DNA of 64,000 nt, from the IMG/VR virus record IMGVR_UViG_3300025782_000006; one strand, given 5' to 3'. A program made the position numbers and the translations under genes. Of the stretch, positions 1 to 64,000 are shown one piece after another. The stretch comes from an uncultured virus (IMG/VR IMGVR_UViG_3300025782_000006). Its lineage: Duplodnaviria > Heunggongvirae > Uroviricota > Caudoviricetes. Every line of letters begins with the position of its first letter. Positions within the stretch are counted from its first letter, which is position 1. The notes beneath the pieces were generated by a model, which worked only from the letters and a program-made list of their open reading frames with translations, was not told the origin of the DNA and ran no database searches.

Positions 1-490
1 CCATGGTGGGCCAACCAGTGGACACCTGTCCGTTGTTGTCTTTGATCTTTAAGAGTCTGGCACGTGGATCTTCAAAATAGTCTGTGCCCATGTCTTTGGT
101 TAAACTGATCTGTACCGCATCTTTGATCAGTTTTTCTACAGGATCGTAGTCGCCCTTTTCAAGTAAATCTGCTGCTTTTAAGATTGCACGTTCCAATTCG
201 TTGCGTCGACTAAATCCTTCAAATTCTTCTAAGAACCAATCATAGTGTCCTTCTTTGAGTTCAGGTACCGGTTTGAGGTCTACGCCTGTAGTGGCTCGAA
301 TTTGTTCATAGGAGGGCAGGGTTTTATGATCATCCGAATGCTTTTTAATAAACGCGGCCACATCACGCAGGCTACGATCAAAGTTTTCGGGGTTGTAGAT
401 GTTTTGCACCCGCACATAACTCTGTGCGTCTGTCATCATCATTTCTAAAAATAGTCGCTGTATTTCGGGAGTATATTCTTTTGTGCTCAT
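1..490 (-). CDS. Replicative DNA helicase, T4 gp41/DnaB-like (N-terminal part; runs off window edge)
   Basis: Manual translation from ATG at 490: MSTKEYTPEIQRLFLEMMM...KDMGTDYFEDPRARL...STGWPTM, typical of the gp41 N-terminus/linker; directly downstream of the primase. Confidence 0.8.
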   Translation of the reverse strand, partial: MSTKEYTPEIQRLFLEMMMTDAQSYVRVQNIYNPENFDRSLRDVAAFIKKHSDDHKTLPSYEQIRATTGVDLKPVPELKEGHYDWFLEEFEGFSRRNELERAILKAADLLEKGDYDPVEKLIKDAVQISLTKDMGTDYFEDPRARLLKIKDNNGQVSTGWPTM

Positions 491-493
491 AGT

Positions 494-1531
494 TTAATTA
501 TATAGTTTTCTTTTGTGTAGTTCAATTTTTAACTTATTCGTTTCTCGTGCAGCCAAAATACTTTTTAATACAAATAGTTTTCCGTAGCGTTCTACTGCTT
601 CACCAATGTCCTTGCAATCTCGTTGCCATAACGGAAACGACACTGACCATCCATATTCTACCGCGGCATCCACCAGTTTGGCACCAGCACGATCAGCATC
701 GGGTACCACAATTACTTCTCTGGCAAGACCGTCTATGATATCGGCCTGCTGTTCTGAGCACTCGTTGCCCAAGATGGCCACACCATCTATGGCCATGGCA
801 TCAAATGGGCCTTCGACCACTATGACAAACTTTGCATCAGATCTTTGCTGATCTGTATTGAACACATAACCAGGTTCGTGGCTGTTGTAGTACTTGGGCT
901 TGATGCCATCGTACAAGGCACGAGCTGTGTAGCCAATGATTTTGTTGCGCCAGGTAAATGGAACAATCACACGGCGATTCAAATTGTTTTGCTTTTCTGG
1001 TGTCCAGTAAAAATCATAACGAGTTAGGTCAATGCGTCTGGCAGCTGTGTACAAGACAGCGTCGTGAAACTCTTGATGCACATCAGAATCTTTTAGAGTG
1101 TACCAGGATTCCCAGCCAACAAATGTTTGTGCTTCTGCCGGCAAGGGCCTGGCCCTAAAGTTGATGGGTTCTGCTTCTTCCACTTCTACCAGAGTCTCAG
1201 GTGCCACCAGTTCACGGATACGAATAGCATCGATAACTAATCGCTTGATGGTGTTTTCGTCGGCACCTAACCAGGACAACAATTTACGGAACTTGTAGGT
1301 TAAATGACGACCCGGAACATATGAAGCACGAAAATTACAATTAAAGCAACTATAGCTAATATGTCCATCGCTATTGGTAATAAAACCGCCACGACCTCGT
1401 GTATCAGCAGATTCTCCATTGTGCGTACAACAAACAGCATTACCCGACATCCATCCCGAACTGGAGTTGGTTTTTATTTTCCTACCCGATTTCCAGAGAT
1501 TGATTGTAGCGTTAGCTATTTGATTGATCAA
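494..1531 (-). CDS. DNA primase (T4 gp61-like)
   Basis: N-terminal Zn-binding CC..H/CFNC region; TOPRIM motifs VVEGPFDA and PDADRAG. Confidence 0.9.
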   Translation of the reverse strand: MINQIANATINLWKSGRKIKTNSSSGWMSGNAVCCTHNGESADTRGRGGFITNSDGHISYSCFNCNFRASYVPGRHLTYKFRKLLSWLGADENTIKRLVIDAIRIRELVAPETLVEVEEAEPINFRARPLPAEAQTFVGWESWYTLKDSDVHQEFHDAVLYTAARRIDLTRYDFYWTPEKQNNLNRRVIVPFTWRNKIIGYTARALYDGIKPKYYNSHEPGYVFNTDQQRSDAKFVIVVEGPFDAMAIDGVAILGNECSEQQADIIDGLAREVIVVPDADRAGAKLVDAAVEYGWSVSFPLWQRDCKDIGEAVERYGKLFVLKSILAARETNKLKIELHKRKLYN

Positions 1532-2180
1532 GTCTTGTTACTTTCCAGTTGTTGTTATCTTTTCTTTTACGCACCACAGTTGTGTTATTATAACACTTTC
1601 TATAGGCATTAAACAACCTCCAGTAATCCACTCCAATTTCTTTTTTATGTTTTTCAACAAAGCCTTTTAATCCAATTTTAGTTTCCCAAACTCTGCCATC
1701 TGGTGCTTCAATTCGGTATGACCCATTATGCGAATCACTTTTTCTTTTTTTAGTTTTGTCCGATTCGGGGTTTTTTTCAAATCGTTTTAGTTGGCCTTTA
1801 CTACAATTATGTGCTCGCTCTTTTTTCTTTTCTTCTGTCATATTAGCGTGGTGTTTTGTAGCATTTTGGCGGGCACATTCAGAGTCTACACCTTCCCCAC
1901 CGGGGGTCATATTATACCCCTCAACTAAAGTATTATATTTTGCTATCCAAAATATTTCTCTTTCGTTTAGTTGTTCTAATGTCCAATCTTGATTTTGTTC
2001 AATAATTTCAAACTTCATATTATCCCAGCCGTACTTTTTAATAGCATTTGCTATTAATCGATTAGATTTAATATATTTTTCTAACTTGATATATGATTTA
2101 ATTTTCCTATCTACAGGAACTTTTGATTGGCCAACATATTGTTTACCAGATGGGGAAGTAATAAGGTATATGTATTTCAT
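1512..2180 (-). CDS. GIY-YIG homing endonuclease (Seg-like, free-standing)
   Basis: YIYLITSPSGKQYVGQS, AIKKYG, E..WI...GYN; basic NUMOD-like C-terminus. Confidence 0.85.
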   Translation of the reverse strand: MKYIYLITSPSGKQYVGQSKVPVDRKIKSYIKLEKYIKSNRLIANAIKKYGWDNMKFEIIEQNQDWTLEQLNEREIFWIAKYNTLVEGYNMTPGGEGVDSECARQNATKHHANMTEEKKKERAHNCSKGQLKRFEKNPESDKTKKRKSDSHNGSYRIEAPDGRVWETKIGLKGFVEKHKKEIGVDYWRLFNAYRKCYNNTTVVRKRKDNNNWKVTRLDQSNS

Positions 2181-2281
2181 ACATATATTTATCCAACTTA
2201 CAGTTAAAGCAAACTGTTTAGTCGCGAATAGAGTTCAACATTCTCGCTAGTATAGCAGAATTTTTGGATTAAATCAATGTA

Positions 2282-3010
2282 TTAAATACCAAATCGGCTA
2301 CGTTGTGCTGTAAAGTTTTGATTAATTTGTGGGTTTGTTAATGCTGAGTTGTAGATTCTAACTACACTTAATCTGCCTCCCCAATAATCGCCAAGATCCC
2401 AACGGCGCATCAACACTATGCCAGATTGTGACGTAGTAGATGTGCCTGTGTAGGCTTGAGAGCTTACCTGTGTATTATTTACGAAAAGTTTAATAGTTGT
2501 ACCATCATAAGTTCCCACAATGTGATACCACCCAATTGAAGGCAATGTATAAGTGCTAGAAGTGGCGTGCCACGTACCATCCCAGAATCCATTTTGCAAA
2601 TTACTAGAACCGCTGGTGGTATCACTACCTAAACTAAAGTTGATCTTGCTAGTAACACCGGGGTATTGTTCTGTAATAATACAAGGATCTGCACCTGTGT
2701 TAGTGCCTGTGTAGTAGTGCCATACCTCTACAGTCCAATTTGATAATGATGATAAACTTGTAGAGCTATAAGCATACTGACTACTACTTGGTACAAAGTT
2801 TAAGTAGCCGCCATTGGCACTACTATATGTAGGCGATCCAGAAAGAGTAAATGCTTTACTGCCAATTAAGTCAGTCCAGGTTGAACCAGTGCCAGGGTAA
2901 CTAGAGGTATTACCAGCGTCTAAGTGCAGTTGTAGACCAGCAGTAACGTAACTTAGTTCTGATGCTAAGGTTATACCACCACCAATATTAATTCCGCCAC
3001 CTATGTTCAT
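2282..3010 (-). CDS. LamG/concanavalin-A-like domain virion protein
   Basis: LHLDAGNTSSYPGTGSTWTDL, WYHIVGTYDG, VRIYNSALT motifs. Confidence 0.8.
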   Translation of the reverse strand: MNIGGGINIGGGITLASELSYVTAGLQLHLDAGNTSSYPGTGSTWTDLIGSKAFTLSGSPTYSSANGGYLNFVPSSSQYAYSSTSLSSLSNWTVEVWHYYTGTNTGADPCIITEQYPGVTSKINFSLGSDTTSGSSNLQNGFWDGTWHATSSTYTLPSIGWYHIVGTYDGTTIKLFVNNTQVSSQAYTGTSTTSQSGIVLMRRWDLGDYWGGRLSVVRIYNSALTNPQINQNFTAQRSRFGI

Positions 3011-3729
3011 ACGCCGTACCTCAATCTAACAGCCGAATGGTTCTGTGACATTTCGGCGGCAGATAATGCTCGACTGTATATTGCCGTTACTGCAATATCT
3101 CCGTACCAATAATTATCACTGTAAGCAACTACTTCGCCACCGTTGCTGGACCATTGTGCTAGTGTTTGTCCTGTGGCAGAATATACAGACTGTCCGTTAA
3201 AATAACCTGTCATATTTCCGCTGGCGTCCTGAGTAACTCCTACAGTAAACCATTGCCCAGTTGTTAACGATAGAGGATTTGATAAAATAGCACCACTGCC
3301 AAAACTACCGTGTAGTTCGTAAGTGCCCGAGCTTGGCGAATATATGTATGTGTTAAAGTTTCTACTGCCGCTAGCAGATCCAAACAAACAGCGATAGAGA
3401 CCGCTACCAAAACTGGCGTTCATTCTTGCGGCAAAAAATGTAGTCTTACCTGTGTAAGTGGTGTTATACTTTCCAGTTGGTGTACTAGCATATTGTGTGC
3501 CGGCGCCGTTAAACGAAAAATAGCTAGCAGTACCTGCACTGGTAAAAGGCGGACTACCAGTGATTGTGGCATTATTGGTGTTTGAGCTCAGATCTGTCCA
3601 AGTTGTACCTGAACCCGAATAACTACGAGTTTGGCCAGCATCAAGATACAACATTGTACCTGCTGTAACAAATGGTAATTGATCCTGTACAAAACCAACA
3701 TTGTAAAGTGTAGCACCTCGAATGATCAT
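3007..3729 (-). CDS. LamG/concanavalin-A-like domain virion protein (paralogue of 2282..3010)
   Basis: YLDAGQTRSYSGSGTTWTDL, IYSRALS motifs. Confidence 0.8.
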   Translation of the reverse strand: MIIRGATLYNVGFVQDQLPFVTAGTMLYLDAGQTRSYSGSGTTWTDLSSNTNNATITGSPPFTSAGTASYFSFNGAGTQYASTPTGKYNTTYTGKTTFFAARMNASFGSGLYRCLFGSASGSRNFNTYIYSPSSGTYELHGSFGSGAILSNPLSLTTGQWFTVGVTQDASGNMTGYFNGQSVYSATGQTLAQWSSNGGEVVAYSDNYWYGDIAVTAIYSRALSAAEMSQNHSAVRLRYGV

Positions 3730-3730
3730 A

Positions 3731-6700
3731 TTACCAGTCTATTCTTAGTTGACGTACCCAGTTTTGAGCAGTAGATCCTCCAGTGTATGCCGCTACACCA
3801 AAGTAATTTCCAGCCGGAGTCCAACTACCAATGTTAACCGATCCTTGATATATTTCATTGATATATACTTCTAACATACGGTTGCCGTTCTGTATCTTGC
3901 GTATTTTCAGTGTTAGATTATAGAAACTGGTGTAACTGGCGTTCCATAATGTAACTCCAGATGTTACATAGTTACCGTTACCAATATAGGGAATATTAGT
4001 TTGTGTGCCGCCAACATAAACTTCAAATTGACTTGCACTACTATAATAATGGTTCATAACTGCAATACCACCATAAGTGTTGGTATTACCGGGATTACCT
4101 GTTATGGCAGCATTAGATCCAAAGTAGATCCATTGTCCGTCGGCACCAGTGCCTCCACTAGCACCAATACTAGCAGTTATAACCATATCATAGTTATAAT
4201 TGACTGTACTACTATTCCAGTTAATGTAGCCAGATTGTGAAGTAGAAGTAGTAGTTAGTTTTAATCCGTAAGCCTGAGTGCTATCCCATGTAGCATTTCC
4301 ACCAATAGTACCACTTGGAGTAAATGCACTCAATGCCGATGTAGAATTAGCTTGCCAAGTGTCCCACAAGAAACGAGTCTTAGGTCCACTAGCGCCAGCA
4401 GTAATAACATTACCAGCAGTTACATTGCCGCTGTATGTTGCAGTAGTACCAACACTATTACCGTATTGTGTGCCAGTAATGTTACCGGCTGTTAAATTGC
4501 CAACAATAGTAACAGTATTACCGAACCAAGCAGGAGTAATGCTTGTGGCTACCAACCAACCTGATCCATCTGGGTTGATAGTAATGTTAGCATTAGTTCC
4601 TACCACTGTACCAATTGTACCACCAGTGTTCATCACAAGGTCGCCATTGGCAGGTATAGTTAAGTTACCAGTATTGTCAAACACATACGAATAACTACCG
4701 GATACCAAGGTAACGTTAGGTTGTGTACCATAGATGTTACCAACTGTACTAATACCAGTTAGTGCCGCACCATTACCTACAAAGTAGTTGGCTGTGACGT
4801 TACCAGTATAAGTTGCAGTTGTACCAATGCTATTACCATATTGATTACCGATTACGTTACCACCATAAATGTTACCTGTAGTGTTAATGTTTCCACCAGC
4901 AACCATTAATAAGTTACCGCCCACATCCAACTGCATCTGTGTTGTACCACTGGTCAAGAAGCTTAATGGCAAGTATGTGCCTGTGCCATTGATACCTGAA
5001 ACAAGCTGAACATCTGTGGTACCGTTTGTGGCAATTAATATTTTACTTGCGTTTGTTAAACTACTGTTGTTAGCGGCCTGCCAACTTGCAGCTGTACCAG
5101 TACCAGTTGGTGCTGCATAGATACCAGGATTACTGTTAGCCGCAGTTGGGCGGAATACAGTTCTGTAGTTTACTGTGCTATTAGTAAAGTCGCCGTATAT
5201 AGCAGAGTTAGAAGGATGGAACATATTACCCGGTAATATCAAGTTACCATCCATACCAAAGTTATAGTTGGCTAGACCCTGACCAGTATAGTTAGAATTA
5301 TAGTTACTCAGTATAACAGTGGAGCCAAGGCCACCCGGTAAAGTTAAGACGTCACCATTTTTATACCCAAAGCCAGGGTTGGTTACAACATAACTGTTAG
5401 GGTAACCACCAGTGGCACCATAACTTGCTGTCATTCCTGTACCCGAACCACCTGTTAGTGATTGGTTAGTATACGGAGGACTGTTATATCCGCCAGCGCC
5501 AGCATAGGTAGTAAGATTATTAAATGTACCAAAAGCACGAACTGTTAAATTACCACTACTGGTTCCAATAGCATTACCAACAAATACGTTACTACCTGCA
5601 CCGCCTACTGTGGCAGAACCTAGGTTGATTGTAGTTGCGGCTCCACCCATGTTAATTGTAGTGGCTGTGCCATTGAATATTGTGGCAGTAGTTTGGTTGG
5701 TTGTGATTGTAGCACTGGTATTAAGTACTAGGCCGGCGGCCGCTGTTAACGCACCTGCTGAGGTAATACCAAGACTGTTTGATGTAGATATTCCCGAACC
5801 GTTGATTGTGGCCCATAAACCTGAACCGTTAACAGCATTGGCTGTTACTGAGCCACTTGTGCCCGTGAATAAAAATCCACCAGTGCCAGACATTGCCACG
5901 GCTGCGGCACCAGTACTTTGTGTATTGCGATAGTATGATGAACCATTGGCACCAAAGTACAAGTTATTGTATATATAAGTTGTGCCTAGTGCTGATCCTC
6001 CGCCTTGGGTGATAGTTGTTGCATTGCCAACAAATACCTGTGTGATGTTGGCCTGTAATGGTGTCGCAGTTACATTACCAACGCTACCAATAAAGACTGC
6101 GGTGTTAGCGGCCAACATTGCAACTACGTTGGCGTTACTGTATGTAGAGCTACCGCCGCCTGTATATGTAGCGTTAGCGTATGTATAGAATGATCCTACG
6201 TTGGCTTGTAATGTTGATATAGCACTATTGGTAGCGGTAGTATTAGCCACCAAACCAAGGATAGTTGCGTCTGTGCCGGCAGCCAGATATGCAGTTACGT
6301 TGGCGTTGCTATAAGTTGTACCACTACTGGTGCTTGACCAAGCTGTGCCATTGGCCCAGAATATACCGTTACTTACTTGTAATGTATTAGCAGATATAAC
6401 ATTAGCACCAGTAATGTTACCATAACTACCTGTTGTGGTGATGCTACCCACTGTATATGTACCTGCGGTTGTTAAGTTACTAGCAGTGATATTACCTGTG
6501 GTTGTAATTGTTGCTGTGGTTAAATAAGCGGTTACGTTAGTGTTACTATAAGTACCTGCCTGCGGATTAGCTGTTAAATACGCAGAAACGTTGTTGTTAG
6601 AATAAACATTAGCCTGCAAGTTACCTAACCAAGTGGTATGTGTAGTTACTGTGTTGTAAATTGAACCAATGTTAGCATTAGTTGTATTTTCATAACTACC

Positions 6701-8287
6701 AATGTTAGCATTAATAGTATTAATACTTGTGGTATGTCCGGCTATAACTGAGTTTGCCGCTGTTACGTTTGCATTGGTAGCAACTATACTATTATATAAA
6801 CCAACAACGTTGGCGTTGGCCCAAGTTTCATACGCACCAATATTGGCATTTAAATTTTGTATTGCAGTATTGGCACCCGTAATACTATTATACAAGCCTG
6901 CGGTGTTTGCATTGCTGAATATTTCAAATGCACCAATGTTAGAGTTAATAGTATTAATACTTGTAGTATGGCCTGCTATAACCAAATTGGCAGCAGTAGT
7001 ATTAGCCACCAAACCAAGAATAGTTGCGTCTGTTCCGGCAGACAAGTAAGCAGTTACATTGGAATTACTGTATGTTCCGCCGATACCAGTTAGTATACTC
7101 ACACCGTTTGCATAAACAAAGTTAGTACCTTTGAATGTCGTGGCATTGGCCGTAGTAGTTATTAAATTACCTACAGTAATATTACCTGCTAAGTAACCTG
7201 CTACGTTAGAGTTAGCATAACTACTTGTGCCAAAATTTGTGTTGGCCCAAGTATAGAAAGATCCTACGTTGGCTTGTAGTGTAGAGATTGCCAAATTAGC
7301 AGCTGTTACGTTAGAATTTATAGTAGACAAGTTACCGGCGATGTAGGCAGACACGTTAGTGTTACTGTATGTTCCTGGTTGGGGATTAGCAACCAAATAA
7401 CTTGCAACATTGGCATTACTATAAGTTCCGCTAGCGGCTGCAATTAATATATTGGCCGCAATAATGTTGGCACGTAATCCAGAAATTTCTGATTCTTGTA
7501 CGGCGGCATTACTTTGTAAACCGGCAATTGCTAAGTTTGCAGCGGTTATATTTGCGTTAATTATATTAATTGAAGTCTGCTGAATAGCGGCATTAGCAGT
7601 CCAAGCTGTAGTTACACTATCAACGTAACCTTTCATTGCGGTGTTGGCTGTAACTATTGCAGAATTGGCCGCGGTTACATTAGCATTGATGCTTGTAATA
7701 CTATTTGTAATTGCACCAATGGCACTACCTTCAGCAGCTAAATTAGCGGCTATTTCTCCCAAGGTATCTAAGGTACCGGGAGCAGAATTAATTAAGTTAT
7801 TGATTGCTGTACTAATTTGGTAATCAGTATAACCTTTTAATGAGGTATTAGCAGTAATGATTGCGGCATTAGCAGCTGCAATGTTTGCATTAATAGCCGC
7901 AATAGTTGAATTGTGTGGCAAATATACAGCCACGTTAGCATTACCATATCCGCCGGCTTGTAGTGTTGATATAGCAGAATTAATTTCTTCTAAATTTACA
8001 TTGGCAAAAAATTGTTCAAGTTGAGTAACATTACCTGTAATACCGGCTATGTTAGCCACTTCTGTTTGAAGTGTGTTTAAGTTAGCTTGAATTGGTAATA
8101 CATCACCTGTGACTAAGTGGCCGCCAGGAGTTACTCCATCTTGTGCAACTAGTTGATGTGTTTCTGTGTTTAATACTAATTCGCCAGCCGGACCCGTGTA
8201 GGAACCAATGGTAAGTGTGTTACCACGTTTAATTAAAATCTGATTAATATTAAGATTTGCCATACCGTTATAGTGTTCCGCCATCAA
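3731..8287 (-). CDS. Long tail fibre/receptor-binding protein, 1518 aa
   Basis: Mtd-N-like start (QILIKRG..YTGPAGELVLNTETHQL..DGVTPGG), APGTLDTLGEIA fibre motif, nine Y(S/G/A)NxNVxx(Y/M)(L/I) repeats, C-terminal L-type-lectin-like domain. Confidence 0.8.
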   Translation of the reverse strand: MMAEHYNGMANLNINQILIKRGNTLTIGSYTGPAGELVLNTETHQLVAQDGVTPGGHLVTGDVLPIQANLNTLQTEVANIAGITGNVTQLEQFFANVNLEEINSAISTLQAGGYGNANVAVYLPHNSTIAAINANIAAANAAIITANTSLKGYTDYQISTAINNLINSAPGTLDTLGEIAANLAAEGSAIGAITNSITSINANVTAANSAIVTANTAMKGYVDSVTTAWTANAAIQQTSINIINANITAANLAIAGLQSNAAVQESEISGLRANIIAANILIAAASGTYSNANVASYLVANPQPGTYSNTNVSAYIAGNLSTINSNVTAANLAISTLQANVGSFYTWANTNFGTSSYANSNVAGYLAGNITVGNLITTTANATTFKGTNFVYANGVSILTGIGGTYSNSNVTAYLSAGTDATILGLVANTTAANLVIAGHTTSINTINSNIGAFEIFSNANTAGLYNSITGANTAIQNLNANIGAYETWANANVVGLYNSIVATNANVTAANSVIAGHTTSINTINANIGSYENTTNANIGSIYNTVTTHTTWLGNLQANVYSNNNVSAYLTANPQAGTYSNTNVTAYLTTATITTTGNITASNLTTAGTYTVGSITTTGSYGNITGANVISANTLQVSNGIFWANGTAWSSTSSGTTYSNANVTAYLAAGTDATILGLVANTTATNSAISTLQANVGSFYTYANATYTGGGSSTYSNANVVAMLAANTAVFIGSVGNVTATPLQANITQVFVGNATTITQGGGSALGTTYIYNNLYFGANGSSYYRNTQSTGAAAVAMSGTGGFLFTGTSGSVTANAVNGSGLWATINGSGISTSNSLGITSAGALTAAAGLVLNTSATITTNQTTATIFNGTATTINMGGAATTINLGSATVGGAGSNVFVGNAIGTSSGNLTVRAFGTFNNLTTYAGAGGYNSPPYTNQSLTGGSGTGMTASYGATGGYPNSYVVTNPGFGYKNGDVLTLPGGLGSTVILSNYNSNYTGQGLANYNFGMDGNLILPGNMFHPSNSAIYGDFTNSTVNYRTVFRPTAANSNPGIYAAPTGTGTAASWQAANNSSLTNASKILIATNGTTDVQLVSGINGTGTYLPLSFLTSGTTQMQLDVGGNLLMVAGGNINTTGNIYGGNVIGNQYGNSIGTTATYTGNVTANYFVGNGAALTGISTVGNIYGTQPNVTLVSGSYSYVFDNTGNLTIPANGDLVMNTGGTIGTVVGTNANITINPDGSGWLVATSITPAWFGNTVTIVGNLTAGNITGTQYGNSVGTTATYSGNVTAGNVITAGASGPKTRFLWDTWQANSTSALSAFTPSGTIGGNATWDSTQAYGLKLTTTSTSQSGYINWNSSTVNYNYDMVITASIGASGGTGADGQWIYFGSNAAITGNPGNTNTYGGIAVMNHYYSSASQFEVYVGGTQTNIPYIGNGNYVTSGVTLWNASYTSFYNLTLKIRKIQNGNRMLEVYINEIYQGSVNIGSWTPAGNYFGVAAYTGGSTAQNWVRQLRIDW

Positions 8288-8762
8288 TTGAGTATGTGTC
8301 GCTTAACGGAGGAGCTACGGTTGTACTATAGTAAGCCGGTAAAACTTCTAAGTCCAAAGGAACACCATAGTTGTCATCAATGTAAACTGGGCTAGTTACA
8401 TCTGTACTTGTAACTGTAGTACTAAATGCTATTTTATAAAAACGTTGTTCTAAGCTATTAATAGTATTTGCATCAAATGTAAAATTGCCCTGCCCCTTTG
8501 TAATATCAACAAAAGTTACAGCATAACTTTTAATAGTCAATTGATTTGTGGGATCCTGTATACTTGCAGTCACAGTACTGCCTGTTAAATTCACAGGTTT
8601 TTGGTCCTGATTCATTATAGTAACTTGTATAGGATTGTCTACTCCTTGGTAAACTTTAATTGGTCGGCTGTACACTTGGCGATTCCTTGTAGTAAATATC
8701 GTAGGATCAAAAACTTGAACCACGGCTGTATTTGGGTATAAATATGCTTTGACAGTAATCAT
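8268..8762 (-). CDS. Virion structural protein, BppU/baseplate-upper-like Ig fold
   Basis: NQDQKPVNLTG motif; adjacent to fibre gene; late-type ATAAATA upstream. Confidence 0.5.
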   Translation of the reverse strand: MITVKAYLYPNTAVVQVFDPTIFTTRNRQVYSRPIKVYQGVDNPIQVTIMNQDQKPVNLTGSTVTASIQDPTNQLTIKSYAVTFVDITKGQGNFTFDANTINSLEQRFYKIAFSTTVTSTDVTSPVYIDDNYGVPLDLEVLPAYYSTTVAPPLSDTYSIDGGTL

Positions 8763-8798
8763 TTAATTTGCTCGTCTTTAACATATTTATCGGATAAC

Positions 8799-9173
8799 GT
8801 GGAAGAACACTACAAGCAACTATTAAGTCAGTACCCATACCTAAGCCACGTTACCTACGGCGGTAATGACTACATTGGTATCATACAAAATTCAGACGAA
8901 GTTATCACAACAATTTATGATTTTGGTGCTCTGAAGGACGCAGAACTCAAGCGAGTTTTTCTAAATTTGGGAGAAACTTGGTGGTGGGAATCAAATAGGT
9001 TAATACCTATTAATGTGTTTCTAAAAGCAGATTGGATTGTTTTTAAAGGGTGCCTACGTACTATGAATAGTAAAGACGTTGAAATAAAGATGGGCCCTTA
9101 TGTGAGCCTTAAAGAAATGGCTACTAAACGATCAAAGCGTAAATCAATTACCCTTATCCGCAAGGTTAGTTAA
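8799..9173 (+). CDS. Hypothetical protein
   Basis: 124-aa ORF filling the gap, plausible composition (WWWESNRLIPINVFL). Confidence 0.6.
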   Translation: MEEHYKQLLSQYPYLSHVTYGGNDYIGIIQNSDEVITTIYDFGALKDAELKRVFLNLGETWWWESNRLIPINVFLKADWIVFKGCLRTMNSKDVEIKMGPYVSLKEMATKRSKRKSITLIRKVS

Positions 9174-9819
9174 TAAGTTTTAATAACTCATCTATAGTAA
9201 TACTACTTTTAGAACCTTTACTACTATTTTGCTTTGCTTCAAGTATTTGTAAATTTGCAGGATGATTTACTATACTTTCAGACAGTCCTGCTTTCCACGC
9301 ATCAAATACACTCAATTTATGGTCCACATGATATGTCTGCTGACCTAATACATATCCTTGTTCTTTTGCCCATTTTTGTGCTCGACTGCGTATTCGTCGG
9401 GCATAGTGGCGGAAATCTTTCATTTGCTCAGGAGTAAAATCTCCCCATTTCTTCCTAAGTGTCATTCTTAATTTATTATGAGTTTCTTCATTGTGTAATC
9501 TTTTTATTAATGATTCTTTCGTTGCTTCTTTCCGCTTGGTTGCACCTTCCCATTGTTTAGCAATTCTAATAGAATGTTGCTTGATATATTCTGGGCAATG
9601 ATGTGCATTCTTAAGGCAGGTGTATTTTCCGCCAGTTCCTCGAAATAATGCAAGAGTATTGCATCCGTGATCACATAGTTGATTAGGCGGTATAGGGTTG
9701 TGGGTTTGTTTATGATAATGATACATAGACGGATTATTTGAGATATAATCGCAATGCTCACATTTCCGCGGGTAGCGTATACCTGAATGAACTTTATTTG
9801 GACAACCTTTACGAGACAT
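9166..9819 (-). CDS. HNH endonuclease with N-terminal Zn-finger/Cys motifs
   Basis: CEHC..H...H, CDHGC; YHVDHKLS...HPANLQIL...N. Confidence 0.8.
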   Translation of the reverse strand: MSRKGCPNKVHSGIRYPRKCEHCDYISNNPSMYHYHKQTHNPIPPNQLCDHGCNTLALFRGTGGKYTCLKNAHHCPEYIKQHSIRIAKQWEGATKRKEATKESLIKRLHNEETHNKLRMTLRKKWGDFTPEQMKDFRHYARRIRSRAQKWAKEQGYVLGQQTYHVDHKLSVFDAWKAGLSESIVNHPANLQILEAKQNSSKGSKSSITIDELLKLIN

Positions 9820-9861
9820 AACTTTTCCTTAGTATAACTTTATTTATACTAAATCAAAAAA

Positions 9862-10452
9862 TCACATGCCGTTACGTTCTTGCTCAGATAAAAGATTCAT
9901 GTGGACTACAACTAAGTGGCTGTAGGCCACAGAATGGCTACGTTTGAAGTAATAGCTGTCATCTGTGGGCTTTTCCCACACAGTTTCTGCTACTTCCCGC
10001 CATGTTTTGCCTATTAAATGACGCTTTGCAGGTCTAATAACACTCAGGAACATGGCCATGCGGGCAATACTAGTTACTGCTTCGGGCATTTGAATTAAAG
10101 TCTTGTAGTGATTGTTAATGTGTATAAGTTTTCCGCAGAATTCTGGATCATAGAGTTTGGCCCAGTCTGGTTCTTGATCGATCAATGCCTGTAGATGTTC
10201 TTCACTCTTTATCTGCGTATATAATGATACATTTAGAAAGTCTAGTTTAGCATAGCCGCGGTCTTCAGCAGATTCATAATCAATGCTGGCAACACCAGTA
10301 AATGGATCCACGGGAATTGAAGTTGGGTACACTCCAGTATTGTGACGAATTAATCGGCCATCACGTAAGATACTCGCCGGAGTAGTTTTAAGCAAGGCCA
10401 GTGCCCGCTCACGATCTGGGAAGTCGATGTCGATGTCTGAACGAAATTTCAT
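9862..10452 (-). CDS. Minimal DnaE (family C DNA polymerase alpha)-like protein
   Basis: SDIDIDF, HNTGVY, KLDFLN, YYFKRSHSVAY match the DnaE motifs PDIDIDF, HAAG, KFDFLG, YGFNKSHAAAY. Confidence 0.75.
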   Translation of the reverse strand: MKFRSDIDIDFPDRERALALLKTTPASILRDGRLIRHNTGVYPTSIPVDPFTGVASIDYESAEDRGYAKLDFLNVSLYTQIKSEEHLQALIDQEPDWAKLYDPEFCGKLIHINNHYKTLIQMPEAVTSIARMAMFLSVIRPAKRHLIGKTWREVAETVWEKPTDDSYYFKRSHSVAYSHLVVVHMNLLSEQERNGM

Positions 10453-11132
10453 AGGCCTGCCCTTTGTAGTATATCTTTAACCCACTCAGTATCAGCCATA
10501 TAGTCTTTAAATTTTCTTTGCCAAAAATCAGGATCTATCCAAGGTAGTATTATTTGTACTTGTTCATCAGTGAGCGAATCCAGGAAGGCGTGTCCACTAT
10601 CACAATTAAATACAATCCAAGGACTAACCCTACCAGTGGCGATATGATGACAAATGCGATTGCTATTGCCGTATTTAAAATAGTCCACAAGACCATTTTT
10701 GAGTTCTGGATGTTCATCTGCATACGATTCCATTTCTTTTAAGGCACGTTCTAGTGCGTCTTGTACTGCTTCACGTTTTAAATACTCGTGTAAATATTCA
10801 ACATAAAAACTGTCTTTACACCAGTGGTCAATCTTTTTGTTATTTTTCAGTAGCCATTCTAAGAACTGCGGAGGATTAACTCCACGTATGGCTACCATAT
10901 GACGTCCCCATTTGACAAAAGCATTGTAGTAGGGCGACTTCACAAAGTCTTCATACGATTTTAATTTAGCTGAGCCCTGTGTCATTTCATAAAAGCGCAG
11001 GTATGCCTTAAGTCCTAGTTGTACACCGACTTCCCGTTCCTGTTGCCAACGGCGTTTTTGTTCACAGAGATGCACAGCCAGGGTTGATTCCTTGCTGAAA
11101 GTCTTTTCGCAATAACGACACTTATAACTCAT
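10449..11132 (-). CDS. Hypothetical protein with N-terminal zinc finger
   Basis: YKCRYCEKTF...HLC. Confidence 0.6.
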   Translation of the reverse strand: MSYKCRYCEKTFSKESTLAVHLCEQKRRWQQEREVGVQLGLKAYLRFYEMTQGSAKLKSYEDFVKSPYYNAFVKWGRHMVAIRGVNPPQFLEWLLKNNKKIDHWCKDSFYVEYLHEYLKREAVQDALERALKEMESYADEHPELKNGLVDYFKYGNSNRICHHIATGRVSPWIVFNCDSGHAFLDSLTDEQVQIILPWIDPDFWQRKFKDYMADTEWVKDILQRAGL

Positions 11133-11766
11133 TAATATAATTCACTAGATGTTTAACTAACACTATAACATCTTTACCATAGTGATGTCTAGCATTGAGG
11201 GGTAAATTTCGATCTTGCTCCATACACTCACAGCCCGACTGTTGCAAAAAGGCATTGCCAATAAATTCAAATGGTACGAATTCTGGACCCAAATTGCCAA
11301 TTGTGGACATGTGTCTGTCGCAGGTATTGAATATGCAAAACTTAATGGATCGTTCACGTAAGTAAGCGGCAAACATCCTAAGATCTAATTTTAGGGCATC
11401 CAAATAGTGCTCATTAATATCGTAACGATACCGACTCAAGATATAATCACCAATGAGTTTGTGTTCGGTAATACTAGAGTAGTCTGCTGGATCTGAAAAT
11501 ACTGCTTGCATACCTTGACTATTGTAACTGACCCAGGGATCTTCTTTGTTAACAAACGGACTTTCCTGTCGATCGTAAAAGGTTAATCCTATAATAACAA
11601 TGTCAATGGGATTTTGTTCTATGTAGTCCACTGTAGTTCTAATGATACGGCGATTACAACTACCAGGTTTAGCCAGATTCACAACCGAGCCACCTAACTC
11701 GTGTGCAAATTGCTCTTTGTAGTAATAGTTGTCCATAAAACTACAACCATTAATTAAGATATTCAT
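11122..11766 (-). CDS. SGNH/GDSL hydrolase-like protein
   Basis: INGCSF, VVNLAKPGSCNRRI, C-terminal HH. Confidence 0.55.
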   Translation of the reverse strand: MNILINGCSFMDNYYYKEQFAHELGGSVVNLAKPGSCNRRIIRTTVDYIEQNPIDIVIIGLTFYDRQESPFVNKEDPWVSYNSQGMQAVFSDPADYSSITEHKLIGDYILSRYRYDINEHYLDALKLDLRMFAAYLRERSIKFCIFNTCDRHMSTIGNLGPEFVPFEFIGNAFLQQSGCECMEQDRNLPLNARHHYGKDVIVLVKHLVNYINEL

Positions 11767-12236
11767 AGGTCTTTTTTAATGTCTTTATCTGCCCAACCTA
11801 AGCCACGTGCATAGTCTTTGAGATCATCTTTAGTATTGATTTCACTCATCAGTTTAAGATCTTCATCTTTTAAATGTGGATGTAATTCACGTAGGAATTT
11901 GACTGCTTTATTATCAGTAGTAGTTTTTTTCTTATTAGTTATCCACTGATGATACTGTTGTCCCATACCCGGACTGACAGTCGTGGCCATTAACCATTGT
12001 AGTTTTTTATGCTGTGTGGTATTAACGTCAAAGAAGTGCTTGTTTAGATTTTCATTACAGCTCATTAGATAGTAGGCTTGTAGATCTGAGCTACCGCCCA
12101 CAGCACTACCCCAACGAATCATTAGAAAAGGGCTAAACTTTTTCTTTTCTTCATCAGATAAACTGTCATAGAACCCACGGTTCTTACGATCAAACTGCGC
12201 CATTTCGTTTTTGATATCTAATTTATCTACTGTCAT
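11763..12236 (-). CDS. Probable clamp-loader small subunit (T4 gp62-like)
   Basis: KKFSPFLMIRW and HQWI patterns; replication-gene context. Confidence 0.5.
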   Translation of the reverse strand: MTVDKLDIKNEMAQFDRKNRGFYDSLSDEEKKKFSPFLMIRWGSAVGGSSDLQAYYLMSCNENLNKHFFDVNTTQHKKLQWLMATTVSPGMGQQYHQWITNKKKTTTDNKAVKFLRELHPHLKDEDLKLMSEINTKDDLKDYARGLGWADKDIKKDL

Positions 12237-12341
12237 TGTTTAATCCAACTTATTAGGGCATCGGCAATCATACGGTGACTTATCGGACAGTTTGACTGCT
12301 GCCGGCCAACTATCGCCAAATGTCAAAAAGATCTGTGTCAT
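12233..12341 (-). pseudogene. Internally deleted SGNH-hydrolase remnant
   Basis: Starts MTQIFLTFGDSW (SGNH block I); another frame ends SHRMIADALISWIKQ-stop (SGNH C-terminal helix); both ends overlap neighbours by ATGA. Confidence 0.65.
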
Positions 12342-12607
12342 ACTGGGTGCCACATGGGAGGTTCTTTGTTAGGATCTCTAGTGAGTTCGTATATTACTTT
12401 AACACGATCAACAGCTTCTTGTAAAGCGGGATTTTGTTTGGCGGCTTCGAGTATACGGTTCCATTCATCCAACATCATTTTTTGTTGAACTTCGTAGTCC
12501 CAACCAATTACTATACGTTCGTTAGATGGAGCTCCCATTTCCCTGGCATAGGTTACCCCATTAGCCCGTTCATATACATAAGTGGCGCCAGGTTTAAGTC
12601 GTCCCAC
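12338..12607 (-). CDS. Hypothetical protein
   Basis: ORF-track frame; likely GTG start at 12607, just after the upstream stop. Confidence 0.55.
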   Translation of the reverse strand: MGRLKPGATYVYERANGVTYAREMGAPSNERIVIGWDYEVQQKMMLDEWNRILEAAKQNPALQEAVDRVKVIYELTRDPNKEPPMWHPV

Positions 12608-12608
12608 T

Positions 12609-13109
12609 TTACCATACCTTGCCGTAGTTAATGACCTCACTTTGGCGTGAGATATCTTTAATAAAATATGCACACATGGGTTTATCTCCCTCGGTCAATG
12701 GAATAGCTAATAGTTGTCCGGGTCTGAGTTTAGGAAAATACCATTTAACATCTTGATAAATGTCTACAATTTCTACAGGATGAAATTCTGGACGGAAGCT
12801 GGTAAGTGGATTAAATGTAAACACAGAAAAGCCACGATCATTAATTGACGTTAATGGAACTACTTCTAGATCACCAAAGTCTGGCTCACCAATTAAGATT
12901 TGCCAATCCACTGGCATACGTATAGTGTTCTCACCGATACGCAGGACCAGTGCTGGACTATTAAAACTTTCTAGAAAAATCAGTGGTATATAAAAGTAAT
13001 CGGGTTCTTTTGGATTACTGTTATCTAATACGCAAAAGCGAACTTCGTCAACTTCGTCAGGAATTTGATTCATCGGATATGCTGTGTTATCAAGTGTTAA
13101 TATTCTCAT
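12609..13109 (-). CDS. Hypothetical protein
   Basis: 166-aa ORF between uvsW and the clamp-loader-like gene. Confidence 0.65.
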   Translation of the reverse strand: MRILTLDNTAYPMNQIPDEVDEVRFCVLDNSNPKEPDYFYIPLIFLESFNSPALVLRIGENTIRMPVDWQILIGEPDFGDLEVVPLTSINDRGFSVFTFNPLTSFRPEFHPVEIVDIYQDVKWYFPKLRPGQLLAIPLTEGDKPMCAYFIKDISRQSEVINYGKVW

Positions 13110-13145
13110 AGTGTTATTGTATAGGATAGGTTAGAAAATAGCAAC

Positions 13146-14633
13146 CTATTGCCAATCAGTCTTTTCTATTGTAAAAGGATAGTTTGCTTCTTTGTAGAAC
13201 TGCTTGCGTTTAGTCAAGTGTCTTTTTGCGAATTTGCAGGTGCTTGTAATATCCCAGATTTGTACGAAGTCTTTGTCCTCCGCCTTGCGTATACCACGCC
13301 CGATCGATTGGATAACACGGACAAAGGATTTACCCGGTTCGACCAGCACAAGATTAAAAATCCTAGGAATATTAATACCAACAGCGGCGACACCATAAGT
13401 AGCAATAATAATCTTATTAGTACTTGTCGCAATCTCATCGTATTCATCTTTTCTATCCCCAGCTTTGGTAGCACCACTCACAAATGCTACGTCAGGTTTG
13501 TCACCTTTAATTAGGCTAAACAATGTGCTTAATTCTGTTTGTAACAATTTACCTGTTTCAATACGATCAACTAAGATAAGTGTATTACCCGATTCTTTAA
13601 TTGAATCAATCATCTTAGCCAGGTAAGCAACACGTTCAGCGTTGGTCACTAAGTATTTAAGTTCGCTTTGGTAATCACGGTATTCAACATGATCTACCAT
13701 CTGTACTATATTTACATGGCAGTTAGCTAAGTGCCCTGCTTCTTGAAGTTCGCTAGCGGATAGTTTACCTACGACTGGTCCTAGACTGCATAATAAACTA
13801 ACACGTTCATAATCTTCTTTAGGTATCGTCCCTGTTAAACCCCAACGCAGAGGAACACGGGCAAATACTCCAGTGAGTAAAGTCTTTAGTGCATCAGCTT
13901 TGGCCATGTGTACCTCATCTACCATAACTAAAACAACGCCTTCAATGAATTCACCGATAGTTACTTCTGCTGTGCCGGCCTGTGTTGCTTTTAGTAGAAT
14001 GTTTAGACTTTGCCAGGTGCAGATAGTATGTGTTTTGCCCCATTCTTTACGATCGCCAAAGTAAACACCTACATCAAGACCTAGGTTCTTGTAGTCTGTT
14101 TCCGTTTGTGTAACTAGGCTTTTGTTTGGTACAATAACAATACTACGACCATATGGCTCTACGCTTTTGCTTAGTGCCGCAGTCATAATAGTTTTGCCTG
14201 CACCTGTGGCAATTTCCTGTATGCTCTGCGGATTACTTAGGAAGTTGTTGATAATTTCAACTTGATAGTCACGAAAATGTATGGGTTGACCTGCTTGTGG
14301 ATGCCCCACAGGCCATGTTTGATCAGCAAAAGTATCTTCTGAAAATTTACTAAACTCAAAGACCGTTGAGTAATCTCGTAGATCTTCTACGTCAATATCG
14401 TAGTTCTTACTTTCTAAGTACTCAATGATTTCAGGTAGTAAGTTAATGTAACTTGAACCGCCTAATTGAAAGAAAGCCACTTTGCCGTCCCAACGTCCTA
14501 GACGAACTGAGGGTTGATAACGTGCTCCTGGGATTTCATACTTGAACTTCTTTACCAGCGCCGTGCGATCAGCAAGATCTAGTCCTTCAATCTTTACATT
14601 TACTTCGTCTCGAATTATTAATTTAGCTTGCAA
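13146..14633 (-). CDS. uvsW: SF2 DNA helicase UvsW
   Basis: RDYQ, ATGAGKT, DEVH, GLTGT, QSIGRGIR motifs. Confidence 0.9.
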   Translation of the reverse strand: MQAKLIIRDEVNVKIEGLDLADRTALVKKFKYEIPGARYQPSVRLGRWDGKVAFFQLGGSSYINLLPEIIEYLESKNYDIDVEDLRDYSTVFEFSKFSEDTFADQTWPVGHPQAGQPIHFRDYQVEIINNFLSNPQSIQEIATGAGKTIMTAALSKSVEPYGRSIVIVPNKSLVTQTETDYKNLGLDVGVYFGDRKEWGKTHTICTWQSLNILLKATQAGTAEVTIGEFIEGVVLVMVDEVHMAKADALKTLLTGVFARVPLRWGLTGTIPKEDYERVSLLCSLGPVVGKLSASELQEAGHLANCHVNIVQMVDHVEYRDYQSELKYLVTNAERVAYLAKMIDSIKESGNTLILVDRIETGKLLQTELSTLFSLIKGDKPDVAFVSGATKAGDRKDEYDEIATSTNKIIIATYGVAAVGINIPRIFNLVLVEPGKSFVRVIQSIGRGIRKAEDKDFVQIWDITSTCKFAKRHLTKRKQFYKEANYPFTIEKTDWQ

Positions 14634-15820
14634 ACTTCGGGTCCTTTGGAATGTTTATTATACACATCCTTGGTAAAGTATACAATCTTTTCGGCTGTTT
14701 GAATCCACATTTGGCGATCACCGCCGTACATCATACCAGCTGAACTGATCATCAATGGAATACGTCCGACGGGTGTGCGAGGAATTTTGGTAGTATAAAT
14801 TACTTTGACATCAAAATCAAAATCCGCTAATTGATTGTTAGTGACTCTCAGCACTTGATCAGGAAAATGTTTATTAAATTCGGTAAGTAAGCGATCGCTT
14901 AGATCAGGCTCATATACAAATATAGGAAATCTATTTGTAGCGGTAGCATAGTCAGCAATACTTTTAACTAAATTACTGTTGAATGATTGATCGACTTTAA
15001 GTTCACGATTGGCACATAGGCTCCAAAAACGTGTACCATAGGCTTCAATTACCACTTCTTTTATTAAATTGTCTACAGTATATCCTAGGATAGGTGCATT
15101 GTCTACTAGTGTAAGCAAATTGTCTGTAACAAGTCCGCCCAATCGATCATTGACATAGTCAACTAATGCATCATGAGCATTGGTAATGGTCAACGCATCA
15201 GCAGTGGCCTGTAGTTCAATCCCGTACTGTTTCTTTTCCTCGGCTAACAATAGGTCCATGGCCGTTTTTAATGTTGAATCTATTTCAAATTTATGTTGTT
15301 GGGCAAAAGTATAAACCCAATTTACGTTTGGTTCAGTTAGATCAGCTACCCAGTATTTTTTACCATGCTCCCAATGTATACTGCCTTTACTTTGCTTGCC
15401 TTCAGTTCTAATTGATTCTATTATTTCGTTATCAAATGGAAACTTAATACAGATAAGATCATCCTCTATCCATGCCCGAGCTGTACGGTCAATGGTCCTT
15501 AAAGGAATTCTAAATTCAGGATTGGTTTTAACGGGTGTAATGTCTACACCAAGTTTAAACAGTTGCCTTTCATATTTGGTAACCAGAGCTACTGCCAAAG
15601 ACGCTTGTTTATCAGTAAACCCTAGACCACTGTGACATTGTCCAGCAAAACTTTCTATAACCTTAACATCATATCTAGCCAGGCTAACATTCGGTTCAGC
15701 AACAAGAAATATATTTTGTTTGTTTATGCCAGCAGGTGTACGATATCCAGCAATAATTTCAATGTAATCTTCAACGTGAGAATAAGAATAAAGAGTATTA
15801 GGCATACAGTTATTATACAC
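14618..15820 (-). CDS. Hypothetical protein
   Basis: 400-aa ORF overlapping the uvsW start. Confidence 0.6.
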   Translation of the reverse strand: MYNNCMPNTLYSYSHVEDYIEIIAGYRTPAGINKQNIFLVAEPNVSLARYDVKVIESFAGQCHSGLGFTDKQASLAVALVTKYERQLFKLGVDITPVKTNPEFRIPLRTIDRTARAWIEDDLICIKFPFDNEIIESIRTEGKQSKGSIHWEHGKKYWVADLTEPNVNWVYTFAQQHKFEIDSTLKTAMDLLLAEEKKQYGIELQATADALTITNAHDALVDYVNDRLGGLVTDNLLTLVDNAPILGYTVDNLIKEVVIEAYGTRFWSLCANRELKVDQSFNSNLVKSIADYATATNRFPIFVYEPDLSDRLLTEFNKHFPDQVLRVTNNQLADFDFDVKVIYTTKIPRTPVGRIPLMISSAGMMYGGDRQMWIQTAEKIVYFTKDVYNKHSKGPEVCKLN

Positions 15821-15838
15821 TAGTTATAGTTTAAAGTC

Positions 15839-15870
15839 AAAAAAATCCCCGAGTATTTCTACCCGGGGCA
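15839..15870 (-). terminator. Intrinsic terminator after the AAA ATPase gene
   Basis: Minus strand CCCCGGG...CTCGGGGA followed by a T run. Confidence 0.55.
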
Positions 15871-15960
15871 AACCGGTCTTTAAACCGGCTGTAATTCAGG
15901 AGCTAGAGTGAATTACAGTACACTAGTATTTAGGCCAGTTTGCTCTGACCTAAAAATTTC

Positions 15961-17007
15961 TTAAGCCGTTTTCATACAAGTAACTTGAGCCATAGCCTTC
16001 CATTTAAGTGGGAAACTCTTACGCAAATCTGCTACCTTAATTGCCATACGCAACGACATTTCACGGAACTTGTTTTTATTCTCTTCCAAAAACTCAATGA
16101 TTTCGTCTTGTACTGCTTGCTCAAAATCATACTCAGCAAACAACTCACCATCTTTGGCAATTTGTTTAATACGGAGTACTTTATCACGCATAGTATCAAG
16201 TGTCAAGTCCAAGTAGTGGCAACGACTCTGTAGTGCATCCAGGTGATCACGCAACTTCTGTGATTTCATTTGATCAAACTTAAGGTTAGTAATAAAGATT
16301 ACAGAGCCATTGAAGTTGAAGCTATCTGGAACGCCTTCACGACGCAACATATTACTGTCTGACAACCAACTAATCTTACGCTTCTTACCAGAGTCCAGAG
16401 CACCCTTCAGCAGGTTAAGTGCAACGTCATCAACAAGAATTGAGTCACAGTCGTCAAATACTAATACGCAATTTGAATCTGAATACTTGTAAAGTGTAGT
16501 ATACAAACCTAATGCAGTAGCAGAACCTTTAACAACTTCAGCACGTAAACGCTTACCAGAAACCATGTCGAACAAACAGGCCTTCTCAACAATACGTTCC
16601 ACACCAAAGGACTTACCAACTCCTGGGGGACCTGATACAATCATTGCACGGATGTCGCCGTTAGTAGCGGCAGTAGTCATCTCGTCCAAAATTTCAAAAC
16701 GCTGACGAATACGTTCAATCACTTCTTCATCAGATTCTTGTGCTAGTTCTAATGCCTGAGTTTCAGCGACAGGTTGATTACCTGCATCAACAAACTCTTG
16801 CTCTGATACGAACTCATAGTCACTCATTGAGTCAACCTTAACACGAATGTCTTCTGGGAACCCAGGAAAACGTCCGCCATTTTTAACAGTGACATAAGCA
16901 CCTTTGGCAGTGGTTTTAAACTGCTCAACTAATTGAAAAATCTCACCGCTGACTTCTTTGTTGCGATAAGCACCACTTTTGATACGAATAAAAGATACGT
17001 TTGACAT
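15961..17007 (-). CDS. AAA+ ATPase
   Basis: Walker A GPPGVGKS, Walker B LVFDDCD, arginine finger ALQSRC. Confidence 0.85.
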   Translation of the reverse strand: MSNVSFIRIKSGAYRNKEVSGEIFQLVEQFKTTAKGAYVTVKNGGRFPGFPEDIRVKVDSMSDYEFVSEQEFVDAGNQPVAETQALELAQESDEEVIERIRQRFEILDEMTTAATNGDIRAMIVSGPPGVGKSFGVERIVEKACLFDMVSGKRLRAEVVKGSATALGLYTTLYKYSDSNCVLVFDDCDSILVDDVALNLLKGALDSGKKRKISWLSDSNMLRREGVPDSFNFNGSVIFITNLKFDQMKSQKLRDHLDALQSRCHYLDLTLDTMRDKVLRIKQIAKDGELFAEYDFEQAVQDEIIEFLEENKNKFREMSLRMAIKVADLRKSFPLKWKAMAQVTCMKTA

Positions 17008-17036
17008 ACTAGCTCCTTCTTTATTAATAATACAAC

Positions 17037-17066
17037 TATTATACTATTTTGGCAATTATGGGTCAA
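17037..17066 (-). promoter_or_regulatory. Sigma70-type promoter with conserved spacer
   Basis: TTGACC-CATAATTGCCAAAATAG-TATAAT (17-nt spacer). Confidence 0.7.
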
Positions 17067-17359
17067 GCACCATAGTATACTGCATCTGCATCAGCAAGCT
17101 CTTCGGCTTGTTCCAATACATCAAAATCTGCCTCCTCTACTACCCAACCGTTGGCACGAAGTTCATCACGGCCTACACGGGTTTCCTTCAAGCGATCCAT
17201 TTGATTGTGGATAGCATTGATTGAAGCTTCTAAATATTCACGGTCACGCCATTGTTCGGGAGTAGCATAACGTGGTCGGAAACCAAAAAAGTCTTTATGG
17301 AAATCGCTCAAATAACTCTGCAATTCTTCAACTGTTAAATCTGCTAAATGGTTTTGCAT
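17063..17359 (-). CDS. Hypothetical small phage protein
   Basis: AGGAG RBS; SDFHKDFFGFRPR motif. Confidence 0.7.
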   Translation of the reverse strand: MQNHLADLTVEELQSYLSDFHKDFFGFRPRYATPEQWRDREYLEASINAIHNQMDRLKETRVGRDELRANGWVVEEADFDVLEQAEELADADAVYYGA

Positions 17360-17388
17360 TGCCGCTCCTTGTTAATTACTATACCCAT

Positions 17389-17417
17389 AGTATAGCATTT
17401 TGGCAATTTGGGCACAA
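17389..17417 (-). promoter_or_regulatory. Sigma70-type promoter with conserved spacer
   Basis: TTGTGC-CCAAATTGCCAAAATGC-TATACT. Confidence 0.6.
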
Positions 17418-17425
17418 CCAAAATT

Positions 17426-17632
17426 TTAGCTATTTAAAGTATTAAACGGACTATAATCTTCGGTGTTGTCTTTATGCAACACAATATTAACTCGATTATC
17501 TACAGATAATGCTGGAACATTATCCGCTTCATTATATTCATAATCGATATTATTAACCCAATCCGTAAACTCTCGTTCTTCTGGAAAAGCATCATTATAT
17601 TCATTATCGATAATCATATTCTTGAGTTTCAT
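17426..17632 (-). CDS. Hypothetical protein
   Basis: 68-aa ORF with AAGGA RBS. Confidence 0.55.
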   Translation of the reverse strand: MKLKNMIIDNEYNDAFPEEREFTDWVNNIDYEYNEADNVPALSVDNRVNIVLHKDNTEDYSPFNTLNS

Positions 17633-17641
17633 TATAATCCT

Positions 17642-18130
17642 TTAGTTAAGTGAATCAAAATACTTGCTTTCTAATACCATTTGACGCTGTTTGATATTAT
17701 CGATCAAATATAAACTTTCGTACATTTGTTGAGTATCTACTCCGTGTTCTTGATAACCCTGCATTAACATTTCTAAATACCCATCATTTGGAAATTCATC
17801 AATATTTTTGCCGGCCATATAATAGGTCATACATTTAACTGATTGACCATTATGGAAAACATTAACCATTTTCTTTAAATAATATGTAGGATAACCTTCT
17901 AGGGCATCTAAGGCCAATTCACAGTCAGGAGTAATTTCCCACAGGACTCCTTGAGTGGCAAATTCAGGATTTTCGATTATGTCTGCGTGACGAGCAAAAC
18001 GAAATTCATGATTATATAAAACCGCTTTGCCTAAACTTTTGGCCTGCGGGCATCGGATGGCCATTTGGCCTAAATTGGTATTCATACCATATGCAAAATA
18101 TTTCATACTAAGAGTATAGCATATTGGCAA
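17642..18130 (-). CDS. Gamma-glutamylcyclotransferase (AIG2-like) family protein
   Basis: YFAYGMN, LDALEGYPTYY; true start probably MKYFAYG (~18106). Confidence 0.85.
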   Translation of the reverse strand: MPICYTLSMKYFAYGMNTNLGQMAIRCPQAKSLGKAVLYNHEFRFARHADIIENPEFATQGVLWEITPDCELALDALEGYPTYYLKKMVNVFHNGQSVKCMTYYMAGKNIDEFPNDGYLEMLMQGYQEHGVDTQQMYESLYLIDNIKQRQMVLESKYFDSLN

Positions 18131-18141
18131 TTTATGGTCAA
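18113..18141 (-). promoter_or_regulatory. Sigma70-type promoter with conserved spacer
   Basis: TTGACC-ATAAATTGCCAATATGC-TATACT. Confidence 0.7.
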
Positions 18142-18142
18142 C

Positions 18143-18164
18143 AAAAAACCCGCCTCAGCGGGTT
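18143..18164 (-). terminator. Intrinsic terminator
   Basis: AACCCGC-TGAG-GCGGGTT followed by a T run on the minus strand. Confidence 0.7.
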
Positions 18165-18184
18165 CGATGTTAGTATATGCTAAC

Positions 18185-18487
18185 TTATTCAGCGGGTGGA
18201 GTTGTTACTACTGCTAATGCGGCTTTAACTGCGACTACTTGTTCATCGGTCAAAGATAAAACTGCAGAACCTTCAGCAAACTTAGTCAATACATCTTGAC
18301 CTTCAACATGGCTAATGTCAAACAGTACAGGTTGAATTGTTAAATTATGCTTAGTAAGAAGTTCTTGGGCGTCAGTGTTTAAATCGGTAAAACGGGCCTC
18401 AACTGCCAAATCTTTACTTTTTAATGATGCTAAAACTTCATCAACGTGTGTACCTTGTGAACTAAGTGCGAATAAATGAACTGTCAT
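18185..18487 (-). CDS. Hypothetical protein
   Basis: GGAG RBS; TATAAATA upstream at 18508-18515. Confidence 0.65.
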   Translation of the reverse strand: MTVHLFALSSQGTHVDEVLASLKSKDLAVEARFTDLNTDAQELLTKHNLTIQPVLFDISHVEGQDVLTKFAEGSAVLSLTDEQVVAVKAALAVVTTPPAE

Positions 18488-18589
18488 TTTAAATCTCCGT
18501 TATACTGTATTTATAGTTATTTCAGCAGAAACCCGCCAAAGTGTGCATTGTTAAGAGGCATGGCGGGTATGTTACTTAATGCTTGATTT

Positions 18590-20514
<1,925 letters not shown>

Positions 20515-20607
20515 GATTCTCCTTTAAAATGAATAAATTTAATTAGTTTTTTATTGTACTACATAGAATGCGGCATTGTCAACAACTACCGCAAAAATAT
20601 TTATCAC

Positions 20608-21375
20608 TTAGAAATAAGTAATATTGGTTCTGGGAAAGAAACATTCTCTGTACTGCATGGGTTTCATTTTGTGTAGTTCAACTACCGAAGTTTTGCCCAA
20701 GCCCATAGCTATACTAAGAGCCATACTTTGGTTGCCCAAAAACAAATCAGCGCCTTCAATTAATTCGGCTAGTTCTAAGAAATCTTTAACCGGACGATAT
20801 TGTATTTTACAGTCAAATTTAGCAACAAAAGCTTCATGCTCTGCAGGCGTCCCAACAAATAGTCCATTATTAGCCAAATCTGCGTCATGACACATTTTGA
20901 ACCAACTAGCATCTGTGTCAACATCAGGAGTACGATAACGTGGAGTAGAGTTTACAACGATAGCGGCTTCTTTAATAGGGTCTACTTCTAACCAAGGTGT
21001 ATCATAATCGTTGACTGTAAATGGTACATTAAAAGTACGGAAATAACTTTCTACAATATTTCCCTCAAATGTACGATACAGTACTGCACGATATTGATCC
21101 AAATTGATATCGGGCTTGTTGTCCCCGTCATGCCAAGCTGTAACCTCTGTGATATATGGTTGACGTTCAATTAGGGGTGCTAACATTCTGTAGTCTTGTT
21201 CTGTGTATCGACCTTTGTGTGCTGGGTCAATATCTTCAGCACGATACCCATAGGTAGGCAGGATAAGTTCAAGGTTACGAATACCAATTTGAAACTCACC
21301 GCCGCCCATGCGTTTAACCAGGGCCAGGCTATAGATTGTGTCACCGGCTGTGCCTGAATGCAAGTATGTTGTCAT
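20608..21375 (-). CDS. GT9-like (heptosyltransferase-fold) glycosyltransferase
   Basis: HSGTAGD; ELAELIEGADLFLGNQS...AMGLGK. Confidence 0.6.
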   Translation of the reverse strand: MTTYLHSGTAGDTIYSLALVKRMGGGEFQIGIRNLELILPTYGYRAEDIDPAHKGRYTEQDYRMLAPLIERQPYITEVTAWHDGDNKPDINLDQYRAVLYRTFEGNIVESYFRTFNVPFTVNDYDTPWLEVDPIKEAAIVVNSTPRYRTPDVDTDASWFKMCHDADLANNGLFVGTPAEHEAFVAKFDCKIQYRPVKDFLELAELIEGADLFLGNQSMALSIAMGLGKTSVVELHKMKPMQYRECFFPRTNITYF

Positions 21376-22097
21376 TTATTATTTTTTATTAAAAAGATTC
21401 CGTAACCATTATGCCAAGGACTAGGGAACATAGGATTCTCACCTGTTTCAACTTCAATTTTGTAAAGTATTTCTAAGTTACTGTCATCAAATGCACGATA
21501 AGTACCTGCTTTTTCGCGACTGTTATATTTGACACCCTTGTACTCAACTTCAAAAATATTGTTGTCATTCCAGTCATCAACTATAACTAAACTGATGTCA
21601 GCAAGGTGTGGAGCCACACGAACAATACCTTGATATTGGCTTTCTTCTTCATGCCAACCATCGTACATATAAACATCGTATGGTCCATATAGTGCAGGAT
21701 CAAAACTTTCAAAACTTTGATTCAATAACTGTACGTCGGCGGTTTCTGTTTTTACTACTTCGATGTTACGACGAGCATCTTGTTCAGGAGTTGTACTGTA
21801 GTGTGGATAGCTTTCAGTGTAGTTGTCTACTCCAATGGCTGTGATATTATCAATGCCGCCAATAGCTGAACAAAGAGTTGATCCTTGAAATACTCCTACC
21901 TCAAGATATCGGGCATCGGTCAGTGTTCTAATATAGTTATTGATAAATCTACGATAAACAATACCACTCATTCCAGTAATCTGTAGTGCATAGTCCGGAA
22001 TTCCGCTGACTTCTTCTTGTGCCAGTCGCAAGCACTCTTTGATAATTCCAATCTGTGGGTGATCAGTATATACTTGATCAGTAATAGTAATAGGCAT
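21372..22097 (-). CDS. Class I SAM methyltransferase (Methyltransf_24-like)
   Basis: YLEVGVFQGST, YMYDGWH, IVDDWN. Confidence 0.8.
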   Translation of the reverse strand: MPITITDQVYTDHPQIGIIKECLRLAQEEVSGIPDYALQITGMSGIVYRRFINNYIRTLTDARYLEVGVFQGSTLCSAIGGIDNITAIGVDNYTESYPHYSTTPEQDARRNIEVVKTETADVQLLNQSFESFDPALYGPYDVYMYDGWHEEESQYQGIVRVAPHLADISLVIVDDWNDNNIFEVEYKGVKYNSREKAGTYRAFDDSNLEILYKIEVETGENPMFPSPWHNGYGIFLIKNNK

Positions 22098-22108
22098 AAT
22101 TTTCTTTC

Positions 22109-23002
22109 TTAATTAAGTTGTTCTAATATTGCGTTGGCTATACGTTGTGTATCAAACAGTTTGTTACAGCGGAAATCTCCATGTTGGCATACGATTCCAC
22201 GCACTGGTCGATCTTGTTTGACGTTGCAACCCACACAGTCAATATCGGCTTGTATAGCAGTCCAGTGCCATGTTGGATCCAAATGTCTAATAGGCATTAT
22301 ATACTCTGGAGGATTATGTGTCAACATTCCAATTACGTGTGTATTGCTGGCTCCAGCAATTTGAAATGGTCCCGAATCGATGCCCACAAAACAACGGGCA
22401 CCATCCAATAATACTTTTAATTGTTGTGGCGTGTACTGTGCGTTTTTATTCACAATCAAGGGATGATCCAGGCTCAAATCAGTGGGTCCGCCTACTGTAA
22501 CAATTTTGAAATCTGTGCGTACTTCAAACGCTTGAGCAAAGATATTGCACCATACGTCAATATCAATATTCTTCAGGGCCCAATGCCACTGACGCATATG
22601 AACAGCAATGTAGGGACTACCAATTTCCTTGATGTCTGCACTAACTAATTCCAGATCACTGTCAGTTGGATGTAGGTCGGGGTGGCGATCCATGACACTG
22701 GTATTATCACCAAACACTCGATAAAACATACTGTCAATAAAATGATTTTCTGGATTTAATTCGTAAGCGTCATCTAAGTTATAAACGACATCATAGTCTG
22801 CGGGATTACATTCGCCCCAGTTACGTAGATCTACAATGTAAGGATTGTTTTTATAGACTAATGGAAATTCTGTTTCAACGGTAATTGCACAACGGCCATT
22901 GTGATGTTTGTACAGTTCTCGGACTACACCGGTTGACATTACTACATCGCCCAATGCAGCACGTCGTTTAACTAAGATAGTGGTAGGAGTTTCAATCTTC
23001 AT
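22109..23002 (-). CDS. GT9 family glycosyltransferase
   Basis: RRAALGDVVM; FVGIDSGPFQIA; C-terminal Cys cluster. Confidence 0.8.
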   Translation of the reverse strand: MKIETPTTILVKRRAALGDVVMSTGVVRELYKHHNGRCAITVETEFPLVYKNNPYIVDLRNWGECNPADYDVVYNLDDAYELNPENHFIDSMFYRVFGDNTSVMDRHPDLHPTDSDLELVSADIKEIGSPYIAVHMRQWHWALKNIDIDVWCNIFAQAFEVRTDFKIVTVGGPTDLSLDHPLIVNKNAQYTPQQLKVLLDGARCFVGIDSGPFQIAGASNTHVIGMLTHNPPEYIMPIRHLDPTWHWTAIQADIDCVGCNVKQDRPVRGIVCQHGDFRCNKLFDTQRIANAILEQLN

Positions 23003-24227
23003 TGGTTTCTGTCACAATAGTTGGAAAATAACGCAGGAATATATCTTGTGCGTTGTTGCGTTTTGCTAGAATCTTCTTTTTAATTTCTGTGTAGAAATTC
23101 CATGCCAGCGGAACAAATACAACACGTTCTTTGGGATCAGTTATACTATCTAACCATTCGATACTGACCACAGGAATACTAGTGCCCGGGCAATATAGTC
23201 CTTGCTTTAAAGGATTGTCATCAATTACGCAGTCCAGGTGTATGTTACTGGCATTGATCAGTGTCATACCTTTAGCGGCAGCACCGTAACCAACAATAGT
23301 ATATCCCCAACCACGATACTCATCAATTTGATCTTTGAGTTGATCAATTAACTCCTGTACACCTGTAGCCCACTTTGTATAAGTCTCAGGTGTCTGTAGT
23401 CCTAGTGCTGATTCTACAGCTAGGATATTTTGAATACGTTCTTGATTAGCAGGTTGTTTGGCTAATATAAAGATATAGCTGGTTCCATGAATAGGAGTTT
23501 TAATTACATCAATTAAATATAGACCAGCACGTTCAGCCAGTCGGCGCATTGATTCTGCATTGTAGTAGCTGATATGCTCGTGATAGATGGTATCAAACTC
23601 ACCGTTAGGAACCATGTCAGCTTGACTGGTAGAAATAAAAATCTTACCTTCGTTGTTTAAGTGCTCGCGGCAAAGTTTTAAGTATGCCAGTGGATCTGGA
23701 ATATGTGCAAATGAATTTTGTGTAGTAATAACTGTAAACTTGGTATGTATGTTATCAGAGGTTTCTTTATCCCAAAATCTACACCATATGCGATGATTCG
23801 CACTAGACTTTTCGTATAAGTTTTCTGCTGGATCTACACCAAATGTCTTATAACCTAACTTCTTAAATGCATCTAATTGGCTACCATCATTACAGCCAAT
23901 GTCCAATACTGTACCCACCATTGGTTTAGCGAACTGTTCAGTTACAAAGCGAGCATACCAGTCCATGTATTCTACATAGGTATTTGATGTACCTGACACA
24001 TACAGATAGTGTGTGTAAATCAATTCAGGATTAACTGCGTGTGTAAGTTGTAGGTGATTACAGTCTTCACAACGATTAATAGCTAGGGGGAACCACTGAT
24101 CTGTATCACGTACTCCGCCATGCTCTTGAAAGCTGTTGGCCAAGGGTTGATCTTGGAGATCCAGGGTCAAGGTTAAGTCTTGGCCGCCGCAGGCCAAACA
24201 CTCATCGATTTGTGTGTAATCTTCCAT
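22992..24227 (-). CDS. NDP-sugar C-methyltransferase
   Basis: CLACG, CEDCNHLQL, LDIGCNDG, FDTIYHEH, HGTS, GYGAAAKG. Confidence 0.9.
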   Translation of the reverse strand: MEDYTQIDECLACGGQDLTLTLDLQDQPLANSFQEHGGVRDTDQWFPLAINRCEDCNHLQLTHAVNPELIYTHYLYVSGTSNTYVEYMDWYARFVTEQFAKPMVGTVLDIGCNDGSQLDAFKKLGYKTFGVDPAENLYEKSSANHRIWCRFWDKETSDNIHTKFTVITTQNSFAHIPDPLAYLKLCREHLNNEGKIFISTSQADMVPNGEFDTIYHEHISYYNAESMRRLAERAGLYLIDVIKTPIHGTSYIFILAKQPANQERIQNILAVESALGLQTPETYTKWATGVQELIDQLKDQIDEYRGWGYTIVGYGAAAKGMTLINASNIHLDCVIDDNPLKQGLYCPGTSIPVVSIEWLDSITDPKERVVFVPLAWNFYTEIKKKILAKRNNAQDIFLRYFPTIVTETNED

Positions 24228-24973
24228 TAATTTTTAATAGCAGTTCCGTTGGGAGCGATTGCCCCTTCAACACCAAGATTTTGAATTTCATGTACATGGT
24301 CGGGATTTAAGAACTTAGCAAGTACGTGTTCAATATCCACATATCCACCTGCAGCTAAACGTTCGGCAAAGAACAGGAAGCTATCTTCATATACACCAAT
24401 AACTTCGTCTAAGAGTGCAATAGGCCAAGACCATAAGCGAGCCATGTACTGGAATGGTACTTGTGTTACTTCTGGAGGGAATTGACTTTGATGTTTTGGT
24501 CCAATAATAATTTTATCTAAATTATCTGTTTGATCGTATGTAGCAGGATCAAACAAATCATTTAATATATAACGTCCAGACATTTTATGAATACGATTAA
24601 TTCCAACAAAGGCATTTTCTTGTTTGAGAATACGCAACACACGACCAAAACACATGATTTCTGTGCCGTTCTTTACTACGTCCCAATTATCATTGTCGTA
24701 CATGTCAATAACGTCTTGATCTTGGCTACAGTCAATGAACACGTCGCAGTTTTGTCTTATTACTGCTTCTTGATGTGGCTTAATCGAATCCCCACAGCAT
24801 TCCATTACTATAATTCTAGCATCAGGGATTTTACGCTTAATGCTATTGATAGTTTCAATAGTTTGATCTAACCGTTGCTTAGGTGCAAACACACCAAACT
24901 TACTGTTAATAGCTGAAGTTACGATAAAACAATGTTTTACTTGCTGAGCCATCTGTTGTTCTCCAATGTCCAT
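24227..24973 (-). CDS. Hypothetical protein, probable glycosyltransferase
   Basis: FIVTSAI, HKMSGRY, DIEH motifs; glycan-cluster context. Confidence 0.5.
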   Translation of the reverse strand: MDIGEQQMAQQVKHCFIVTSAINSKFGVFAPKQRLDQTIETINSIKRKIPDARIIVMECCGDSIKPHQEAVIRQNCDVFIDCSQDQDVIDMYDNDNWDVVKNGTEIMCFGRVLRILKQENAFVGINRIHKMSGRYILNDLFDPATYDQTDNLDKIIIGPKHQSQFPPEVTQVPFQYMARLWSWPIALLDEVIGVYEDSFLFFAERLAAGGYVDIEHVLAKFLNPDHVHEIQNLGVEGAIAPNGTAIKN

Positions 24974-25971
24974 AATGTCATTTCTTTAATGCGTTCGCTT
25001 AGTTTAATCTTAGGTTCCCACCCCAATGACTTTAACAATCCGCCATCTAAGGCATAGCGTAAGTCATGTCCAGGACGTGATCCGTGGAAGTCAACCATTT
25101 CGTAATTAAGTTCTTTACCTTGTGCTTCAGCAATCATCTTAGCTAAACTCAAATTATCAATTTCTTCTGTACCTACCAAGTTAAACTTAGGACAGTGAGC
25201 CCAACCGTAGTCACCTGTGTGTTTGTAGTCTTTTAAGTTAAGAATAAACATTAGGCCTTCGGCTACGTCTTTAGCATGGATATACATACGTGTGCCAGCT
25301 TCTGTGCAGTCTGCGTTGGCATGGATATAAATCTTTTCACCATCTCTAGCACGTTGAATACACATGGGAATAAATTTCTCTGGATGCTGACGCTCACCAA
25401 ACACGTTCATAGTATGTGTAACAACAATTGGCATTTTGTAAGTATTTTCATAAGCTACGCAAAACTCTTCTGCTGCCGCTTTTGATGCTGAGTATGGATT
25501 TGTTGAATTGTAACGATCGTATTCTTTGTAGCTAACTCCTGGAGGAGCAACACCAAAGATCTCGTCTGTTGAGAAATACACAAAGCGTTCTAAGTTAGGC
25601 AAGTTCTTACGTGCATAGTCTAACATATTAACTGTGCCAACTACGTTATCCTGCACAAACTCAAACGGATATTGAATTGAACGATCTACGTGTGATCCTG
25701 CGGCCAAATGTAGAACAATATCAACAGGACCAATGTCCTTGACAATCATTTCATTCAGTTCTGCTTTTAAATCATGGAATACAATACGCAAACGTTCAGC
25801 TACCATTTTAGGATCGTGATCCTGTAGCATATCGTGTAAGCGATTCAAGTTACCACTAATATCTAATCGGTCCAGACATACAATATTGTAGTCGGTTTCT
25901 TTGAGCATCTTATCGATTACATGGTGTGCGATGAAACCAGCACCGCCTGTTATCAGTACATTTTTTGACAT
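24937..25971 (-). CDS. rmlB: dTDP-glucose 4,6-dehydratase-like (RmlB)
   Basis: TGGAGFI, HLAAGSHVDRSI, STDE, YSASK, RPGHDLRYALD. Confidence 0.85.
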   Translation of the reverse strand: MSKNVLITGGAGFIAHHVIDKMLKETDYNIVCLDRLDISGNLNRLHDMLQDHDPKMVAERLRIVFHDLKAELNEMIVKDIGPVDIVLHLAAGSHVDRSIQYPFEFVQDNVVGTVNMLDYARKNLPNLERFVYFSTDEIFGVAPPGVSYKEYDRYNSTNPYSASKAAAEEFCVAYENTYKMPIVVTHTMNVFGERQHPEKFIPMCIQRARDGEKIYIHANADCTEAGTRMYIHAKDVAEGLMFILNLKDYKHTGDYGWAHCPKFNLVGTEEIDNLSLAKMIAEAQGKELNYEMVDFHGSRPGHDLRYALDGGLLKSLGWEPKIKLSERIKEMTLWTLENNRWLSK

Positions 25972-26047
25972 TTATTATTCACCTAAGTTATTTGATAGCA
26001 GTATTTACCTGCGTATTTTGTTGTTAATTATAAAACAATATCAACTA

Positions 26048-26521
26048 TTAGTCAATGATTGATTTAATTTTTTCTACATAGTCGCTACATATTCCGTAGC
26101 AGGAAGCCGATTTAATATTGGCAAATTCTGGATCCGACCATTCTGGCATCAACATAATGCTACGTTTGGATAAAGGTTTATCGGGATAAGTCCAAATGTA
26201 TTGATGACTAGTCAGAGTCTGTGTGTCAGACTCGTGCCAAAAGTAGTTTAAAGGTGTGTTGGTTAGATAGTATAGTGCCGCTAGATTTTTGGCATGTATC
26301 CATAGACCGTCGCTAGAAATAAATTCGTATTCTACATTATAAGTAGGAGCATCATGCCCTAAAAAGAATCCGCCATCCGATTTATACCAAAGATCAATTT
26401 CGCAGTCATATCCCTTGGATAATGCTAATTTAATTTGCTCAGGGCGATTTTCTAAATTACTATCAGGACCATTAAACAATCCGCGATGTGCTATCAATTT
26501 CATTGGTGATCCATTCTCCAA
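26048..26521 (-). CDS. Short PI-PLC/GDPD-like phosphodiesterase
   Basis: LIAHRG, EN, EIDLW, LGHD, WIHAKN, GICSDY. Confidence 0.7.
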   Translation of the reverse strand: MENGSPMKLIAHRGLFNGPDSNLENRPEQIKLALSKGYDCEIDLWYKSDGGFFLGHDAPTYNVEYEFISSDGLWIHAKNLAALYYLTNTPLNYFWHESDTQTLTSHQYIWTYPDKPLSKRSIMLMPEWSDPEFANIKSASCYGICSDYVEKIKSIID

Positions 26522-27198
26522 CGACCCCGGTATTCACCTTTATTCCATTGTGGCTCTACTATAAATGGCAAGCACTCATAGTCTATGCCCGTAACTTTAA
26601 AATACTTTTCCAGGCTTTCTTCTGGATGTATAAACTCAAATGTATCTGCTAAGTGATCTAGGTAATCCCAGTAACCCACAAAACGTTCATACATTTCTGG
26701 ACTACCAAATAAAAAATTATCAGCAAAGTTTTGAGCATTGATCATTTTAGTTTTAACTTTTTCAGCATAGTCACGTAGGTCAACTTCACCACGTGGTACC
26801 ATGTCTGTACGCATACGGAACACCATATCGTACTGTTCACCTGTTTCAGCCACATACTCTTTAAATAAGCGATGACTTTCCACAATTCCCCACCACATGG
26901 TAAGAAAGTTAGGTGCCCAGTGTGCTATCTGTAGAGGCCTACGTGGAGGATGTGCATACTGTGGTCCATCCTCTAGGACCTGCACTACTTTAAATTGACA
27001 AGTGTCTGGAATACCCTCACTACGCAAATAGTTTACAAACTGATCAGCATTTAGGCCAAATTCACTACGCCATGTGCGTATAAAAAAGTCCGCTTGGTCA
27101 AATCCTTTGAGAGCGTCAACCAGTCTAAATAGTCCACGATGTTCGAATCTTGGACCACCGCTTAAACAAAATGCTATCTTCATAAATTCTTTCCCCAA
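26500..27198 (-). CDS. Hypothetical protein, probable glycosyltransferase
   Basis: MKIAFCLSG.PR, YDMVFRMRTD, HPE motifs. Confidence 0.55.
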   Translation of the reverse strand: MGKEFMKIAFCLSGGPRFEHRGLFRLVDALKGFDQADFFIRTWRSEFGLNADQFVNYLRSEGIPDTCQFKVVQVLEDGPQYAHPPRRPLQIAHWAPNFLTMWWGIVESHRLFKEYVAETGEQYDMVFRMRTDMVPRGEVDLRDYAEKVKTKMINAQNFADNFLFGSPEMYERFVGYWDYLDHLADTFEFIHPEESLEKYFKVTGIDYECLPFIVEPQWNKGEYRGRWRMDHQ

Positions 27199-27740
27199 CC
27201 TAGACCGTTTCTCATAAAATTATTACCAAACATTTCATTTACTGCACGCACAACTCCTTCAGATCCACGAGTGTGACCATAATCGTCCCCAGCAATAGTA
27301 CCGCCAGGTTTAACTTTAGGTAACCATGCTTTAATGTCAGCTAGTACACCTTCATACAAATGATCGCCATCAATGAATACAAAATCCAAACTAGCATCAG
27401 GGTATGTTGCGGCCGCACTAACACTATCCATACGTACAGCACGATAATATCCCTCTACAGGTTTCATATTAGTAATGAATTCATCATATAGTGTATCATT
27501 AACTACACTGGTATCAGTTTGATGCAATTCTTCGTTTGGGGTACCACGCCAAGTATCAACACAATCAAATTTAATGTCTTTACCACTGTTGATAATCTCA
27601 ACTGCCATGAATGCGGCGCTTTGTCCCCGCCAGGATCCTATTTCAACAAAGTGGCTTCCTGTAGGGAAGTATTCAACCATACCCTTGTAGATATCAAAAA
27701 AACTGCACCAGCCTTGTATATTTTGATAAAAATGATTCAC
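27180..27740 (-). CDS. Class I SAM methyltransferase (Methyltransf_24-like)
   Basis: FVEIGSWRGQS, DFVFIDGDHLYE, VKPGGTIAGDDY. Confidence 0.85.
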   Translation of the reverse strand: MNHFYQNIQGWCSFFDIYKGMVEYFPTGSHFVEIGSWRGQSAAFMAVEIINSGKDIKFDCVDTWRGTPNEELHQTDTSVVNDTLYDEFITNMKPVEGYYRAVRMDSVSAAATYPDASLDFVFIDGDHLYEGVLADIKAWLPKVKPGGTIAGDDYGHTRGSEGVVRAVNEMFGNNFMRNGLGWGKNL

Positions 27741-28969
27741 TATTTAATCAAACCCCATTTAGCAATAGCTTGATCGTACTCAGGACCGTATGTCTTATCT
27801 ATTGCTTGACGCATAGCTGTGGCTCCCGCTACTGTACCGCCTGGATGTCCGTGTACTGCTCCGCCTGCGTTGGCTAGATAATCTTGGCCAGCAATTTCTG
27901 TAACTTTTTCTACCAGGCCGGGATGGAATCCACAGCTTAGAGCAGGAACAGTATTACCTGCACGTAGAATATCTAGACATTCTTTAATCTCTTCTGGGTC
28001 ATCATTGCTATATCCGCCAACCATGCCTGTTTGTATAGTGTCGGCGCCCATCAGAGTAGCTAGCTGACACATAACTGGCCAACTGATACTAAAGCGATGA
28101 TTAACATCTGTGGTAACTTTGGCACCAGAACTTTGATAGTGCAAGTACAATGGCAAATCTAATTTGCGAATACTGTTATAACTACCATAGCCAGAGAATA
28201 CATTGATATGCACACCTGTTCCGCCTAACTCATGCACACGCTTAACACGATCGACTAACACATGCGGGTCGCAGTTAATAGTATGGCAAAATACGATCTT
28301 ACGTGATTGTTTTGCTAGATAGTTAGCAATAATATCTACACGACGATCCAATGGCGCACACGCAGGATTAACCATGATTTCATCTTCTTTGATAAAATCG
28401 ACCCCACCGTCAACCATCTGTTTGACCATCTCTAATAATACTTCAGGAGTAATACCAATCTTAGGTTTTACAATACTACCAAACAAAGGTTTTCCGTATT
28501 GGCCGGTTAATGCTCTAAATCCTGTGATACCAAACTTGGGTCCTAAGAAATGCTGTGTAACTGTTTCAGGAAGTTCTAATTTAATTAATCGGCAACTGTT
28601 AAAACAATCGATATCAACGTGTCCGCCCATGAGCTGGCATAACATATGAGCGACCCCGTCTGTTGCCCAGTCTGTGTTAGCCACAGGGAAAGCAATTTCT
28701 ACGTTGCCCCATACACGATTTTCAAGGTCTTTTTTATCACCTAGGATGATACAACTGTGATTTTCAAATAGGTCATCTGTTTCCCACTCATTGCGTACAC
28801 TGGGATTTCCTACGCTTTGCCCGATAGCTAAATTCCATGCGGCGTCATCTAAGCTAGTCTTACTAGTAATTTTATATGTTGCTATGTAATACTTAGATAA
28901 ATCTATTTCACTGCGGTCACGGTAAAACTTCATACTTGTCTCCAATAATACTTGGTCGTTTAACGACAC
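27740..28969 (-). CDS. RuBisCO-like protein (form IV RLP)
   Basis: GPKFG, GSIVKPKIG, GGVDFIKEDE, SCGFHPG, AGGAVHGHPGG; start probably MKFYRD (~28933). Confidence 0.92.
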   Translation of the reverse strand: MSLNDQVLLETSMKFYRDRSEIDLSKYYIATYKITSKTSLDDAAWNLAIGQSVGNPSVRNEWETDDLFENHSCIILGDKKDLENRVWGNVEIAFPVANTDWATDGVAHMLCQLMGGHVDIDCFNSCRLIKLELPETVTQHFLGPKFGITGFRALTGQYGKPLFGSIVKPKIGITPEVLLEMVKQMVDGGVDFIKEDEIMVNPACAPLDRRVDIIANYLAKQSRKIVFCHTINCDPHVLVDRVKRVHELGGTGVHINVFSGYGSYNSIRKLDLPLYLHYQSSGAKVTTDVNHRFSISWPVMCQLATLMGADTIQTGMVGGYSNDDPEEIKECLDILRAGNTVPALSCGFHPGLVEKVTEIAGQDYLANAGGAVHGHPGGTVAGATAMRQAIDKTYGPEYDQAIAKWGLIK

Positions 28970-29243
28970 AAACTCTACAATCCTCTAAGAACTCTGGGTC
29001 AGCAACGTCACCAGGTTCAAACCAAAATATATCGCCGGCTTCTACAATCTCCCCAGCAATACGCATACGTCCGTCTAATAATACATTGTATTCTGTAGCG
29101 TGTTTATGATAGTGTGCAGGCCACGCTTCGCCTTTACGATGTGTAAGTATGCCTACTTCAAATAAGGGAGTACGCATAACAGAGGGTTCAAAGTCGCCAA
29201 TGAACCAACCACGTGTCATATCAGAAAGTTTTGCTGTTTTCAT
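28917..29243 (-). CDS. Cupin-domain protein
   Basis: RGWFIGDFEPS, HYHKHATEYN. Confidence 0.8.
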   Translation of the reverse strand: MKTAKLSDMTRGWFIGDFEPSVMRTPLFEVGILTHRKGEAWPAHYHKHATEYNVLLDGRMRIAGEIVEAGDIFWFEPGDVADPEFLEDCRVCVVKRPSIIGDKYEVLP

Positions 29244-29943
29244 ATCTTAAAAATTCATCTAAGTCATCAGGCACGCCTACGGGATGATGGAACTGATTGG
29301 GTATATGATAAATGCCCACAGTCCGTCCCTGTGCTATCATATGATTATAACTTGGTCCTATGTAAAACTCCCCATTAGGTGCTCGATCGTTTGCTGCAAT
29401 CATTGCTTCTGCGGCCTCTACAAAGTAGCGACCTTTCTTCCAGTAATGAATGCCATTTAATGATATATTACTTATCACTTGCTTTTCGCGGATCTCCCGC
29501 ACAAGGCCTTCTTTGTTTACACGAGCATAACTGTTTTTATCTGTATCTGCATGATAGGTAACTACAGCACCATCATAGTGACGGACATAATCTAAAAATC
29601 TATCGCTAGTCCATTCCATGATTTGATCACAGTTAGCAATAATTAGTTCTTCATCTGTGTTAATATCGTCTTTGAATAACAAGGCTGTGCTTGCAGGACC
29701 TTCTGTTACATAGTCAATGGCCAAATAACGGCTGTTGGGCTTGAATGATTCAATCATAGCCAAGACGCCTTCAGTATGCTCGTCTTTGCGAACAATAAAG
29801 TGCCACTGTCCATCTATATCCAAACTTTCTACAGCACGCTGGATCATTGGTCGACCGTTGATGTCAATAAGTGGTTTGGGAATTAAAATGCGTTTTTCAG
29901 CAAATCGGCTACCGCGACCCGCCATTGGGATAATTATATTCAT
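29221..29943 (-). CDS. Sugar-phosphate nucleotidyltransferase
   Basis: IPMAGRGSRF..PKPLI, TEGPAST, IANCDQ, EKQVIS, NGEFYI. Confidence 0.85.
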   Translation of the reverse strand: MNIIIPMAGRGSRFAEKRILIPKPLIDINGRPMIQRAVESLDIDGQWHFIVRKDEHTEGVLAMIESFKPNSRYLAIDYVTEGPASTALLFKDDINTDEELIIANCDQIMEWTSDRFLDYVRHYDGAVVTYHADTDKNSYARVNKEGLVREIREKQVISNISLNGIHYWKKGRYFVEAAEAMIAANDRAPNGEFYIGPSYNHMIAQGRTVGIYHIPNQFHHPVGVPDDLDEFLRYENSKTF

Positions 29944-30806
29944 TTATAAGGAAAAGGTGGTAATAAATTGTAAATGTTTTCTTCAGGATTGTCAAGTATA
30001 TTCTTTTGATATCGGTCTAGATTAGCTAATAATGTACGTGGGAAGTAGTCGTTGATTTCTACAATTTTATATTCATTGCCAGAGTTACGATTCCACTCTT
30101 TGCGTTCTTGAATACTTTTATCAACGTCGATGTGGGCTAAAAATTCCGGAGTATTACTTTCAGTGTGTGCAAAACTCTGGGCCTTGTTCTTTAACCATTC
30201 GTTATCGCCCATATAACCAAAATGCCAGCCTGCATGCTCTAGTACTTCACAGCCGTCATTTTTAAATTGATATGGAGCCGACATAAACTGAAATCTCAAT
30301 TGACGAAATGGATCGGGCTGTATAGTGTCAAATAAACTCCGACGTCCGGCCATTCCCCAAACTTGATATGGGTCTGGTGCTGTACGCACATAATTAAATT
30401 TAAAATTGTGCAGAGTCATACGTAGAGCAAACAGAGCTTGATTGCTGTCGCGCATATATTCCACTGCTTCTTGACGTACAATCTCATCTAGGTCGCAGAC
30501 CATAATCAGGTCATCGGGTGCAGCATCCGCTATACCGCGAGCAATTTGGTTACGTTGAAATATGTCATTAACCCAAGCATCTGGATCCCTTGGCATGTCG
30601 GTGACTTTGACGTGAATAATCTTATCAGCCCATTGTGCATAGCGAGCTTTATTTTCTTCGTAATAAAAAGGTTTTGGTTGACTAGTATATGTAGTGTCCG
30701 CTTCTACGAGCACAAAGTGGTCGACAAAGTCCGATAATTCTGTTAATCTTAGTTCAAGTAGGTCAAGTTCGTTGTAGAATGTAAAACAGTCGTAGATTTT
30801 GTTCAT
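29940..30806 (-). CDS. GT17-like glycosyltransferase
   Basis: DCFTFYNELDLLELRL, FQRN, DLDEI, GWHFGY. Confidence 0.85.
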   Translation of the reverse strand: MNKIYDCFTFYNELDLLELRLTELSDFVDHFVLVEADTTYTSQPKPFYYEENKARYAQWADKIIHVKVTDMPRDPDAWVNDIFQRNQIARGIADAAPDDLIMVCDLDEIVRQEAVEYMRDSNQALFALRMTLHNFKFNYVRTAPDPYQVWGMAGRRSLFDTIQPDPFRQLRFQFMSAPYQFKNDGCEVLEHAGWHFGYMGDNEWLKNKAQSFAHTESNTPEFLAHIDVDKSIQERKEWNRNSGNEYKIVEINDYFPRTLLANLDRYQKNILDNPEENIYNLLPPFPYK

Positions 30807-30856
30807 AGCTGTATTTAAGCATATAAATACCTTACTGTCAAATTTTTAAAAAATCA

Positions 30857-31783
30857 ATGAAAAAAATTCTAATAACTGGTGGTGCTGGCTTTTTGGGTAG
30901 CCACCTAAGTAGTTCACTATTAACTCAGGGCAATCAAGTATACTGTTTAGATAACTTTTGTACTGGTCGCCGAAGCAACATAACTTCCTTACTAGACAAT
31001 CCAAATTTTGAATTGATCAGGCACGACGTTACCGAACCATTTGATTTTGATGTAGATGAAATTTATAACTTAGCCTGTCCTGCCAGTCCGCCACAGTATC
31101 AGTTCGATCCAGTTAAGACTATACGTACTAATATGTTAGGTGCCATCAACGTTTTAGATCTAGCACGTCGTACTGGAGCTCGGGTACTACAGGCCAGCAC
31201 ATCAGAAATATATGGCGACCCAGAAGTTCATCCGCAACCAGAATCATATTGGGGTCGAGTAAACCCAATTGGTATTCGTAGTTGCTATGACGAAGGCAAA
31301 CGTGCCGCAGAAACATTATTCTTTGACTACTGGCGTCAATATCATACTCGTATCAAAGTAGTACGCATATTCAATACCTATGGACCCAATATGGATCCAT
31401 CAGACGGGCGGGTAGTCAGTAACTTTATTAATCAGGCTATACGCAATGAACCAATTACCATTTATGGTGATGGTAGCCAAACTCGTAGTTTTTGCTTTGT
31501 ATCTGACTTAATTGATGTTATAATCAAAGTCATGGCTAGTCCAGACACATTTACGGGTCCAGTTAATATTGGCAATCCTAGAGAATTTACTATGTCAGAG
31601 TTGGCTCAACTAGTAATTAAAATTACTGGATCTACTAGTGAAATAGTTTACCGAGATTTGCCCAGTGATGACCCTAAACAGCGGCAACCAGATATTACCT
31701 TAGCCAAAACTTTGGGCTGGGCTCCAACTGTAAGTTTAGAGCAGGGCCTAGAAAAAACAATAGAATATTTTAAAGGAATTTAA
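30857..31783 (+). CDS. UDP-glucuronate decarboxylase (UXS-like)
   Basis: [47 protein letters not shown]. Confidence 0.93.
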
Positions 31784-31784
31784 C

Positions 31785-32450
31785 ATGTACGCAGTTGCTA
31801 GCATGAGTACCGAAAACATCAAAGAGTTTGCTGATATTACAGATGCATCAAAAAAAGAATACTGTGACAAGCATGGCTACCTATTTTTTCCTTGCAAAGA
31901 AGATACATTTACCTTAGTTACAGAACCATACACTCCATACATGAATTTTAATAAAATGTATGTGTGTTTAGATATTTTTCGAGATCATCCAGAAATTGAA
32001 TGGCTCCTGTTCAGCGAATGCGATGCAATGATCACTAACAGTGATATTAAAATAGAAGACCGTATCGACAACGATTATCATTTTATTATTTCTAGCGATA
32101 GATTAAACATCAACGCTGGTAACTTCTTAATACGTAACAGCGAACAGGGTCGTGCTTATTTTGAAATGATCCTTAGTCACAAAGATGAACCCGAATACCG
32201 AGATCATCGCTGGACCGAACAATGGGTTATTATCAATACTATTGAAGAAAATTTGGATATTGTTAAAATTGTTCCACAGTGGCATATGAACAGTTATCAA
32301 ACCGAACTGTACGACTATTGCGATACCAGCAAGGACTTGTTTGGTAATCGTGGTACATGGGAAGATGGTGATTGGATTATACATTGGCCAGGTTTATACG
32401 ATCACACTCGTATTCCTGCTGCTCGTAAAATGGCTGAACGTAGAGTATGA
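31785..32450 (+). CDS. GT34-like glycosyltransferase
   Basis: YCDKHGY, ECDAMITN, INAGNFLIRN, EQ, DWIIHWPG. Confidence 0.75.
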   Translation: MYAVASMSTENIKEFADITDASKKEYCDKHGYLFFPCKEDTFTLVTEPYTPYMNFNKMYVCLDIFRDHPEIEWLLFSECDAMITNSDIKIEDRIDNDYHFIISSDRLNINAGNFLIRNSEQGRAYFEMILSHKDEPEYRDHRWTEQWVIINTIEENLDIVKIVPQWHMNSYQTELYDYCDTSKDLFGNRGTWEDGDWIIHWPGLYDHTRIPAARKMAERRV

Positions 32451-33250
32451 AACCTAGTATTTTAATCACCGGCGGTTATGGTTTTATGGGTTCGCACCTA
32501 CGCGAATACTATAAGGAAAACTATACTGTGTATGCTCCTCGTCACAGTGAACTAGAACTAACAGATTTAGCCGCAGTAACTAAGTTCTTTGACGACTATA
32601 AGATTGATGTTGTTATACATACTGCACTAGCAGGACGTGACAATATCTATGGGGTGAACAATGTACAAGAACAGCAAAATATTGCTATGTTTATGAACAT
32701 ATGGCGCAACCGTCATAAGTTTACTAAATTCATTAATGCAGGAACAGGCAACGAATTTGATACCACAACCAATATTGATCGAGCACCCGAAGAAATGCTG
32801 TTTGATCGAATGCCAGTAGCTAGTTATGCGTTTGCTAAAAATATTGTAGCCCGTACTTGTAAGACTACAGAAAACTTTTACAACTTAAGATTTTTTGGAG
32901 TGTTTCATCATAGTGAAAAACCTGTTAGGTTCTTTCGCAGAGCTTACAATGCTGTAAACCCAATACATATCTTCCACGATCACTATTTTGATTATGTGAA
33001 CTTAGAAGATGTACCCGTTATCATTGATACAGTTATCAATAATAAAATGCCCTACGATGATATTAATGTAGCTTATGACTCTAAGTATAAGCAAAGTGAA
33101 TTGGCCCGGAACTTCTTGGCCTTGCATGGGAAAGATACAGAAGTAATCGTAGATGCCCAGGGTGAAAACAATTTCACCGGGGACACTACACGACTACAAA
33201 GTTTGAATTTAAAACTAAAGGGATTAGAAGAAGGTTGGAAACTTTACTGA
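32447..33250 (+). CDS. NAD-dependent sugar epimerase/reductase
   Basis: ITGGYGFMG, YAFAK. Confidence 0.85.
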   Translation: MKPSILITGGYGFMGSHLREYYKENYTVYAPRHSELELTDLAAVTKFFDDYKIDVVIHTALAGRDNIYGVNNVQEQQNIAMFMNIWRNRHKFTKFINAGTGNEFDTTTNIDRAPEEMLFDRMPVASYAFAKNIVARTCKTTENFYNLRFFGVFHHSEKPVRFFRRAYNAVNPIHIFHDHYFDYVNLEDVPVIIDTVINNKMPYDDINVAYDSKYKQSELARNFLALHGKDTEVIVDAQGENNFTGDTTRLQSLNLKLKGLEEGWKLY

Positions 33251-33415
33251 TTACTCAGCGGTTTCTTCTTTGCTTACTCGCTCACCGAGATATTGTTTAA
33301 CAACACGAACTAGTTTACGTTCAGTATCGTAGACATATTCTTTAGCTTCCATTTCAGTATTAACTACCAAAATAAAACCATTTGCCGCACGACGGATTTC
33401 TAATGATTCAAACAT
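33251..33415 (-). CDS. Small hypothetical protein (54 aa)
   Basis: Manual translation MFESLEIRRAANGFILVV...EETAE; GGAG RBS. Confidence 0.65.
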   Translation of the reverse strand: MFESLEIRRAANGFILVVNTEMEAKEYVYDTERKLVRVVKQYLGERVSKEETAE

Positions 33416-33473
33416 TTACGACTCCAATTAGGGGTTTAACTAGTAGCTAGTATACACTAATCACAGATTAAAG

Positions 33474-33908
33474 TCAATCAAGTTTGATGACTTCGACTCC
33501 GGATCGGGTAAGGAAATCCACTCCCTCACTGCTCCGATAGCTATTTCGATAGATAACACTACCAATGCCAGACTGGTATACCAATTTGGCGCAATCAAGG
33601 CAAGGACTATGGGTAATAAACATAGTGGCACCGAGACCCGAATCACTGCTTTTCGCCAGCTTTGCAATGGCGTTAGTTTCTGCGTGGAGCACTTCTGGTT
33701 TTGTTTTGAGTTCATGATGTCCGTCTTCTCTCAGTTCTACTATTTCTTCACAATCGTTTTCCCAACCTGCAGGCATACCATTGTATCCAATTGAGATAAT
33801 GCGATCATCTTTGACAATGATAGCACCCACATGCAGTCTACGTGCATGACTAAGTTCCGCAAATATTTCTGCGGTTTTCATGTATGCTTGAACTAGCTTT
33901 GGCTTCAC
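33474..33908 (-). CDS. dCMP deaminase
   Basis: IGYNG, HAETNAI, SPCLDCAK. Confidence 0.92.
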   Translation of the reverse strand: MKPKLVQAYMKTAEIFAELSHARRLHVGAIIVKDDRIISIGYNGMPAGWENDCEEIVELREDGHHELKTKPEVLHAETNAIAKLAKSSDSGLGATMFITHSPCLDCAKLVYQSGIGSVIYRNSYRSSEGVDFLTRSGVEVIKLD

Positions 33909-34081
33909 CGACCACGTCCTGCTGATTTTTTTGCTGGTTTGTTTGTGCTGACTTGACCACCGTGTTTGGCGGCTTGCACTTGTGCCGTAGTTTTAGTAGG
34001 CACTTTGGGATTGGCCGCTACTGCTTTTGCAGCATTGGCCATATTGATAAATGGGTTTGGGGATTTTTTTTGTTCAGTCAT
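33905..34081 (-). CDS. Small basic hypothetical protein (58 aa)
   Basis: Manual translation MTEQKKSPNPFINMANAAK...KKSAGRGR; overlaps both neighbours' start/stop. Confidence 0.55.
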   Translation of the reverse strand: MTEQKKSPNPFINMANAAKAVAANPKVPTKTTAQVQAAKHGGQVSTNKPAKKSAGRGR

Positions 34082-34623
34082 TATTCGCTTAATATATTTC
34101 CAAAATCGTATTGTATTCTAAGTCCGAGGTATTCTTGTATGCCACTACCATTGGTATTTTTCCAGGTATTGAGTAAACCGCAGGCACTCCATTTAGCAGT
34201 TTCATCACCAATCTTACGGCAGGCTTCGCCGTACCAAAAATCTTTCATTTGGCTAAATGCTACACCTCTATCATTTACGTTATAATAATGGTTGGCTAAA
34301 GTCCACCCTACGTGAGTTGCCCAAAGATCGTTGTGCCAGAATTTCCAATCTAATACTGCGGCTTCAGACCAAAGTTCGGGAGTAGTATATTTTCCATTTA
34401 TCCAGGTGTTTTGATCTCGGTAACTATTTCTATAAACTCGAGCACCAACAGAAACGTTGTCGATAAATTCATAGTTTAATGCAAGACCTGGATTAAAGTC
34501 ATTTGCTTTATAATTGTTTTCTAGGTGCACACCCGCAACACCAATTTCTGCCCAAACATCACCTTGCTCTGCATAAGCTATCGGCGATGCAAGTAAAGCC
34601 AATACCAAAATAATTTTTTTCAC
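34081..34623 (-). CDS. Secreted outer-membrane beta-barrel-like protein
   Basis: Signal peptide (V/M)KKIILVLALLASPIAYA; alternating strands; near-terminal LRIQYDF. Confidence 0.55.
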   Translation of the reverse strand: MKKIILVLALLASPIAYAEQGDVWAEIGVAGVHLENNYKANDFNPGLALNYEFIDNVSVGARVYRNSYRDQNTWINGKYTTPELWSEAAVLDWKFWHNDLWATHVGWTLANHYYNVNDRGVAFSQMKDFWYGEACRKIGDETAKWSACGLLNTWKNTNGSGIQEYLGLRIQYDFGNILSE

Positions 34624-34690
34624 GGTTTTACCCAAAAAGTTGTTAGAGTAGTTATTGTATAATATCGACAGTTATTTGTCAAGAAATTTG

Positions 34691-34766
34691 TGGTGCCCTC
34701 TGTCGGATTCGAACTGACCACCTACTGATTACAAATCAGTTGCTCTACCTAATGAGCTAAGAGGGC
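34691..34766 (-). tRNA. tRNA-Thr(TGT)
   Basis: Cloverleaf; ACTGA-TTTGTAA-TCAGT; CCA end. Confidence 0.92.
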
Positions 34767-34791
34767 ATAATACTATATTTAATACTAATAA

Positions 34792-35032
34792 GTTTGAGCA
34801 GACTAAAATCTGCTTTTCGACAGTGGACCACAATGCTAACGGGTTGCGATCCCGCAATAATAGCTCGCCTTCCCAGGCTCTTTCATGGTATCTAGCAACG
34901 CTTTCACAGTTTTAAAATTTCTTATACCCTCGGAAGTATCCGATATTGCCTTGCCAGGCCACGGGGCTGGTACTACGACTGTTACTCACACTCCCACATG
35001 TATCAGATGGTCGCCACACCGTCTGCTCAAAC
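34792..35032 (-). ncRNA. Candidate ~240-nt structured RNA
   Basis: Perfect 12-bp terminal inverted repeat GTTTGAGCAGAC/GTCTGCTCAAAC enclosing several GC-rich hairpins; lies between tRNAs; strand inferred from context. Confidence 0.5.
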
Positions 35033-35042
35033 TTATTAATTC

Positions 35043-35129
35043 TGGCGGAGAGTATAGGAGTCGAACCTATCCACCCATTGCTGGATGACGCCTTAGCAGG
35101 GCGTTGCCTTACCGCTCGGCCAACTCTCC
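35043..35129 (-). tRNA. tRNA-Ser(GCT)
   Basis: ACGCC-CTGCTAA-GGCGT; long variable arm; CCA. Confidence 0.92.
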
Positions 35130-35137
35130 CAAAACTT

Positions 35138-35335
35138 TTATTCAGCGGCTTCTGCTGTTTCTACTACAGGTGCTACATAACCTAAATCACGAATTCTACG
35201 TTCAATTTTGGCTTTGACCTTTTTCTTACTGGTTGTAGCCAGTAACTCAGTTAATTGTTTACCACTTAAACTAACAATCTTTACTCGGCCATCTTTTGTA
35301 TAACCAGGTTTTTTACGTTGTAAATTTTTTGACAT
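35138..35335 (-). CDS. Small basic hypothetical protein
   Basis: 65 aa; AGGA RBS. Confidence 0.6.
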   Translation of the reverse strand: MSKNLQRKKPGYTKDGRVKIVSLSGKQLTELLATTSKKKVKAKIERRIRDLGYVAPVVETAEAAE

Positions 35336-35343
35336 TCCTGTTC

Positions 35344-36423
35344 CTAATTTAAAAAATATCTCGTTAATATGTCTTGCGTAACACTAAAACTTTCATTGAT
35401 TATAACATCTTTGTCTATGTCTTGCAAGATATCTATCAAATGTTTGTAAGCTGAATTAGCCACTTTTTGAAACTGCTGTCGATTGTGTTCGCTGGGCTTT
35501 GGTTTACCACAGGTCTTTAAACTCTCCACTAGTCGATCTGCACGTTCTAGAGGATACTCTATAAGATCGTAAGACTCATCTATCACTTGACCAAATGTTT
35601 CAAATCCTAAACCTTGTAGTTTACGTAGACTATGCTGACCGCCGTATACCACAAATGGGTGTCCTAACATCAAACTCTTATAAGTCTTTTCTGTAGGGAA
35701 CCATTCATTCTGTGTTGTTTCGCTTACAATGCTTATCTCAGTATTGTAGTAGTGACTGGGATAGTAAGCATAGAAACGGAAATCTGGGTGTACAAAGGGA
35801 TCTGGCCAATCATCATCAGGACCAAATCCATCTGCACTTTTACCTGACCTATGACTCCATATGCTAGAGTCTAGTAATCCAGCCGCTTTAAATAAATCAA
35901 AAAAACGTTCTCTATTGTTACGGAACTCTCCGTTGAAGAATAGAAACTTATGTGTTTTTGTTACTGTATCAATACGTTTACACGTATATTCTAAACGAGC
36001 ACGATTAAACTCGTTGTTGATGATCCACGCAAAGAACTCCGGCATGTTATAGTTCTTTACGTAACCATCTATATCCCAATCGCCGCACTTGATTAAATGA
36101 CCGTTAATGTTCTTTGCCTGTAATGCTTCAGCAGTAGGACAAAAACTTGCCGATAGTGTTGCGTAGCTTTCGCTAGGGTAATAAAATATAATATCATTGT
36201 TTCGTCCCGCGGCTTTCTCAAGGATACTGGAGGCAATAGCATTTCCAGGATCACCACAGGGGGTTTCCATAAGGAAACAGTCTGTAATAATGGTTCCACC
36301 ATCAGGTACTGCATCTACGTTGCATTCAACGTAGTCCACCCCGTACAGGTCTAGCGTAGCACGTAATAGATCAGCTTGCTTTTCTGCTGGACGTTTAAGT
36401 GGGTGTAAGATTAAGTATAACAT
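35344..36423 (-). CDS. Hypothetical protein, 'TEKT' family (possible GT-B glycosyltransferase)
   Basis: IVSET...FPTEKTYK...HPFVVYG...GFETF...DESYD; start moved to ATG 36423 because the upstream extension lies in a tRNA. Confidence 0.6.
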   Translation of the reverse strand: MLYLILHPLKRPAEKQADLLRATLDLYGVDYVECNVDAVPDGGTIITDCFLMETPCGDPGNAIASSILEKAAGRNNDIIFYYPSESYATLSASFCPTAEALQAKNINGHLIKCGDWDIDGYVKNYNMPEFFAWIINNEFNRARLEYTCKRIDTVTKTHKFLFFNGEFRNNRERFFDLFKAAGLLDSSIWSHRSGKSADGFGPDDDWPDPFVHPDFRFYAYYPSHYYNTEISIVSETTQNEWFPTEKTYKSLMLGHPFVVYGGQHSLRKLQGLGFETFGQVIDESYDLIEYPLERADRLVESLKTCGKPKPSEHNRQQFQKVANSAYKHLIDILQDIDKDVIINESFSVTQDILTRYFLN

Positions 36424-36426
36424 GTT

Positions 36427-36500
36427 TGGTTGCGGGTTCTGGAATCGCACCAGAGACTAGGGCTTATGAGACCCTCGAGATACTCCTTCTCCAACCCGCG
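36427..36500 (-). tRNA. tRNA-Met(CAT), initiator-like
   Basis: C1:A72 mismatch; AGGGT-CTCATAA-GCCCT; atypical T-loop TGCGATT. Confidence 0.8.
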
Positions 36501-36508
36501 ATAGTTTT

Positions 36509-36727
36509 TTATTTTACTTTTGCTAGATAATCTGTCATGTTCAGATTACCCGACTGTGCTTCTAATAATGCATCTACTGCGGTTACAAATCCATTGTTTT
36601 CTTTAGCACGTACTTTAAGTTCTCTTGTACGTTGTGCCGCGGCAATAACCAAATCAAAACGACCTTGCCCAGTTTTTTCAACGCACTTTTCAACATCTAC
36701 CTGTGATGCACGAGTTTCTTTTTTCAT
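36509..36727 (-). CDS. rpoZ: RNA polymerase omega subunit homologue
   Basis: VEKCVEKTGQGRFDLVIAAAQRTREL...DALLEAQSG resembles the omega pattern [20 protein letters not shown]...ALREIEEG. Confidence 0.75.
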   Translation of the reverse strand: MKKETRASQVDVEKCVEKTGQGRFDLVIAAAQRTRELKVRAKENNGFVTAVDALLEAQSGNLNMTDYLAKVK

Positions 36728-36750
36728 TGTAGCCTTATGGTTAAGTTATT

Positions 36751-36836
36751 TGGTGCGACTGGCCAGAATCGAACTGGCACTCCATTATAGAATCAGATTT
36801 TAAGTCTGACGTGTCTACCGATTTCACCACAGTCGC
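36751..36836 (-). tRNA. tRNA-Leu(TAA)
   Basis: TCAGA-CTTAAAA-TCTGA; long variable arm; CCA. Confidence 0.92.
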
Positions 36837-36861
36837 AGTAGTATACTATTATAGAGGTTTT

Positions 36862-37368
36862 TTAAGACTTTGTCAAATATTTTAAGATTCTATCTGGACC
36901 TAATGCAAAGTATTGCCGTTTTGGTTTGCAATAGTTCTTAAATGAAAAATTTTTATCTAACGGATTACTATATACCTTTACAATTTCATTGTTTTCAAAT
37001 AGTGCAACGTATTGCCAGAGTCGAGTTAACTCGTCAAGATCTCGATCAGTTCCAACGTAATTTTTTATTCGTAGTGTAAATTGACTGTCACTATCAACTA
37101 TTGGGATTAGGTCCGGTCCGTGGATATCAACATATGGAATTAGGAACGCAGTATTGCTTACCGCACAAACATGATCTACTCCCGAGTCTTTTAACTCCGA
37201 GTGTGCTGATTGATATCTTTTAATTTGATCCCAAGAATTGATGTTTGCTGGCAGTGGCAAACTAAAAACCACTGTGCGACAGCCCGTAAAAAGATCTGCA
37301 TAATCATTACAATTATGCAGTCCTTTAAGTTTTTTAGTATTTAGATTTTCTTGAAAATCAACAGCCAT
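36862..37368 (-). CDS. Degenerate peroxiredoxin/redoxin-fold protein
   Basis: DLFTGCRTVVFSLP, SGVDHVCAVS, DSDSQFT; the PGAFTPTC active-site motif is absent. Confidence 0.55.
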   Translation of the reverse strand: MAVDFQENLNTKKLKGLHNCNDYADLFTGCRTVVFSLPLPANINSWDQIKRYQSAHSELKDSGVDHVCAVSNTAFLIPYVDIHGPDLIPIVDSDSQFTLRIKNYVGTDRDLDELTRLWQYVALFENNEIVKVYSNPLDKNFSFKNYCKPKRQYFALGPDRILKYLTKS

Positions 37369-37372
37369 TGAA

Positions 37373-38377
37373 TTACGATTTAATAATACCGTCCAATAGT
37401 CCTGCTTGGAAGAACGTTTGATACTTATCGTATAATGGCTTAGTTAGTTCTTTATACTGTGCTGTTTCTTCTTCAGTTAATTCACGGTATGTAACACCGA
37501 TATCATCGTGATTATCTTTAGCAGCAAATTCTTCAGAATCATTAACTGACCATTGACGTTCAAGTTTGCTTGCGTATAAACTTGCTTCTGTAAATGCCTG
37601 TTGATCAACGGCGTCCAAAGACTCCCAGAAACTCTTGCTAATAATAATACTTGTTAAGAACAAATTATGTTTTGTATTAATAAGATGTTTTTTGTTTGTG
37701 CCTTGGAACTGTGCTAGATAACGTGGAATTGTTGTTTCTAATAAGTTGGCATTAAACCCTTCTTCAGCCACTTTCTTGGCCCAATCTCTAATAGAGAATG
37801 ATTCAGGTTTACTACCCAATGCTTGTACAGTATCTACTGTTACTGGATTAGTACCAATAGCATAAACTAATCCTTTCATGTCCTCTAAACTATTAATAGG
37901 AGTTTCAGAAGCCACACAGCGGAAACCACCAGAGTAAGTAAATGCCATGCCCTTAGCCGGACTATTTTCTTCTACTGAATCTAACAGGCCTTTACCAATT
38001 GGTCCTTCAAACACACGAGTTGCATGATCATGATCACGGAATAAGAATGGCATCTCAAGTACCCAAAAATCTGGATTACACCACATAGCTAATTCATTGA
38101 TATGAACTTGACTAATTTCAATGTTTCCTTGTTCCATTTCAACGATTGGGCCGTTGTCTCGGTAAAAGTTACCCATATTGCCTTTGTACTGTTCATGCTC
38201 TTTTGCCACTTGGTCAAAGTAATGTGTTGGGGTAAAAATTTCAATTTCGTATTTTCCATCAGTTAATTCAGCAATTTTAGCACTAAACGCTTCGGCTGTA
38301 CGCAGGAATAGTTTCACAGGCTCGTGTGCGATTAACCAACGGATTTTTCTTGTTTGACTCATTTGGGGATTCTCCAC
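37373..38377 (-). CDS. TRAP transporter DctP-like solute-binding protein
   Basis: LEMPFLFRDHDHA, YSGGFR, PINSLEDMKG, FWESLD; no signal peptide. Confidence 0.8.
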   Translation of the reverse strand: MENPQMSQTRKIRWLIAHEPVKLFLRTAEAFSAKIAELTDGKYEIEIFTPTHYFDQVAKEHEQYKGNMGNFYRDNGPIVEMEQGNIEISQVHINELAMWCNPDFWVLEMPFLFRDHDHATRVFEGPIGKGLLDSVEENSPAKGMAFTYSGGFRCVASETPINSLEDMKGLVYAIGTNPVTVDTVQALGSKPESFSIRDWAKKVAEEGFNANLLETTIPRYLAQFQGTNKKHLINTKHNLFLTSIIISKSFWESLDAVDQQAFTEASLYASKLERQWSVNDSEEFAAKDNHDDIGVTYRELTEEETAQYKELTKPLYDKYQTFFQAGLLDGIIKS

Positions 38378-38448
38378 TTTCGTAGTAAGATTATATAGTA
38401 TTATTTATGTCAATAAACAACTTTCAATCAAAACTCAACAATAAATAG

Positions 38449-39756
38449 TTGTATCTTAGTAGTAATCAATCAATGTCAAATAAAATAGAACATACTTCCG
38501 CTGGCGGAATCCGCTTTGAACCAAATAAAAAATTAGGTTATTACATTGTTAATAATGAAATTTATTACAATAAAAATCAGGCCATGCTAGCTGGATCTAA
38601 ATATCCAATTGATGTTGGCGGGTTAAACAATGATCCGGTACGTTGGATGTTCAATGAAGATACTTTTTTAAAGTTTCCCTGGCACATAGAACCTCAAGTT
38701 CCCCTCAACGAACTATACCGTATTCGTGCTCAACAGCTTAGAGACCAGTACGATTACATACGCTTAGAACTCAGTGGTGGAGCTGATAGCACGACCGTAG
38801 CCTATGCATTTTTATTAAATGGTATACACTTAGACGAAGTTGTGTTTCGTTATCCTAAGTCCGGTTCTAAGAATTTTTCAGGTGATCCGTGGGATACCGA
38901 AAGTCGAAATCATCTAAGCGAATGGGAATTTGCGGCCCGACCCTTGTTAGAATGGATTGCCACTAATTATCCTAAAGTTAAAATAACTGTACACGATTTT
39001 GTTGACGAGATTGTTAAAGAACAGGCCAACGACGAAAACTGGATTTATAAAACACGGCATTACATACATCCTGGTCATGTACACAAACACACTATAGATA
39101 AAACCTTAGCAGATACTGGTAAACGTATTGGTGTAGTCTACGGTATTGATAAGCCTAAGATCTGTGTCAAAGATGGTAAGTTTTTTATATACTTTGTAGA
39201 TACACAGGCCAGTAACAATCATCCCGAAGTGGGTGATTATACTAATATTACCAACGAATTTTTCTACTGGTCTCCTGATGCTTGCGAACTGTTGGCCAAA
39301 CAGGCACATGTGATTAAGACCTGGTTTAGTATGCCAGCACATCATAATATGAGTCATGTTTTGCAATGGCCCAATCAAGATTACAGCACGCGGACCTTTC
39401 GAGAACAAATACTTAAACCTATCATTTATCCTGATTACGATTTTAGTACATTCCAAACTGCTAAAAGTACTACATCACTCTACGCAGAAATGGATAGTTG
39501 GTTTTTTACTAATTTTCGAGATACCGATTTATATGCAACCTGGACAGCAGGCATAGATTATTTAGAAAAAAATCTCAATGAAAGATATTTTAAGTCTTTT
39601 CAAAATACAATTATGGATATTAAACAGTACCAATCGCCATTTTATTACATTGGTGATAGTACTATTAAAAATTCTAAACCGTTTCAGCCCACAAAACAAC
39701 AGATACAGCAATCTCGGCACATACATTATATACGTGGTCGTTTAGAAATATATTAA
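38449..39756 (+). CDS. PP-loop (adenine-nucleotide alpha hydrolase-like) protein
   Basis: LSGGADS motif; paralogue of 46419..47552. Confidence 0.6.
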   Translation: MYLSSNQSMSNKIEHTSAGGIRFEPNKKLGYYIVNNEIYYNKNQAMLAGSKYPIDVGGLNNDPVRWMFNEDTFLKFPWHIEPQVPLNELYRIRAQQLRDQYDYIRLELSGGADSTTVAYAFLLNGIHLDEVVFRYPKSGSKNFSGDPWDTESRNHLSEWEFAARPLLEWIATNYPKVKITVHDFVDEIVKEQANDENWIYKTRHYIHPGHVHKHTIDKTLADTGKRIGVVYGIDKPKICVKDGKFFIYFVDTQASNNHPEVGDYTNITNEFFYWSPDACELLAKQAHVIKTWFSMPAHHNMSHVLQWPNQDYSTRTFREQILKPIIYPDYDFSTFQTAKSTTSLYAEMDSWFFTNFRDTDLYATWTAGIDYLEKNLNERYFKSFQNTIMDIKQYQSPFYYIGDSTIKNSKPFQPTKQQIQQSRHIHYIRGRLEIY

Positions 39757-39758
39757 TT

Positions 39759-39848
39759 TGGCGGAAGCGGTGAGATTCGAACTCACGGACCTTTTACAGT
39801 CGACAGTTTTCAAGACTGTTGCAATCAACCGGGCTCTGCCACGCTTCC
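39759..39848 (-). tRNA. tRNA-Ser(TGA)
   Basis: ACAGT-CTTGAAA-ACTGT; long variable arm; CCA. Confidence 0.92.
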
Positions 39849-39854
39849 ATTGTT

Positions 39855-39936
39855 TGGTACCCCAGACGGGACTCGAACCCGCACAGTACTGTCTCTTGAA
39901 CAGTTGCGTCTACCTAGTATTTTGCGCCACTGGGGT
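39855..39936 (-). tRNA. Atypical tRNA, Leu-like (anticodon AAG or offset CAA)
   Basis: Acceptor ACCCCAG/CTGGGGT; T-arm; Leu-type GGTAGACGC; loop TCAAGAG; short variable loop. Confidence 0.65.
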
Positions 39937-39938
39937 GT

Positions 39939-40013
39939 TGGTGGTAATAGTTAGATTCGAACTAACGACCTGCGCCGTATGAAGGCGATGCACTACCGCT
40001 GTGCTATATTACC
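39939..40013 (-). tRNA. tRNA-Met(CAT)
   Basis: CGCC-TTCATAC-GGCG; CCA. Confidence 0.85.
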
Positions 40014-40027
40014 ATATTGAAACACAC

Positions 40028-40219
40028 TTAATAAATGTACTTTAATATGGTAGGACCGGTCAGACTTGAACTGACAACCTCGAAGTTAAAAGCCTCTTGC
40101 TCTGCCTTTGAGCTACGATCCCTCTGTTTCGTTAGCTTACGTAGAGCTTTATTGCTCTTGCGGTGCGAGCCCGCCTTCCGTTTACTAGCTAGTACAGCAT
40201 AAATGTTTCTTTGTTTCAT
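40028..40219 (-). CDS. Small basic protein whose frame reads through tRNA-Lys
   Basis: Strong RBS AAGGAG; MKQRNIYAVLASKRKAGSHRKSNKALR. Confidence 0.5.
   Translation of the reverse strand: MKQRNIYAVLASKRKAGSHRKSNKALRKLTKQRDRSSKAEQEAFNFEVVSSSLTGPTILKYIY
40048..40122 (-). tRNA. tRNA-Lys(TTT)
   Basis: Loop CTTTTAA; CCA. Confidence 0.88.
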
Positions 40220-40239
40220 TTTACTTCTCCTTTTTAAAT

Positions 40240-40314
40240 TGGTCCGGCGTAGAGGAATCGAACCTCTATTGAGAGATTAGAAGTCTCCAGTATTATCCAT
40301 TATACTAACGCCAG
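40240..40314 (-). tRNA. tRNA-Arg(TCT)
   Basis: GGAGA-CTTCTAA-TCTCT; CCA. Confidence 0.9.
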
Positions 40315-40315
40315 G

Positions 40316-40391
40316 TGGGGTAACTGATGGGATTCGAACCCACGACAACTGGAATCACAATCCAGGATTCTACCGCTGAACTACAGTTACC
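40316..40391 (-). tRNA. tRNA-His(GTG)
   Basis: CTGGA-TTGTGAT-TCCAG; G-1 and C73. Confidence 0.92.
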
Positions 40392-40397
40392 ATTGTT

Positions 40398-40473
40398 TGG
40401 TGCCTCCTCCTGGTTTCGCGCCAGGCTATCCAGCTCTTCAGACTGGCGCTTTCACTAGATTAGCTTAAGAGGC
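40398..40473 (-). tRNA. tRNA-Phe(GAA)
   Basis: CCAGT-CTGAAGA-GCTGG; atypical T-loop CGCGAAA. Confidence 0.85.
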
Positions 40474-40475
40474 AT

Positions 40476-40549
40476 TGGTAGAGGTACAAGGACTCGAACC
40501 TTGAATGACGGAATCAAAATCCGTAGTGTTGCCATTACACCATACCTCA
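40476..40549 (-). tRNA. tRNA-Gln(TTG)
   Basis: ACGGA-TTTTGAT-TCCGT; CCA. Confidence 0.9.
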
Positions 40550-40560
40550 ATTGTAGAATT

Positions 40561-40968
40561 TTAATTCCTCTGCCATTTAATTCTATTCCAGATTCTTTCA
40601 TGTACTATGTTTAAGCTAGTATTTACAACCAGCTGTATCGTAGCAAAACTTCCCGATGTAGTTAAGTTACCAGTAAAATAATAAGTAATTCCTGTGGCAG
40701 TGGCAAACATAATTATTCGCCATACTATAGTTTTAACTATTGTTCTTGCGTGACTTTCGTGTAAGTCACTAATACCCCAGTTGACTCTAAGCCATGCTCT
40801 TTCATGTAGGGCATATAAAATAGTATTAATAATCAATTGACTCAATGCTATCGAACCAGATATAACAAAATTTTTAGTCAGCAAGTATGCAGTTATAACA
40901 CCGACAAGTGTTGTATAAGTGCGCCAAGTTATTGTTTTGACTAACGTACGGGTTGGGTATTCAATCAT
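40561..40968 (-). CDS. Tandem DUF2061-like membrane protein
   Basis: Two copies of RT.VKTI.WR...HER.W....W. Confidence 0.8.
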   Translation of the reverse strand: MIEYPTRTLVKTITWRTYTTLVGVITAYLLTKNFVISGSIALSQLIINTILYALHERAWLRVNWGISDLHESHARTIVKTIVWRIIMFATATGITYYFTGNLTTSGSFATIQLVVNTSLNIVHERIWNRIKWQRN

Positions 40969-40992
40969 ACTGATTCTTTCTTTAAGTTATTA

Positions 40993-41069
40993 TGGTCGGA
41001 GTGGCAAGATTTGAACTCGCGACATCTGCGTCCCAAACGCAGCGGTCTACCGGGCTGACCTACACTCCG
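40993..41069 (-). tRNA. tRNA-Pro(TGG)
   Basis: CTGCG-TTTGGGA-CGCAG; CCA. Confidence 0.92.
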
Positions 41070-41074
41070 ATGTA

Positions 41075-41148
41075 TGGTGGAGGATGAGAGAATCGAACTC
41101 TCAATCTCGGCTTGCAAAGCCGATGTTATCCCATTTAACTAATCCCCC
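41075..41148 (-). tRNA. tRNA-Ala(TGC)
   Basis: TCGGC-TTTGCAA-GCCGA; G3:U70. Confidence 0.92.
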
Positions 41149-41152
41149 AATT

Positions 41153-41228
41153 TGGTACAAGGTAAAGGGATCGAACCTTTGACCTACGGCTTGTAAGGCC
41201 GCCGCTCTACCAGCTGAGCTAACCTTGC
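41153..41228 (-). tRNA. tRNA-Val(TAC)
   Basis: GCGGC-CTTACAA-GCCGT. Confidence 0.92.
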
Positions 41229-41238
41229 ATAATTCATT

Positions 41239-41315
41239 TGGCCGGCCCTGACGGATTCGAACCGCCAACCGCTAGTTTCGAAGACTAGAACTCTAATCCA
41301 TTGAGCTAAGGGCCG
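41239..41315 (-). tRNA. tRNA-Arg(TCG)
   Basis: CTAGT-CTTCGAA-ACTAG. Confidence 0.9.
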
Positions 41316-41318
41316 ATT

Positions 41319-41396
41319 TGGAGCAACGGGTAGGATTTGAACCTACGGCTTTCAGGATTTGCAGTCCCGTGCATTGGGCCACTCTGCCACCGTTGC
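41319..41396 (-). tRNA. tRNA-Cys(GCA)
   Basis: CGGGA-CTGCAAA-TCCTG; U73. Confidence 0.92.
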
Positions 41397-41402
41397 ATTG
41401 TT

Positions 41403-41479
41403 TGGTGCCTCGACCAAGACTCGAACTTGGGACCCCCGCGTTATCAACACGGTGCTCTAACCAACTGAGCTATCGAGGC
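41403..41479 (-). tRNA. tRNA-Ile(GAT)
   Basis: CCGTG-TTGATAA-CGCGG. Confidence 0.92.
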
Positions 41480-41483
41480 TGAT

Positions 41484-41645
41484 TGGTGCCGGTTGATTGG
41501 CTCAAGCCGGCAAAGCCTGTTACATTGCAGGACCGTTGCCGTTCCTGAATCCCACTACACCACCTTCGGCCTGTCTGACGCTGTTCTATCCTGCCAGAAG
41601 AAGTCTCCAAAGTGGTTGAGTTTGGATGACGCTGTTAGATGGTGA
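41484..41645 (-). ncRNA. Candidate ncRNA ending in a CCA minihelix
   Basis: 3' end GCCGGCTTGA-GCCAA-TCAACCGGC-ACCA; GC-rich, ORF-free; spaced like a tRNA gene; 5' boundary uncertain. Confidence 0.4.
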
Positions 41646-42020
41646 TTATTTTGAACTGAGTTGCTCGATGCGAGCGATTGATTCGGGTGTTGCTTCTTCA
41701 TCGAGTCCTTCTTGCCGCTGGGTATCAAATGCTATTTTCCAGGTTTTAGGATCAGGATTGGTAGCACTCATGTTTCCTTGATGATTACGATTGTATTCAG
41801 CCATTGCTTGTTCGGCATTCATATCAGTCAACACTCTTGCGTAGAACCAGGCCTGATGCCAAGTAAACGGATCAATCCATTTGTTTTCACTTTTTGCTTG
41901 TGCTAACGCTGGTTCTAACCGAGGGTCGTGCGGCAATGTTCTGTCTTTCTTAAAGCGGTCAAAGATACCCTCGTGGATCTTGCCATCTACTAAGTCAATG
42001 TATTCTCTAAGTGTTTTCAT
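41646..42020 (-). CDS. Hypothetical protein (possible head-internal protein)
   Basis: MKTLREYIDLV...EGIFD; C-terminal LDEEATPESIARIEQL. Confidence 0.55.
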   Translation of the reverse strand: MKTLREYIDLVDGKIHEGIFDRFKKDRTLPHDPRLEPALAQAKSENKWIDPFTWHQAWFYARVLTDMNAEQAMAEYNRNHQGNMSATNPDPKTWKIAFDTQRQEGLDEEATPESIARIEQLSSK

Positions 42021-42161
42021 AATAATATTTAGTTTAACATAAGATATTCTATTTGTCAAGTCCTAAAAAGTGCGTGTGTCCGTGGATAGATGATAAATAA
42101 AAGTGTAGTTCGCGGTGGTGGAACACCCAACTACTCTAACGCAACAAAGGAGCGATCAGCA

Positions 42162-42911
42162 ATGATATTTACTACTATTCCGTTTACCTACCTAATAAGA
42201 TGGTCTAAACACGACATTAACTATTATGGTGTCCGTTATGCCCGCGGCTGTAAACCCGAAGACTTATGGACTCGATACTTTACTTCTTCCGACCGTATCC
42301 AAGAATGCCGCGAACTTTACGGCGAGCCCGATATTATCGAAGTCCGTAAAACATTTAAGCATCACGATATTGCCCGTGCCTGGGAACATAGGGTTCTAAC
42401 ACGAATCAACGCTGTCCAAAAACCTAACTGGTTAAACGAACACGCTGGCGGCAAAAAAGGATTCCGCATCAAATACGGAGCCGAACATCAAAACTATGGT
42501 AAGCGTTGGACATTTACCGAAGAGCAACGCCAACACCAAGTAGATACTCATAAAAATCTACGCTGGTGGAACAACGGCACGGAACAAGCATTTAGCGAAG
42601 TTCCTCCCGGCCCAGATTACAAACGAGGACGACTGCCATTTAATAACCGCGGAGCCAAAATAGGAGCCAAGGTCAATAGTCAAAAATACTGGATTACCGA
42701 CGGCACTAACGAAGAGATGATCTTTAAGACCGACCTTATCCCTGCTGGATATGCTCCAGGAAGAATAGAGTCAGTATTAAAAGGTAAAACAAATCACGCT
42801 CGCGGAACGCACTGGTGGACCGACGGAACTACAACTAAAATGTCCGAAGATTGCCCTGGCCCAGAATGGCGTCGCGGCCGAACTACATGGCCGGCCCATT
42901 CCCATTCCTAA
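42162..42911 (+). CDS. Seg-like (GIY-YIG-related) homing endonuclease with W(W/I)xxGT repeats
   Basis: FTYLIRW...YYGVR...YFTSS...WEHRVL...WLN; three repeats ending in ..G(Y/W)..GR. Confidence 0.75.
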   Translation: MIFTTIPFTYLIRWSKHDINYYGVRYARGCKPEDLWTRYFTSSDRIQECRELYGEPDIIEVRKTFKHHDIARAWEHRVLTRINAVQKPNWLNEHAGGKKGFRIKYGAEHQNYGKRWTFTEEQRQHQVDTHKNLRWWNNGTEQAFSEVPPGPDYKRGRLPFNNRGAKIGAKVNSQKYWITDGTNEEMIFKTDLIPAGYAPGRIESVLKGKTNHARGTHWWTDGTTTKMSEDCPGPEWRRGRTTWPAHSHS

Positions 42912-43470
42912 ACCCAATCGTTCCTCCCTCATCTTTAATCCTCTTTAATACATCTTCGAAGAGGATCGGAGCGAAGTCTGGTGTCTGCTCTACGCATACG
43001 CAATGATAGCGAACATCGATTACATCTGTGCGTCCGCTTGTTGCTAATGGTCGCATAACACGATTAGCATGGAGGTGGCCATGGACATTCGTGCCAAATC
43101 TTCCAAGACTTTCTGGATGGACTGGAATGTGCGACAGGATAAGTCCATTCATGACATGATATCCTCGTAAACTTCTAAAGTAAGGCGTATAGTCCTCATC
43201 TTTAAAGATATCGTGATTACCGCGGATAAGAACTTTGTCACCGTTAAGTCTATTCAAGATAGGTAGTGCCCTGCGATTGATAACCACATCACCTAGGTGA
43301 TAAACTTTATCATTTGGTCGAACTCGTTCGTTCCATGCTCGAACCATGGCTTCATCCATCTCTGCGGCATCATCCCAGGGACGAAGCGGTGTAACACCAT
43401 CGTTGCGAGTGAAGCGACATACACCTGCGTGTCCAAAATGCGTGTCTGATACTAAAAATACTGCTGGCAT
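42883..43470 (-). CDS. Calcineurin-like metallophosphoesterase
   Basis: SDTHFGH, HLGDV, RGNHD, SHIP, HGHLH. Confidence 0.92.
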   Translation of the reverse strand: MPAVFLVSDTHFGHAGVCRFTRNDGVTPLRPWDDAAEMDEAMVRAWNERVRPNDKVYHLGDVVINRRALPILNRLNGDKVLIRGNHDIFKDEDYTPYFRSLRGYHVMNGLILSHIPVHPESLGRFGTNVHGHLHANRVMRPLATSGRTDVIDVRYHCVCVEQTPDFAPILFEDVLKRIKDEGGTIGFRNGNGPAM

Positions 43471-43484
43471 ACTCGCCTCCTTTC

Positions 43485-43943
43485 TTATTTAAAATTACGC
43501 CAATCGTCAATGTTGGGCTTTTCATTTTCATCATAAGTCCAACCCAACGCCTTCATCATACGGTGCTTTACTAAAAGATTAGGGCTACGAAAACGTTCTG
43601 TATCATCAAAGCCCATCATAACTCCAACTTCACAAACTGCACCGCTACGACAAATACCTGCAAAACAATGTACAACTACGTTCATACGATTGTCTAACGC
43701 ATGTTGTAATAGAGCCACAAGTCGTGCCGCATCTTCATGACTACACTTCATTGCTTCATCTAAAACTTCGTCCTTTTCTTCTACATCTAAAAATTCAAAG
43801 TTATGTATTTCTTTGAATTTGTGTACAGGAGTAGGACGCCAACTTGCTGGATCAACAATACTGATCAGCATACTATTCTCGCCAGCATCATGATGAAACT
43901 TTGTTGAAACATCACTAGCCGCTACATTTTCAATCCACGGCAT
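43485..43943 (-). CDS. Protein-tyrosine/dual-specificity phosphatase-like protein
   Basis: VHCFAGICRS (CX5R); start reset to ATG 43943 (GGAGG RBS) because the longer ORF overlaps tRNA-Asn. Confidence 0.8.
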   Translation of the reverse strand: MPWIENVAASDVSTKFHHDAGENSMLISIVDPASWRPTPVHKFKEIHNFEFLDVEEKDEVLDEAMKCSHEDAARLVALLQHALDNRMNVVVHCFAGICRSGAVCEVGVMMGFDDTERFRSPNLLVKHRMMKALGWTYDENEKPNIDDWRNFK

Positions 43944-43963
43944 AATGCCTCCTTTTTTTGTTT

Positions 43964-44039
43964 TGGCTCCCCGAGCTGGGCTCGAACCAGCGACACCGTG
44001 ATTAACAGTCACGTGCTCTACCAACTGAGCTATCAGGGA
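43964..44039 (-). tRNA. tRNA-Asn(GTT)
   Basis: CGTGA-CTGTTAA-TCACG. Confidence 0.92.
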
Positions 44040-44046
44040 ATTGTAT

Positions 44047-44122
44047 TGGCGCTCTGTACGAGATTCGAACTCGTGTACCCGCCGTGAAAGGGCGGTGTCC
44101 TAGGCCTCTAGACGAACAGAGC
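44047..44122 (-). tRNA. tRNA-Glu(TTC)
   Basis: CCGCC-CTTTCAC-GGCGG. Confidence 0.92.
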
Positions 44123-44126
44123 AAAT

Positions 44127-44201
44127 TGGCGGTCCCAACCGGAATCGAACCGGTCTCTCCTCAGTGACAGTGAGGAATACTAACCGATATACTATAGGAC
44201 C
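44127..44201 (-). tRNA. tRNA-Asp(GTC)
   Basis: CCTCA-CTGTCAC-TGAGG. Confidence 0.92.
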
Positions 44202-44626
44202 AATTTACTACCTTTAGGCATACGACCAGTGCGTATAGCATTACCCAACTTTGCCGCGGCCTTTAATCTTTTTCTACCTTCCTCACTAACATTTTTTACA
44301 CCCCAAGTATCTGTTTGGGAATGACAGTTAGGACAAAGATATCTTAAATTCTCAACTACATTGTTAGTATTGTTGCCATCAATGTGATCAATCTGCAAAC
44401 TTAAAGGTTTTCCTTTATGAGTTCCGTTATTATCACATTCAACACACTTATATTCTGTATTTTTCTTAAAATACGTATAAGCATTTGCTCTTGTATATAC
44501 ACCACTCTCTATTTTTTCATTTAGAGAATGTTTTTTTTGGCAAGCAATACTACAATATTTTCCAGATTTTTGTGATGGCATCCATCTAAAATCATTTTTA
44601 CAGCATAAACAGGTTGCAATAGGCAT
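44192..44626 (-). CDS. HNH endonuclease
   Basis: LQIDHIDGNNTNN..ENLRYLCPNCHSQT; stop codon lies inside the 5' end of tRNA-Asp. Confidence 0.9.
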   Translation of the reverse strand: MPIATCLCCKNDFRWMPSQKSGKYCSIACQKKHSLNEKIESGVYTRANAYTYFKKNTEYKCVECDNNGTHKGKPLSLQIDHIDGNNTNNVVENLRYLCPNCHSQTDTWGVKNVSEEGRKRLKAAAKLGNAIRTGRMPKGSKLVL

Positions 44627-44679
44627 AGGTTAGTTCTCCTTATATCTATTTATCATTCTAACCTGTTATTTATAATTTA

Positions 44680-44746
44680 TGGGAACCTGTTGCCTAGGGC
44701 GTTTTTAGTGCCTAGGTCCGCGGTTGCCTTCCGGACTTGATTCCCA
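44680..44746 (-). ncRNA. Candidate small three-way-junction RNA
   Basis: TGGGAA/TTCCCA closing stem with GTCCG/CGGAC and CCTAGG/CCTAGG hairpins. Confidence 0.4.
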
Positions 44747-44827
44747 CTTACTTCTCAGCAGATCGAGAATGCTCGACGCGGCTAGTGCTTACACACTATT
44801 CAATACAGTCGCCACTGTAACCGAGTT

Positions 44828-44924
44828 TGGTGGACGCTCTTGGAGTTGAACCAAGACGGCTTGACTAAGTAGTCAATTATGAAGCCTTAACAGGTCTTAC
44901 CGTAAGCCAATTTTAACAACGCCC
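44828..44924 (-). ncRNA. tRNA-like RNA with Ala identity (mini-tmRNA-like)
   Basis: Acceptor GGGCGTT/AGCGTCC-A-CCA with G3:U70; T-arm CTTGG-TTCAACT-CCAAG; no canonical D or anticodon arm. Confidence 0.65.
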
Positions 44925-44947
44925 GTAAACAAAATGGTAATAACTTA

Positions 44948-45060
44948 CCATACAACTAAACACTCGGAGGTATCGGAGAGCAAATACATTGACCTCTCAG
45001 CAACTCAACGGAATTTTAATTTGCTCTTACCGTTTGTTGTTGGAATGTTTATGTGTATGG
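44948..45060 (-). ncRNA. Candidate kissing-loop RNA
   Basis: Long closing stem; two internal hairpins whose loops carry complementary AGAGCAAAT/ATTTGCTCT. Confidence 0.55.
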
Positions 45061-45187
45061 TGTCTTATCGTCTTTTTCATGCCCGCTATCGTCAATAGCA
45101 CACGCATTTCATATATTGTCAGACTCAAGCGATTCTGTTTGGGGTACATGTTGACTAGACATAACCTCCCTCCCGATCTACTCTCAA

Positions 45188-45279
45188 ACCATATTGAAAC
45201 ACACTACCTACGCACCATACGGCGTAGCCCACCCGTGGAACCTTTGATCAACTCCGGCCTAAGTATGCTTCAATATAGT
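45188..45279. repeat. Stem element sharing an 18-nt repeat with 40011-40028
   Basis: ACCATATTGAAACACACT at 45188 and 40011, each with an imperfect downstream complement. Confidence 0.65.
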
Positions 45280-45342
45280 AACCCCTCCCGGGGTGCTAAT
45301 ATTCTACTTAAATTGTTAATGAACTTTAACTACTAAAACAAT

Positions 45343-45371
45343 AGTATAGCATTTTGGCAATTAAAGGACAA
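45343..45371 (-). promoter_or_regulatory. Sigma70-type promoter with conserved spacer
   Basis: TTGTCC-TTTAATTGCCAAAATGC-TATACT. Confidence 0.65.
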
Positions 45372-45383
45372 CCATAATAAACA

Positions 45384-45457
45384 TGGAGCGGGATAAGGGA
45401 ATCGAACCCTCGTTCTCAGCTTGGAAGGCTGGAGTAATACCATTATACGAATCCCGC
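45384..45457 (-). tRNA. tRNA-Gly(TCC)
   Basis: CCAGC-CTTCCAA-GCTGA; U73. Confidence 0.92.
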
Positions 45458-45463
45458 ATTGTT

Positions 45464-45537
45464 TGGCGACCCTCCAGGGAATCGAACCCCGATCTGCGGT
45501 TTTGGAGACCGATGTAATGCCATTATACCAGAGAGTC
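45464..45537 (-). tRNA. tRNA-Trp(CCA)
   Basis: CGGT-CTCCAAA-ACCG. Confidence 0.92.
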
Positions 45538-45542
45538 ATACG

Positions 45543-45618
45543 TGGAGCGGGAAAGGAGGTTCGAACTCCCGACCTATACCTTGGCAAGGTATCGCTCTAC
45601 CAGCTGAGCTATTCCCGC
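45543..45618 (-). tRNA. tRNA-Gly(GCC)
   Basis: ATACC-TTGCCAA-GGTAT. Confidence 0.93.
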
Positions 45619-45627
45619 TTTGAAACT

Positions 45628-45711
45628 TGGTGGAGCATCCTGGGATCGAACCAGGCATGTCAAAGACGGCGGATTTACAGTCCACTGCATCACCGTTGAT
45701 GCTTCTGCTCC
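45628..45711 (-). tRNA. tRNA-Tyr(GTA)
   Basis: GTGGA-CTGTAAA-TCCGC; long variable arm. Confidence 0.92.
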
Positions 45712-46010
45712 TGTGTATTGTAAAGTATACTAGTCTATATGCCCCGTGTCAAGTGGGGTGGTAACCCGAATGGACGTTTACCCGCTCGTCATCTAGTATA
45801 CTTTAGAATACCCTCTCTTTCGAAAGGATATGCTAGGGCTATACCCCAGCCTGTAATTTTTTACACCACACAAGGTGCTCCATCCCACAGTCCGCCCATT
45901 TAGCTGTTTATAGTGTAGCAAGGATCTCGTTCCCTATACCACTTTACTGCCGATCAAAGATAGTCTGGCCAAAAAACGTACCAGTCATCTTCATAACCTC
46001 AATCCACTTA

Positions 46011-46181
46011 TCAGCGTGAGGAGTATTTCGACCCCCTTGCAGACTCCTGTAACTTCGCGGCTTCTGCTAATGCTTTGACTTGAGCTTCTGCTCTTGCTAC
46101 CTTTGCTTCCATTAGTGCAACTTTTTCTTCGTGTGAGAGGACAAAGTGTGATACGTTTCGTTTTTCGTTCTTATGTTCCAT
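46011..46181 (-). CDS. Small coiled-coil-like protein (56 aa), first gene after the attenuator
   Basis: Manual translation MEHKNEKRNVSHFVLSHEEKVALMEAKVARAEAQVKALAEAAKLQESARGSKYSSR; RBS AGGAGAAGGA. Confidence 0.65.
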   Translation of the reverse strand: MEHKNEKRNVSHFVLSHEEKVALMEAKVARAEAQVKALAEAAKLQESARGSKYSSR

Positions 46182-46193
46182 TTTCCTTCTCCT

Positions 46194-46232
46194 AAAAATA
46201 AAAAACCCCGGAGTGTTTAATTCCAGGGCTTT
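46194..46232 (-). terminator. Intrinsic terminator of the putative attenuator
   Basis: GCCCTGGA-ATTAAACAC-TCCGGGGT followed by TTTTTATTTTT. Confidence 0.8.
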
Positions 46233-46275
46233 AATTAAAATATGGTGTAAAAATATATACTCTAATTAAAACCCT
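46225..46275 (-). promoter_or_regulatory. Antiterminator hairpin
   Basis: AGGGTTTTAATTAGAGTAT pairs with ATATTTTAATTAAAGCCCT (19 contiguous pairs including 3 G:U) and sequesters the terminator 5' arm. Confidence 0.75.
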
Positions 46276-46384
46276 CAACGTAATCGCGTTCGCTATTAAT
46301 CATTGGGCATACTGCTGACCAATAGGCTAACCCGCCTAATGTTGGCTGTAATTTTGCGGAATGATTAAAAGTGTTCGTTCTCAT
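46262..46384 (-). CDS. Putative attenuator leader peptide containing all 20 amino acids
   Basis: MRTNTFNHSAKLQPTLGGLAYWSAVCPMINSERDYVEGFN-TAG; last codons and stop form the antiterminator 5' arm. Confidence 0.7.
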   Translation of the reverse strand: MRTNTFNHSAKLQPTLGGLAYWSAVCPMINSERDYVEGFN

Positions 46385-46393
46385 AATTTAAGT

Positions 46394-46422
46394 ATTATAG
46401 TTTATTTATCTTTTTATGTCAA
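46394..46422 (-). promoter_or_regulatory. Perfect-consensus sigma70 promoter
   Basis: TTGACA-17 nt-TATAAT, 9 nt before the leader ATG. Confidence 0.85.
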
Positions 46423-47552
46423 CCAATATAGATATCTTTTTTGTTAAATTTGCCCAAACAGTAGAGTCTAGTGTTTAAAGGGCTTAGCCCTACCATTACC
46501 CCATGTTTGTAGTCTAACAAGCTTCGATCAACCGACGTTAAACTTTGTTTAATATGCCAGCGCCAGCCGTCGAAGAATCTTCTATTGTAGCGTACAACCC
46601 AGAAGTCAACTTCTTGCATGATCGAACCCGAAAACTTATCTGTTTGAAAAGTGTGTATGTTATACTCCGGGTAACAAACTCGAATATATGTATCACGAGG
46701 AACGCTATGACCCCTAGTTATTTCTTGAGTTATCAAAGCCATTTCATCTGCGTTGGCTGTTGTTTCGTAGTAGTGCTTTAGTTCGTGTGCTTGGGCTATA
46801 GCAAGCTCGGGCATCTGTGGAGACCAAAAGAAAGCTTCGCTAATACGTTCTGGATCAGGATCTGCAGGTCCAATTCTATCAACAAAGTACGAATAAAAAT
46901 TACCGTCTTTGATGTGGCACATAGTTTTTTCAAAACCATAGATGACGCCTACAGATTTTCCTTGCCTTACTGCTTCACACTCCCATTCACTTTTTCTACT
47001 GTATCTAAAAAAGGATCCCATGCTTAGATAGTGTCCGCCCTTTTTTAACTTTTCTTCGTTAAAATCATGTTCGTATTCTTCAGAATAATCATCAATACAA
47101 ATACGTGTATTGGGAAATCTTTTGGCAACGTCTTCTAAGACCGGTAGTACTGCATAGTCGTACTCACTGCTGTGATTTATATTGCTAAAATCAGTTGGGT
47201 TAGCCGGAGTATATTTTTTCTGTGCTAAAGGCCAACGTGTGTATACTTCATCTACATGAATGCCATTTGATAAAAAACTATAAAGAGTAGTCCAGGAATC
47301 ACTGCCGCCACTAAAGTTTATCACAATATAATCGTAGGTGTCTCGAAGTTGCTGTGCTCTTAATTTATATAATTCTTGCAAAGTTCCTGCGGGACGTTTA
47401 GTCCAATTACAGGTAGAAAATACTTCATCATAAAAATTAAAAACTACGGGATTACCAGTCTTAGATGCAAATTGAAGTGCTTCAAGTTTGTTGGTATAGA
47501 CTGTGCCACCTACCTCGTAATGACCATAGTTATTATTGTTTTGGATTATCAT
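46419..47552 (-). CDS. PP-loop protein, paralogue of 38449..39756
   Basis: ELYKLRAQQLRDTYDYIVINFSGGSDS; start reset to 47552 because the longer ORF overlaps tRNA-Leu. Confidence 0.6.
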   Translation of the reverse strand: MIIQNNNNYGHYEVGGTVYTNKLEALQFASKTGNPVVFNFYDEVFSTCNWTKRPAGTLQELYKLRAQQLRDTYDYIVINFSGGSDSWTTLYSFLSNGIHVDEVYTRWPLAQKKYTPANPTDFSNINHSSEYDYAVLPVLEDVAKRFPNTRICIDDYSEEYEHDFNEEKLKKGGHYLSMGSFFRYSRKSEWECEAVRQGKSVGVIYGFEKTMCHIKDGNFYSYFVDRIGPADPDPERISEAFFWSPQMPELAIAQAHELKHYYETTANADEMALITQEITRGHSVPRDTYIRVCYPEYNIHTFQTDKFSGSIMQEVDFWVVRYNRRFFDGWRWHIKQSLTSVDRSLLDYKHGVMVGLSPLNTRLYCLGKFNKKDIYIG

Positions 47553-47570
47553 GAGAAGAGTTTCTAAATT

Positions 47571-47655
47571 TGGTGCCCCAAGCGAGACTCGAACTCGCAC
47601 ACCTTACGATACTGGCTTCTAAGACCAGCGTGTCTACCAATTCCACCATCGGGGC
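47571..47655 (-). tRNA. tRNA-Leu(TAG)
   Basis: CTGGT-CTTAGAA-GCCAG; long variable arm. Confidence 0.92.
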
Positions 47656-47679
47656 AATACTTTACTTATACTACAAATT

Positions 47680-47767
47680 TGGTGGGCCGGGAGGGACTTG
47701 AACCCACAATGAGCTTTCGCTGGTCGATTATGAGTCGACTGCCTGCAACCAATACGGCGTCCGGCCC
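47680..47767 (-). tRNA. tRNA(CAT), Ile2-like, with long variable arm
   Basis: GGGCC acceptor; GTCGA-CTCATAA-TCGAC; extra arm AGC-GAAA-GCT. Confidence 0.75.
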
Positions 47768-47804
47768 AACTAAGCAACTATTATATACTATTTGCGATTA
47801 AAGG

Positions 47805-48986
47805 TCAACGACGTTGACGTACCGGCTCTTTTGTCGAAGATCTGCGTGCTCTTGGTGCAGTTGCGTTGGCTTTTGCAGGTTGATCACCAGTTTGATTTAG
47901 GCCTCCGCGAAGAAGATTACCATTTTTATCAACTAGTACAACATCCTTGGTACCACGTGTACCAAGGGCACGTTTTAGTGTCAGTGCCTGTGGACGTAAG
48001 CCACGATATCCAATAGCTTTACCAGGACGGCTTGCACTATTACCAATGCGCCAAACCATTAAATGGCTTTCTGGAATATCAGCTTTGGTTTTGATAACTG
48101 TGTGGCATTCAACAGTAATATTCTTACCTTCTTGCTTAAAGTGGTGTGGTTTAAAATCTTGAATAACAATACCACCTTCAGGATTAATGTCTGTACCAAA
48201 GATAGCTCGCATAGATTCTTCTTCAGTTGGTTCTACTACAATCTCTTTGTTGAGTCTGTAGTATTCACGTCCAAGATCATCTGTCAACTTGTCTAATTTT
48301 ATAGCACCTTGAGATAATAGATCGTCAATAATCTTTCTAGCTTTAGCTCCAAAGGAACCTTCAGCACTTTCCCAACTGGCGGCACTTAATTCTTTGATGC
48401 TGATTGGTAAATTTTTTGTTTTACTGCGTAGTACAACGTCAGCTTTTTTAATACCGCCGGTAGCATGTCTTCCAGGAGTTCCTCCAGTTGACTCGACTTC
48501 TACAGCATCATGAATAGTAATGCTTTTGCCGCGAGTATCAACAAAGGTTACATTTATTGAGCCGTATTTTTCAATCATACTGGCCATCATTGCGTCCAAG
48601 ACAAATTCATTTTCTTTACCAGCAGATTTATCTGCTTGCTGACCCACGTCTTTGACAGAAATATTAACAGGACTGTTGTCAAAAATAATGACGCCAGCAG
48701 AGCTAATATTTGGAATATTTGCGATACGTGGGTTAGCTTTTGGTGCAACTTTTTTTAGGATCTGTAGAATATTTGCCAAGATACTTTGACGATACTTGTT
48801 TTTTAATTGACCATCGGGTATTTGAACTAGTGGCTGTAGTTTGTTACCATTTACTTTTACGTTATCGTAGCCGGCCTTTTTTAATAACTCAAGAACGCCT
48901 GTACGATCAATTAGGGGTTGGACAGATGGTTTTGCTGGTGCTTTGACAGCTTCGTCAAGGATATTAATTAATTCGCGCATTTTCAT
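47805..48986 (-). CDS. Hypothetical protein, possible PD-(D/E)XK nuclease fold
   Basis: AGKENE...KADVVL...ISIKE; N-terminal MRELINILDEA. Confidence 0.5.
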   Translation of the reverse strand: MKMRELINILDEAVKAPAKPSVQPLIDRTGVLELLKKAGYDNVKVNGNKLQPLVQIPDGQLKNKYRQSILANILQILKKVAPKANPRIANIPNISSAGVIIFDNSPVNISVKDVGQQADKSAGKENEFVLDAMMASMIEKYGSINVTFVDTRGKSITIHDAVEVESTGGTPGRHATGGIKKADVVLRSKTKNLPISIKELSAASWESAEGSFGAKARKIIDDLLSQGAIKLDKLTDDLGREYYRLNKEIVVEPTEEESMRAIFGTDINPEGGIVIQDFKPHHFKQEGKNITVECHTVIKTKADIPESHLMVWRIGNSASRPGKAIGYRGLRPQALTLKRALGTRGTKDVVLVDKNGNLLRGGLNQTGDQPAKANATAPRARRSSTKEPVRQRR

Positions 48987-48996
48987 AATACAGTAT

Positions 48997-49755
48997 TTAG
49001 TCTGTAATTTGATAAAAGTCTTTGTCCAGCCAAGCAACTACTGTATCTTCTAAACGTGCATATCCATACTTAGTTACGCTACTAACAATACTATCATTGA
49101 CTAAATTGCGGTCAATTATGTCGTGCCAACTAGCGTGTTCGGGCAAGGGCTCATGTTCTGTAGCGTATACCGCTGCTTGTAGCCAAGGAGTCCCTGGTTC
49201 ACGATAAAAATACGCATCTCTACAGTCAAATCCGCTGATGGCCAACATATAGATAAGATTCAAAAGGTTATAACTGTAGTATTGGTGACTATGATTACTA
49301 ATGATCATTTGACTGCGTCTATGGTCCCAATAAGTAGTCTGTGGTATAGTTAGCACTAACATACCGTTGACCGTCATAGTTGATTTCCATGTGGCCAGAC
49401 ATTTTAAAGGATTTCGAGCATATTGAAATGAATCATGTGCCCATAATAGATCAACTTGTCTAGGGATAACTCGTTCCTCAAAATTTCCCTCAATTGGGTG
49501 TACATTAGGTAGTGCTAGTATGCTTGGATCAATCTGTTGAATATTTTGATCAACTGCATAAACAATGTAATTGTGGAATTCCGGAGGATCATCTCTAGTT
49601 TGTAGTGTAGCCCACCATTTAGCGTCAAATCCGGCACCGCAACCCATGTCTGCTACTACAGTTAAACTATCTAAATAATCATCATACTTGTAGATTAGAT
49701 CTAAAGTTTTTCGACTGTGCTCGTGACTTTCGTCGGGATTTTTAAACAGGCCCAT
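48997..49755 (-). CDS. Class I SAM methyltransferase
   Basis: VADMGCGAG, VDLLWAHDSFQY, NGMLVLTIP. Confidence 0.8.
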   Translation of the reverse strand: MGLFKNPDESHEHSRKTLDLIYKYDDYLDSLTVVADMGCGAGFDAKWWATLQTRDDPPEFHNYIVYAVDQNIQQIDPSILALPNVHPIEGNFEERVIPRQVDLLWAHDSFQYARNPLKCLATWKSTMTVNGMLVLTIPQTTYWDHRRSQMIISNHSHQYYSYNLLNLIYMLAISGFDCRDAYFYREPGTPWLQAAVYATEHEPLPEHASWHDIIDRNLVNDSIVSSVTKYGYARLEDTVVAWLDKDFYQITD

Positions 49756-49996
49756 TGGTCAATATTTCCATTACTAATTTTTCTTTTAATCGTTGTAGTC
49801 GAGGTGCTAGTTGATGGCAGGCTTCTGCTATTTCATTTTCATCACCCCAACCAAGTTGGGTAGATAAATGGTAAGCAAATTTGGCTACCGCATCTTTTTC
49901 TAATTGTATATTTACCGCATCGTGTTTGGGCTTTGCTCGACAGCAAAGATCAAATTCTGCTAGTAAATTGTTGGCATGTGTTTTCCAGTCGGTCAT
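49742..49996 (-). CDS. Hypothetical protein
   Basis: 84-aa ORF overlapping neighbours. Confidence 0.55.
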   Translation of the reverse strand: MTDWKTHANNLLAEFDLCCRAKPKHDAVNIQLEKDAVAKFAYHLSTQLGWGDENEIAEACHQLAPRLQRLKEKLVMEILTNGPV

Positions 49997-50922
49997 TTAC
50001 AGTTTTTTTGATGAGTATCTAATACATACTTAGCTGTTGCTTCACTGGTACAGTTTTTAACAAAATGATCAAATACACTAGCCTGCAATTCTTCATATAC
50101 TGCTAGTCCAGCATCAGCGAACCAATCAACACCGTACTCAGCAATCAATCCATTGACCGCTAATAATTCTTCTTTGGGTAAGGTTGTGCAAATAAGTGGA
50201 GGGCATTGCTCAATACCGTGAAAGATTGGTACAGAACCCGAAGCCATGATTTCGTAGTGACGTTGGCAATCCCACCCACCCTTCATTTGTGTTTCCCCAA
50301 AGTAACTGCGAGCATAGTCCTTAAAGTAGTCAACTTCGTTGTCAAACTTATAGTGTGCAACACCATTAGCATCTTTAAATACAGGTCGAGATCCTGATAT
50401 AACAGTATCTTTCACAATACCGGTACGATCAATAATTTTTTGTTTGGGGAAACTAAAACTGATGGGATGAATCTTAGGATCATCAAAATAAAGTTCACGT
50501 TTAAAATATGTGCCAGCATCAACTAAGTGTCGGTGATCACGGTAGTGTGTTAGGTCACCTTGATCTTTGCCGTCAATGATGATTATTTTATTTTTAGGGT
50601 AAGTTTCTAGGATCAAATCTTCATAGATGCTTTTAAAGTCTGCACGAGTCAGTACAATTAAATCAAAATACTGACTACGTATTTTACCTTCAATATCTGT
50701 ACGATCTACTGTGTCTCGTTCGATAGTGTTAGATAAGCTAAATCCTCTACCGTGTAGATTGATACGGTTTTCTCCATTGGGTCCTGATTCACTATCACCG
50801 TAGATATACCAAAGTTTTGGGGCATCAACAACCTCACAACCTAAATCAGTAAAACCATGCACTAATAAATCGCTTAGATGATCTGTTCCGTCTTCATTGC
50901 TTCGTGTACATAAAATTTTCAT
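49993..50922 (-). CDS. Probable glycosyltransferase-like protein
   Basis: YFKREL, KGGWDCQRHYEIMASGSVP; ATG overlaps the uvsY stop region. Confidence 0.55.
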   Translation of the reverse strand: MKILCTRSNEDGTDHLSDLLVHGFTDLGCEVVDAPKLWYIYGDSESGPNGENRINLHGRGFSLSNTIERDTVDRTDIEGKIRSQYFDLIVLTRADFKSIYEDLILETYPKNKIIIIDGKDQGDLTHYRDHRHLVDAGTYFKRELYFDDPKIHPISFSFPKQKIIDRTGIVKDTVISGSRPVFKDANGVAHYKFDNEVDYFKDYARSYFGETQMKGGWDCQRHYEIMASGSVPIFHGIEQCPPLICTTLPKEELLAVNGLIAEYGVDWFADAGLAVYEELQASVFDHFVKNCTSEATAKYVLDTHQKNCK

Positions 50923-51374
50923 GCTATTGTAATGTCTTCCATTCCTGCTGTGCGTAGTCGAACCACATGCCCCAACATAAAGTTCTTTGATTCGATTCCT
51001 TTCATGAGCCCCAACCATTTATTACGAAGTAGTGCCACTTCATTAATGATTGTTTCCATGTCAATTACTTCATCTTCTGCTTCAGCATACTTTTCAGCAT
51101 CACGACTTGTTAGCGCACGATTGTATGCTTCTAGATATTTTTTATAATGCCGTTGACGTATCTTACGCAGTTGAATATTTAGAAATTCTAATACCGCTTC
51201 AATTTCTTGTAGCTGATTAAATCTCTGCTCTGTTTCACCGGGCAAGTTACTGAGTTCACGTTCAACCTTACCGTGGATTTTAACATTGGCACGTGCAGAG
51301 ATAAGTTCCTGCTCATAGTAATCTATAAAAGCAGGAATTTCTCCTAGGTCTCTAACTATTTTATTATAGAACAC
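50919..51374 (-). CDS. uvsY: Recombination mediator UvsY-like
   Basis: Helical protein near uvsX; KGIESKNFMLGHVVRLRTAG C-terminus. Confidence 0.65.
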   Translation of the reverse strand: MFYNKIVRDLGEIPAFIDYYEQELISARANVKIHGKVERELSNLPGETEQRFNQLQEIEAVLEFLNIQLRKIRQRHYKKYLEAYNRALTSRDAEKYAEAEDEVIDMETIINEVALLRNKWLGLMKGIESKNFMLGHVVRLRTAGMEDITIA

Positions 51375-51377
51375 AGT

Positions 51378-51608
51378 TTACCACTCTGAATCCTCGTCCT
51401 CGTCTTCAGCTTCGTCATCTGCTGTGTACTCTTTAAGAGCACGTTTAAGGGTAGCATCAGTAGTGCCAAACTCTTTAAGTTCTTGGTCGCCTAACATATC
51501 AACCATAACACTCATTAGGTTATCTGCACACTCTTGACGATCCTTGCTAGGAACGTACTGTTTCATAATGGTATATAGTTCGCTTAGAACTTCTACATCG
51601 ATTGTCAT
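51378..51608 (-). CDS. Small acidic hypothetical protein
   Basis: 76-aa ORF between uvsX and uvsY. Confidence 0.6.
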   Translation of the reverse strand: MTIDVEVLSELYTIMKQYVPSKDRQECADNLMSVMVDMLGDQELKEFGTTDATLKRALKEYTADDEAEDEDEDSEW

Positions 51609-52678
51609 TCTGTAACTTCCTCTTCTGGTTCTGCTACAGGTGTAGCAGTTCTATGTGGGTTCGCAGCAAAGTCAACCATAACTTTATCTAATGTGCCGTC
51701 TTCGTTGCGTTCCCATGCCTTACGGAACTGTTTAATAATAGTACCATCAGCTAGAGTGTATTTAAGACTATTACCGTCTTTGGTTAATAAACCTTTGCCT
51801 TCCATTAGATCTACTAATCCAGAGTAAGGATTCATCCCTTGTTCATACGGAATCTTAACCTGTACTGATTCAAATGGTTTAGCATAACGAGTCTTCATAA
51901 TCTTACATGCAGCACGAATACCTTTAACTTCTGAAATCTTATTACCATCTTCGTCTTCTTTTAACTTTAACTTACGCATAGCAACTACAATAGAGCTAGC
52001 ATAGATGAAGCCTTGGCCGCCTGAGATTTTATCATCTGGATCAAACATGTCTTGGCTAGCGTAGGTATGATTTGTACATACTAGTCCAATGTTTAGGTCG
52101 CCAAACATGTTTACACAGTTACGAACTAGTGCTGTCAGTGCTTTGGGCTTACGACCCATATCACCTTTGAGGTCACCTGCTTCAAACTGATTAACGTCTG
52201 TTGGGGTCAACATCATACCTAGGGAGTCGAGTACAAATAAGACCTTAGGACGTTGATCTTCTGGTAGTGTTTTATATTCTTTAACAAAGTCATTGATCAA
52301 TTTTGCTACATCATCAATCATAGCTACGTTAAGTTTAAGCAACTTGTCTTCACTAGTATCTACACCTAGTGCGTGCAACCATGCTTCATCGAGTGCGTTT
52401 TCTGTATCAACTAGAATAACATAAATGCCTTGCTCTTGTGCATTCTTAACAATATTACCCGAACAGATAAACGATTTACCTGCACCAGATTCGCCAGCAA
52501 ACACAGTAACTTTACCCATCGGGATTCCTTTATGGAAGTCACCAGAGATAAGATAGTTTAGTGCATAGTTGTTAGTTGAGATCCATGTGTCAGGATCACG
52601 AAATCCTACAGAGATACCGTCAATGCTTTTAGTAATGCTCTTGCGAAATTTTGATACGTCGAATGGTTTATTTGCCAT
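51605..52678 (-). CDS. uvsX: RecA-like recombinase UvsX
   Basis: AGESGAGKS, VDTENA, LDSLG, NHTY, SGGQG. Confidence 0.92.
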   Translation of the reverse strand: MANKPFDVSKFRKSITKSIDGISVGFRDPDTWISTNNYALNYLISGDFHKGIPMGKVTVFAGESGAGKSFICSGNIVKNAQEQGIYVILVDTENALDEAWLHALGVDTSEDKLLKLNVAMIDDVAKLINDFVKEYKTLPEDQRPKVLFVLDSLGMMLTPTDVNQFEAGDLKGDMGRKPKALTALVRNCVNMFGDLNIGLVCTNHTYASQDMFDPDDKISGGQGFIYASSIVVAMRKLKLKEDEDGNKISEVKGIRAACKIMKTRYAKPFESVQVKIPYEQGMNPYSGLVDLMEGKGLLTKDGNSLKYTLADGTIIKQFRKAWERNEDGTLDKVMVDFAANPHRTATPVAEPEEEVTE

Positions 52679-53840
52679 GATAGTTTTCCTTGATATTATA
52701 TAACTCTTTAAAAATTTTACTGCTGTCTAAATTGCGTCGTTGGTCTAACTCGTTTAACTGTGTCATTGACCTTAGAAAATTCTTTTCAATTGGTTGTTTG
52801 ATATAGTTTAACATATTTTTATAGCTTTCTTCAAGCAAAAATCCTGGTTTTTTTGCAATACGATTATTCAATTTTTCTTCTAGTGAGTATAACACACTTT
52901 CTGGTAAATGTCTAATGTTTAGGTAGTCTGGCATTGCTAATGCTCCAATAATAAAACTGTTGTTATGGAATCCTATACCAGTTAAATAGTCCACACAGTC
53001 AAAAATGGAATTAAAATTTAGTATAAACCAAAGCATGTTGAATGATATTTTATGATTTAGTTTTCGAATTGTATTTAAATTATCCAGGAAGTCTGTCCAT
53101 TTTCCGCCATATCTAATGTATTCAAATTCATCTCCAGTGGTTTCTGCACTAATGGTCCAATGAACATTTTTAAACTCGCAAATTTTATCAAATACTCGAG
53201 TATCGACCTTGCTTAAATTTGTGTTAATTCTTAGATTTACATTGGGGTTTACAGTTTTTAAAATATCCAATAGTTCTAAATTTTCTTTCATTAGCAAGGG
53301 CTCGCCACCAGCAAGATACACGTGTTTTAGTGTGTTAGCTTGACTAGTAATATACCACTTGAGACTATCAATTTGTTCTTTAGTGGGTGTTGCTAAATGC
53401 ATCTGTAGTTCATCGGCCCATCGACTGCTAAAATCTGGTCCACAATAGACACAGGCAAAATTACACAGATTGGTCCAACGTATATCAATTGCTTGTAGGC
53501 CTGGACGTCCTACACTAGAGTATATTGATGGGTCGTTTTCTTTGAGTTCACGTATGTAAAAAACGCGATCACTAATACCATCAAATCCGCGTCGATCTTT
53601 TTCTAAATCGTAACAGCCAGTACAGGATTTGACTGGCTGACGTTGCTGTATAGCAATCTGTCTATTTCTATTTTCTACTCCGCCCAATATTTCTTGTATG
53701 TTGTTGTTTTGTAGATTACCGATTGGCATAGCATCATTGCTACGTATACAATTTTTTACTGATCCATCAAAGTTGTACATCATTCCAGTCCATGGCATGG
53801 GACAAAAATACGGATTAGTTAAAATATCTTTAGGTGTCAT
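52668..53840 (-). CDS. Radical SAM protein with N-terminal SPASM/twitch-like region
   Basis: CNFACVYC, AGGEPL, FCPMPW, CTGC. Confidence 0.9.
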   Translation of the reverse strand: MTPKDILTNPYFCPMPWTGMMYNFDGSVKNCIRSNDAMPIGNLQNNNIQEILGGVENRNRQIAIQQRQPVKSCTGCYDLEKDRRGFDGISDRVFYIRELKENDPSIYSSVGRPGLQAIDIRWTNLCNFACVYCGPDFSSRWADELQMHLATPTKEQIDSLKWYITSQANTLKHVYLAGGEPLLMKENLELLDILKTVNPNVNLRINTNLSKVDTRVFDKICEFKNVHWTISAETTGDEFEYIRYGGKWTDFLDNLNTIRKLNHKISFNMLWFILNFNSIFDCVDYLTGIGFHNNSFIIGALAMPDYLNIRHLPESVLYSLEEKLNNRIAKKPGFLLEESYKNMLNYIKQPIEKNFLRSMTQLNELDQRRNLDSSKIFKELYNIKENYHGK

Positions 53841-54382
53841 TGGTGTTTTGGTCCAAGGGATATGTCTGGTATCACCAAATTGTTAGTTGCGGCCATGTTG
53901 AATATGTTAACCAGTGTATTGGCCCAGACTGTTACGTCAGCGGCCGGAGGTACCGTTTTATCCGGACTTGTTGCTATATTACCCGGACGTACTACAGTAA
54001 GTTTGACACCAATATATTTTGCACGAATTTGTCGAACTGCTTCTTCGAGTGCTACTTTTTGTACACGATATTCGTCCATATCTAAACCAGGCAAGGGTGA
54101 TGAGGGAGCCTGTGTCATCATAGTACTGATAATCATGATATGTTTGTTTGTTCCAGACCATCGGCGAGCCATTTCAAACAGCAATTCTGTCTGAGCAAAG
54201 CCTGCTTGGGCATTGTTAACAAAACGATCGCAAGGTTCTATCAGTGATGCAATTTTTGGTATGCTACGAATGTTATAGCCATCTCGTTTACTCAAACCGA
54301 CAATTTCGTGTCCAAGATTTTCATATTCTCTAGCAAGTGCTTGACCAATACCGGCCGTATGTCCTGTTATAGCTATTTTCAT
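53837..54382 (-). CDS. Short-chain dehydrogenase/reductase
   Basis: ITGHTAGIG, NNA, YRVQK. Confidence 0.85.
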   Translation of the reverse strand: MKIAITGHTAGIGQALAREYENLGHEIVGLSKRDGYNIRSIPKIASLIEPCDRFVNNAQAGFAQTELLFEMARRWSGTNKHIMIISTMMTQAPSSPLPGLDMDEYRVQKVALEEAVRQIRAKYIGVKLTVVRPGNIATSPDKTVPPAADVTVWANTLVNIFNMAATNNLVIPDISLGPKHQ

Positions 54383-54852
54383 TTTAATAGATCCAGGGGT
54401 TCATTGTGAAAGGTAAAACTGGCAACGATACGTGGCAACGCAATGTCATTGACTTGCACAACACTATGGGGAATTTGAGAGTTTAGTACAATTGGTTTTT
54501 CCATACCAACCACTTCCCCAATCATTACATCATTTTCGTACCATCTATTTGCCCAGCCTGCGGTATTTATAACTGGTATGTTGACTTTTGCTATTACAGG
54601 CAATTCGTCAATGTGCAAGGGAAGGCTTTTATTGTCAATAACTACTGTTACAGCTGCGTGCCGAGGAATTAGTTTTAGTTGTTTAAACCATGTTAATAGT
54701 TCTGGTGCTTGTTCTAATAATAAATTTTTATCAACAAAATGCCATCCAGGAATCAGTGTATCTAAAATATCAGTTTTTTCTTTTAGAAAATTGTGTATTT
54801 CCTGCGAAATTACACTTAAACTTTCACAATCTAATTCAATAAATGGTTTCAT
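54379..54852 (-). CDS. Cupin/2OG-Fe(II)-like protein
   Basis: LHID...NIPV...PHSV...R. Confidence 0.55.
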   Translation of the reverse strand: MKPFIELDCESLSVISQEIHNFLKEKTDILDTLIPGWHFVDKNLLLEQAPELLTWFKQLKLIPRHAAVTVVIDNKSLPLHIDELPVIAKVNIPVINTAGWANRWYENDVMIGEVVGMEKPIVLNSQIPHSVVQVNDIALPRIVASFTFHNEPLDLLK

Positions 54853-55727
54853 ATGCTTCTTAATTGTTTTTGTTGTTGTATATATGCATCAACAGCGACG
54901 GTGTCTTTATTATTGATATTCAATACCGCCGGTTCACTGAGATATGCAAAGCTGTGCTCAATTCCATGTTCTTGAGCAAATGCCTGTATGTTAGATAAGT
55001 CGTTGACATTAAGTATGCTGACTGTGGTCCATAAGTTTAACTTAACTGGCATAATTTTATATTGCATTAAATTTTTATAAAAGGTATCCCAAGTAATAGG
55101 CCAACGCATAAACTCATGTACTGGGCCAATACCATCGCAACTTACGGTGACTGTAACTTCAATCCCTCGTTCAGCTATATTGACTAATTCTTCCAATACC
55201 ACGTTACAATTAGTATTAAGTCTAAGTGTTTTAAGGTTGGGCGGTAAATTGGCCAACAACTGTTTGTAGTTTTTACTGTAGCTGGGTTCGCCACCATTGA
55301 TATCTAAATGTAGTATTCGTTCTTGGGGCAAGTCCCAAAAACGATTGGTATTGTTTACAATAGGAAACGTCCGACTGTGTAGTGCACCAATTCTCGTGCT
55401 ACATTCAGGACTACATGTCATACAAGCAGCATTACATACATTATCTAATACCCCGCCCACCTGAAGATAATTCCCTGTCTCAGCTCGATCCAATTTCAAT
55501 GCGTATGTTCTTATACTGTCTCGCGAGTCTGCTTCGGCTTCTTCACAACGACGGCATTCGCTTGGCCAAAGGTCTTGAGCAAATTGTTCTTTAATTTTAC
55601 GCAACCACACACTGGAATCCATTTGCTCCAGAGTATCAAACTGTGCTGGATTGACCATGTGGCCACAGCGACTTACAGTTCCATTTGAATTAAATCGAAC
55701 AAAGTGATCTAGTCTAGGACAGCGCAT
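54849..55727 (-). CDS. Radical SAM protein
   Basis: CNAACMTC, NGGEPS, ECRRC. Confidence 0.88.
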   Translation of the reverse strand: MRCPRLDHFVRFNSNGTVSRCGHMVNPAQFDTLEQMDSSVWLRKIKEQFAQDLWPSECRRCEEAEADSRDSIRTYALKLDRAETGNYLQVGGVLDNVCNAACMTCSPECSTRIGALHSRTFPIVNNTNRFWDLPQERILHLDINGGEPSYSKNYKQLLANLPPNLKTLRLNTNCNVVLEELVNIAERGIEVTVTVSCDGIGPVHEFMRWPITWDTFYKNLMQYKIMPVKLNLWTTVSILNVNDLSNIQAFAQEHGIEHSFAYLSEPAVLNINNKDTVAVDAYIQQQKQLRSI

Positions 55728-56323
55728 AGTTCTTGACTCCTTTCAATCACTTCTTTATACAGTTCGGGATAGGTATTTTTGATATATGCTAATATCATTT
55801 TAAATGTTACAGTCTGACCCATGAACTCGTAGTATAAGACTTTATCTAACCGTAGATAAAAATGCAATTTACTGTTGTCTTTAAAATAGTCCACAAGTGT
55901 TTGGTCACGTGTCAAACTATTCCAAATTTCACCTAGGTCATTATCAAGTTCTGTCATTGGTTTGAATGTCATCCATATATTACTATTAAAGCGTTGTAGA
56001 TTTACCAACCAGTGGAATTGTAATGCAAAATGTCTGTTTAAAAATAAGTATTCGTCAATCATCGACAATGCTGTTGCACGATCAAGATGTGGGTTATATC
56101 GTAAGTACGTTTGTACTCCACTAACATAACGTTCAAATGGTTCACGAACAAATACTTCTACAGTTTTTAAATGTTTAATGACTTCTGAGCCCGTTACAGA
56201 ACGAGATTTTTCAAACAAGCCACTGCTACCATTTTTATAGATAGGATAGACAAAACGTCCCGGTTCGAGTTCAACTACCAGAATTTCATCAGGGAAAAGG
56301 ATCGGATCTAGATAAGATAGCAT
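55709..56323 (-). CDS. Sulfotransferase-like protein
   Basis: PIYKNGSS and FVREPFERYVSG PAPS-binding-like motifs. Confidence 0.6.
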   Translation of the reverse strand: MLSYLDPILFPDEILVVELEPGRFVYPIYKNGSSGLFEKSRSVTGSEVIKHLKTVEVFVREPFERYVSGVQTYLRYNPHLDRATALSMIDEYLFLNRHFALQFHWLVNLQRFNSNIWMTFKPMTELDNDLGEIWNSLTRDQTLVDYFKDNSKLHFYLRLDKVLYYEFMGQTVTFKMILAYIKNTYPELYKEVIERSQELCAVLD

Positions 56324-56330
56324 AAACAGG

Positions 56331-56356
56331 TAGTGGGGGATCGTCTTCCCCCACTA
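56331..56356 (-). terminator. Hairpin after the SSB gene
   Basis: TAGTGGGG...CCCCACTA inverted repeat. Confidence 0.5.
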
Positions 56357-56378
56357 TTTTAGACACAAGCTATTTTAA

Positions 56379-57371
56379 TTACTGCTTTTGACGATTGCGA
56401 ATCATTGCCAAAATGTCTTGAGCATTTTGTTTAACTGGTTCAGCTGTCACTGGAGCAGTTGGTGCTGGTACTTCGTCTGGTTCGTCATCTGCAACAAATG
56501 GACTAGCTGTTGCTGGAGCACTTGCTACTGGGGCTGGTGCATCAGCGGCATCTGCTTTAGGGGCAGCATTGGGAGTGTCCAAACCATATGGTTTGTAGTA
56601 GGCACCCCATTTGTCAGCATCGTATGGTTGACCATCAACACTAGCTTCAAACATTTCTTTGATTACTTTAAGATCTGTTTCGCTAGGTTTCTTTGGAAGG
56701 AAATCGCTTAAATTAAACAGGCCATGCTCATCAATTGCAGCTTGTTCTTCTGCTGTTAGTGCAGATTCTTTACGAGCCCACTTTGATGTTGAATAGTCAG
56801 CGTAACCACCCTTGCTTGTTTTAATGATTTGGAAATCCAAGCCACGTTGGAAATCTGTTGGTAATTCTTCCATTTCTGGATCCATTAGTGCCGCTTTGAT
56901 AATATTAAAAATCTGTGGGCTAATAGTAAAGCGACGGATTGGATTTGCTGGAGCCTTGTCGTCACTTAATGCATTTTCACGCACAAAGCCTTGGAATACA
57001 TATGACTTCTTCTTCCAATACTTACGACCCATTTCCTCTAGACTTGGATCCTTAAACCATGGACGAACTTCTGCTAATACTGGGCACGCTTCGCCATACA
57101 TTTCCATACATGGAACTTGTACTACTACTGGTTTTGAATCTGATTGTCCTTTAACTCCAGCAAATGGCAATTTGATCATTGCACGCTCAGCCCAAAAGAA
57201 TGAGTTCTTAGTGTTTGCGTCTGGGAGGAATCTTACTCTTGCTGTGGAACCTTCTGCGATGTTCCAGTGTGGATAGATAGCGTTGTCGCCACCTGATTGT
57301 TTGTTGTTACCGCCTTTGTTGCCTTCTGATGCTTGTAACTTTGCACGAATTTCTGCTAATGTTGTTGCCAT
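56379..57371 (-). CDS. Single-stranded DNA-binding protein (T4 gp32-like)
   Basis: ARVRFLPD, PC.EMYGEACP, KGGYADYSTSKW; acidic/Ala-Pro tail. Confidence 0.85.
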   Translation of the reverse strand: MATTLAEIRAKLQASEGNKGGNNKQSGGDNAIYPHWNIAEGSTARVRFLPDANTKNSFFWAERAMIKLPFAGVKGQSDSKPVVVQVPCMEMYGEACPVLAEVRPWFKDPSLEEMGRKYWKKKSYVFQGFVRENALSDDKAPANPIRRFTISPQIFNIIKAALMDPEMEELPTDFQRGLDFQIIKTSKGGYADYSTSKWARKESALTAEEQAAIDEHGLFNLSDFLPKKPSETDLKVIKEMFEASVDGQPYDADKWGAYYKPYGLDTPNAAPKADAADAPAPVASAPATASPFVADDEPDEVPAPTAPVTAEPVKQNAQDILAMIRNRQKQ

Positions 57372-57448
57372 GATTAATTTCCTTTATAAGATGGTCTTAA
57401 TGTACTACTTGCCTAGATATACTCTAGCACCCTGCTAGTGTATAACAA

Positions 57449-58285
57449 ATGTATTTAGCTTGTCAAATATTTTTTAAATTATTTTGCCCAATAAATATCT
57501 GTATGAATATCCCGTACAACATTGAAATTTATGACAATTTATTGTCCGTTGAAGACCATAACAAAATTTGGGAGTATGTAAAAACCCTTCAATTCTTTGG
57601 AACATGGGAACGGGAAGAACAGGTAAATTTTAATTTTACACTCGATAGTCCAAAAAATCCCAATGATTGGATGGTTTATCAATCCTTTGGTAGGAGAACC
57701 AAATTATCAAGAGCTCCCCTTGCCACTGACGAACTTAGTTTAAAATCTAATCATCTGCCCATATACTTGTTATGGAAAAAATTAAATAGTCAACTCAATA
57801 ATCAATTTGAAATAACTGGAACTCCTGAGGGTATGCGGTCTGAAATTGACTTACCTCCGGTCTCTGACCCTGGGTTGAAATTAGGTTGGCGTGTTTATGT
57901 AAATGCCAATTATAATTCACATACCGGTCATGGCAACGAAGGGTATGCACATCGAGACACACCGTTAGAATCGAATAATGACAAAACAGTTACTATGGTA
58001 TATGTAGCAAACACTGAGTGGTATCCGTCATGGGCTGGAGAATTAAAATTTTATCCTGAAGACCCCGAGGGAGTAACTAAAGATCATCAACAATTTAACA
58101 CTGGCACATATCAACAACAACGAAATTACAAGTTAGGATGGTTAGATCAAGGACAAATAGTAAGTCCAGTACCAGGAAGATTGGTTATTTACGACGGACG
58201 GTGCTTACACTCAACTACACCAGCTGCCAGTGATCTCAATACCCCAAGCATCAAAATTGTCTTTAGAGCACAAAAAATTATTTAG
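57449..58285 (+). CDS. 2OG-Fe(II) oxygenase
   Basis: HRD, WAGELKF, PGRLVIYDG..LH; start probably MNIPY (~57503). Confidence 0.8.
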   Translation: MYLACQIFFKLFCPINICMNIPYNIEIYDNLLSVEDHNKIWEYVKTLQFFGTWEREEQVNFNFTLDSPKNPNDWMVYQSFGRRTKLSRAPLATDELSLKSNHLPIYLLWKKLNSQLNNQFEITGTPEGMRSEIDLPPVSDPGLKLGWRVYVNANYNSHTGHGNEGYAHRDTPLESNNDKTVTMVYVANTEWYPSWAGELKFYPEDPEGVTKDHQQFNTGTYQQQRNYKLGWLDQGQIVSPVPGRLVIYDGRCLHSTTPAASDLNTPSIKIVFRAQKII

Positions 58286-59261
58286 AGTATTGCTGATAGA
58301 TCTCAACATTCTGGCCAGCTAATCGATACAGCTCTTGTAGCTTCTCTGCTTTACTTGGATTGGTATACAAGGTTTGTAGACTAGCTGTCAAGTGTTTAAT
58401 ACGATCATATGGATTTGATTCTCGATCGTAGGTTTCATCTAGTACAGAATCAAATGTTCGAAATCCCATATCACGTAAACGAGCCAGACTCCCCTGACCG
58501 CTGACTAAGACAAAAGGCTTACCTGTAGCTAGACAATTGGCAGTTTTTTCGGTAAACCAAAAGTTATCCATACTATCCGTTTCACTTACAACTTCAATTT
58601 GATAACGGTTCCAGACATTTCCGTAGCTACGGCAAGCATCATACCAATTGATCATACCCATATGATGTGTACTGACTAAGTCGCGATCAAATTGTTTAGT
58701 TGCTATCCAAGCCAGCTCTTGTTGGTATTCGACGCCAAAATGTCGTAGTTGATCATTGATAAATTTTACATCAGGTTGAAATGTAATATATGTATCATTG
58801 GCAAATGTTTGATCTAGTTCATACGCTAAACGAAATCGACTTAGGTTATAGCGACCCAACAAGCAACCAACAAAACGTGCATTGGTTAAATCTCGATTGA
58901 ACTCCCGGGGCAAATACTGTGCAACACTGATAAAGATACCAAGTTTTAATTGTGTTAGATTAAAGTTTTTTATGTCAGCGGAGTGTGATTCAAATGTTAC
59001 GTTACTGTATGGAATATTAAGTGTATCACACGCATACGTCATAAACGATTCGAACCCGCTAAAGCCTGTGTTCTCTCCATCTAGCAAACGGATTGTAATC
59101 TGCTGACCAGAATATTGTTTTGCCAGGATGTCCAGCAGGATATCTTTACGTGTGACGCTGTAGTCTTTGTGTATAAAGAACTGTCCTAGTATAACTATTT
59201 CATTTGGGGTAACTGTGACTGCTTGCTCTATCATAATTGAGTTATTAAATAATTGGCCCAT
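58278..59261 (-). CDS. Hypothetical protein, 'TEKT' family
   Basis: VVSET...WFTEKT...KPFVLV...GFRTF...DETYD. Confidence 0.6.
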   Translation of the reverse strand: MGQLFNNSIMIEQAVTVTPNEIVILGQFFIHKDYSVTRKDILLDILAKQYSGQQITIRLLDGENTGFSGFESFMTYACDTLNIPYSNVTFESHSADIKNFNLTQLKLGIFISVAQYLPREFNRDLTNARFVGCLLGRYNLSRFRLAYELDQTFANDTYITFQPDVKFINDQLRHFGVEYQQELAWIATKQFDRDLVSTHHMGMINWYDACRSYGNVWNRYQIEVVSETDSMDNFWFTEKTANCLATGKPFVLVSGQGSLARLRDMGFRTFDSVLDETYDRESNPYDRIKHLTASLQTLYTNPSKAEKLQELYRLAGQNVEIYQQYSK

Positions 59262-59974
59262 AGTCTGTGACCTTGTTCTGTAGGGTGACGGCTGTCTTCT
59301 TTGTTACAAAACTCACACGAATCTAATATGTCAATACGAGATAGGGCTCGATCTATTACTTCTATAGAATCTGGATATGTTCGATTGTAGTTTAACTGTT
59401 TGATGTGATCACTAATAACAATGTACGTATCAGTCTGTAATTGTTGTTTAGTTAATACTTCTAACCAAGACTGTTCTATAACGCCGTGTTCGGGTATGCT
59501 ATCTGTAAAATTGTGTGCTATTTTAAATGTTATTTTTGGATAGCGTAGTTGTATTTCTTTAACCATTGCATAGGTTTTAAGTACTATATTTTCCAATGCT
59601 GGTTGCAATAGATCTCCCTGTGCCCAGTTTATTTCTTCGTGACGGCCAGATTCTGTTAGGGTAATAATACAAGTAACGTTGGCATACTTGTATCTATGAC
59701 TCAGCAGTTGTCCTAGCCAATTTAACATACAAAAATTACTGGCACCAGGCAAGGCCAAGTTCATCCAGTCTGCACCTATCTGCTCTGTGAGTAAGTTACC
59801 GTATACATGATCGAGTCTATATTCTGTATCGTCTATGCCATTGCGTACTTTAGTCTTACCTAAACTATCACCGTAGGTCCACGAATCTCCTACTGTAATT
59901 ATTAACTGATCACTATCACGTGATTTGTAATAGTAAGGATTGTTGATCATTGACCAAGCAGGTACGTTAAACAT
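59231..59974 (-). CDS. SGNH/GDSL hydrolase-like protein
   Basis: TVGDSWTYG, NLALPGASN, HPTEQGHRLWA. Confidence 0.7.
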   Translation of the reverse strand: MFNVPAWSMINNPYYYKSRDSDQLIITVGDSWTYGDSLGKTKVRNGIDDTEYRLDHVYGNLLTEQIGADWMNLALPGASNFCMLNWLGQLLSHRYKYANVTCIITLTESGRHEEINWAQGDLLQPALENIVLKTYAMVKEIQLRYPKITFKIAHNFTDSIPEHGVIEQSWLEVLTKQQLQTDTYIVISDHIKQLNYNRTYPDSIEVIDRALSRIDILDSCEFCNKEDSRHPTEQGHRLWANYLITQL

Positions 59975-60983
59975 ATTGTGTTAGATCCAAATTATTCAAA
60001 CGATTCCATTGCTCATAAGCATACTGGCGGAAACGACGTTTGTTATTTTGACAGCGGCCAAAGTACTTTTGATATTCGCTATAGGGATTACTTATTTTGT
60101 TAATGGCATCAATAGCCACCTGTGCATACTGAGCCTGCTTAGTTGGATCACCTGCCGTTTCATTTACTATACTATAGTCAAATATATCTTCAAAGATATC
60201 AAACCCAGAATCTTTTAAGTATTGTCGTAGTGGTGCTTGGCCGTAGACAAAGAAAGGACGCATACCTATAATAGGTTTAAATGTTTTTTCACTGGTAAAG
60301 AAATTGTTGGGGTTGGCATTGCTAAATTCTGTTTCTGTTACCAGACATAAAAAACTTTTACTCCAAATTTCTTTAGACCCTATACTAAAAATGTCATTAA
60401 GGATTGTTTTACTTACAAAACGTTCATCCACTCCCAGGTTACCGTATTCATCCCGAATGCCCTGCTCATCTGCAAATTCTTCGTCTAAGGTAATGGGATT
60501 TCCTGGTAAGCCGAGGCTAATATAACCCTGCTCTCGATATGGTAGTAATTGATTTACTAAACTGACACGATGTGGGTGAGGTTTACGATTTAGACAAATA
60601 AATTTACGTGCATCTGTTTGCAGTTGCAGATCTTGTTCTTCATAGTTTTGGAAATATAAGTCGCATACCATTGCCCAAAAGTCAATGCGATATTGTGCAG
60701 AATTACCTAGTATAATGTAAGGAACACCGCTGGTTTCTATTGCTTCAAATATTTTGGGTACAGCAGGATCTACAAAATTGTGACAAATGATAAAATCCGG
60801 ACGGGAGTCTCGAATATGTTGTGCTATATCATTTTCATGTAGCCAAGTGGGATTGATAAACATAACACGATCAACTGATAACTGTTCTCGTGCTTTATTT
60901 TCTAATATACTGCGTATTAGTTGTTCGACTCGACCAGCTTTCCAAGCATAAGGAAAGCCGTTAGTTGATTTTATAATTTCCAT
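59967..60983 (-). CDS. Hypothetical protein, 'TEKT' family
   Basis: FICLNRKPHPHR, LVTET...FTSEKTFKP...PFFVYG...GFDIF. Confidence 0.6.
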   Translation of the reverse strand: MEIIKSTNGFPYAWKAGRVEQLIRSILENKAREQLSVDRVMFINPTWLHENDIAQHIRDSRPDFIICHNFVDPAVPKIFEAIETSGVPYIILGNSAQYRIDFWAMVCDLYFQNYEEQDLQLQTDARKFICLNRKPHPHRVSLVNQLLPYREQGYISLGLPGNPITLDEEFADEQGIRDEYGNLGVDERFVSKTILNDIFSIGSKEIWSKSFLCLVTETEFSNANPNNFFTSEKTFKPIIGMRPFFVYGQAPLRQYLKDSGFDIFEDIFDYSIVNETAGDPTKQAQYAQVAIDAINKISNPYSEYQKYFGRCQNNKRRFRQYAYEQWNRLNNLDLTQYV

Positions 60984-61006
60984 TTGATAATAACTTAGCT
61001 AGTAAG

Positions 61007-62500
61007 TTATTTACGAATTCCTGCAAGGCTCCGAATAAAATCTAGTGGATCTTCAGTATCTTCATAGGCCATGTTCCAACCAGTTGCACCAGCGCCACTC
61101 TTGTCTACTGCACGATCGTCACCGTATTCTTTACCATGTGGCTCAACCGGACTTGTTGGAGTTGCAAAGTTGGTTTGGCTATTACGTAGAGTTGGTTCTT
61201 GTTTTTGCTGTACTTGGCTGTAGATATCTGGACGATGTTGACCTAACCATTCTTTGATTAAACCCGCAACATCAGCATCAGGACCGTGTTGAATAAACAA
61301 ATCATTCATTAAATCATCAAGGTCGTTTTTAATGTCTGGTCCAATAATTGGTACTAGTTTGTCTAATAGTGCAGAACCATCAATACCATCAATGCCTACT
61401 GGTTTTGGTTTACTTAACATTTCTACGCAAGCATCAATTTGGTCTTGTTCAGAGTGTGCTGAAGTCCAAACATTTTCTGTAATTTCGTCAGCCCATTCTT
61501 CTAATTCTGTGGATACGTTATTTTTTTGTTTAACATACGCTCTATAAACAATTGGCAATGCATCATTGAATCGTTCGTCATAGATTTTCTTAACAAAGCG
61601 TTCTTTGAGAGCATCAACATCAACAACTTCTTCAACAGAAGCTTCTGGCGTCCATGATTCAAAATAACTACGATAGCCGCGGGCACCACGCATTTGACGT
61701 AGTTTGCGTTTGACTTGATCATAGTGATGAACTGCTGCACGAGTCATGTCAGCAGTTTCTTGATCTTCAAATTGACGATGTTTTGTACTACGAACAAAAT
61801 GACGCATAGCTGACATTTCGTTTACTAAATTGGTAATGTGTTCAGCACATTTATCATACATTGTTCCGCCATGACTAATGTGTTGTGCTAGGGCACGTGC
61901 TCCATCTAAATTTTTAAATGGTACTAATAATCTTTCGCCGCGACTAGTTTCAATAAAAATATCTCTAATGCGACGAGCACGATCGCCGTGCTTTTCGTCG
62001 CTGACTAAACCATCATGTTTAATAACTAATTTACATTCACCCATGTCGGCATAACTATTACGGCTTGTACCATATAATTTGCTTTCAGTGACCTTAACGT
62101 CATTCATGGTAGAAACGTCGTCGGATTTAGATTGTTGTTTAACGTCTTGTAGATTTAAATTAGATTTGTTGATATCGCGAGTATCAAATGTTAATAAATT
62201 GCGTTTTGCAAATTTGCGTAGACTGCGTAAAAAATCATACCAGTCGTGGCGTTGTTCACGATCCATTTCACCACTAATGTTCTGTCCAAAATATACTTTT
62301 AAACTTGTTTCGTCAATCAAGCTGATTGTTACTTTACCAAATTTAGCACCTGTTTCGTCTGTATATGTAAAGTTAAAAAAACGTGCCTTAGATGGGTCTG
62401 TACAAGCCTTAGCGTTTTCATCGCCCAGCGTGACATTGTCAAAACGCGAGCGTACTTTGTCAAAAAGTGCTGTAGATACTGATTCGATTTCTTTTGCCAT
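61007..62500 (-). CDS. Hypothetical protein, probably structural/head-associated
   Basis: 497 aa downstream of terminase; late-type ATAAATA upstream; ends FIRSLAGIRK. Confidence 0.55.
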   Translation of the reverse strand: MAKEIESVSTALFDKVRSRFDNVTLGDENAKACTDPSKARFFNFTYTDETGAKFGKVTISLIDETSLKVYFGQNISGEMDREQRHDWYDFLRSLRKFAKRNLLTFDTRDINKSNLNLQDVKQQSKSDDVSTMNDVKVTESKLYGTSRNSYADMGECKLVIKHDGLVSDEKHGDRARRIRDIFIETSRGERLLVPFKNLDGARALAQHISHGGTMYDKCAEHITNLVNEMSAMRHFVRSTKHRQFEDQETADMTRAAVHHYDQVKRKLRQMRGARGYRSYFESWTPEASVEEVVDVDALKERFVKKIYDERFNDALPIVYRAYVKQKNNVSTELEEWADEITENVWTSAHSEQDQIDACVEMLSKPKPVGIDGIDGSALLDKLVPIIGPDIKNDLDDLMNDLFIQHGPDADVAGLIKEWLGQHRPDIYSQVQQKQEPTLRNSQTNFATPTSPVEPHGKEYGDDRAVDKSGAGATGWNMAYEDTEDPLDFIRSLAGIRK

Positions 62501-62512
62501 ATAACTATTTAT

Positions 62513-64000
62513 CTAGAACATTATAAAGGGCATGGGTTCTATAAAGTTGTCTAACGCATCCTTAAGCTCAGAATCTAACGTAGCATCAAAACTCTGTAGC
62601 ATCTGTATCATACGTACTGCTAGTAATGTGCTCATAACTAAATCATCATGCTCGCCAATTTTTGCTGCATAGCTACCGCCTGATGCTACAAAGTTTTTTA
62701 GTTCGCTGATTAATGCTTTACTTGCTATAAACAAACGTTTGGTTTCAACTAAACTTTTAAATTTAGCACAGGCACTTAATTTAGATTTATTAGTGGTATT
62801 AAATCCTTTACGGAATCGTGTACCGCCGCCGCCCATGCGTTTAGGTTCGCTTAGAAATATGCCAGGAATATTTTCTTCACCTATTTCACTAATACAAACT
62901 AGTGCAGCTTCACCTAAGGTATTATTTTCTACTGAATAATACACATGAGTTTGTCCAGCAACGTCTGCTAAGTATCCGCAAATTTCTTTCATAATAACAA
63001 CCTGACGTTGTACGATTGTTTTATTATGGCTCCACTCGGCCACTTGTTTGAGTCCAGGCAATTCAAATACCTGTATGGCCGCGGGGTCTGATCCGGTACC
63101 AAGACTTGGATCTAGTGCAACTACATAAGTCTTGTCACGCTCGGGACGTTTATACCAACGTATCTGACCTTGTTTCTCTATAGGATCAAGACCAGCCATC
63201 TCACTTAGCATGACGGGATTAATCAATGTTTCATCAAAGATGATGAATTCACATTCCATCTCACGACGGAAACGTTCTTCGCCTAACTGTGCTCGCATCT
63301 GCGCGGCCCACTTTTCATCACGTTCTGGATGTTCTTCCCAACGACTGCGGAACGCTTTAAATCCGTTAACACCTAATTCTGTTTCATTGCCAAACTCATC
63401 AAAACATTTATTAGCCTGACGCCAAATTTGTGCAAACTGATCTTCGTCTGAGTTTGGTGTTGATGTAATAATACACTTACCACCAGTTGCTAGTGTAGGT
63501 GTAATGGAAGTCCAGAATTCACTCGCAATAGTTGGGCGAACGAACGCAAACTCGTCACAGTATAGTAGTGATATGGACATACCACGACCTGTATTTTCTG
63601 TTGTTGTTTGACTTACTATGCGGCTACCATTTTCAAAGTCCAAGCTACCTTTATTGTAACTTGTTACCCCGGCTCGGATAAAGTCTGGACAGTTCTCATA
63701 AGCGTGACGAACACGTTGCATAATCTCCTGTGCGCCCAAATACTTGTGAGCAGCTACAAGGATGGTACTGTCTGGAACAAACATTGCATACCACAGCAAG
63801 TATCCTGCGGCGCTGGTCGATTTGCCCGTTTGTCTAGGCATTAGGCTAATACTGAATCTATAATTATGATATGTATCTATCAAACGTTCTTGATAGTCGA
63901 ATGGGTGGTATTGTATAGCACCCTTTGTTGGATGTTGGATAAAGAAGTAATTATCCATAAAGTACTGCGGGCCAGACACAGGATCAGCACACTGAGCAAG
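62513..64000 (-). CDS. Terminase large subunit (T4 gp17-like), N-terminus beyond the window
   Basis: PRQTGKS, YCDEFAF, ITSTPN, ALDPSLG, HDDLVM. Confidence 0.93.
   Translation of the reverse strand, partial: LAQCADPVSGPQYFMDNYFFIQHPTKGAIQYHPFDYQERLIDTYHNYRFSISLMPRQTGKSTSAAGYLLWYAMFVPDSTILVAAHKYLGAQEIMQRVRHAYENCPDFIRAGVTSYNKGSLDFENGSRIVSQTTTENTGRGMSISLLYCDEFAFVRPTIASEFWTSITPTLATGGKCIITSTPNSDEDQFAQIWRQANKCFDEFGNETELGVNGFKAFRSRWEEHPERDEKWAAQMRAQLGEERFRREMECEFIIFDETLINPVMLSEMAGLDPIEKQGQIRWYKRPERDKTYVVALDPSLGTGSDPAAIQVFELPGLKQVAEWSHNKTIVQRQVVIMKEICGYLADVAGQTHVYYSVENNTLGEAALVCISEIGEENIPGIFLSEPKRMGGGGTRFRKGFNTTNKSKLSACAKFKSLVETKRLFIASKALISELKNFVASGGSYAAKIGEHDDLVMSTLLAVRMIQMLQSFDATLDSELKDALDNFIEPMPFIMF

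Follow-up and report, generated by a model that had tools for sequence, protein, structure and literature searches.

The RuBisCO-like protein (RLP) encoded in a sugar-activating gene set of a large phage probably prepares a keto-sugar phosphate for glycan building, since by its sequence it does not fix CO2 and occupies the slot where other viruses have a phosphate-shifting enzyme. Such a glycan-precursor job has not yet been shown for the RuBisCO family. The gene set lies in the window, i.e., the whole 64,000-nucleotide stretch of an uncultured virus analysed here, as a minus-strand cassette within a glycan island. A sugar-phosphate nucleotidyltransferase (NTase), a cupin, the RLP, a methyltransferase, a DUF7796-like gene and a miniature GDPD are encoded there by intact open reading frames overlapping end to end (26048..29943; Table 1), with overlaps of 23 nt between NTase and cupin and of 17 nt between cupin and RLP start. 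The preliminary description had reported overlapping NTase, cupin and RLP genes with a GDPD-like gene nearby; all four are found as minus-strand open reading frames and a glycan-biosynthesis setting is supported, a glycan-precursor role of the cassette being highly probable. The RLP start is most likely the ATG at 28933 rather than the GTG at 28969, since the matches listed include one identical protein and 119 other top-ranking relatives, whose lengths are 383-405 aa, nearly always 396-397 aa.

Table 1. Genes of the RLP cassette and of its glycan-island context.
Feature	Position	Strand	Basis
NTase, 240 aa	29221..29943	-	PF12804 (NTP_transf_3) E 9.5e-8; 4EVW subfamily
Small metal cupin, 108 aa, optional cassette member	28917..29243	-	PF07883 (Cupin_2) E 5.5e-5
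RLP, 397 aa, form IV-like clade	27740..28933	-	RuBisCO_large E 6.5e-37
SAM-dependent methyltransferase (Methyltransf_24/TylF-like)	27180..27740	-	PF13578 E 2.9e-21
DUF7796-like protein, 227 aa, candidate transferase	26500..27183	-	Family profile and Atlas neighbours
Miniature GDPD-fold phosphodiesterase, 151 aa	26048..26503	-	Model fold, His/Arg/Glu/Asp/His catalytic set
Glycosyltransferase family 17, overlaps NTase start (context)	29940..30806	-	PF04724 E 3.4e-27
dTDP-glucose 4,6-dehydratase-like (glycan-island context)	24937..25971	-	TIGR01181 E 3e-69, below cut-off
NDP-sugar C-methyltransferase (context)	22992..24227	-	PF08484, PF08421
NDP-sugar epimerase/decarboxylase, GT34 and SDR genes (context)	30857..33250	+	Pfam

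PF00016 is above cut-off in the RLP, pointing to a RuBisCO large-subunit fold with a partly replaced active site, and the RLP model (pLDDT 88) matches RuBisCO and RLP structures with TM of 0.80-0.87. When aligned to C. necator form I RuBisCO (RuBisCO residues numbered as in spinach), it retains K175 (K156), K177 (K158), K201 (K182), D203 (D184) and E204 (E185), which confirms the lysines and the carbamate/Mg motif proposed by eye. H294, R295, H298, H327 and K334 are replaced by Q267, S268, A271, Q301 and Y308, and further substitutions are E60 to G38, T65 to N43, N123 to G104/H105 and G380 to C334. The first phosphate site (K175, G381, G403, G404, S379) is intact in the alignment and the second one gone (R295S, H298A, H327Q). 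The by-eye reading of H294 and H327 as glutamines and of a missing K334 is correct for the window RLP, but the H327 change is specific to a sub-branch, as 96 of the 136 clade sequences retain H327. K295 and H327 are both kept in 89 of these 136, where they could still bind a second phosphate. H294, K334, E60 and N123 are absent across the clade in the alignment, and this residue set with H294 loss is matched by no characterised RLP therein, the R. rubrum RLP itself lying outside the alignment.

By its residues, the window RLP is no carboxylase, as had been proposed: H294, R295, H327 and K334 are lost and the form III score is far below cut-off (TIGR03326, 168 vs 497). Form III RuBisCOs do take the top Foldseek ranks for the model (TM 0.87), and database names of its relatives read 'ribulose-bisphosphate carboxylase large chain'. 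A carboxylase, or a non-catalytic ribulose bisphosphate sink redirecting host carbon flux, is nevertheless hardly credible given the clade-wide residue losses, this score and a tight NTase coupling in heterotrophs, Pelagibacteraceae and DPANN archaea among them.

In a midpoint-rooted FastTree of RLPs including form I, MtnW and OiaX, the window RLP and Beckwithbacteria L080 share a 59-row clade (support 100), outside which these three fall. This clade corresponds to the 'form IV-like' one described by Jaffe et al. (2019; PMC6389311), as judged by the shared grouping of phages and Beckwithbacteria, not by the sequences of that paper. Since the window RLP fits this clade, phage RLPs are already published, and a viral RLP is not the novelty that the preliminary description had supposed. 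The available text of PMC6389311 leaves the function of these proteins unclear; the terms nucleotidyl, glycosyl, polysaccharide, cupin and phosphodiesterase are absent from its main text, and its supplement (phage-genome figure) may show gene context. Beyond phages, the clade includes Pelagibacteraceae, DPANN archaea, Legionellaceae, Azospirillum and GVMAG records. RLP relatives number 2085 at E<=0.001, other RuBisCO forms included; none was found in 50,697 GenBank phage records or in PHROGs. A genome scan with the RLP alignment gave 47 cellular loci and a single-sequence query none. Outside most subscription journals, no paper was found joining RuBisCO-like protein, phage and nucleotidyltransferase, or treating the cassette. 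The clade is large and conserved and, as far as these literature searches show, without a proposed substrate in print.

Methionine salvage, through an MtnW-type enolase or a methylthioribulose isomerase with a cupin methylsulfurylase, would recycle by-products of the SAM-dependent enzymes of the island. It could draw on the RLP-cupin pairing described for R. rubrum in the available part of PMC6302742, on the best PDB sequence match (4NAS, an MtnW-annotated RLP) and on the many methyltransferases nearby. We consider it very improbable, as the clade splits from MtnW with a support of 100, keeping K177 and losing H294; clustering with MtnW, which would have spoken against the preliminary description, is therefore not what the phylogeny gives. 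The MtnW features V177, H294, P295 and Lys at the N123 site are not shared, and the MtnW score is 161 vs a cut-off of 409. OiaX also forms a separate branch (148 vs 700). Moreover, no upstream salvage gene is present among the 57 window proteins scanned, the cupin is also found in loci lacking an RLP, and the fusion partner of the RLP is the NTase.

This last point is in line with gene linkage. Among 65 viral and 47 cellular RLP-anchored loci, the NTase adjoins the RLP in 59 and 43, respectively, the GDPD is present in 51 and 27, and the cupin in 45 and 14; a methyltransferase of another family than that of the window accompanies 36 of the viral ones. An RLP-NTase (P0122) and a GDPD-RLP (P0157) fusion protein were found, while the NTase is absent despite full flanks from viral L048 and cellular L077. 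The steady partner of the RLP is the NTase, then the GDPD, and the cupin is optional. When checked, as previously suggested, conservation of the NTase-cupin-RLP trio holds for the NTase, in viruses, bacteria, archaea and one fusion, but not for the cupin. Being in a minority of cellular loci and occurring in RLP-free cassettes, the latter is not an RLP-specific partner; in GVMAG loci L057, L058, L060, L062 and L064 it forms a fusion with the NTase, and its H44, E51 and N53 are invariant in 16 sequences.

The NTase profile matches 4EVW at E 4e-34 and the next family at 5e-9, with GxGxR, K23, D106 and E153-K154 conserved in the alignment. The 151-aa protein has no Pfam match; its 'GDPD-like' label is upheld by the model (pLDDT 97), whose closest folds are GDPDs (1O1Z: Z 11.3, rmsd 3.1, 138 aligned), and by the invariant H6-R7, E35-x-D37 and H50, although solved GDPDs are some 70 residues longer. 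Atlas neighbours of the DUF7796-like protein carry DUF7796 in 13-27% of members. Both the NTase and this last family lead to the E. coli K4 capsule, where kfoE deletion removes the beta-fructofuranose branch, according to the available text of PMC7429809 and PMC8858990. The K4-type locus L124 was identified via the published kfoE deletion primers, and its kfoE is split by IS1. The gene right after kfoE (L124:12612-13337) encodes a putative NTase 28% identical to that of the window (E 3e-17; profile iE 3.4e-35), the two being on different branches of one subfamily, and the DUF7796-like family profile matches the gene that precedes HAD and kfoE (L124:8415-9848; iE 3.7e-19, pairwise only E 0.015). 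GDPD is present in 0 of 6 such kinase/small-HAD (KfoE-type) bacterial loci and in 3 of 3 HAD-type controls. Neither the APH-type kinase nor the small EcbF/BcbF HAD was found within 6 kb on each side of the RLP in L001, a record identical to the window. When E. coli serogroups with xylulose/fructan O-antigens were considered, blastn of the HAD+GDPD version against E. coli genomes gave no match, the mini-GDPD had none in plasmids, and the O78 NTase search returned O78 and K4-type loci only.

The cassette could also be read as making an NDP-polyol or polyol-phosphodiester building block (teichoic-acid-like decoration), in which case the GDPD would edit or recycle phosphodiesters and the RLP would isomerise a keto precursor. 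The GDPD fold, weak IspD/cytidylyltransferase matches, and CDP-glycerol glycerophosphotransferase genes adjoining KfoE-type trios of E. coli (L066, L122) go in this direction. We nonetheless find it improbable, as no reductase is among the recurring cassette members (neighbour clusters) and the NTase profile is closer to sugar-1-phosphate transferases than to IspD.

What stands in for the RLP is more informative about a sugar-phosphate role. The RLP-free slot holds (i) a beta-phosphoglucomutase-family HAD, (ii) a PMM-family mutase, or (iii) a PfkB kinase and a KdsC-like phosphatase with an RpiB-fused NTase. HAD/beta-PGM, PMM mutase, or kinase, phosphatase and RpiB together are standard routes to a sugar-1-phosphate. 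The best 80 NTase-anchored viral loci contain HAD only (61), RLP only (14), PMM-family (1), HAD and PfkB (1), RLP and HAD (1) or none (2); the best 80 GDPD-anchored loci contain HAD (46), PfkB (12), PMM (5), RLP (4), HAD and PfkB (1) or none (12), and never an RLP with a substitute. The KdsC-like phosphatase is directly upstream in 15/15 PfkB loci and RpiB is fused to the NTase in 14/15. In the NTase tree (131-row FastTree), an RLP-linked group (support 97) is nested within a clade of mostly HAD-fused NTases (support 95), and at least 11 changes of the partner label are required. These substitution counts are phylogenetically clumped; a Fisher value of 6e-12 takes no account of relatedness and is set aside, and an independent-pairs test (median p 0.125) gives no support, being not significant and near circular, rows without a partner having been dropped. 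Such interchangeable partners narrow the job of the RLP to one reaction.

From the gene context, we infer a biosynthetic RLP chemistry, in a cassette that would produce a nucleotide-activated sugar and pass it on to a glycan encoded by the phage. The carbamylated Lys-Mg centre of the RLP would enolise a ketose phosphate and shift its carbonyl by two 1,2-proton transfers, converting pentulose-5-phosphate from the host pentose pathway to pentulose-1-phosphate, i.e., the R. rubrum 1,3-isomerase reaction reversed on a sulfur-free substrate, with the net effect of a phosphomutase. The NTase, as its family suggests, would couple the sugar phosphate to an NTP. More speculatively, the miniature GDPD might shift the phosphate via a 1,2-cyclic intermediate, so that it leaves O1 for the anomeric O2, a second NTase turn giving an NDP-2-ketofuranose. 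The DUF7796-like protein would transfer the activated sugar. That the RLP supplies the sugar-1-phosphate is slightly favoured; a ketose as the cassette product falls just short of an even chance, as does the carbonyl migration feeding a nucleotide-activated ketose, and the GDPD step as drawn is doubtful. A ketose is favoured by RpiB/LacAB being an aldose-ketose phosphate isomerase family and by the NTase and DUF7796-like families flanking kfoE; the PfkB, phosphatase and RpiB set could equally have an aldopentose-1-phosphate as product.

Mutual exclusion of RLP and HAD is not strict: they occur together in 7/80 cupin-anchored and 7/65 viral RLP-anchored loci, the HAD DxD motif being intact in most, and in 1/47 cellular RLP-anchored ones. 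In another reading of the same cassette, the RLP would reshape the sugar skeleton: it would epimerise C3, form a branched sugar by ketol rearrangement or eliminate phosphate from a bisphosphate, while a HAD of the host or cassette would give the 1-phosphate. The product would be an unusual aldopentose or branched NDP-sugar, near the initial idea. L024 and L050, with a single NTase beside both RLP and intact HAD, speak for such reshaping, as do the retained K295/H327 of most clade members, the decarboxylases of apiose catabolism among characterised RLPs (available part of PMC6302742) and the C-methyltransferase for branched sugars in the glycan island. It appears rather unlikely, since a still-needed HAD should accompany the RLP far more often, and since the RLP is in 0/15-16 PfkB loci and 0/6 PMM loci (5 contigs).

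A pentulose-phosphate isomerase serving NDP-ketofuranose synthesis would, if true, give the RuBisCO fold its first role in biosynthesis and glycan building, in a superfamily with few assigned functions outside carbon fixation, those met in the literature being salvage or catabolic. It would also reveal the donor chemistry of ketofuranose branches; no paper on a donor for fructofuranose or xylulofuranose branches was found outside most subscription journals, and PMC7685785 reports the NDP-Xulf genes as not identified. The cassette family bears on the bacterial activation of fructose and xylulose as polysaccharide precursors, and viral 'RuBisCO' database names, as carbon-fixation genes, would be mis-annotations. 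In its most specific form, which we consider unlikely, the clade would be a sulfur-free pentulose-phosphate 1,3-isomerase with a phosphomutase effect without moving phosphate, providing with NTase and miniature GDPD a second, kinase-free route to the NDP-ketofuranose donors (xylulose/ribulose type) of phages, giant viruses, SAR11 and DPANN archaea.

Compared with known systems, MtnW (Bacillus) and OiaX (Rhizobium) share with the window RLP the RuBisCO fold, K175, K201-D203-E204 and the first phosphate site, but belong to other clades, with H294 present, K177 replaced and a catabolic or salvage context. The R. rubrum RLP is presumably of a different clade as well. In the available part of PMC6302742, it isomerises MTRu-1-P to MTXu-5-P, a cupin MTXu-5-P methylsulfurylase coming next; it resembles the proposed reaction in its pentulose monophosphate, carbonyl migration and 1-phosphate/5-phosphate interconversion, and differs in its sulfur salvage, methylthio substrate and missing NTase, so that the analogy would be functional only. 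The form IV-like proteins of PMC6389311, as far as its available text goes, are likewise phage-encoded, divergent and outside forms I-IV, with some key residues changed and others kept. In E. coli K4 region 2 (L124), the same NTase subfamily and DUF7796-like family flank a small HAD (TIGR01689)/kfoE, with an APH-type kinase and this HAD instead of RLP, GDPD and cupin. A likeness in partners is also seen in the HAD-NTase-GDPD cassettes (cyanophages S-CAM9 and B3, Azospirillum lipoferum, Pseudomonas/Scandinavium plasmids; L068-L070, L365, L366), for which no characterisation was found outside most subscription journals. They have NTase, GDPD-fold and DUF7796/WavE partners as in the window, L365 and L366 also carrying the cupin, but a beta-phosphoglucomutase-family HAD at the position of the RLP.

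The window derives from a large T4-like phage, with a T4-type terminase, a UvsW-like helicase, RecA and 25 tRNAs. The preliminary description had noticed that the genes for the RuBisCO-like protein (RLP), the nucleotidyltransferase (NTase), the cupin and the GDPD-like protein cluster and overlap, and this arrangement is real: they belong to seven consecutive minus-strand genes with end-to-end overlaps (see table). The RLP start is placed at the ATG at 28933, because an identical database protein is 397 aa long and a length of 396-397 aa is shared by almost all of the 120 best relatives. IMGVR_UViG_3300025418_000839 matches the window at 100% at the RLP. The AlphaFold model of the protein (pLDDT 88) has a complete RuBisCO large subunit fold, with TM values of 0.80-0.87 against form III enzymes and RLPs.

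The seven overlapping genes around the RLP
Gene	Position	Strand
GT17	29940-30806	-
NTase	29221-29943	-
cupin	28917-29243	-
RLP	27740-28933	-
methyltransferase	27180-27740	-
DUF7796-like gene	26500-27183	-
GDPD-like gene	26048-26503	-

Elsewhere in the window, phage-encoded groES and groEL (18590-20514) adjoin the glycan island; chaperonins are often required by RuBisCO-fold proteins. A C-methyltransferase gene next to a dTDP-glucose 4,6-dehydratase gene (22992-25971) forms a pathway of its own, leading to a C-methyl-branched deoxysugar. The 25 tRNA genes (34691-47767) include three with anticodon CAT and a 97-nt tRNA-Asn (44828-44924), and amid them lies a gene for the TRAP transporter solute-binding protein DctP (37373-38377, E 2.4e-38). 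Two related proteins (38449-39756 and 46419-47600) carry, by eye, a PP-loop-like SGGxDS motif and have no Pfam match at 0.001. T4-like terminase, RecA/UvsX, radical SAM and 2OG-Fe(II) oxygenase genes are found at 51605-63979.

In a FastTree phylogeny of 89 proteins, the window RLP falls within a 59-row clade (support 100), which includes a Beckwithbacteria protein and leaves form I, MtnW and OiaX outside; it is thus set apart from MtnW. The presence of an RLP in a phage is in itself no novelty, since about 80 phage "form IV-like" sequences grouping with Beckwithbacteria have been published, their function being left unclear in the accessible part of that paper (Jaffe et al., 2019; PMC6389311). 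The words nucleotidyl, glycosyl, polysaccharide, cupin, phosphodiesterase and giant do not occur in its main text, and no function for this clade was found in the literature searched.

Active-site residues were mapped on an alignment with the C. necator form I enzyme as reference and are given in spinach numbering. K175, K177, the carbamate lysine K201 with D203/E204, S379, G381, G403 and G404 are kept. The changes (spinach to window numbering) are E60 to G38, T65 to N43, N123 to G104/H105, H294 to Q267, R295 to S268, H298 to A271, H327 to Q301, K334 to Y308 and G380 to C334, so that the by-eye reading of a protein keeping both lysines and the carbamate/Mg motif, with glutamines for H294 and H327 and no K334, is confirmed. 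K156, K182, D184, E185, S333 and G335 are present in 137/137 aligned sequences, and Q267, Y308 and C334 in 136; the single outlier has the MtnW residue pattern and is taken as the MtnW reference. This near-invariance shows a selected, rebuilt active site and not a decayed one. R295 and H327 have been lost specifically in the window's branch; the set Q105/K268/D271/H301 is found in 89 of the 136 clade sequences, and the window-type set H105/S268/A271/Q301 in 29. A histidine is present only at 301 (the H327 site) in 93 clade RLPs, only at 105 (beside the N123 site) in 39, at both in three and at neither in one. This swap suggests one required acid/base, but it may be the product of one or two events.

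The 65 viral RLP loci, which are highly redundant (thinning to <80% identity leaves 19 of the 58 full-length proteins), carry an NTase in 59 cases, GDPD in 51, cupin in 45 and a DUF7796-like gene in 25; of the six that lack an NTase, all but L048 are truncated inside the RLP gene. Among 47 cellular loci (Pelagibacteraceae, DPANN archaea, Patescibacteria, Legionellaceae, Azospirillum and others), some of which could be contigs of viral origin in genome bins, the counts are 43 for NTase, 27 for GDPD and 14 for cupin. Azospirillum oleiclasticum (L106) is a cultured organism that carries GDPD-RLP-cupin-NTase. RLP-NTase (P0122) and GDPD-RLP (P0157) fusions also exist. From these counts and fusions, the core is RLP and NTase, with GDPD often added; the proposed conservation of an NTase-cupin-RLP trio thus stands in that the trio is common, but the cupin lies outside the core. 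The setting itself is real, conserved and, by gene context, biosynthetic, as first proposed. The fragment P0160 has a GT9-like domain (by eye) fused ahead of RLP. The cassette also occurs, with NTase-cupin fusions, in giant-virus-labelled MAG records (GVMAG; L057-L060, L062 and L064), and by eye the neighbours in L058 resemble PCNA, eIF4E, RFC and eIF4A.

Substitutes for the RLP were scanned from NTase, GDPD or cupin anchors (5-kb flanks, best 80 loci each), the counts being clumped by descent. With the NTase as anchor (at least 557 loci, best 80 counted), 61 loci have a beta-phosphoglucomutase-family HAD only, 14 RLP only, one PMM-family, one HAD+PfkB, one RLP+HAD and two none. With the GDPD (at least 589 loci, best 80 counted), the figures are HAD 46, PfkB 12, PMM 5, RLP 4, HAD+PfkB 1 and none 12; with the cupin (243 loci, best 80 counted), they are RLP 62, RLP+HAD 7, HAD 3, PfkB 1 and none 7. 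The HAD scores highest against TIGR02009, of the beta-phosphoglucomutase family, at a level below cut-off; it is found, for example, in cyanophage S-CAM9. The PMM-like protein (as in L140), encoded between cupin and GDPD, matches PF03332 (7e-20), and 4/5 tested PfkB proteins match PF00294. In each of the 15 PfkB loci a KdsC-like phosphatase lies upstream; 14 have an NTase-RpiB fusion and none an RLP. The RLP-free viral cassette L208:2294-5444 and 14 similar ones comprise KdsC-like phosphatase, PfkB, NTase-RpiB fusion, cupin and mini-GDPD.

A mutase, or a kinase plus a phosphatase, is an established route from sugar-5/6-phosphate to sugar-1-phosphate; since the substitutes are of these kinds, the simplest reading is that the RLP achieves the same net conversion. 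Against a simple RLP/HAD substitution, both occur together in 7/65 viral RLP loci, several with two NTases but L024 and L050 with one. On an NTase tree of 131 rows (reduced from 274 distinct domains at a 75% identity threshold), the partner label changes at least 11 times and an RLP-linked group is nested within a HAD-fused clade; an independent-pairs test on it, which is near circular, was not significant.

Concerning the sugar, the NTase profile matches PDB 4EVW (4e-34; next family 5e-9), and an NTase of this subfamily lies directly 3' of kfoE in an E. coli K4-type locus, identified by exact matches to both published kfoE deletion primers. It shares 28% identity (E 3e-17) with the window NTase, and the window's DUF7796-like family profile matches the gene before the HAD-kfoE pair (iE 3.7e-19; pairwise only E 0.015). 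According to the available excerpts, kfoE deletion abolishes the beta-fructofuranose branch (PMC7429809; PMC8858990). The C-terminal part of KfoE, judged by its relatives, resembles APH kinases and not a transferase. IS1 interrupts kfoE in this locus (L124:10270-12615). GDPD is absent from 6/6 kinase-type bacterial loci and present in 3/3 HAD-type controls. RpiB belongs to an aldose-ketose phosphate isomerase family, and its fusion suggests a ketose phosphate, and probably a pentose, the K4 and RpiB links both being family-level and of low identity. The E. coli O78 O-antigen cluster (L125:4798-10728) combines WavE with a trio of small HAD, kinase and NTase, which predicts an acid-labile ketofuranose branch; in the available part of PMC7685785, xylulose is listed only for O95 and O97.

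The best explanation, which we hold tentatively and at slightly less than even confidence, is that the RLP makes pentulose-1-phosphate from pentulose-5-phosphate, feeding a nucleotide-activated ketose. The reaction would be a reverse carbonyl migration leaving the phosphate itself untouched, which fits the substitutes, the intact enolisation centre and the single phosphate site. In a ketose donor the phosphate has to sit on O2. In the K4 type, the kinase could put it there directly; the 1-phosphate-yielding cassettes all tend to carry GDPD, a fold that acts through cyclic phosphates. For these reasons a GDPD step is proposed, in which ketose-1-P would give NDP-1-ketose, the 1,2-cyclic phosphate, ketose-2-P and finally NDP-2-ketose. 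This route through NTase and GDPD is speculative and less likely than not; a second NTase, which many loci of SAR11, DPANN and proteobacteria possess, would fit its two NTase steps. Nearby GT17, GT34, GT9, epimerase and methyltransferase genes suggest a virion or host-surface glycan as acceptor, although DNA modification may be the alternative.

The RLP clade is already known (PMC6389311); new here are one specific, assayable reaction, the three substitutes, the hint from RpiB and the link to K4 verified through the primers. According to the accessible part of PMC6302742, the RLP of R. rubrum acts by carbonyl migration, making 1-methylthio-xylulose-5-phosphate from 5-methylthio-ribulose-1-phosphate, whereas the window RLP would work in the reverse direction, on a sulfur-free pentulose.

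What the first reader, a model, noticed from the sequence alone, without database searches (positions are those of the whole stretch)
44828..44924. 97-nt alanine-identity tRNA-like RNA resembling a miniature tmRNA
Seen: 7-bp acceptor with G3:U70, A73 and CCA; canonical T-arm; an unpaired D-region followed by GGCTT that can pair with AAGCC just before the T-arm. This is the layout of a tmRNA tRNA-like domain. The ~40-nt insert has a small hairpin, then TAAG-GCT-TCA-TAA (Ala-Ser-stop) and a TTGACT/AGTCAA hairpin. Established: G3:U70 specifies AlaRS charging, and tmRNA resume codons are typically GCN. Inference: a minimal ribosome-rescue RNA adding a 2-3 residue tag that may avoid degradation, or an SmpB decoy. 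A normal tRNA-Ala exists separately at 41075.
Basis: partly seen in the sequence, partly recalled or inferred. Interest (0 to 1): 0.75.

Follow-up and report, generated by a model that had tools for sequence, protein, structure and literature searches.

The report
Orphan alanine-type tRNA mimic in phage
A large uncultured phage carries a real 97-base RNA gene with the alanine-accepting top half of a tRNA, but it has no working tag message and lacks the grip for the rescue protein SmpB, so it is most likely one more non-decoding tRNA look-alike of phages and not a miniature ribosome-rescue RNA.

Summary
The gene is real: minus strand 44828-44924, in the tRNA array of a T4-like phage. It has a 7-bp acceptor with G3·U70, A73, encoded CCA and a canonical T-arm.

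The tmRNA reading fails. The Ala-Ser-stop frame is chance-level (29%), sits in a stem and is one base off the tmRNA restart register. The SmpB-contact bases are missing. Models of the known tag-less TLD-only RNAs (DS6A type) score it like an ordinary tRNA: 19.6 bits against 48-71 for held-out members.

The T-stem predicts weaker EF-Tu binding than any of 69 scored tRNA-Ala genes. Only identical copies were found, so nothing is backed by covariation.

Best reading (0.5): an alanine-chargeable, non-decoding tRNA mimic, probably a degenerate offshoot of TLD-only RNAs, acting as a decoy or processing mark. Boldest open reading (0.08): a natural Asn-to-Ala mistranslating tRNA. The scan has noted TLD-only RNAs and anticodon-less alanine mimics on other DNA before.

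The parts
44828..44924 (-). 97-nt alanine-acceptor tRNA-like RNA gene (whole element)
   Evidence: identical copies in one IMG/VR contig and two metagenome contigs
44918..44924 (-). 5' strand of acceptor stem (nt 1-7; G1, G2, G3)
   Evidence: pair probabilities 0.68-1.0
44828..44838 (-). 3' strand of acceptor (U70, C71, C72), discriminator A73 and encoded CCA
   Evidence: bacterial Ala identity set in PMC9976931 Table 1
44904..44917 (-). D-region without a stable stem (nt 8-21); GG at nt 17-18, no CGA
44899..44903 (-). 5' strand of the favoured closing helix (nt 22-26), pairs with 44856-44860
44882..44898 (-). Hairpin 1 (nt 27-43): reads either as the small second hairpin of TLD-only RNAs or as an anticodon arm with GUU at nt 34-36 (44889-44891)
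44877..44885 (-).
44861..44876 (-). Hairpin 2 (nt 49-64), 6 bp with a 4-nt loop; ARAGORN's variable arm
   Evidence: pair probabilities 0.53-0.9
44839..44855 (-). T-arm (nt 70-86); T-stem C49-G65, U50-A64, U51-A63 predicts weak EF-Tu binding
45343..45371 (-). Sigma-70-like promoter (9 of 12, extended -10) about 420 nt upstream; a stronger one (11 of 12) lies at 45724-45752 and no terminator-like site was found between them and the RNA
   Evidence: consensus scan only; 9 sites found against 5.5 expected
44940..45062 (-). Long hairpin RNA directly upstream, probably on the same precursor
   Evidence: z -5.37, 0 of 200 shuffles as stable
44660..44825 (-). Predicted three-hairpin cloverleaf and three-way junction directly after the CCA
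   Evidence: z -1.69, 10 of 200 shuffles as stable; weak

Best explanation
An alanine-chargeable, non-decoding tRNA mimic, most likely a degenerate offshoot of the tag-less TLD-only RNAs of phages. (1) It is co-transcribed with the tRNA array and cut out by RNase P and 3' trimming, which also frees the structured RNAs on either side (inferred). (2) Host AlaRS can load it through G3·U70, G2-C71 and A73 (marks shown; charging inferred). (3) It binds EF-Tu weakly and has lost the SmpB elbow, so it neither decodes nor rescues ribosomes (sequence shown; binding inferred). (4) The stable tRNA-shaped product soaks up host factors that attack or sense tRNA ends or loops, and doubles as a processing mark in the non-coding cassette (inferred, untested).
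For: The top half is intact: acceptor 7 of 7 pairs, T-stem 5 of 5, canonical T-loop, encoded CCA, among 24 other ARAGORN tRNA genes. It has three of the five bacterial Ala determinants, including the main one, and acceptor-only minihelices are AlaRS substrates (PMC2175331 passages). The favoured fold is a three-way junction with no open anticodon loop: -27.0 against -17.2 kcal/mol for the cloverleaf. Predicted EF-Tu affinity is -9.1 kcal/mol by Table 2 of PMC3239215; 0 of 69 scored tRNA-Ala genes are that weak (range -11.2 to -9.6; 8 of 77 could not be scored). For TLD ancestry: Ala acceptor with no D-stem; the family's loop-plus-small-hairpin motif is present, with 0.2% chance in shuffles and 8 of 712 ordinary tRNAs; family member L223 has also lost the GAC linker, and long member L288 has extra hairpins. 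A 95-nt phage RNA (L220) has the same two-hairpin layout.
Against: No diverged homologue was found, so neither the fold nor selection on the gene is shown. A sequence profile of the TLD-only family finds no family signal in the interior: 9.8 bits, and 945 of 1000 interior shuffles score as high. The family motif was partly used to find the family; only 3 of the 6 members found without it carry it strictly. G4-C69 and G20 are not met. The in-register Asn-type loop is unexplained by this reading. No expression or processing data. The decoy and processing roles have no direct evidence.
Confidence: 0.5

Rival explanations
1. A decaying relic of a tRNA or TLD-only gene that is still processed but has no selected function.
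For: Absent from 79 of 80 loci around a neighbouring gene and from 39 of 40 phage records searched with its own model. Interior no more stable than shuffles, 65 of 400. It fits neither family model.
Against: All 12 top-half pairs, the T-loop and the CCA are intact while the D-region and linker differ from both candidate ancestors. Two interior hairpins and a closing helix form. Most searched records are fragments (1 of 40 at least 90% complete), so absence is weak evidence.
Confidence: 0.2
2. A divergent but still working TLD-only mini-tmRNA that titrates SmpB and so damps host trans-translation, as reported for DS6A.
For: Ala acceptor without D-stem; family loop-hairpin motif; both models leave a 3-nt linker; second-best score in the tRNA region under model R3, 27.3 bits. 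The five-base restart motif of E. coli tmRNA occurs at nt 58-62 (5% chance). No SmpB gene was found among 72 window proteins or in 13 phage records, as expected for a decoy.
Against: No CGA in the D-loop and no [G/C]AC linker; G19 and A334 are the SmpB contacts, and G19C blocks binding (PMC8363625 passages). Score 19.6 bits against 48-71 for 10 held-out members, and below the window's own tRNA-Ala at 32.2.
Confidence: 0.15
3. A D-stem-less, long-variable-arm tRNA that is charged with Ala but reads Asn codons through its GUU loop, causing Asn-to-Ala substitution.
For: ARAGORN calls tRNA-Asn with the anticodon at exactly nt 34, but only 7 of 1000 interior shuffles. A CU-NNN-AA loop on a stem of at least 4 of 5 pairs in register arises in 0.2% of 100,000 shuffles (2.7% with a relaxed loop rule) and in 0 of 26 other Ala-acceptor oddities. 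U51-A63 occurs in 12 of 32 Asn tRNAs and 0 of 79 Ala tRNAs. A73 disfavours AsnRS, which wants G73. Precedents exist: allo-tRNAs with G3·U70 (PMC5389517) and Asn-to-Pro tRNAs (PMC10404621).
Against: The D-stem has only two G·U pairs. The open-loop arm costs +3.0 kcal/mol against -3.4 collapsed, while the phage's true tRNA-Asn arm is stable open at -3.2. Closing pair C31-G39 has probability 0.0. The Rfam tRNA model gives no hit even at E 10. Ala on a weak T-stem should bind EF-Tu poorly. A normal tRNA-Asn lies 800 nt downstream.
Confidence: 0.1
4. One reading: a minimal ribosome-rescue RNA that adds Ala-Ala-Ser and terminates.
For: The triplets exist. Two-residue tags are known in 25 full tmRNAs (PMC11915505 passage).
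Against: Chance 29%; U at the A86 position; the codon is buried in hairpin 1; no pseudoknot region; SmpB contacts absent; ARAGORN and Rfam tmRNA models give no hit.
Confidence: 0.02

Closest known systems
TLD-only ('standard, no CDS') tmRNA of mycobacteriophage DS6A (PMC4131195 and PMC11915505, passages; Mao et al. 2009 as cited there, not seen) and its unannotated phage relatives (L223-L248, L058, L066, L288)
   Same: G3·U70 acceptor, A73, T-arm, no D-stem, a helix closing a short insert that starts with a purine-rich loop and a small hairpin, no tag frame.
   Different: No D-loop CGA, no [G/C]AC linker, closing helix 4-5 bp instead of 7, an extra hairpin, U51-A63; model scores at tRNA background.
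tRNA-like stable RNAs in phage tRNA clusters: T4 rnaC and rnaD (annotation; 'of yet unknown functions', PMC9697503 passage)
   Same: Non-decoding structured RNA gene embedded in a T4-like phage tRNA array; rnaC also ends in a T-arm.
   Different: No match of either T4 RNA to the RNA's own model; the T4 RNAs lack the alanine acceptor.
Allo-tRNAs (Mukai et al. 2017, PMC5389517, passages)
   Same: Long variable arm, some with G3·U70 and a non-Ala anticodon.
   Different: Allo-tRNAs have an 8/4 or 9/3 acceptor branch and a long D-stem; this RNA is 7/5 with no D-stem.
Dual-identity tRNA-ProX of Streptomyces and Kitasatospora (PMC10404621, abstract)
   Same: An Asn anticodon on an acceptor for another amino acid, if the cloverleaf forms.
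   Different: Those are proline tRNA bodies encoded next to a ProRS isoform; here the body is irregular and no synthetase was found among 72 window proteins.
Non-proteinogenic tRNA-Gly of Staphylococcus and other weak EF-Tu binders (PMC3239215, passages)
   Same: T-stem predicted to bind EF-Tu about 1 kcal/mol weaker than its amino-acid class, next to a normal isoacceptor gene.
   Different: The shortfall (0.9-1.2 against the paper's Ala means) is just under the paper's 1.3 kcal/mol outlier cut-off; no aminoacyl transferase partner was identified in the window.

Membership tests
tmRNA (full, tagging) | Match to Rfam tmRNA models or ARAGORN tmRNA call | tested here: not met
   note RF00023 also missed 2 of 4 TLD-only members tested
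tmRNA (full, tagging) | Resume codon with U85/A86 five and four bases upstream, single-stranded | tested here: not met
   U at the A86 position, codon inside hairpin 1
tmRNA (full, tagging) | Tag frame beyond chance and conserved in homologues | tested here: not met
   29% by chance; no homologues to test conservation
TLD-only mini-tmRNA (DS6A type) | G3·U70 acceptor, A73, T-arm, no D-stem | tested here: met
TLD-only mini-tmRNA (DS6A type) | D-loop ending in CGA (SmpB contact) | tested here: not met
   CGA or AGA in 15 of 16 members, absent here
TLD-only mini-tmRNA (DS6A type) | [G/C]AC linker before the T-stem | tested here: not met
   15 of 16 members; CGU here
TLD-only mini-tmRNA (DS6A type) | About 7-bp helix 2, purine-rich loop and small hairpin | tested here: inconclusive
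   loop-hairpin motif present (0.2% chance); helix only 4-5 bp in two competing registers; profile finds no interior signal
TLD-only mini-tmRNA (DS6A type) | Covariance-model score above tRNA background | tested here: not met
   19.6 bits (R1) and 27.3 (R3) against tRNA-Ala 32.2 and 34.9; held-out members 48-71 on R1
TLD-only mini-tmRNA (DS6A type) | Binds SmpB and inhibits host tagging | not testable with these tools
   needs gel shift and a tagging reporter
Elongator tRNA (Ala-charged, GUU anticodon) | 7-nt anticodon loop at 32-38 on a 5-bp stem | tested here: inconclusive
   in register, 4 of 5 pairs, rare in shuffles, but predicted to collapse
Elongator tRNA (Ala-charged, GUU anticodon) | D-stem of 3-4 bp and Rfam tRNA match | tested here: not met
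   two G·U pairs only; no RF00005 hit while 23 of the other 24 ARAGORN genes hit
Elongator tRNA (Ala-charged, GUU anticodon) | T-stem tuned for EF-Tu binding of Ala-tRNA | tested here: not met
   -9.1 kcal/mol predicted; 0 of 69 scored tRNA-Ala that weak
Allo-tRNA | 8/4 or 9/3 acceptor branch with long D-stem | tested here: not met
   7/5 branch, no D-stem
AlaRS substrate | G3·U70, A73, G2-C71 (main); G4-C69, G20 (minor) | tested here: inconclusive
   main marks met; C4-G69 and C at position 20 instead of the minor ones; charging not measured

The most novel reading that the evidence does not exclude
The RNA refolds as the ARAGORN cloverleaf and is a phage-encoded, D-stem-less long-arm tRNA that AlaRS charges but that reads AAC/AAU, so the phage carries a natural Asn-to-Ala mistranslator beside its normal tRNA-Asn. 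A milder form: an Ala-capped decoy that displays an Asn anticodon loop to host anticodon nucleases.
Probability: 0.08. Interest if true: 0.75.

Novelty: new variant of a known kind. Interest (0 to 1): 0.35.

Why it matters
As an orphan tRNA mimic it adds one more form to a poorly annotated group of alanine-acceptor RNAs in phage tRNA arrays. It is also a practical warning: ARAGORN annotates it as a second tRNA-Asn and Rfam misses it. It is a natural test of what a TLD-like RNA does once the SmpB contacts are gone. If the cloverleaf reading were right, a phage would carry a dedicated mistranslating tRNA, which would surprise specialists; that reading is unlikely but cheap to test.

Tried and rejected
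L360 (32.5 bits) and L220 (30.9) top the non-self scores but lie near tRNA background, up to 26.8; L360 came from a pattern sharing the matched motif, so I do not count it a homologue. Permuted two-piece tmRNA rejected: both acceptor strands are in standard order within 97 nt, although related phages carry permuted tmRNAs. YrlA, SRP and other Rfam families: no hit at E 10. A downstream 11-mer complementary to nt 1-11 does not displace the acceptor (0.57-0.99 in three contexts). A 9-nt repeat shared with the upstream hairpin was judged chance. Expression could not be examined. Whether this phage has its own tmRNA or smpB is open: the nearest record is 35% complete and the 267-kb metagenome contig could not be searched.

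Full report
Setting. The window is part of a T4-like large phage: terminase large subunit, RecA-like and UvsY-like recombination proteins, UvsW-like helicase, single-strand binding protein, GroEL/GroES and many sugar-modifying enzymes. ARAGORN finds 25 tRNA genes, all on the minus strand. The finding is one of them, 44828-44924, called tRNA-Asn. Rfam's tRNA model hits 23 of the other 24 but not this one, even at E 10. It lies in a 760-nt non-coding gap between tRNA-Gly and an HNH gene, downstream of sigma-70-like promoters with no terminator-like site between. Positions below are on the RNA.

Observation. The acceptor (7 bp, G1-C72, G2-C71, G3·U70), A73, CCA and T-arm are real and far beyond chance. 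There is no stable D-stem. The interior is less certain. The interior as a whole is no more stable than its shuffles, 65 of 400. The same ranking holds in longer precursor contexts.

The tag. An Ala codon with a stop within two codons appears in 29% of shuffled inserts. tmRNA sets its frame by U85 and A86, five and four bases before the resume codon, and pyrimidines at 86 give no activity (PMC2481249, passages). The codon is also in the 3' strand of hairpin 1. The E. coli five-base restart motif occurs at nt 58-62, at 5% chance, but the frame after it runs into the T-arm. I reject tagging.

TLD-only family. Tag-less TLD RNAs are published for phage DS6A, mitochondria and some plastids (PMC4131195 and PMC11915505, passages). 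My scans recovered unannotated phage members of 79-112 nt. An alignment of 13 fitted to model R1 keeps 98% of cells paired, with changes on both sides in 18 of 22 pairs (the fit leans towards the structure). SmpB grips the D-loop and variable-loop bases A15, U17, G19 and A334, and G19C blocks binding (PMC8363625, passages). In 16 members, several of them near-duplicates, the D-loop CGA/AGA and the [G/C]AC linker each occur 15 times; this RNA has neither. Model R1 (5 sequences) gives it 19.6 bits, inside the 9-32 range of the window's tRNAs and below its tRNA-Ala; ten held-out members score 48-71, an eleventh near-identical to a training sequence 97, and one long form 38.5. Model R3 (13 sequences) gives 27.3, against 34.9 for tRNA-Ala and up to 26.8 for other tRNAs. 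It is not a member by these tests. Ancestry is another matter. Against this, 13 of the 16 members came from patterns holding that motif, only 3 of 6 found without it carry it strictly, and a sequence profile sees no family signal in the interior (945 of 1000 shuffles score as high).

GUU sits at exactly 34-36 in an Asn-type loop. ARAGORN calls only 7 of 1000 interior shuffles a tRNA. A strict loop-and-stem test passes 0.2% of shuffles, 2.7% when relaxed, and 0 of 26 other Ala-acceptor oddities. U51-A63 is found in 12 of 32 Asn tRNAs and 0 of 79 Ala tRNAs in the fetched loci. These signals use the same bases as the TLD motif, so at most one is ancestral. The D-stem has only two G·U pairs, the open loop is 6.4 kcal/mol less stable than the collapsed form, and A73 is not the Asn discriminator. 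If it did decode, it would put Ala at Asn codons, as allo-tRNAs and tRNA-ProX do for other pairs (PMC5389517, passages; PMC10404621, abstract).

Charging and delivery. The bacterial Ala set is A73, G2-C71, G3·U70, G4-C69 and G20 (PMC9976931, Table 1 passage). The first three are met. C4-G69 is also the rule in 11 of 13 TLD-only RNAs. Acceptor-only substrates are charged (PMC2175331, abstract and passages). By the three-pair rule of PMC3239215 (Table 2 passage) the T-stem gives -9.1 kcal/mol. The paper's Ala means are -10.0 to -10.3 and its outlier cut-off is 1.3, so this is just short of an outlier there; in my set 0 of 69 scored tRNA-Ala genes are as weak (8 of 77 unscored).

Distribution. 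Only identical copies exist in what I could search: one IMG/VR contig and two metagenome contigs, 100% over 1697 nt. It is in 1 of 80 loci around a neighbouring gene, 1 of 50 records by blast and 1 of 40 by its own model; in each case the hit is the identical contig, and most records are fragments. So there is no covariation evidence. No SmpB was found among 72 window proteins or in 13 records.

Mechanism. Most likely (0.5) the RNA is cut from the array precursor by tRNA-processing enzymes, can be alanylated, and stays off the ribosome because both EF-Tu and SmpB engage it poorly. It would then serve as a tRNA-shaped decoy and as a processing mark between a strong upstream hairpin (z -5.4) and a weaker downstream structure (z -1.7). 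The anatomy is shown; processing, charging and role are inferred. The role of RNase P and the existence of tRNA-targeting host defences rest on my own knowledge, not on a call. Rivals: relic 0.2, working SmpB decoy 0.15, missense tRNA 0.1, tagging mini-tmRNA 0.02.

Novelty. Literature searches turned up the DS6A class, allo-tRNAs, dual-identity tRNAs, T4 rnaC/rnaD of unknown function (PMC9697503, passages) and a survey of viral structured RNAs (PMC10690425, passages; its supplementary tables, which could list this RNA, were not examined). None of the passages seen describes this RNA; the library lacks most subscription papers, and Mao et al. 2009 was not seen. Earlier scan notes describe TLD-only RNAs and anticodon-less alanine mimics in other genomes, none with a look-alike sequence; I reuse their wording 'alanine-type tRNA mimic'. 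Verdict: new variant of a known kind, interest 0.35.

Noticed in passing
window 39855-39936 (-): tRNA-like gene with a T-arm, CCA and a CAA-containing loop, missed by ARAGORN and by Rfam at the gathering score.
   Followed up: no
window 40398-40473 and 45628-45711 (-): tRNA-Phe-like and tRNA-Tyr-like genes found by Rfam but not by ARAGORN.
   Followed up: partly
window 47680-47767 (-): 88-nt tRNA with CAU anticodon and a long variable arm, unusual for Met or Ile2.
   Followed up: no
window 45188-45279 (-): An 18-bp closing stem encloses a 56-nt module; its 3' strand motif recurs just before tRNA 5' ends at about window 40013-40028 and in related arrays (L131, L136, L150, L182, L197), suggesting a class of processing stems.
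   Followed up: partly
window 44940-45062 (-): Strong long hairpin RNA (z -5.4) with no Rfam match; a 26-codon His-rich frame at 45027-45107 runs into it, with no clear ribosome-binding site.
   Followed up: partly
window 44660-44825 (-): Three-hairpin cloverleaf and a three-way junction after the CCA; 44697-44707 is complementary (10 of 11) to the RNA's first 11 bases; a T4-late-promoter-like octamer (motif recalled) at 44667-44674 precedes the HNH gene.
   Followed up: partly
window 45242-45255 (-): Stretch complementary (12 of 14) to the RNA's T-arm; probably chance.
   Followed up: no
L220:801-895, L213:801-900, L217:801-906, L214:801-912, L288:466-568: Further 95-112-nt alanine-acceptor RNAs in phage contigs; L288 and L214 keep the SmpB elbow, L220 and L213 score 43-45 bits on model R3 without it.
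   Followed up: partly
L163:9733-10182 and L166:5329-5778: Related phages carry permuted two-piece tmRNA genes with a long tag.
   Followed up: no
L323, L369, L373: Ordinary-length tRNA genes with G3·U70 but non-Ala anticodon calls (Met, Pro, Ser); possible dual-identity tRNAs or anticodon mis-calls.
   Followed up: no
window 27740-28969 (-): RuBisCO-like protein among sugar-modifying genes.
   Followed up: no
window 36862-38377 (-): DctP-like binding protein followed by a redoxin-fold gene inside the tRNA array; the scan has noted this module elsewhere.
   Followed up: no
window 18531-18567 (-): abiF RNA motif between groEL and the next gene.
   Followed up: no

Follow-up and report, generated by a model that had tools for sequence, protein, structure and literature searches.

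tRNA arrays are common in large phages and, to our knowledge, their regulation is largely undescribed. The question is raised by a short element on the minus strand (46194..46422) of the 64,000-nt stretch of DNA analysed here, which we call the window and whose source is an uncultured jumbo phage. The element has its own promoter, a short open reading frame and a terminator, and it stands at the head of a region rich in tRNA genes. What does this element do? The accessible text of PMC12409363 describes tRNAs as targets of bacterial immune systems and some viruses as carrying their own tRNAs in reply.

We consider it moderately probable that the element is a ribosome-mediated transcription attenuator heading the tRNA region, in which full translation of the leader frame would lead to termination, and slow or absent translation to read-through. 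We infer from the sequence and its relatives that the frame is translated, where its transcription starts, in which direction the switch works and all that would follow physiologically.

Layout of the leader element

The element begins with a sigma-70-type promoter (46394..46422, minus strand) that matches the consensus TTGACA-17-TATAAT at 12 of 12 positions, with a 17-nt spacer. Read as 46422..46394, it is the sole 12/12 site within 39000-49000, and promoter-like sites as a class are not enriched in that interval (21 found vs 22.6 in shuffles). The TGA stop of an upstream gene of 393 aa falls within its -35 hexamer. The leader promoter pattern is matched in 42 of the 48 unique copies of the element described below. 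A motif in the spacer, GATAAATAAA (window 46400-46416), is conserved in the promoters of diverged relatives and could be a phage-specific promoter signature or a binding site.

The promoter is followed by a leader ORF of 40 codons and a TAG stop (46262..46384, minus strand, ATG at 46384), whose peptide is MRTNTFNHSAKLQPTLGGLAYWSAVCPMINSERDYVEGFN. The start ATG lies 9 nt past the -10 hexamer and has no Shine-Dalgarno sequence in front of it; the distance is 6-10 nt in 39 of 42 copies. The start position reads ATTATG in the window and ATGATG at the homologous site of other clades. The leader mRNA is probably leaderless, or carries a leader of 2-3 nt. All 20 amino acids occur within residues 1-34, with varied synonymous codons (Arg AGA/CGC, Ser TCC/TCA/AGC, Gly GGC/GGG/GGT, Thr ACG/ACT/ACA). 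The perfect promoter, the near-leaderless 40-codon frame, its complete set of amino acids and its codon choices had all been described in the first-pass annotation, and each of them is confirmed.

Four of the 48 copies have no adjacent promoter or variant of it, and show a purine-rich (AAGG/GGT) stretch upstream of the ATG, which we read as a putative Shine-Dalgarno sequence. Owing to these promoter-less, purine-rich clades (L082, L094, L100 and L107), the leaderless form is not universal in the family.

The 5′ arm (46257..46274, minus strand) of a predicted antiterminator helix, H1, takes in the last codons of the ORF together with its stop (TAG, 46264..46262). The 3′ arm of H1 (46226..46243, minus strand) ends in CCC (46228..46226), and these three bases are also the first bases of the stem of an intrinsic terminator (46194..46228, minus strand), which consists of the stem CCCUGGA/UCCGGGG (46228..46206) with a 9-nt loop and a U tract (46205..46194). 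A 19-bp hairpin overlapping the terminator had been proposed; the overlap stands through the shared CCC, and the length is corrected to 18 consecutive pairs, three of them G-U, closing a loop of 13 nt. The 199-nt fold of the element has a z of -4.2, and none of 200 shuffles is equally stable.

A smaller hairpin lies inside the ORF (UAGGC-N6-GCCUA, 46323..46338, minus strand), where it covers the codons L-G-x-x-A-Y. It reaches at least 5 bp in 35 of 48 copies and does not pair with the H1 arm. Synonymous sites are fixed there (Leu YTA in 36 of 38, Gly GGC in 40 of 43), the 3′ arm of the hairpin being set by the DNA search pattern itself. That it serves as a polymerase pause or a folding element is only a guess; a his-type pause consensus 3′ of this inner hairpin fits some clades, not the window.

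Under the attenuator hypothesis, a very strong promoter would give an mRNA that starts at, or at most 3 nt from, the start codon of the 40-codon frame. A first ribosome in pace with the RNA polymerase would reach the stop and sit on the 5′ arm of H1. With that arm occupied, the shared CCC would pair with the downstream GGG, the terminator would form about 25-37 nt past the stop and transcription would end. A ribosome that lags, stalls far enough upstream or never starts would let H1 form first and hold the CCC; the terminator stem could then not close beside the U tract, and the polymerase would continue into the small gene and the tRNA block. The predicted outcome is a negative feedback on tRNA supply. 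If leaderless mRNAs, or those with a 3-nt leader, initiate poorly in the host, the switch would be mostly open.

Enterobacterial leader-peptide attenuators include trpL, hisL, leuL, thrL, pheL and the multivalent ilv leaders. Like the trpL/hisL type, the phage element has a short 5′ leader frame, here predicted to be translated, and an antiterminator that shares bases with an intrinsic terminator; the position of the ribosome at the frame end would select the structure, with full translation favouring termination. Unlike that type, the phage leader has no runs of regulatory codons, which are a feature of leader-peptide attenuators. Nearly all amino acids occur one to four times, with per-peptide mean counts from 0.7 (Cys) to 4.7 (Ser) and about six amino acids present exactly once. 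Because nearly every amino acid is found once or a few times and none in runs, the frame would report the overall decoding speed and not the supply of one amino acid.

Three further differences from the trpL/hisL type are that the phage mRNA would be leaderless or nearly so, that the element is located in a phage, and that a small ORF and tRNA genes, not biosynthetic enzymes, lie downstream. No anti-antiterminator (1:2) was seen in the phage element, nor any proven pause site, and inspection by eye found no upstream segment able to pair with the H1 5′ arm in every clade. In the absence of a 1:2 structure, a complete lack of translation would therefore give read-through and not super-attenuation.

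Conservation of the element among relatives

Searches of the phage collection with the region and with the upstream gene (BLASTN and TBLASTN) gave no matches. The nearest record (G001, a fragment of 129 kb with a completeness rating of 35%) shows no match to the region, and two further loci (L001 and L002) are identical copies that carry no comparative information. Relatives were reached through the 393-aa gene, whose 103 homologues led to 79 IMG/VR loci. Diverged leader copies were found 1-3 kb downstream of this gene in a dozen of the 79 loci (local BLAST, nhmmer), and a profile built from 12 peptides retrieved 78 small predicted proteins, 68 of them with E up to 0.001.

A DNA pattern consisting only of GCCTATTGG and a terminator-like palindrome gave 71 IMG/VR matches, which comprised 60 genuine loci and 11 unrelated sequences that were dropped; 48 elements are unique. 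As the search pattern fixes both GCCTATTGG and the terminator, neither is informative within the DNA set. The family thus collected in uncultured jumbo phages comprises 48 unique DNA copies and 121 unique peptides, and the genomes of relatives reach 354-374 kb.

We found that MAFFT alignments of the element (A5 and A6) misregister the arms of H1 because two length classes exist; column-based counts for H1 were therefore dropped, and the helix was anchored on the terminator CCC. An uninterrupted, CCC-anchored helix of at least 6 bp is present in 46 of 48 copies, compared with 2.6% of shuffles, and extends back into the last 3-11 codons of the frame in 46 of 48. In every one of the 48, the 5′ arm begins 9-32 nt upstream of the stop. 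At positions 5 and 6 of the helix the pair is C-G in 28 and 31 copies and U-A in 15 and 15, while positions 7-8 vary further, with covariation. RNAalifold on alignment A6 recovered the terminator only, in which five pairs are changed on both sides among 46 relatives. The expectation that both hairpins covary in related phages is borne out by these substitutions.

The energies of the two states were compared with the CCC forced upstream. The computed energies favour the H1 state over the terminator state in 46 of 48 copies, with a median difference of -3.05 kcal/mol, and in the window the two are almost equal (-0.8 kcal/mol). When the RNA is masked in the computation as by a ribosome at the stop, the full terminator is obtained at the sequence level in 48 of 48 copies. 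From the first base of the stop codon to the start of the terminator, the distance is 25-37 nt. In E. coli, according to the accessible text of PMC4824070, terminator efficiency is about 90% at 28 bp from the stop and below 10% at 5 bp. A spacing of 25-37 nt lies beyond this range of ribosome repression, and a terminating ribosome should therefore block H1, not the terminator.

The family thus shows an ORF end that overlaps the antiterminator, an antiterminator that shares bases with the terminator, and a conserved intrinsic terminator between the leader ORF and the downstream genes, all of them features by which attenuators are recognized. Together with the co-oriented tRNA genes downstream, the attenuator layout proposed in the first-pass annotation holds across the family.

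The frame itself is under constraint. It is free of stops over 40-53 codons in all 48 unique copies, as is expected of a selected open frame, whereas the other two frames hold 204 and 200 stops across the 48 copies and are never open; length differences between copies are whole codons. The median pairwise dN/dS of the leader is 0.64, and its entropy by codon position is flat (1.04/1.14/1.14), compared with the usual coding pattern in the neighbouring small ORF that served as control (1.38/1.10/1.56). Part of the seeming peptide conservation is at the nucleotide level, in fixed synonymous sites. Such a pattern is in keeping with a frame in which the act of translation counts for more than the peptide made.

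These data bear on the best surviving alternative, an ordinary small-protein gene that is expressed at a high level from its own promoter and closed by a composite two-hairpin terminator, in which the peptide would be the product, H1 would do no more than stabilise the 3′ end and the amino-acid diversity would be inherited chance. We regard this alternative as unlikely. The ORF is predicted by gene callers in many contigs and the motifs LG..AYW and SDR are conserved in the peptide, but the nucleotide-level share of this conservation, the dN/dS value and the flat entropy all argue against this reading, as do the missing Shine-Dalgarno sequence and an ATG placed 6-10 nt past the -10 hexamer.

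Nor would a small-protein gene need an H1 that shares the terminator CCC (46 of 48), or a stop that always lies inside H1. Furthermore, in 28 of 40 distinct loci there is no promoter of at least 10/12 between the terminator and the first tRNA, and an ordinary terminator would there cut off the strongest promoter from a tRNA array without a detected promoter. The diversity of the peptide is compatible with chance insofar as one complete 40-mer is expected about once per 100-160 and completeness is not strict (see below). The leader peptide has no family in Pfam, PHROGs, PDB profile or Atlas searches, which also counts against the small-protein gene.

A second alternative is suggested by the conserved residues. 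AYW, which is set by the DNA search pattern and whose codons form the 3′ arm of the intra-ORF RNA hairpin, is nearly invariant; D-R is found in most members, just upstream of H1, and a Pro codon follows in 31 of 48 copies. TnaC and SecM are arrest peptides that stall the ribosome in response to a ligand or factor. By analogy, a core AYW ... DR-T-P-E would stall the ribosome when a particular ligand or factor is present, and it is this signal, not general decoding speed, to which the switch would respond. A pure sampling role does leave the conserved AYW and (S)DR unexplained. However, the window has SERDY and not SDRTPE, and a stall at DRTPE, at most about 4 codons from the H1 arm, is predicted to occlude H1 in part, with no clear outcome. 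Given also the origin of the AYW signal, we find an arrest peptide quite improbable.

A search with the Rfam 15 covariance models across 33000-49000 (E up to 1) returned only tRNA and chance matches, none of them over 46194-46422. A third alternative sees the functional product in the terminated RNA (about 180 nt), which would be a trans-acting small RNA or dual-function RNA with the ORF secondary. It would suit the abundant short RNA that a strong promoter and terminator should yield, the fold far more stable than shuffles, the conserved synonymous sites and the precedent of rnTrpL (accessible text of PMC6614838), but the frame open in 48 of 48 copies with in-frame length changes, the lack of an Rfam match and of a known target make it very unlikely, and this reading would in any case be compatible with attenuation.

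Amino-acid content of the leader peptides

Next to the attenuator layout, the first-pass annotation had assigned the leader a pan-amino-acid role, resting on the presence of all 20 amino acids. At the composition of the window, an iid peptide is complete (20/20) in 0.17% of cases at 34 residues, 0.94% at 40 and 3.7% at 48, and 97 of 15,764 windows of 40 residues from the long ORFs of the window itself are complete (0.62%). A complete 40-codon ORF is unusual for a whole ORF, but it is not extreme on its own.

Among the 121 unique peptides of the family (35-53 aa), 68 contain 20 amino-acid types, 37 contain 19, 14 contain 18 and two contain 17, with a mean of 19.4. Full coverage, which had been expected to persist in relatives despite divergence, is therefore kept in 68 of 121 and lost in 53, each of which lacks at least one amino acid. 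The commonest missing residues are Cys (37 peptides), Val (12), Arg (8) and Phe (5).

We compared the observed 56% of complete peptides with two null models, both of which assume column independence on a short and gap-rich alignment, where slippage would bias the nulls downward. A column-permuted null gave 17.7% complete, with a maximum of 31% in 2000 permutations, and a tree-simulated null gave 16.9% (sd 7.6), with none of 400 simulations reaching the observed value. The excess is spread across Lys, His, Phe, Ile, Glu, Cys and Val. For Cys taken by itself, the over-retention is not significant (69% vs 53% simulated; 55 of 400 simulations reach the observed level). In a matched control, the neighbouring family of 45-60-aa ORFs, none of 30 members is complete and the mean is 15.5 types.

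The completeness is uneven across the family. Of the 16 peptides from the clade to which the window belongs, six are complete and eight have no Arg; a subfamily with 35 codons has 16-18 types. As a family trait, high amino-acid diversity exceeds the tree-aware null without being strict, and the pan-amino-acid reading is only partly supported. Of the pan-amino-acid claim, the diversity survives and the strictness is lost (53 of 121 peptides incomplete, 10 of 16 in the window's clade).

The position of the residues sets a further limit. All 20 types are present at least 4 codons upstream of the H1 arm in only 3 of 48 copies, and the late amino acid, which is Asp in the window but Glu in most relatives, falls within 4 codons of the arm. 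The proposal that stalling at any earlier codon permits read-through would not extend to these late residues.

A match between the amino acids missing from a leader and the tRNAs missing from its phage was apparent in 5-kb flanks and is refuted by whole arrays. The phages with Cys-less leaders G002 and G005 encode tRNA-Cys, and G003, with a Val-less leader, encodes tRNA-Val; G004 has a complete leader, yet ARAGORN finds in it none of the tRNAs for Ile, Lys or Val. The amino acids of a leader thus do not reflect the tRNAs that its phage encodes.

A stricter form of the attenuator hypothesis is that the leader is a true pan-aminoacyl-tRNA sensor. Selection would keep at least one codon for nearly every amino acid in the leaderless frame, so that the pioneer ribosome is held up, and the antiterminator opened, whenever one tRNA species, whichever it is, is lost. 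We hold this form to be possible but doubtful. If it is true, the trigger could be host tRNA-targeting immune nucleases or the decay of the host tRNA pool, and the phage tRNA supply would be homeostatic and self-limiting, a counter-defence circuit of a kind not described for tRNA genes.

Downstream genes and the reach of the leader

The first gene past the terminator is an ORF of 56 aa (46011..46181, minus strand), and it is found as first described, at 46181..46011 with the Shine-Dalgarno sequence AGGAGAAGGA in front (46193..46184). It starts 24 nt past the terminator stem and 12 nt past the U tract. A conserved ORF of 45-60 aa follows the terminator in most loci, with 30 unique members and an invariant K..RA. 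The 56-aa ORF of the window has no Pfam, PHROG or PDB relative.

The first tRNA block follows, with Tyr(GTA), Gly(GCC), Trp(CCA) and Gly(TCC) at 45384..45711 on the minus strand (ARAGORN, Rfam). ARAGORN reports 25 tRNAs in the window. The first-pass annotation had counted 25 co-oriented tRNAs for all 20 amino acids, all downstream of the leader; their common minus strand is correct, the 25 cover 18 amino acids, and two, at 47571-47767, are upstream of the leader. Three more, Phe(GAA), Tyr(GTA) and an odd one, are found only by Rfam or relaxed ARAGORN, and it is the total of 28 tRNA-like genes that covers all 20 amino acids.

Two of these genes form an odd pair on the minus strand (39858-39936 / 44828-44924). 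One has an irregular anticodon loop and is seen by Rfam and relaxed ARAGORN only, with the label Ala|Cys; the second is a 97-nt tRNA-Asn(GTT) with a long extra arm or insertion. In several related phages (L082, L085, L091, L095, L110, L124 and L127, as well as G002 and G003, with loci L153 and L155), the leader is closely preceded by an ARAGORN-called tRNA whose anticodon is CUA (‘Pyl(cta)’, amber-suppressor-like). We saw no link between this tRNA and the leader stop, because those leaders end in TAA.

Across the family, a tRNA lies at most 1500 nt downstream of the leader in 41 of the 43 loci whose sequence extends so far, and the downstream tRNAs of the 60 loci are all (575 of 575) on the strand of the leader. 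The window's clade is an exception to the lack of bypass promoters in most loci. In the window, a second strong promoter, TTGACA-17-TATACT (45724..45752, minus strand), matches at 11 of 12 positions and stands 12 nt before tRNA-Tyr, directly ahead of the first tRNA; the leader is therefore not the sole route into the first block.

Further tRNA blocks in this clade have their own promoters, and the array of the window is interrupted by protein genes, some of them on the plus strand. With the 11/12 promoter at 45752..45724 and a broken array, the claim that the leader gates the whole array was overstated for the window, and the accompanying caveat that internal promoters may drive part of the array is upheld. 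As read from this arrangement, the leader of the window can modulate the small ORF and add to the transcription of the first block, without gating the array as a whole.

Several other features of the region deserve mention. A promoter TTGACA-17-TAAACT with TG (42031-42059, minus strand) is followed 10 nt on by ATTATTATG, which opens an ORF of 122 codons (41653-42020), and near-leaderless starts may be a habit of this phage. The 393-aa protein (46419-47600, minus strand), encoded among tRNA genes and with homologues that are metagenomic, has what we read as an SGGxDS PP-loop motif; it has no Pfam family and only a weak match to PHROG 424 (PAPS reductase), and it may act as an enzyme of tRNA modification or nucleotide activation. 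The GTG start listed for it overlaps tRNA-Leu, and the true start is therefore probably the internal MIIQNNNN.

Inside the tRNA region, a calcineurin-type metallophosphoesterase (PHROG 547) and a dual-specificity/PTP-like phosphatase are encoded on the minus strand (42883-43470 and 43485-44024). Phosphoesterases of the calcineurin type occur in RNA-repair enzymes, and those in the window merit attention for a possible role in tRNA repair. The phage also carries an auxiliary metabolic gene, for a DctP-type TRAP-transporter solute-binding protein (37373-38377, minus strand; Pfam PF03480, E 2e-38).

In the full-text literature, with subscription journals mostly outside the search, we found no description of leader-peptide attenuation of tRNA genes. 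Partial parallels exist. Mycobacterial polycysteine ORFs are likewise leaderless short ORFs that form the first cistron and attenuate downstream genes; unlike the phage leader, they respond to cysteine, are enriched in a single amino acid and belong to a cellular genome, where the genes under their control are cysteine-related (accessible text of bioRxiv 10.1101/834739).

The trn operon of Anabaena sp. PCC 7120 resembles the phage region in being a supernumerary tRNA array that is turned on when translation is impaired, but translational stress induces it through promoter repeats, and the terms ‘leader’, ‘attenuat’ and ‘terminator’ are absent from the accessible text on this operon (PMC8421152). 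The antibiotic-sensing leaders of mef(E)/mel (PMC4335068) and vmlR (PMC9226507), as far as the accessible parts of these sources describe them, share with the phage element a short frame on which stalling opens an antiterminator; they differ in answering to a ribosome with bound drug, in specific peptide contexts, and in having resistance genes under their control.

The element is compact (about 230 nt), is represented by dozens of diverged copies and makes clear mutational predictions. An attenuator that reads decoding speed would give phage tRNA genes a feedback control, and leader-peptide attenuation would then extend from single amino acids to the state of the whole translation system.
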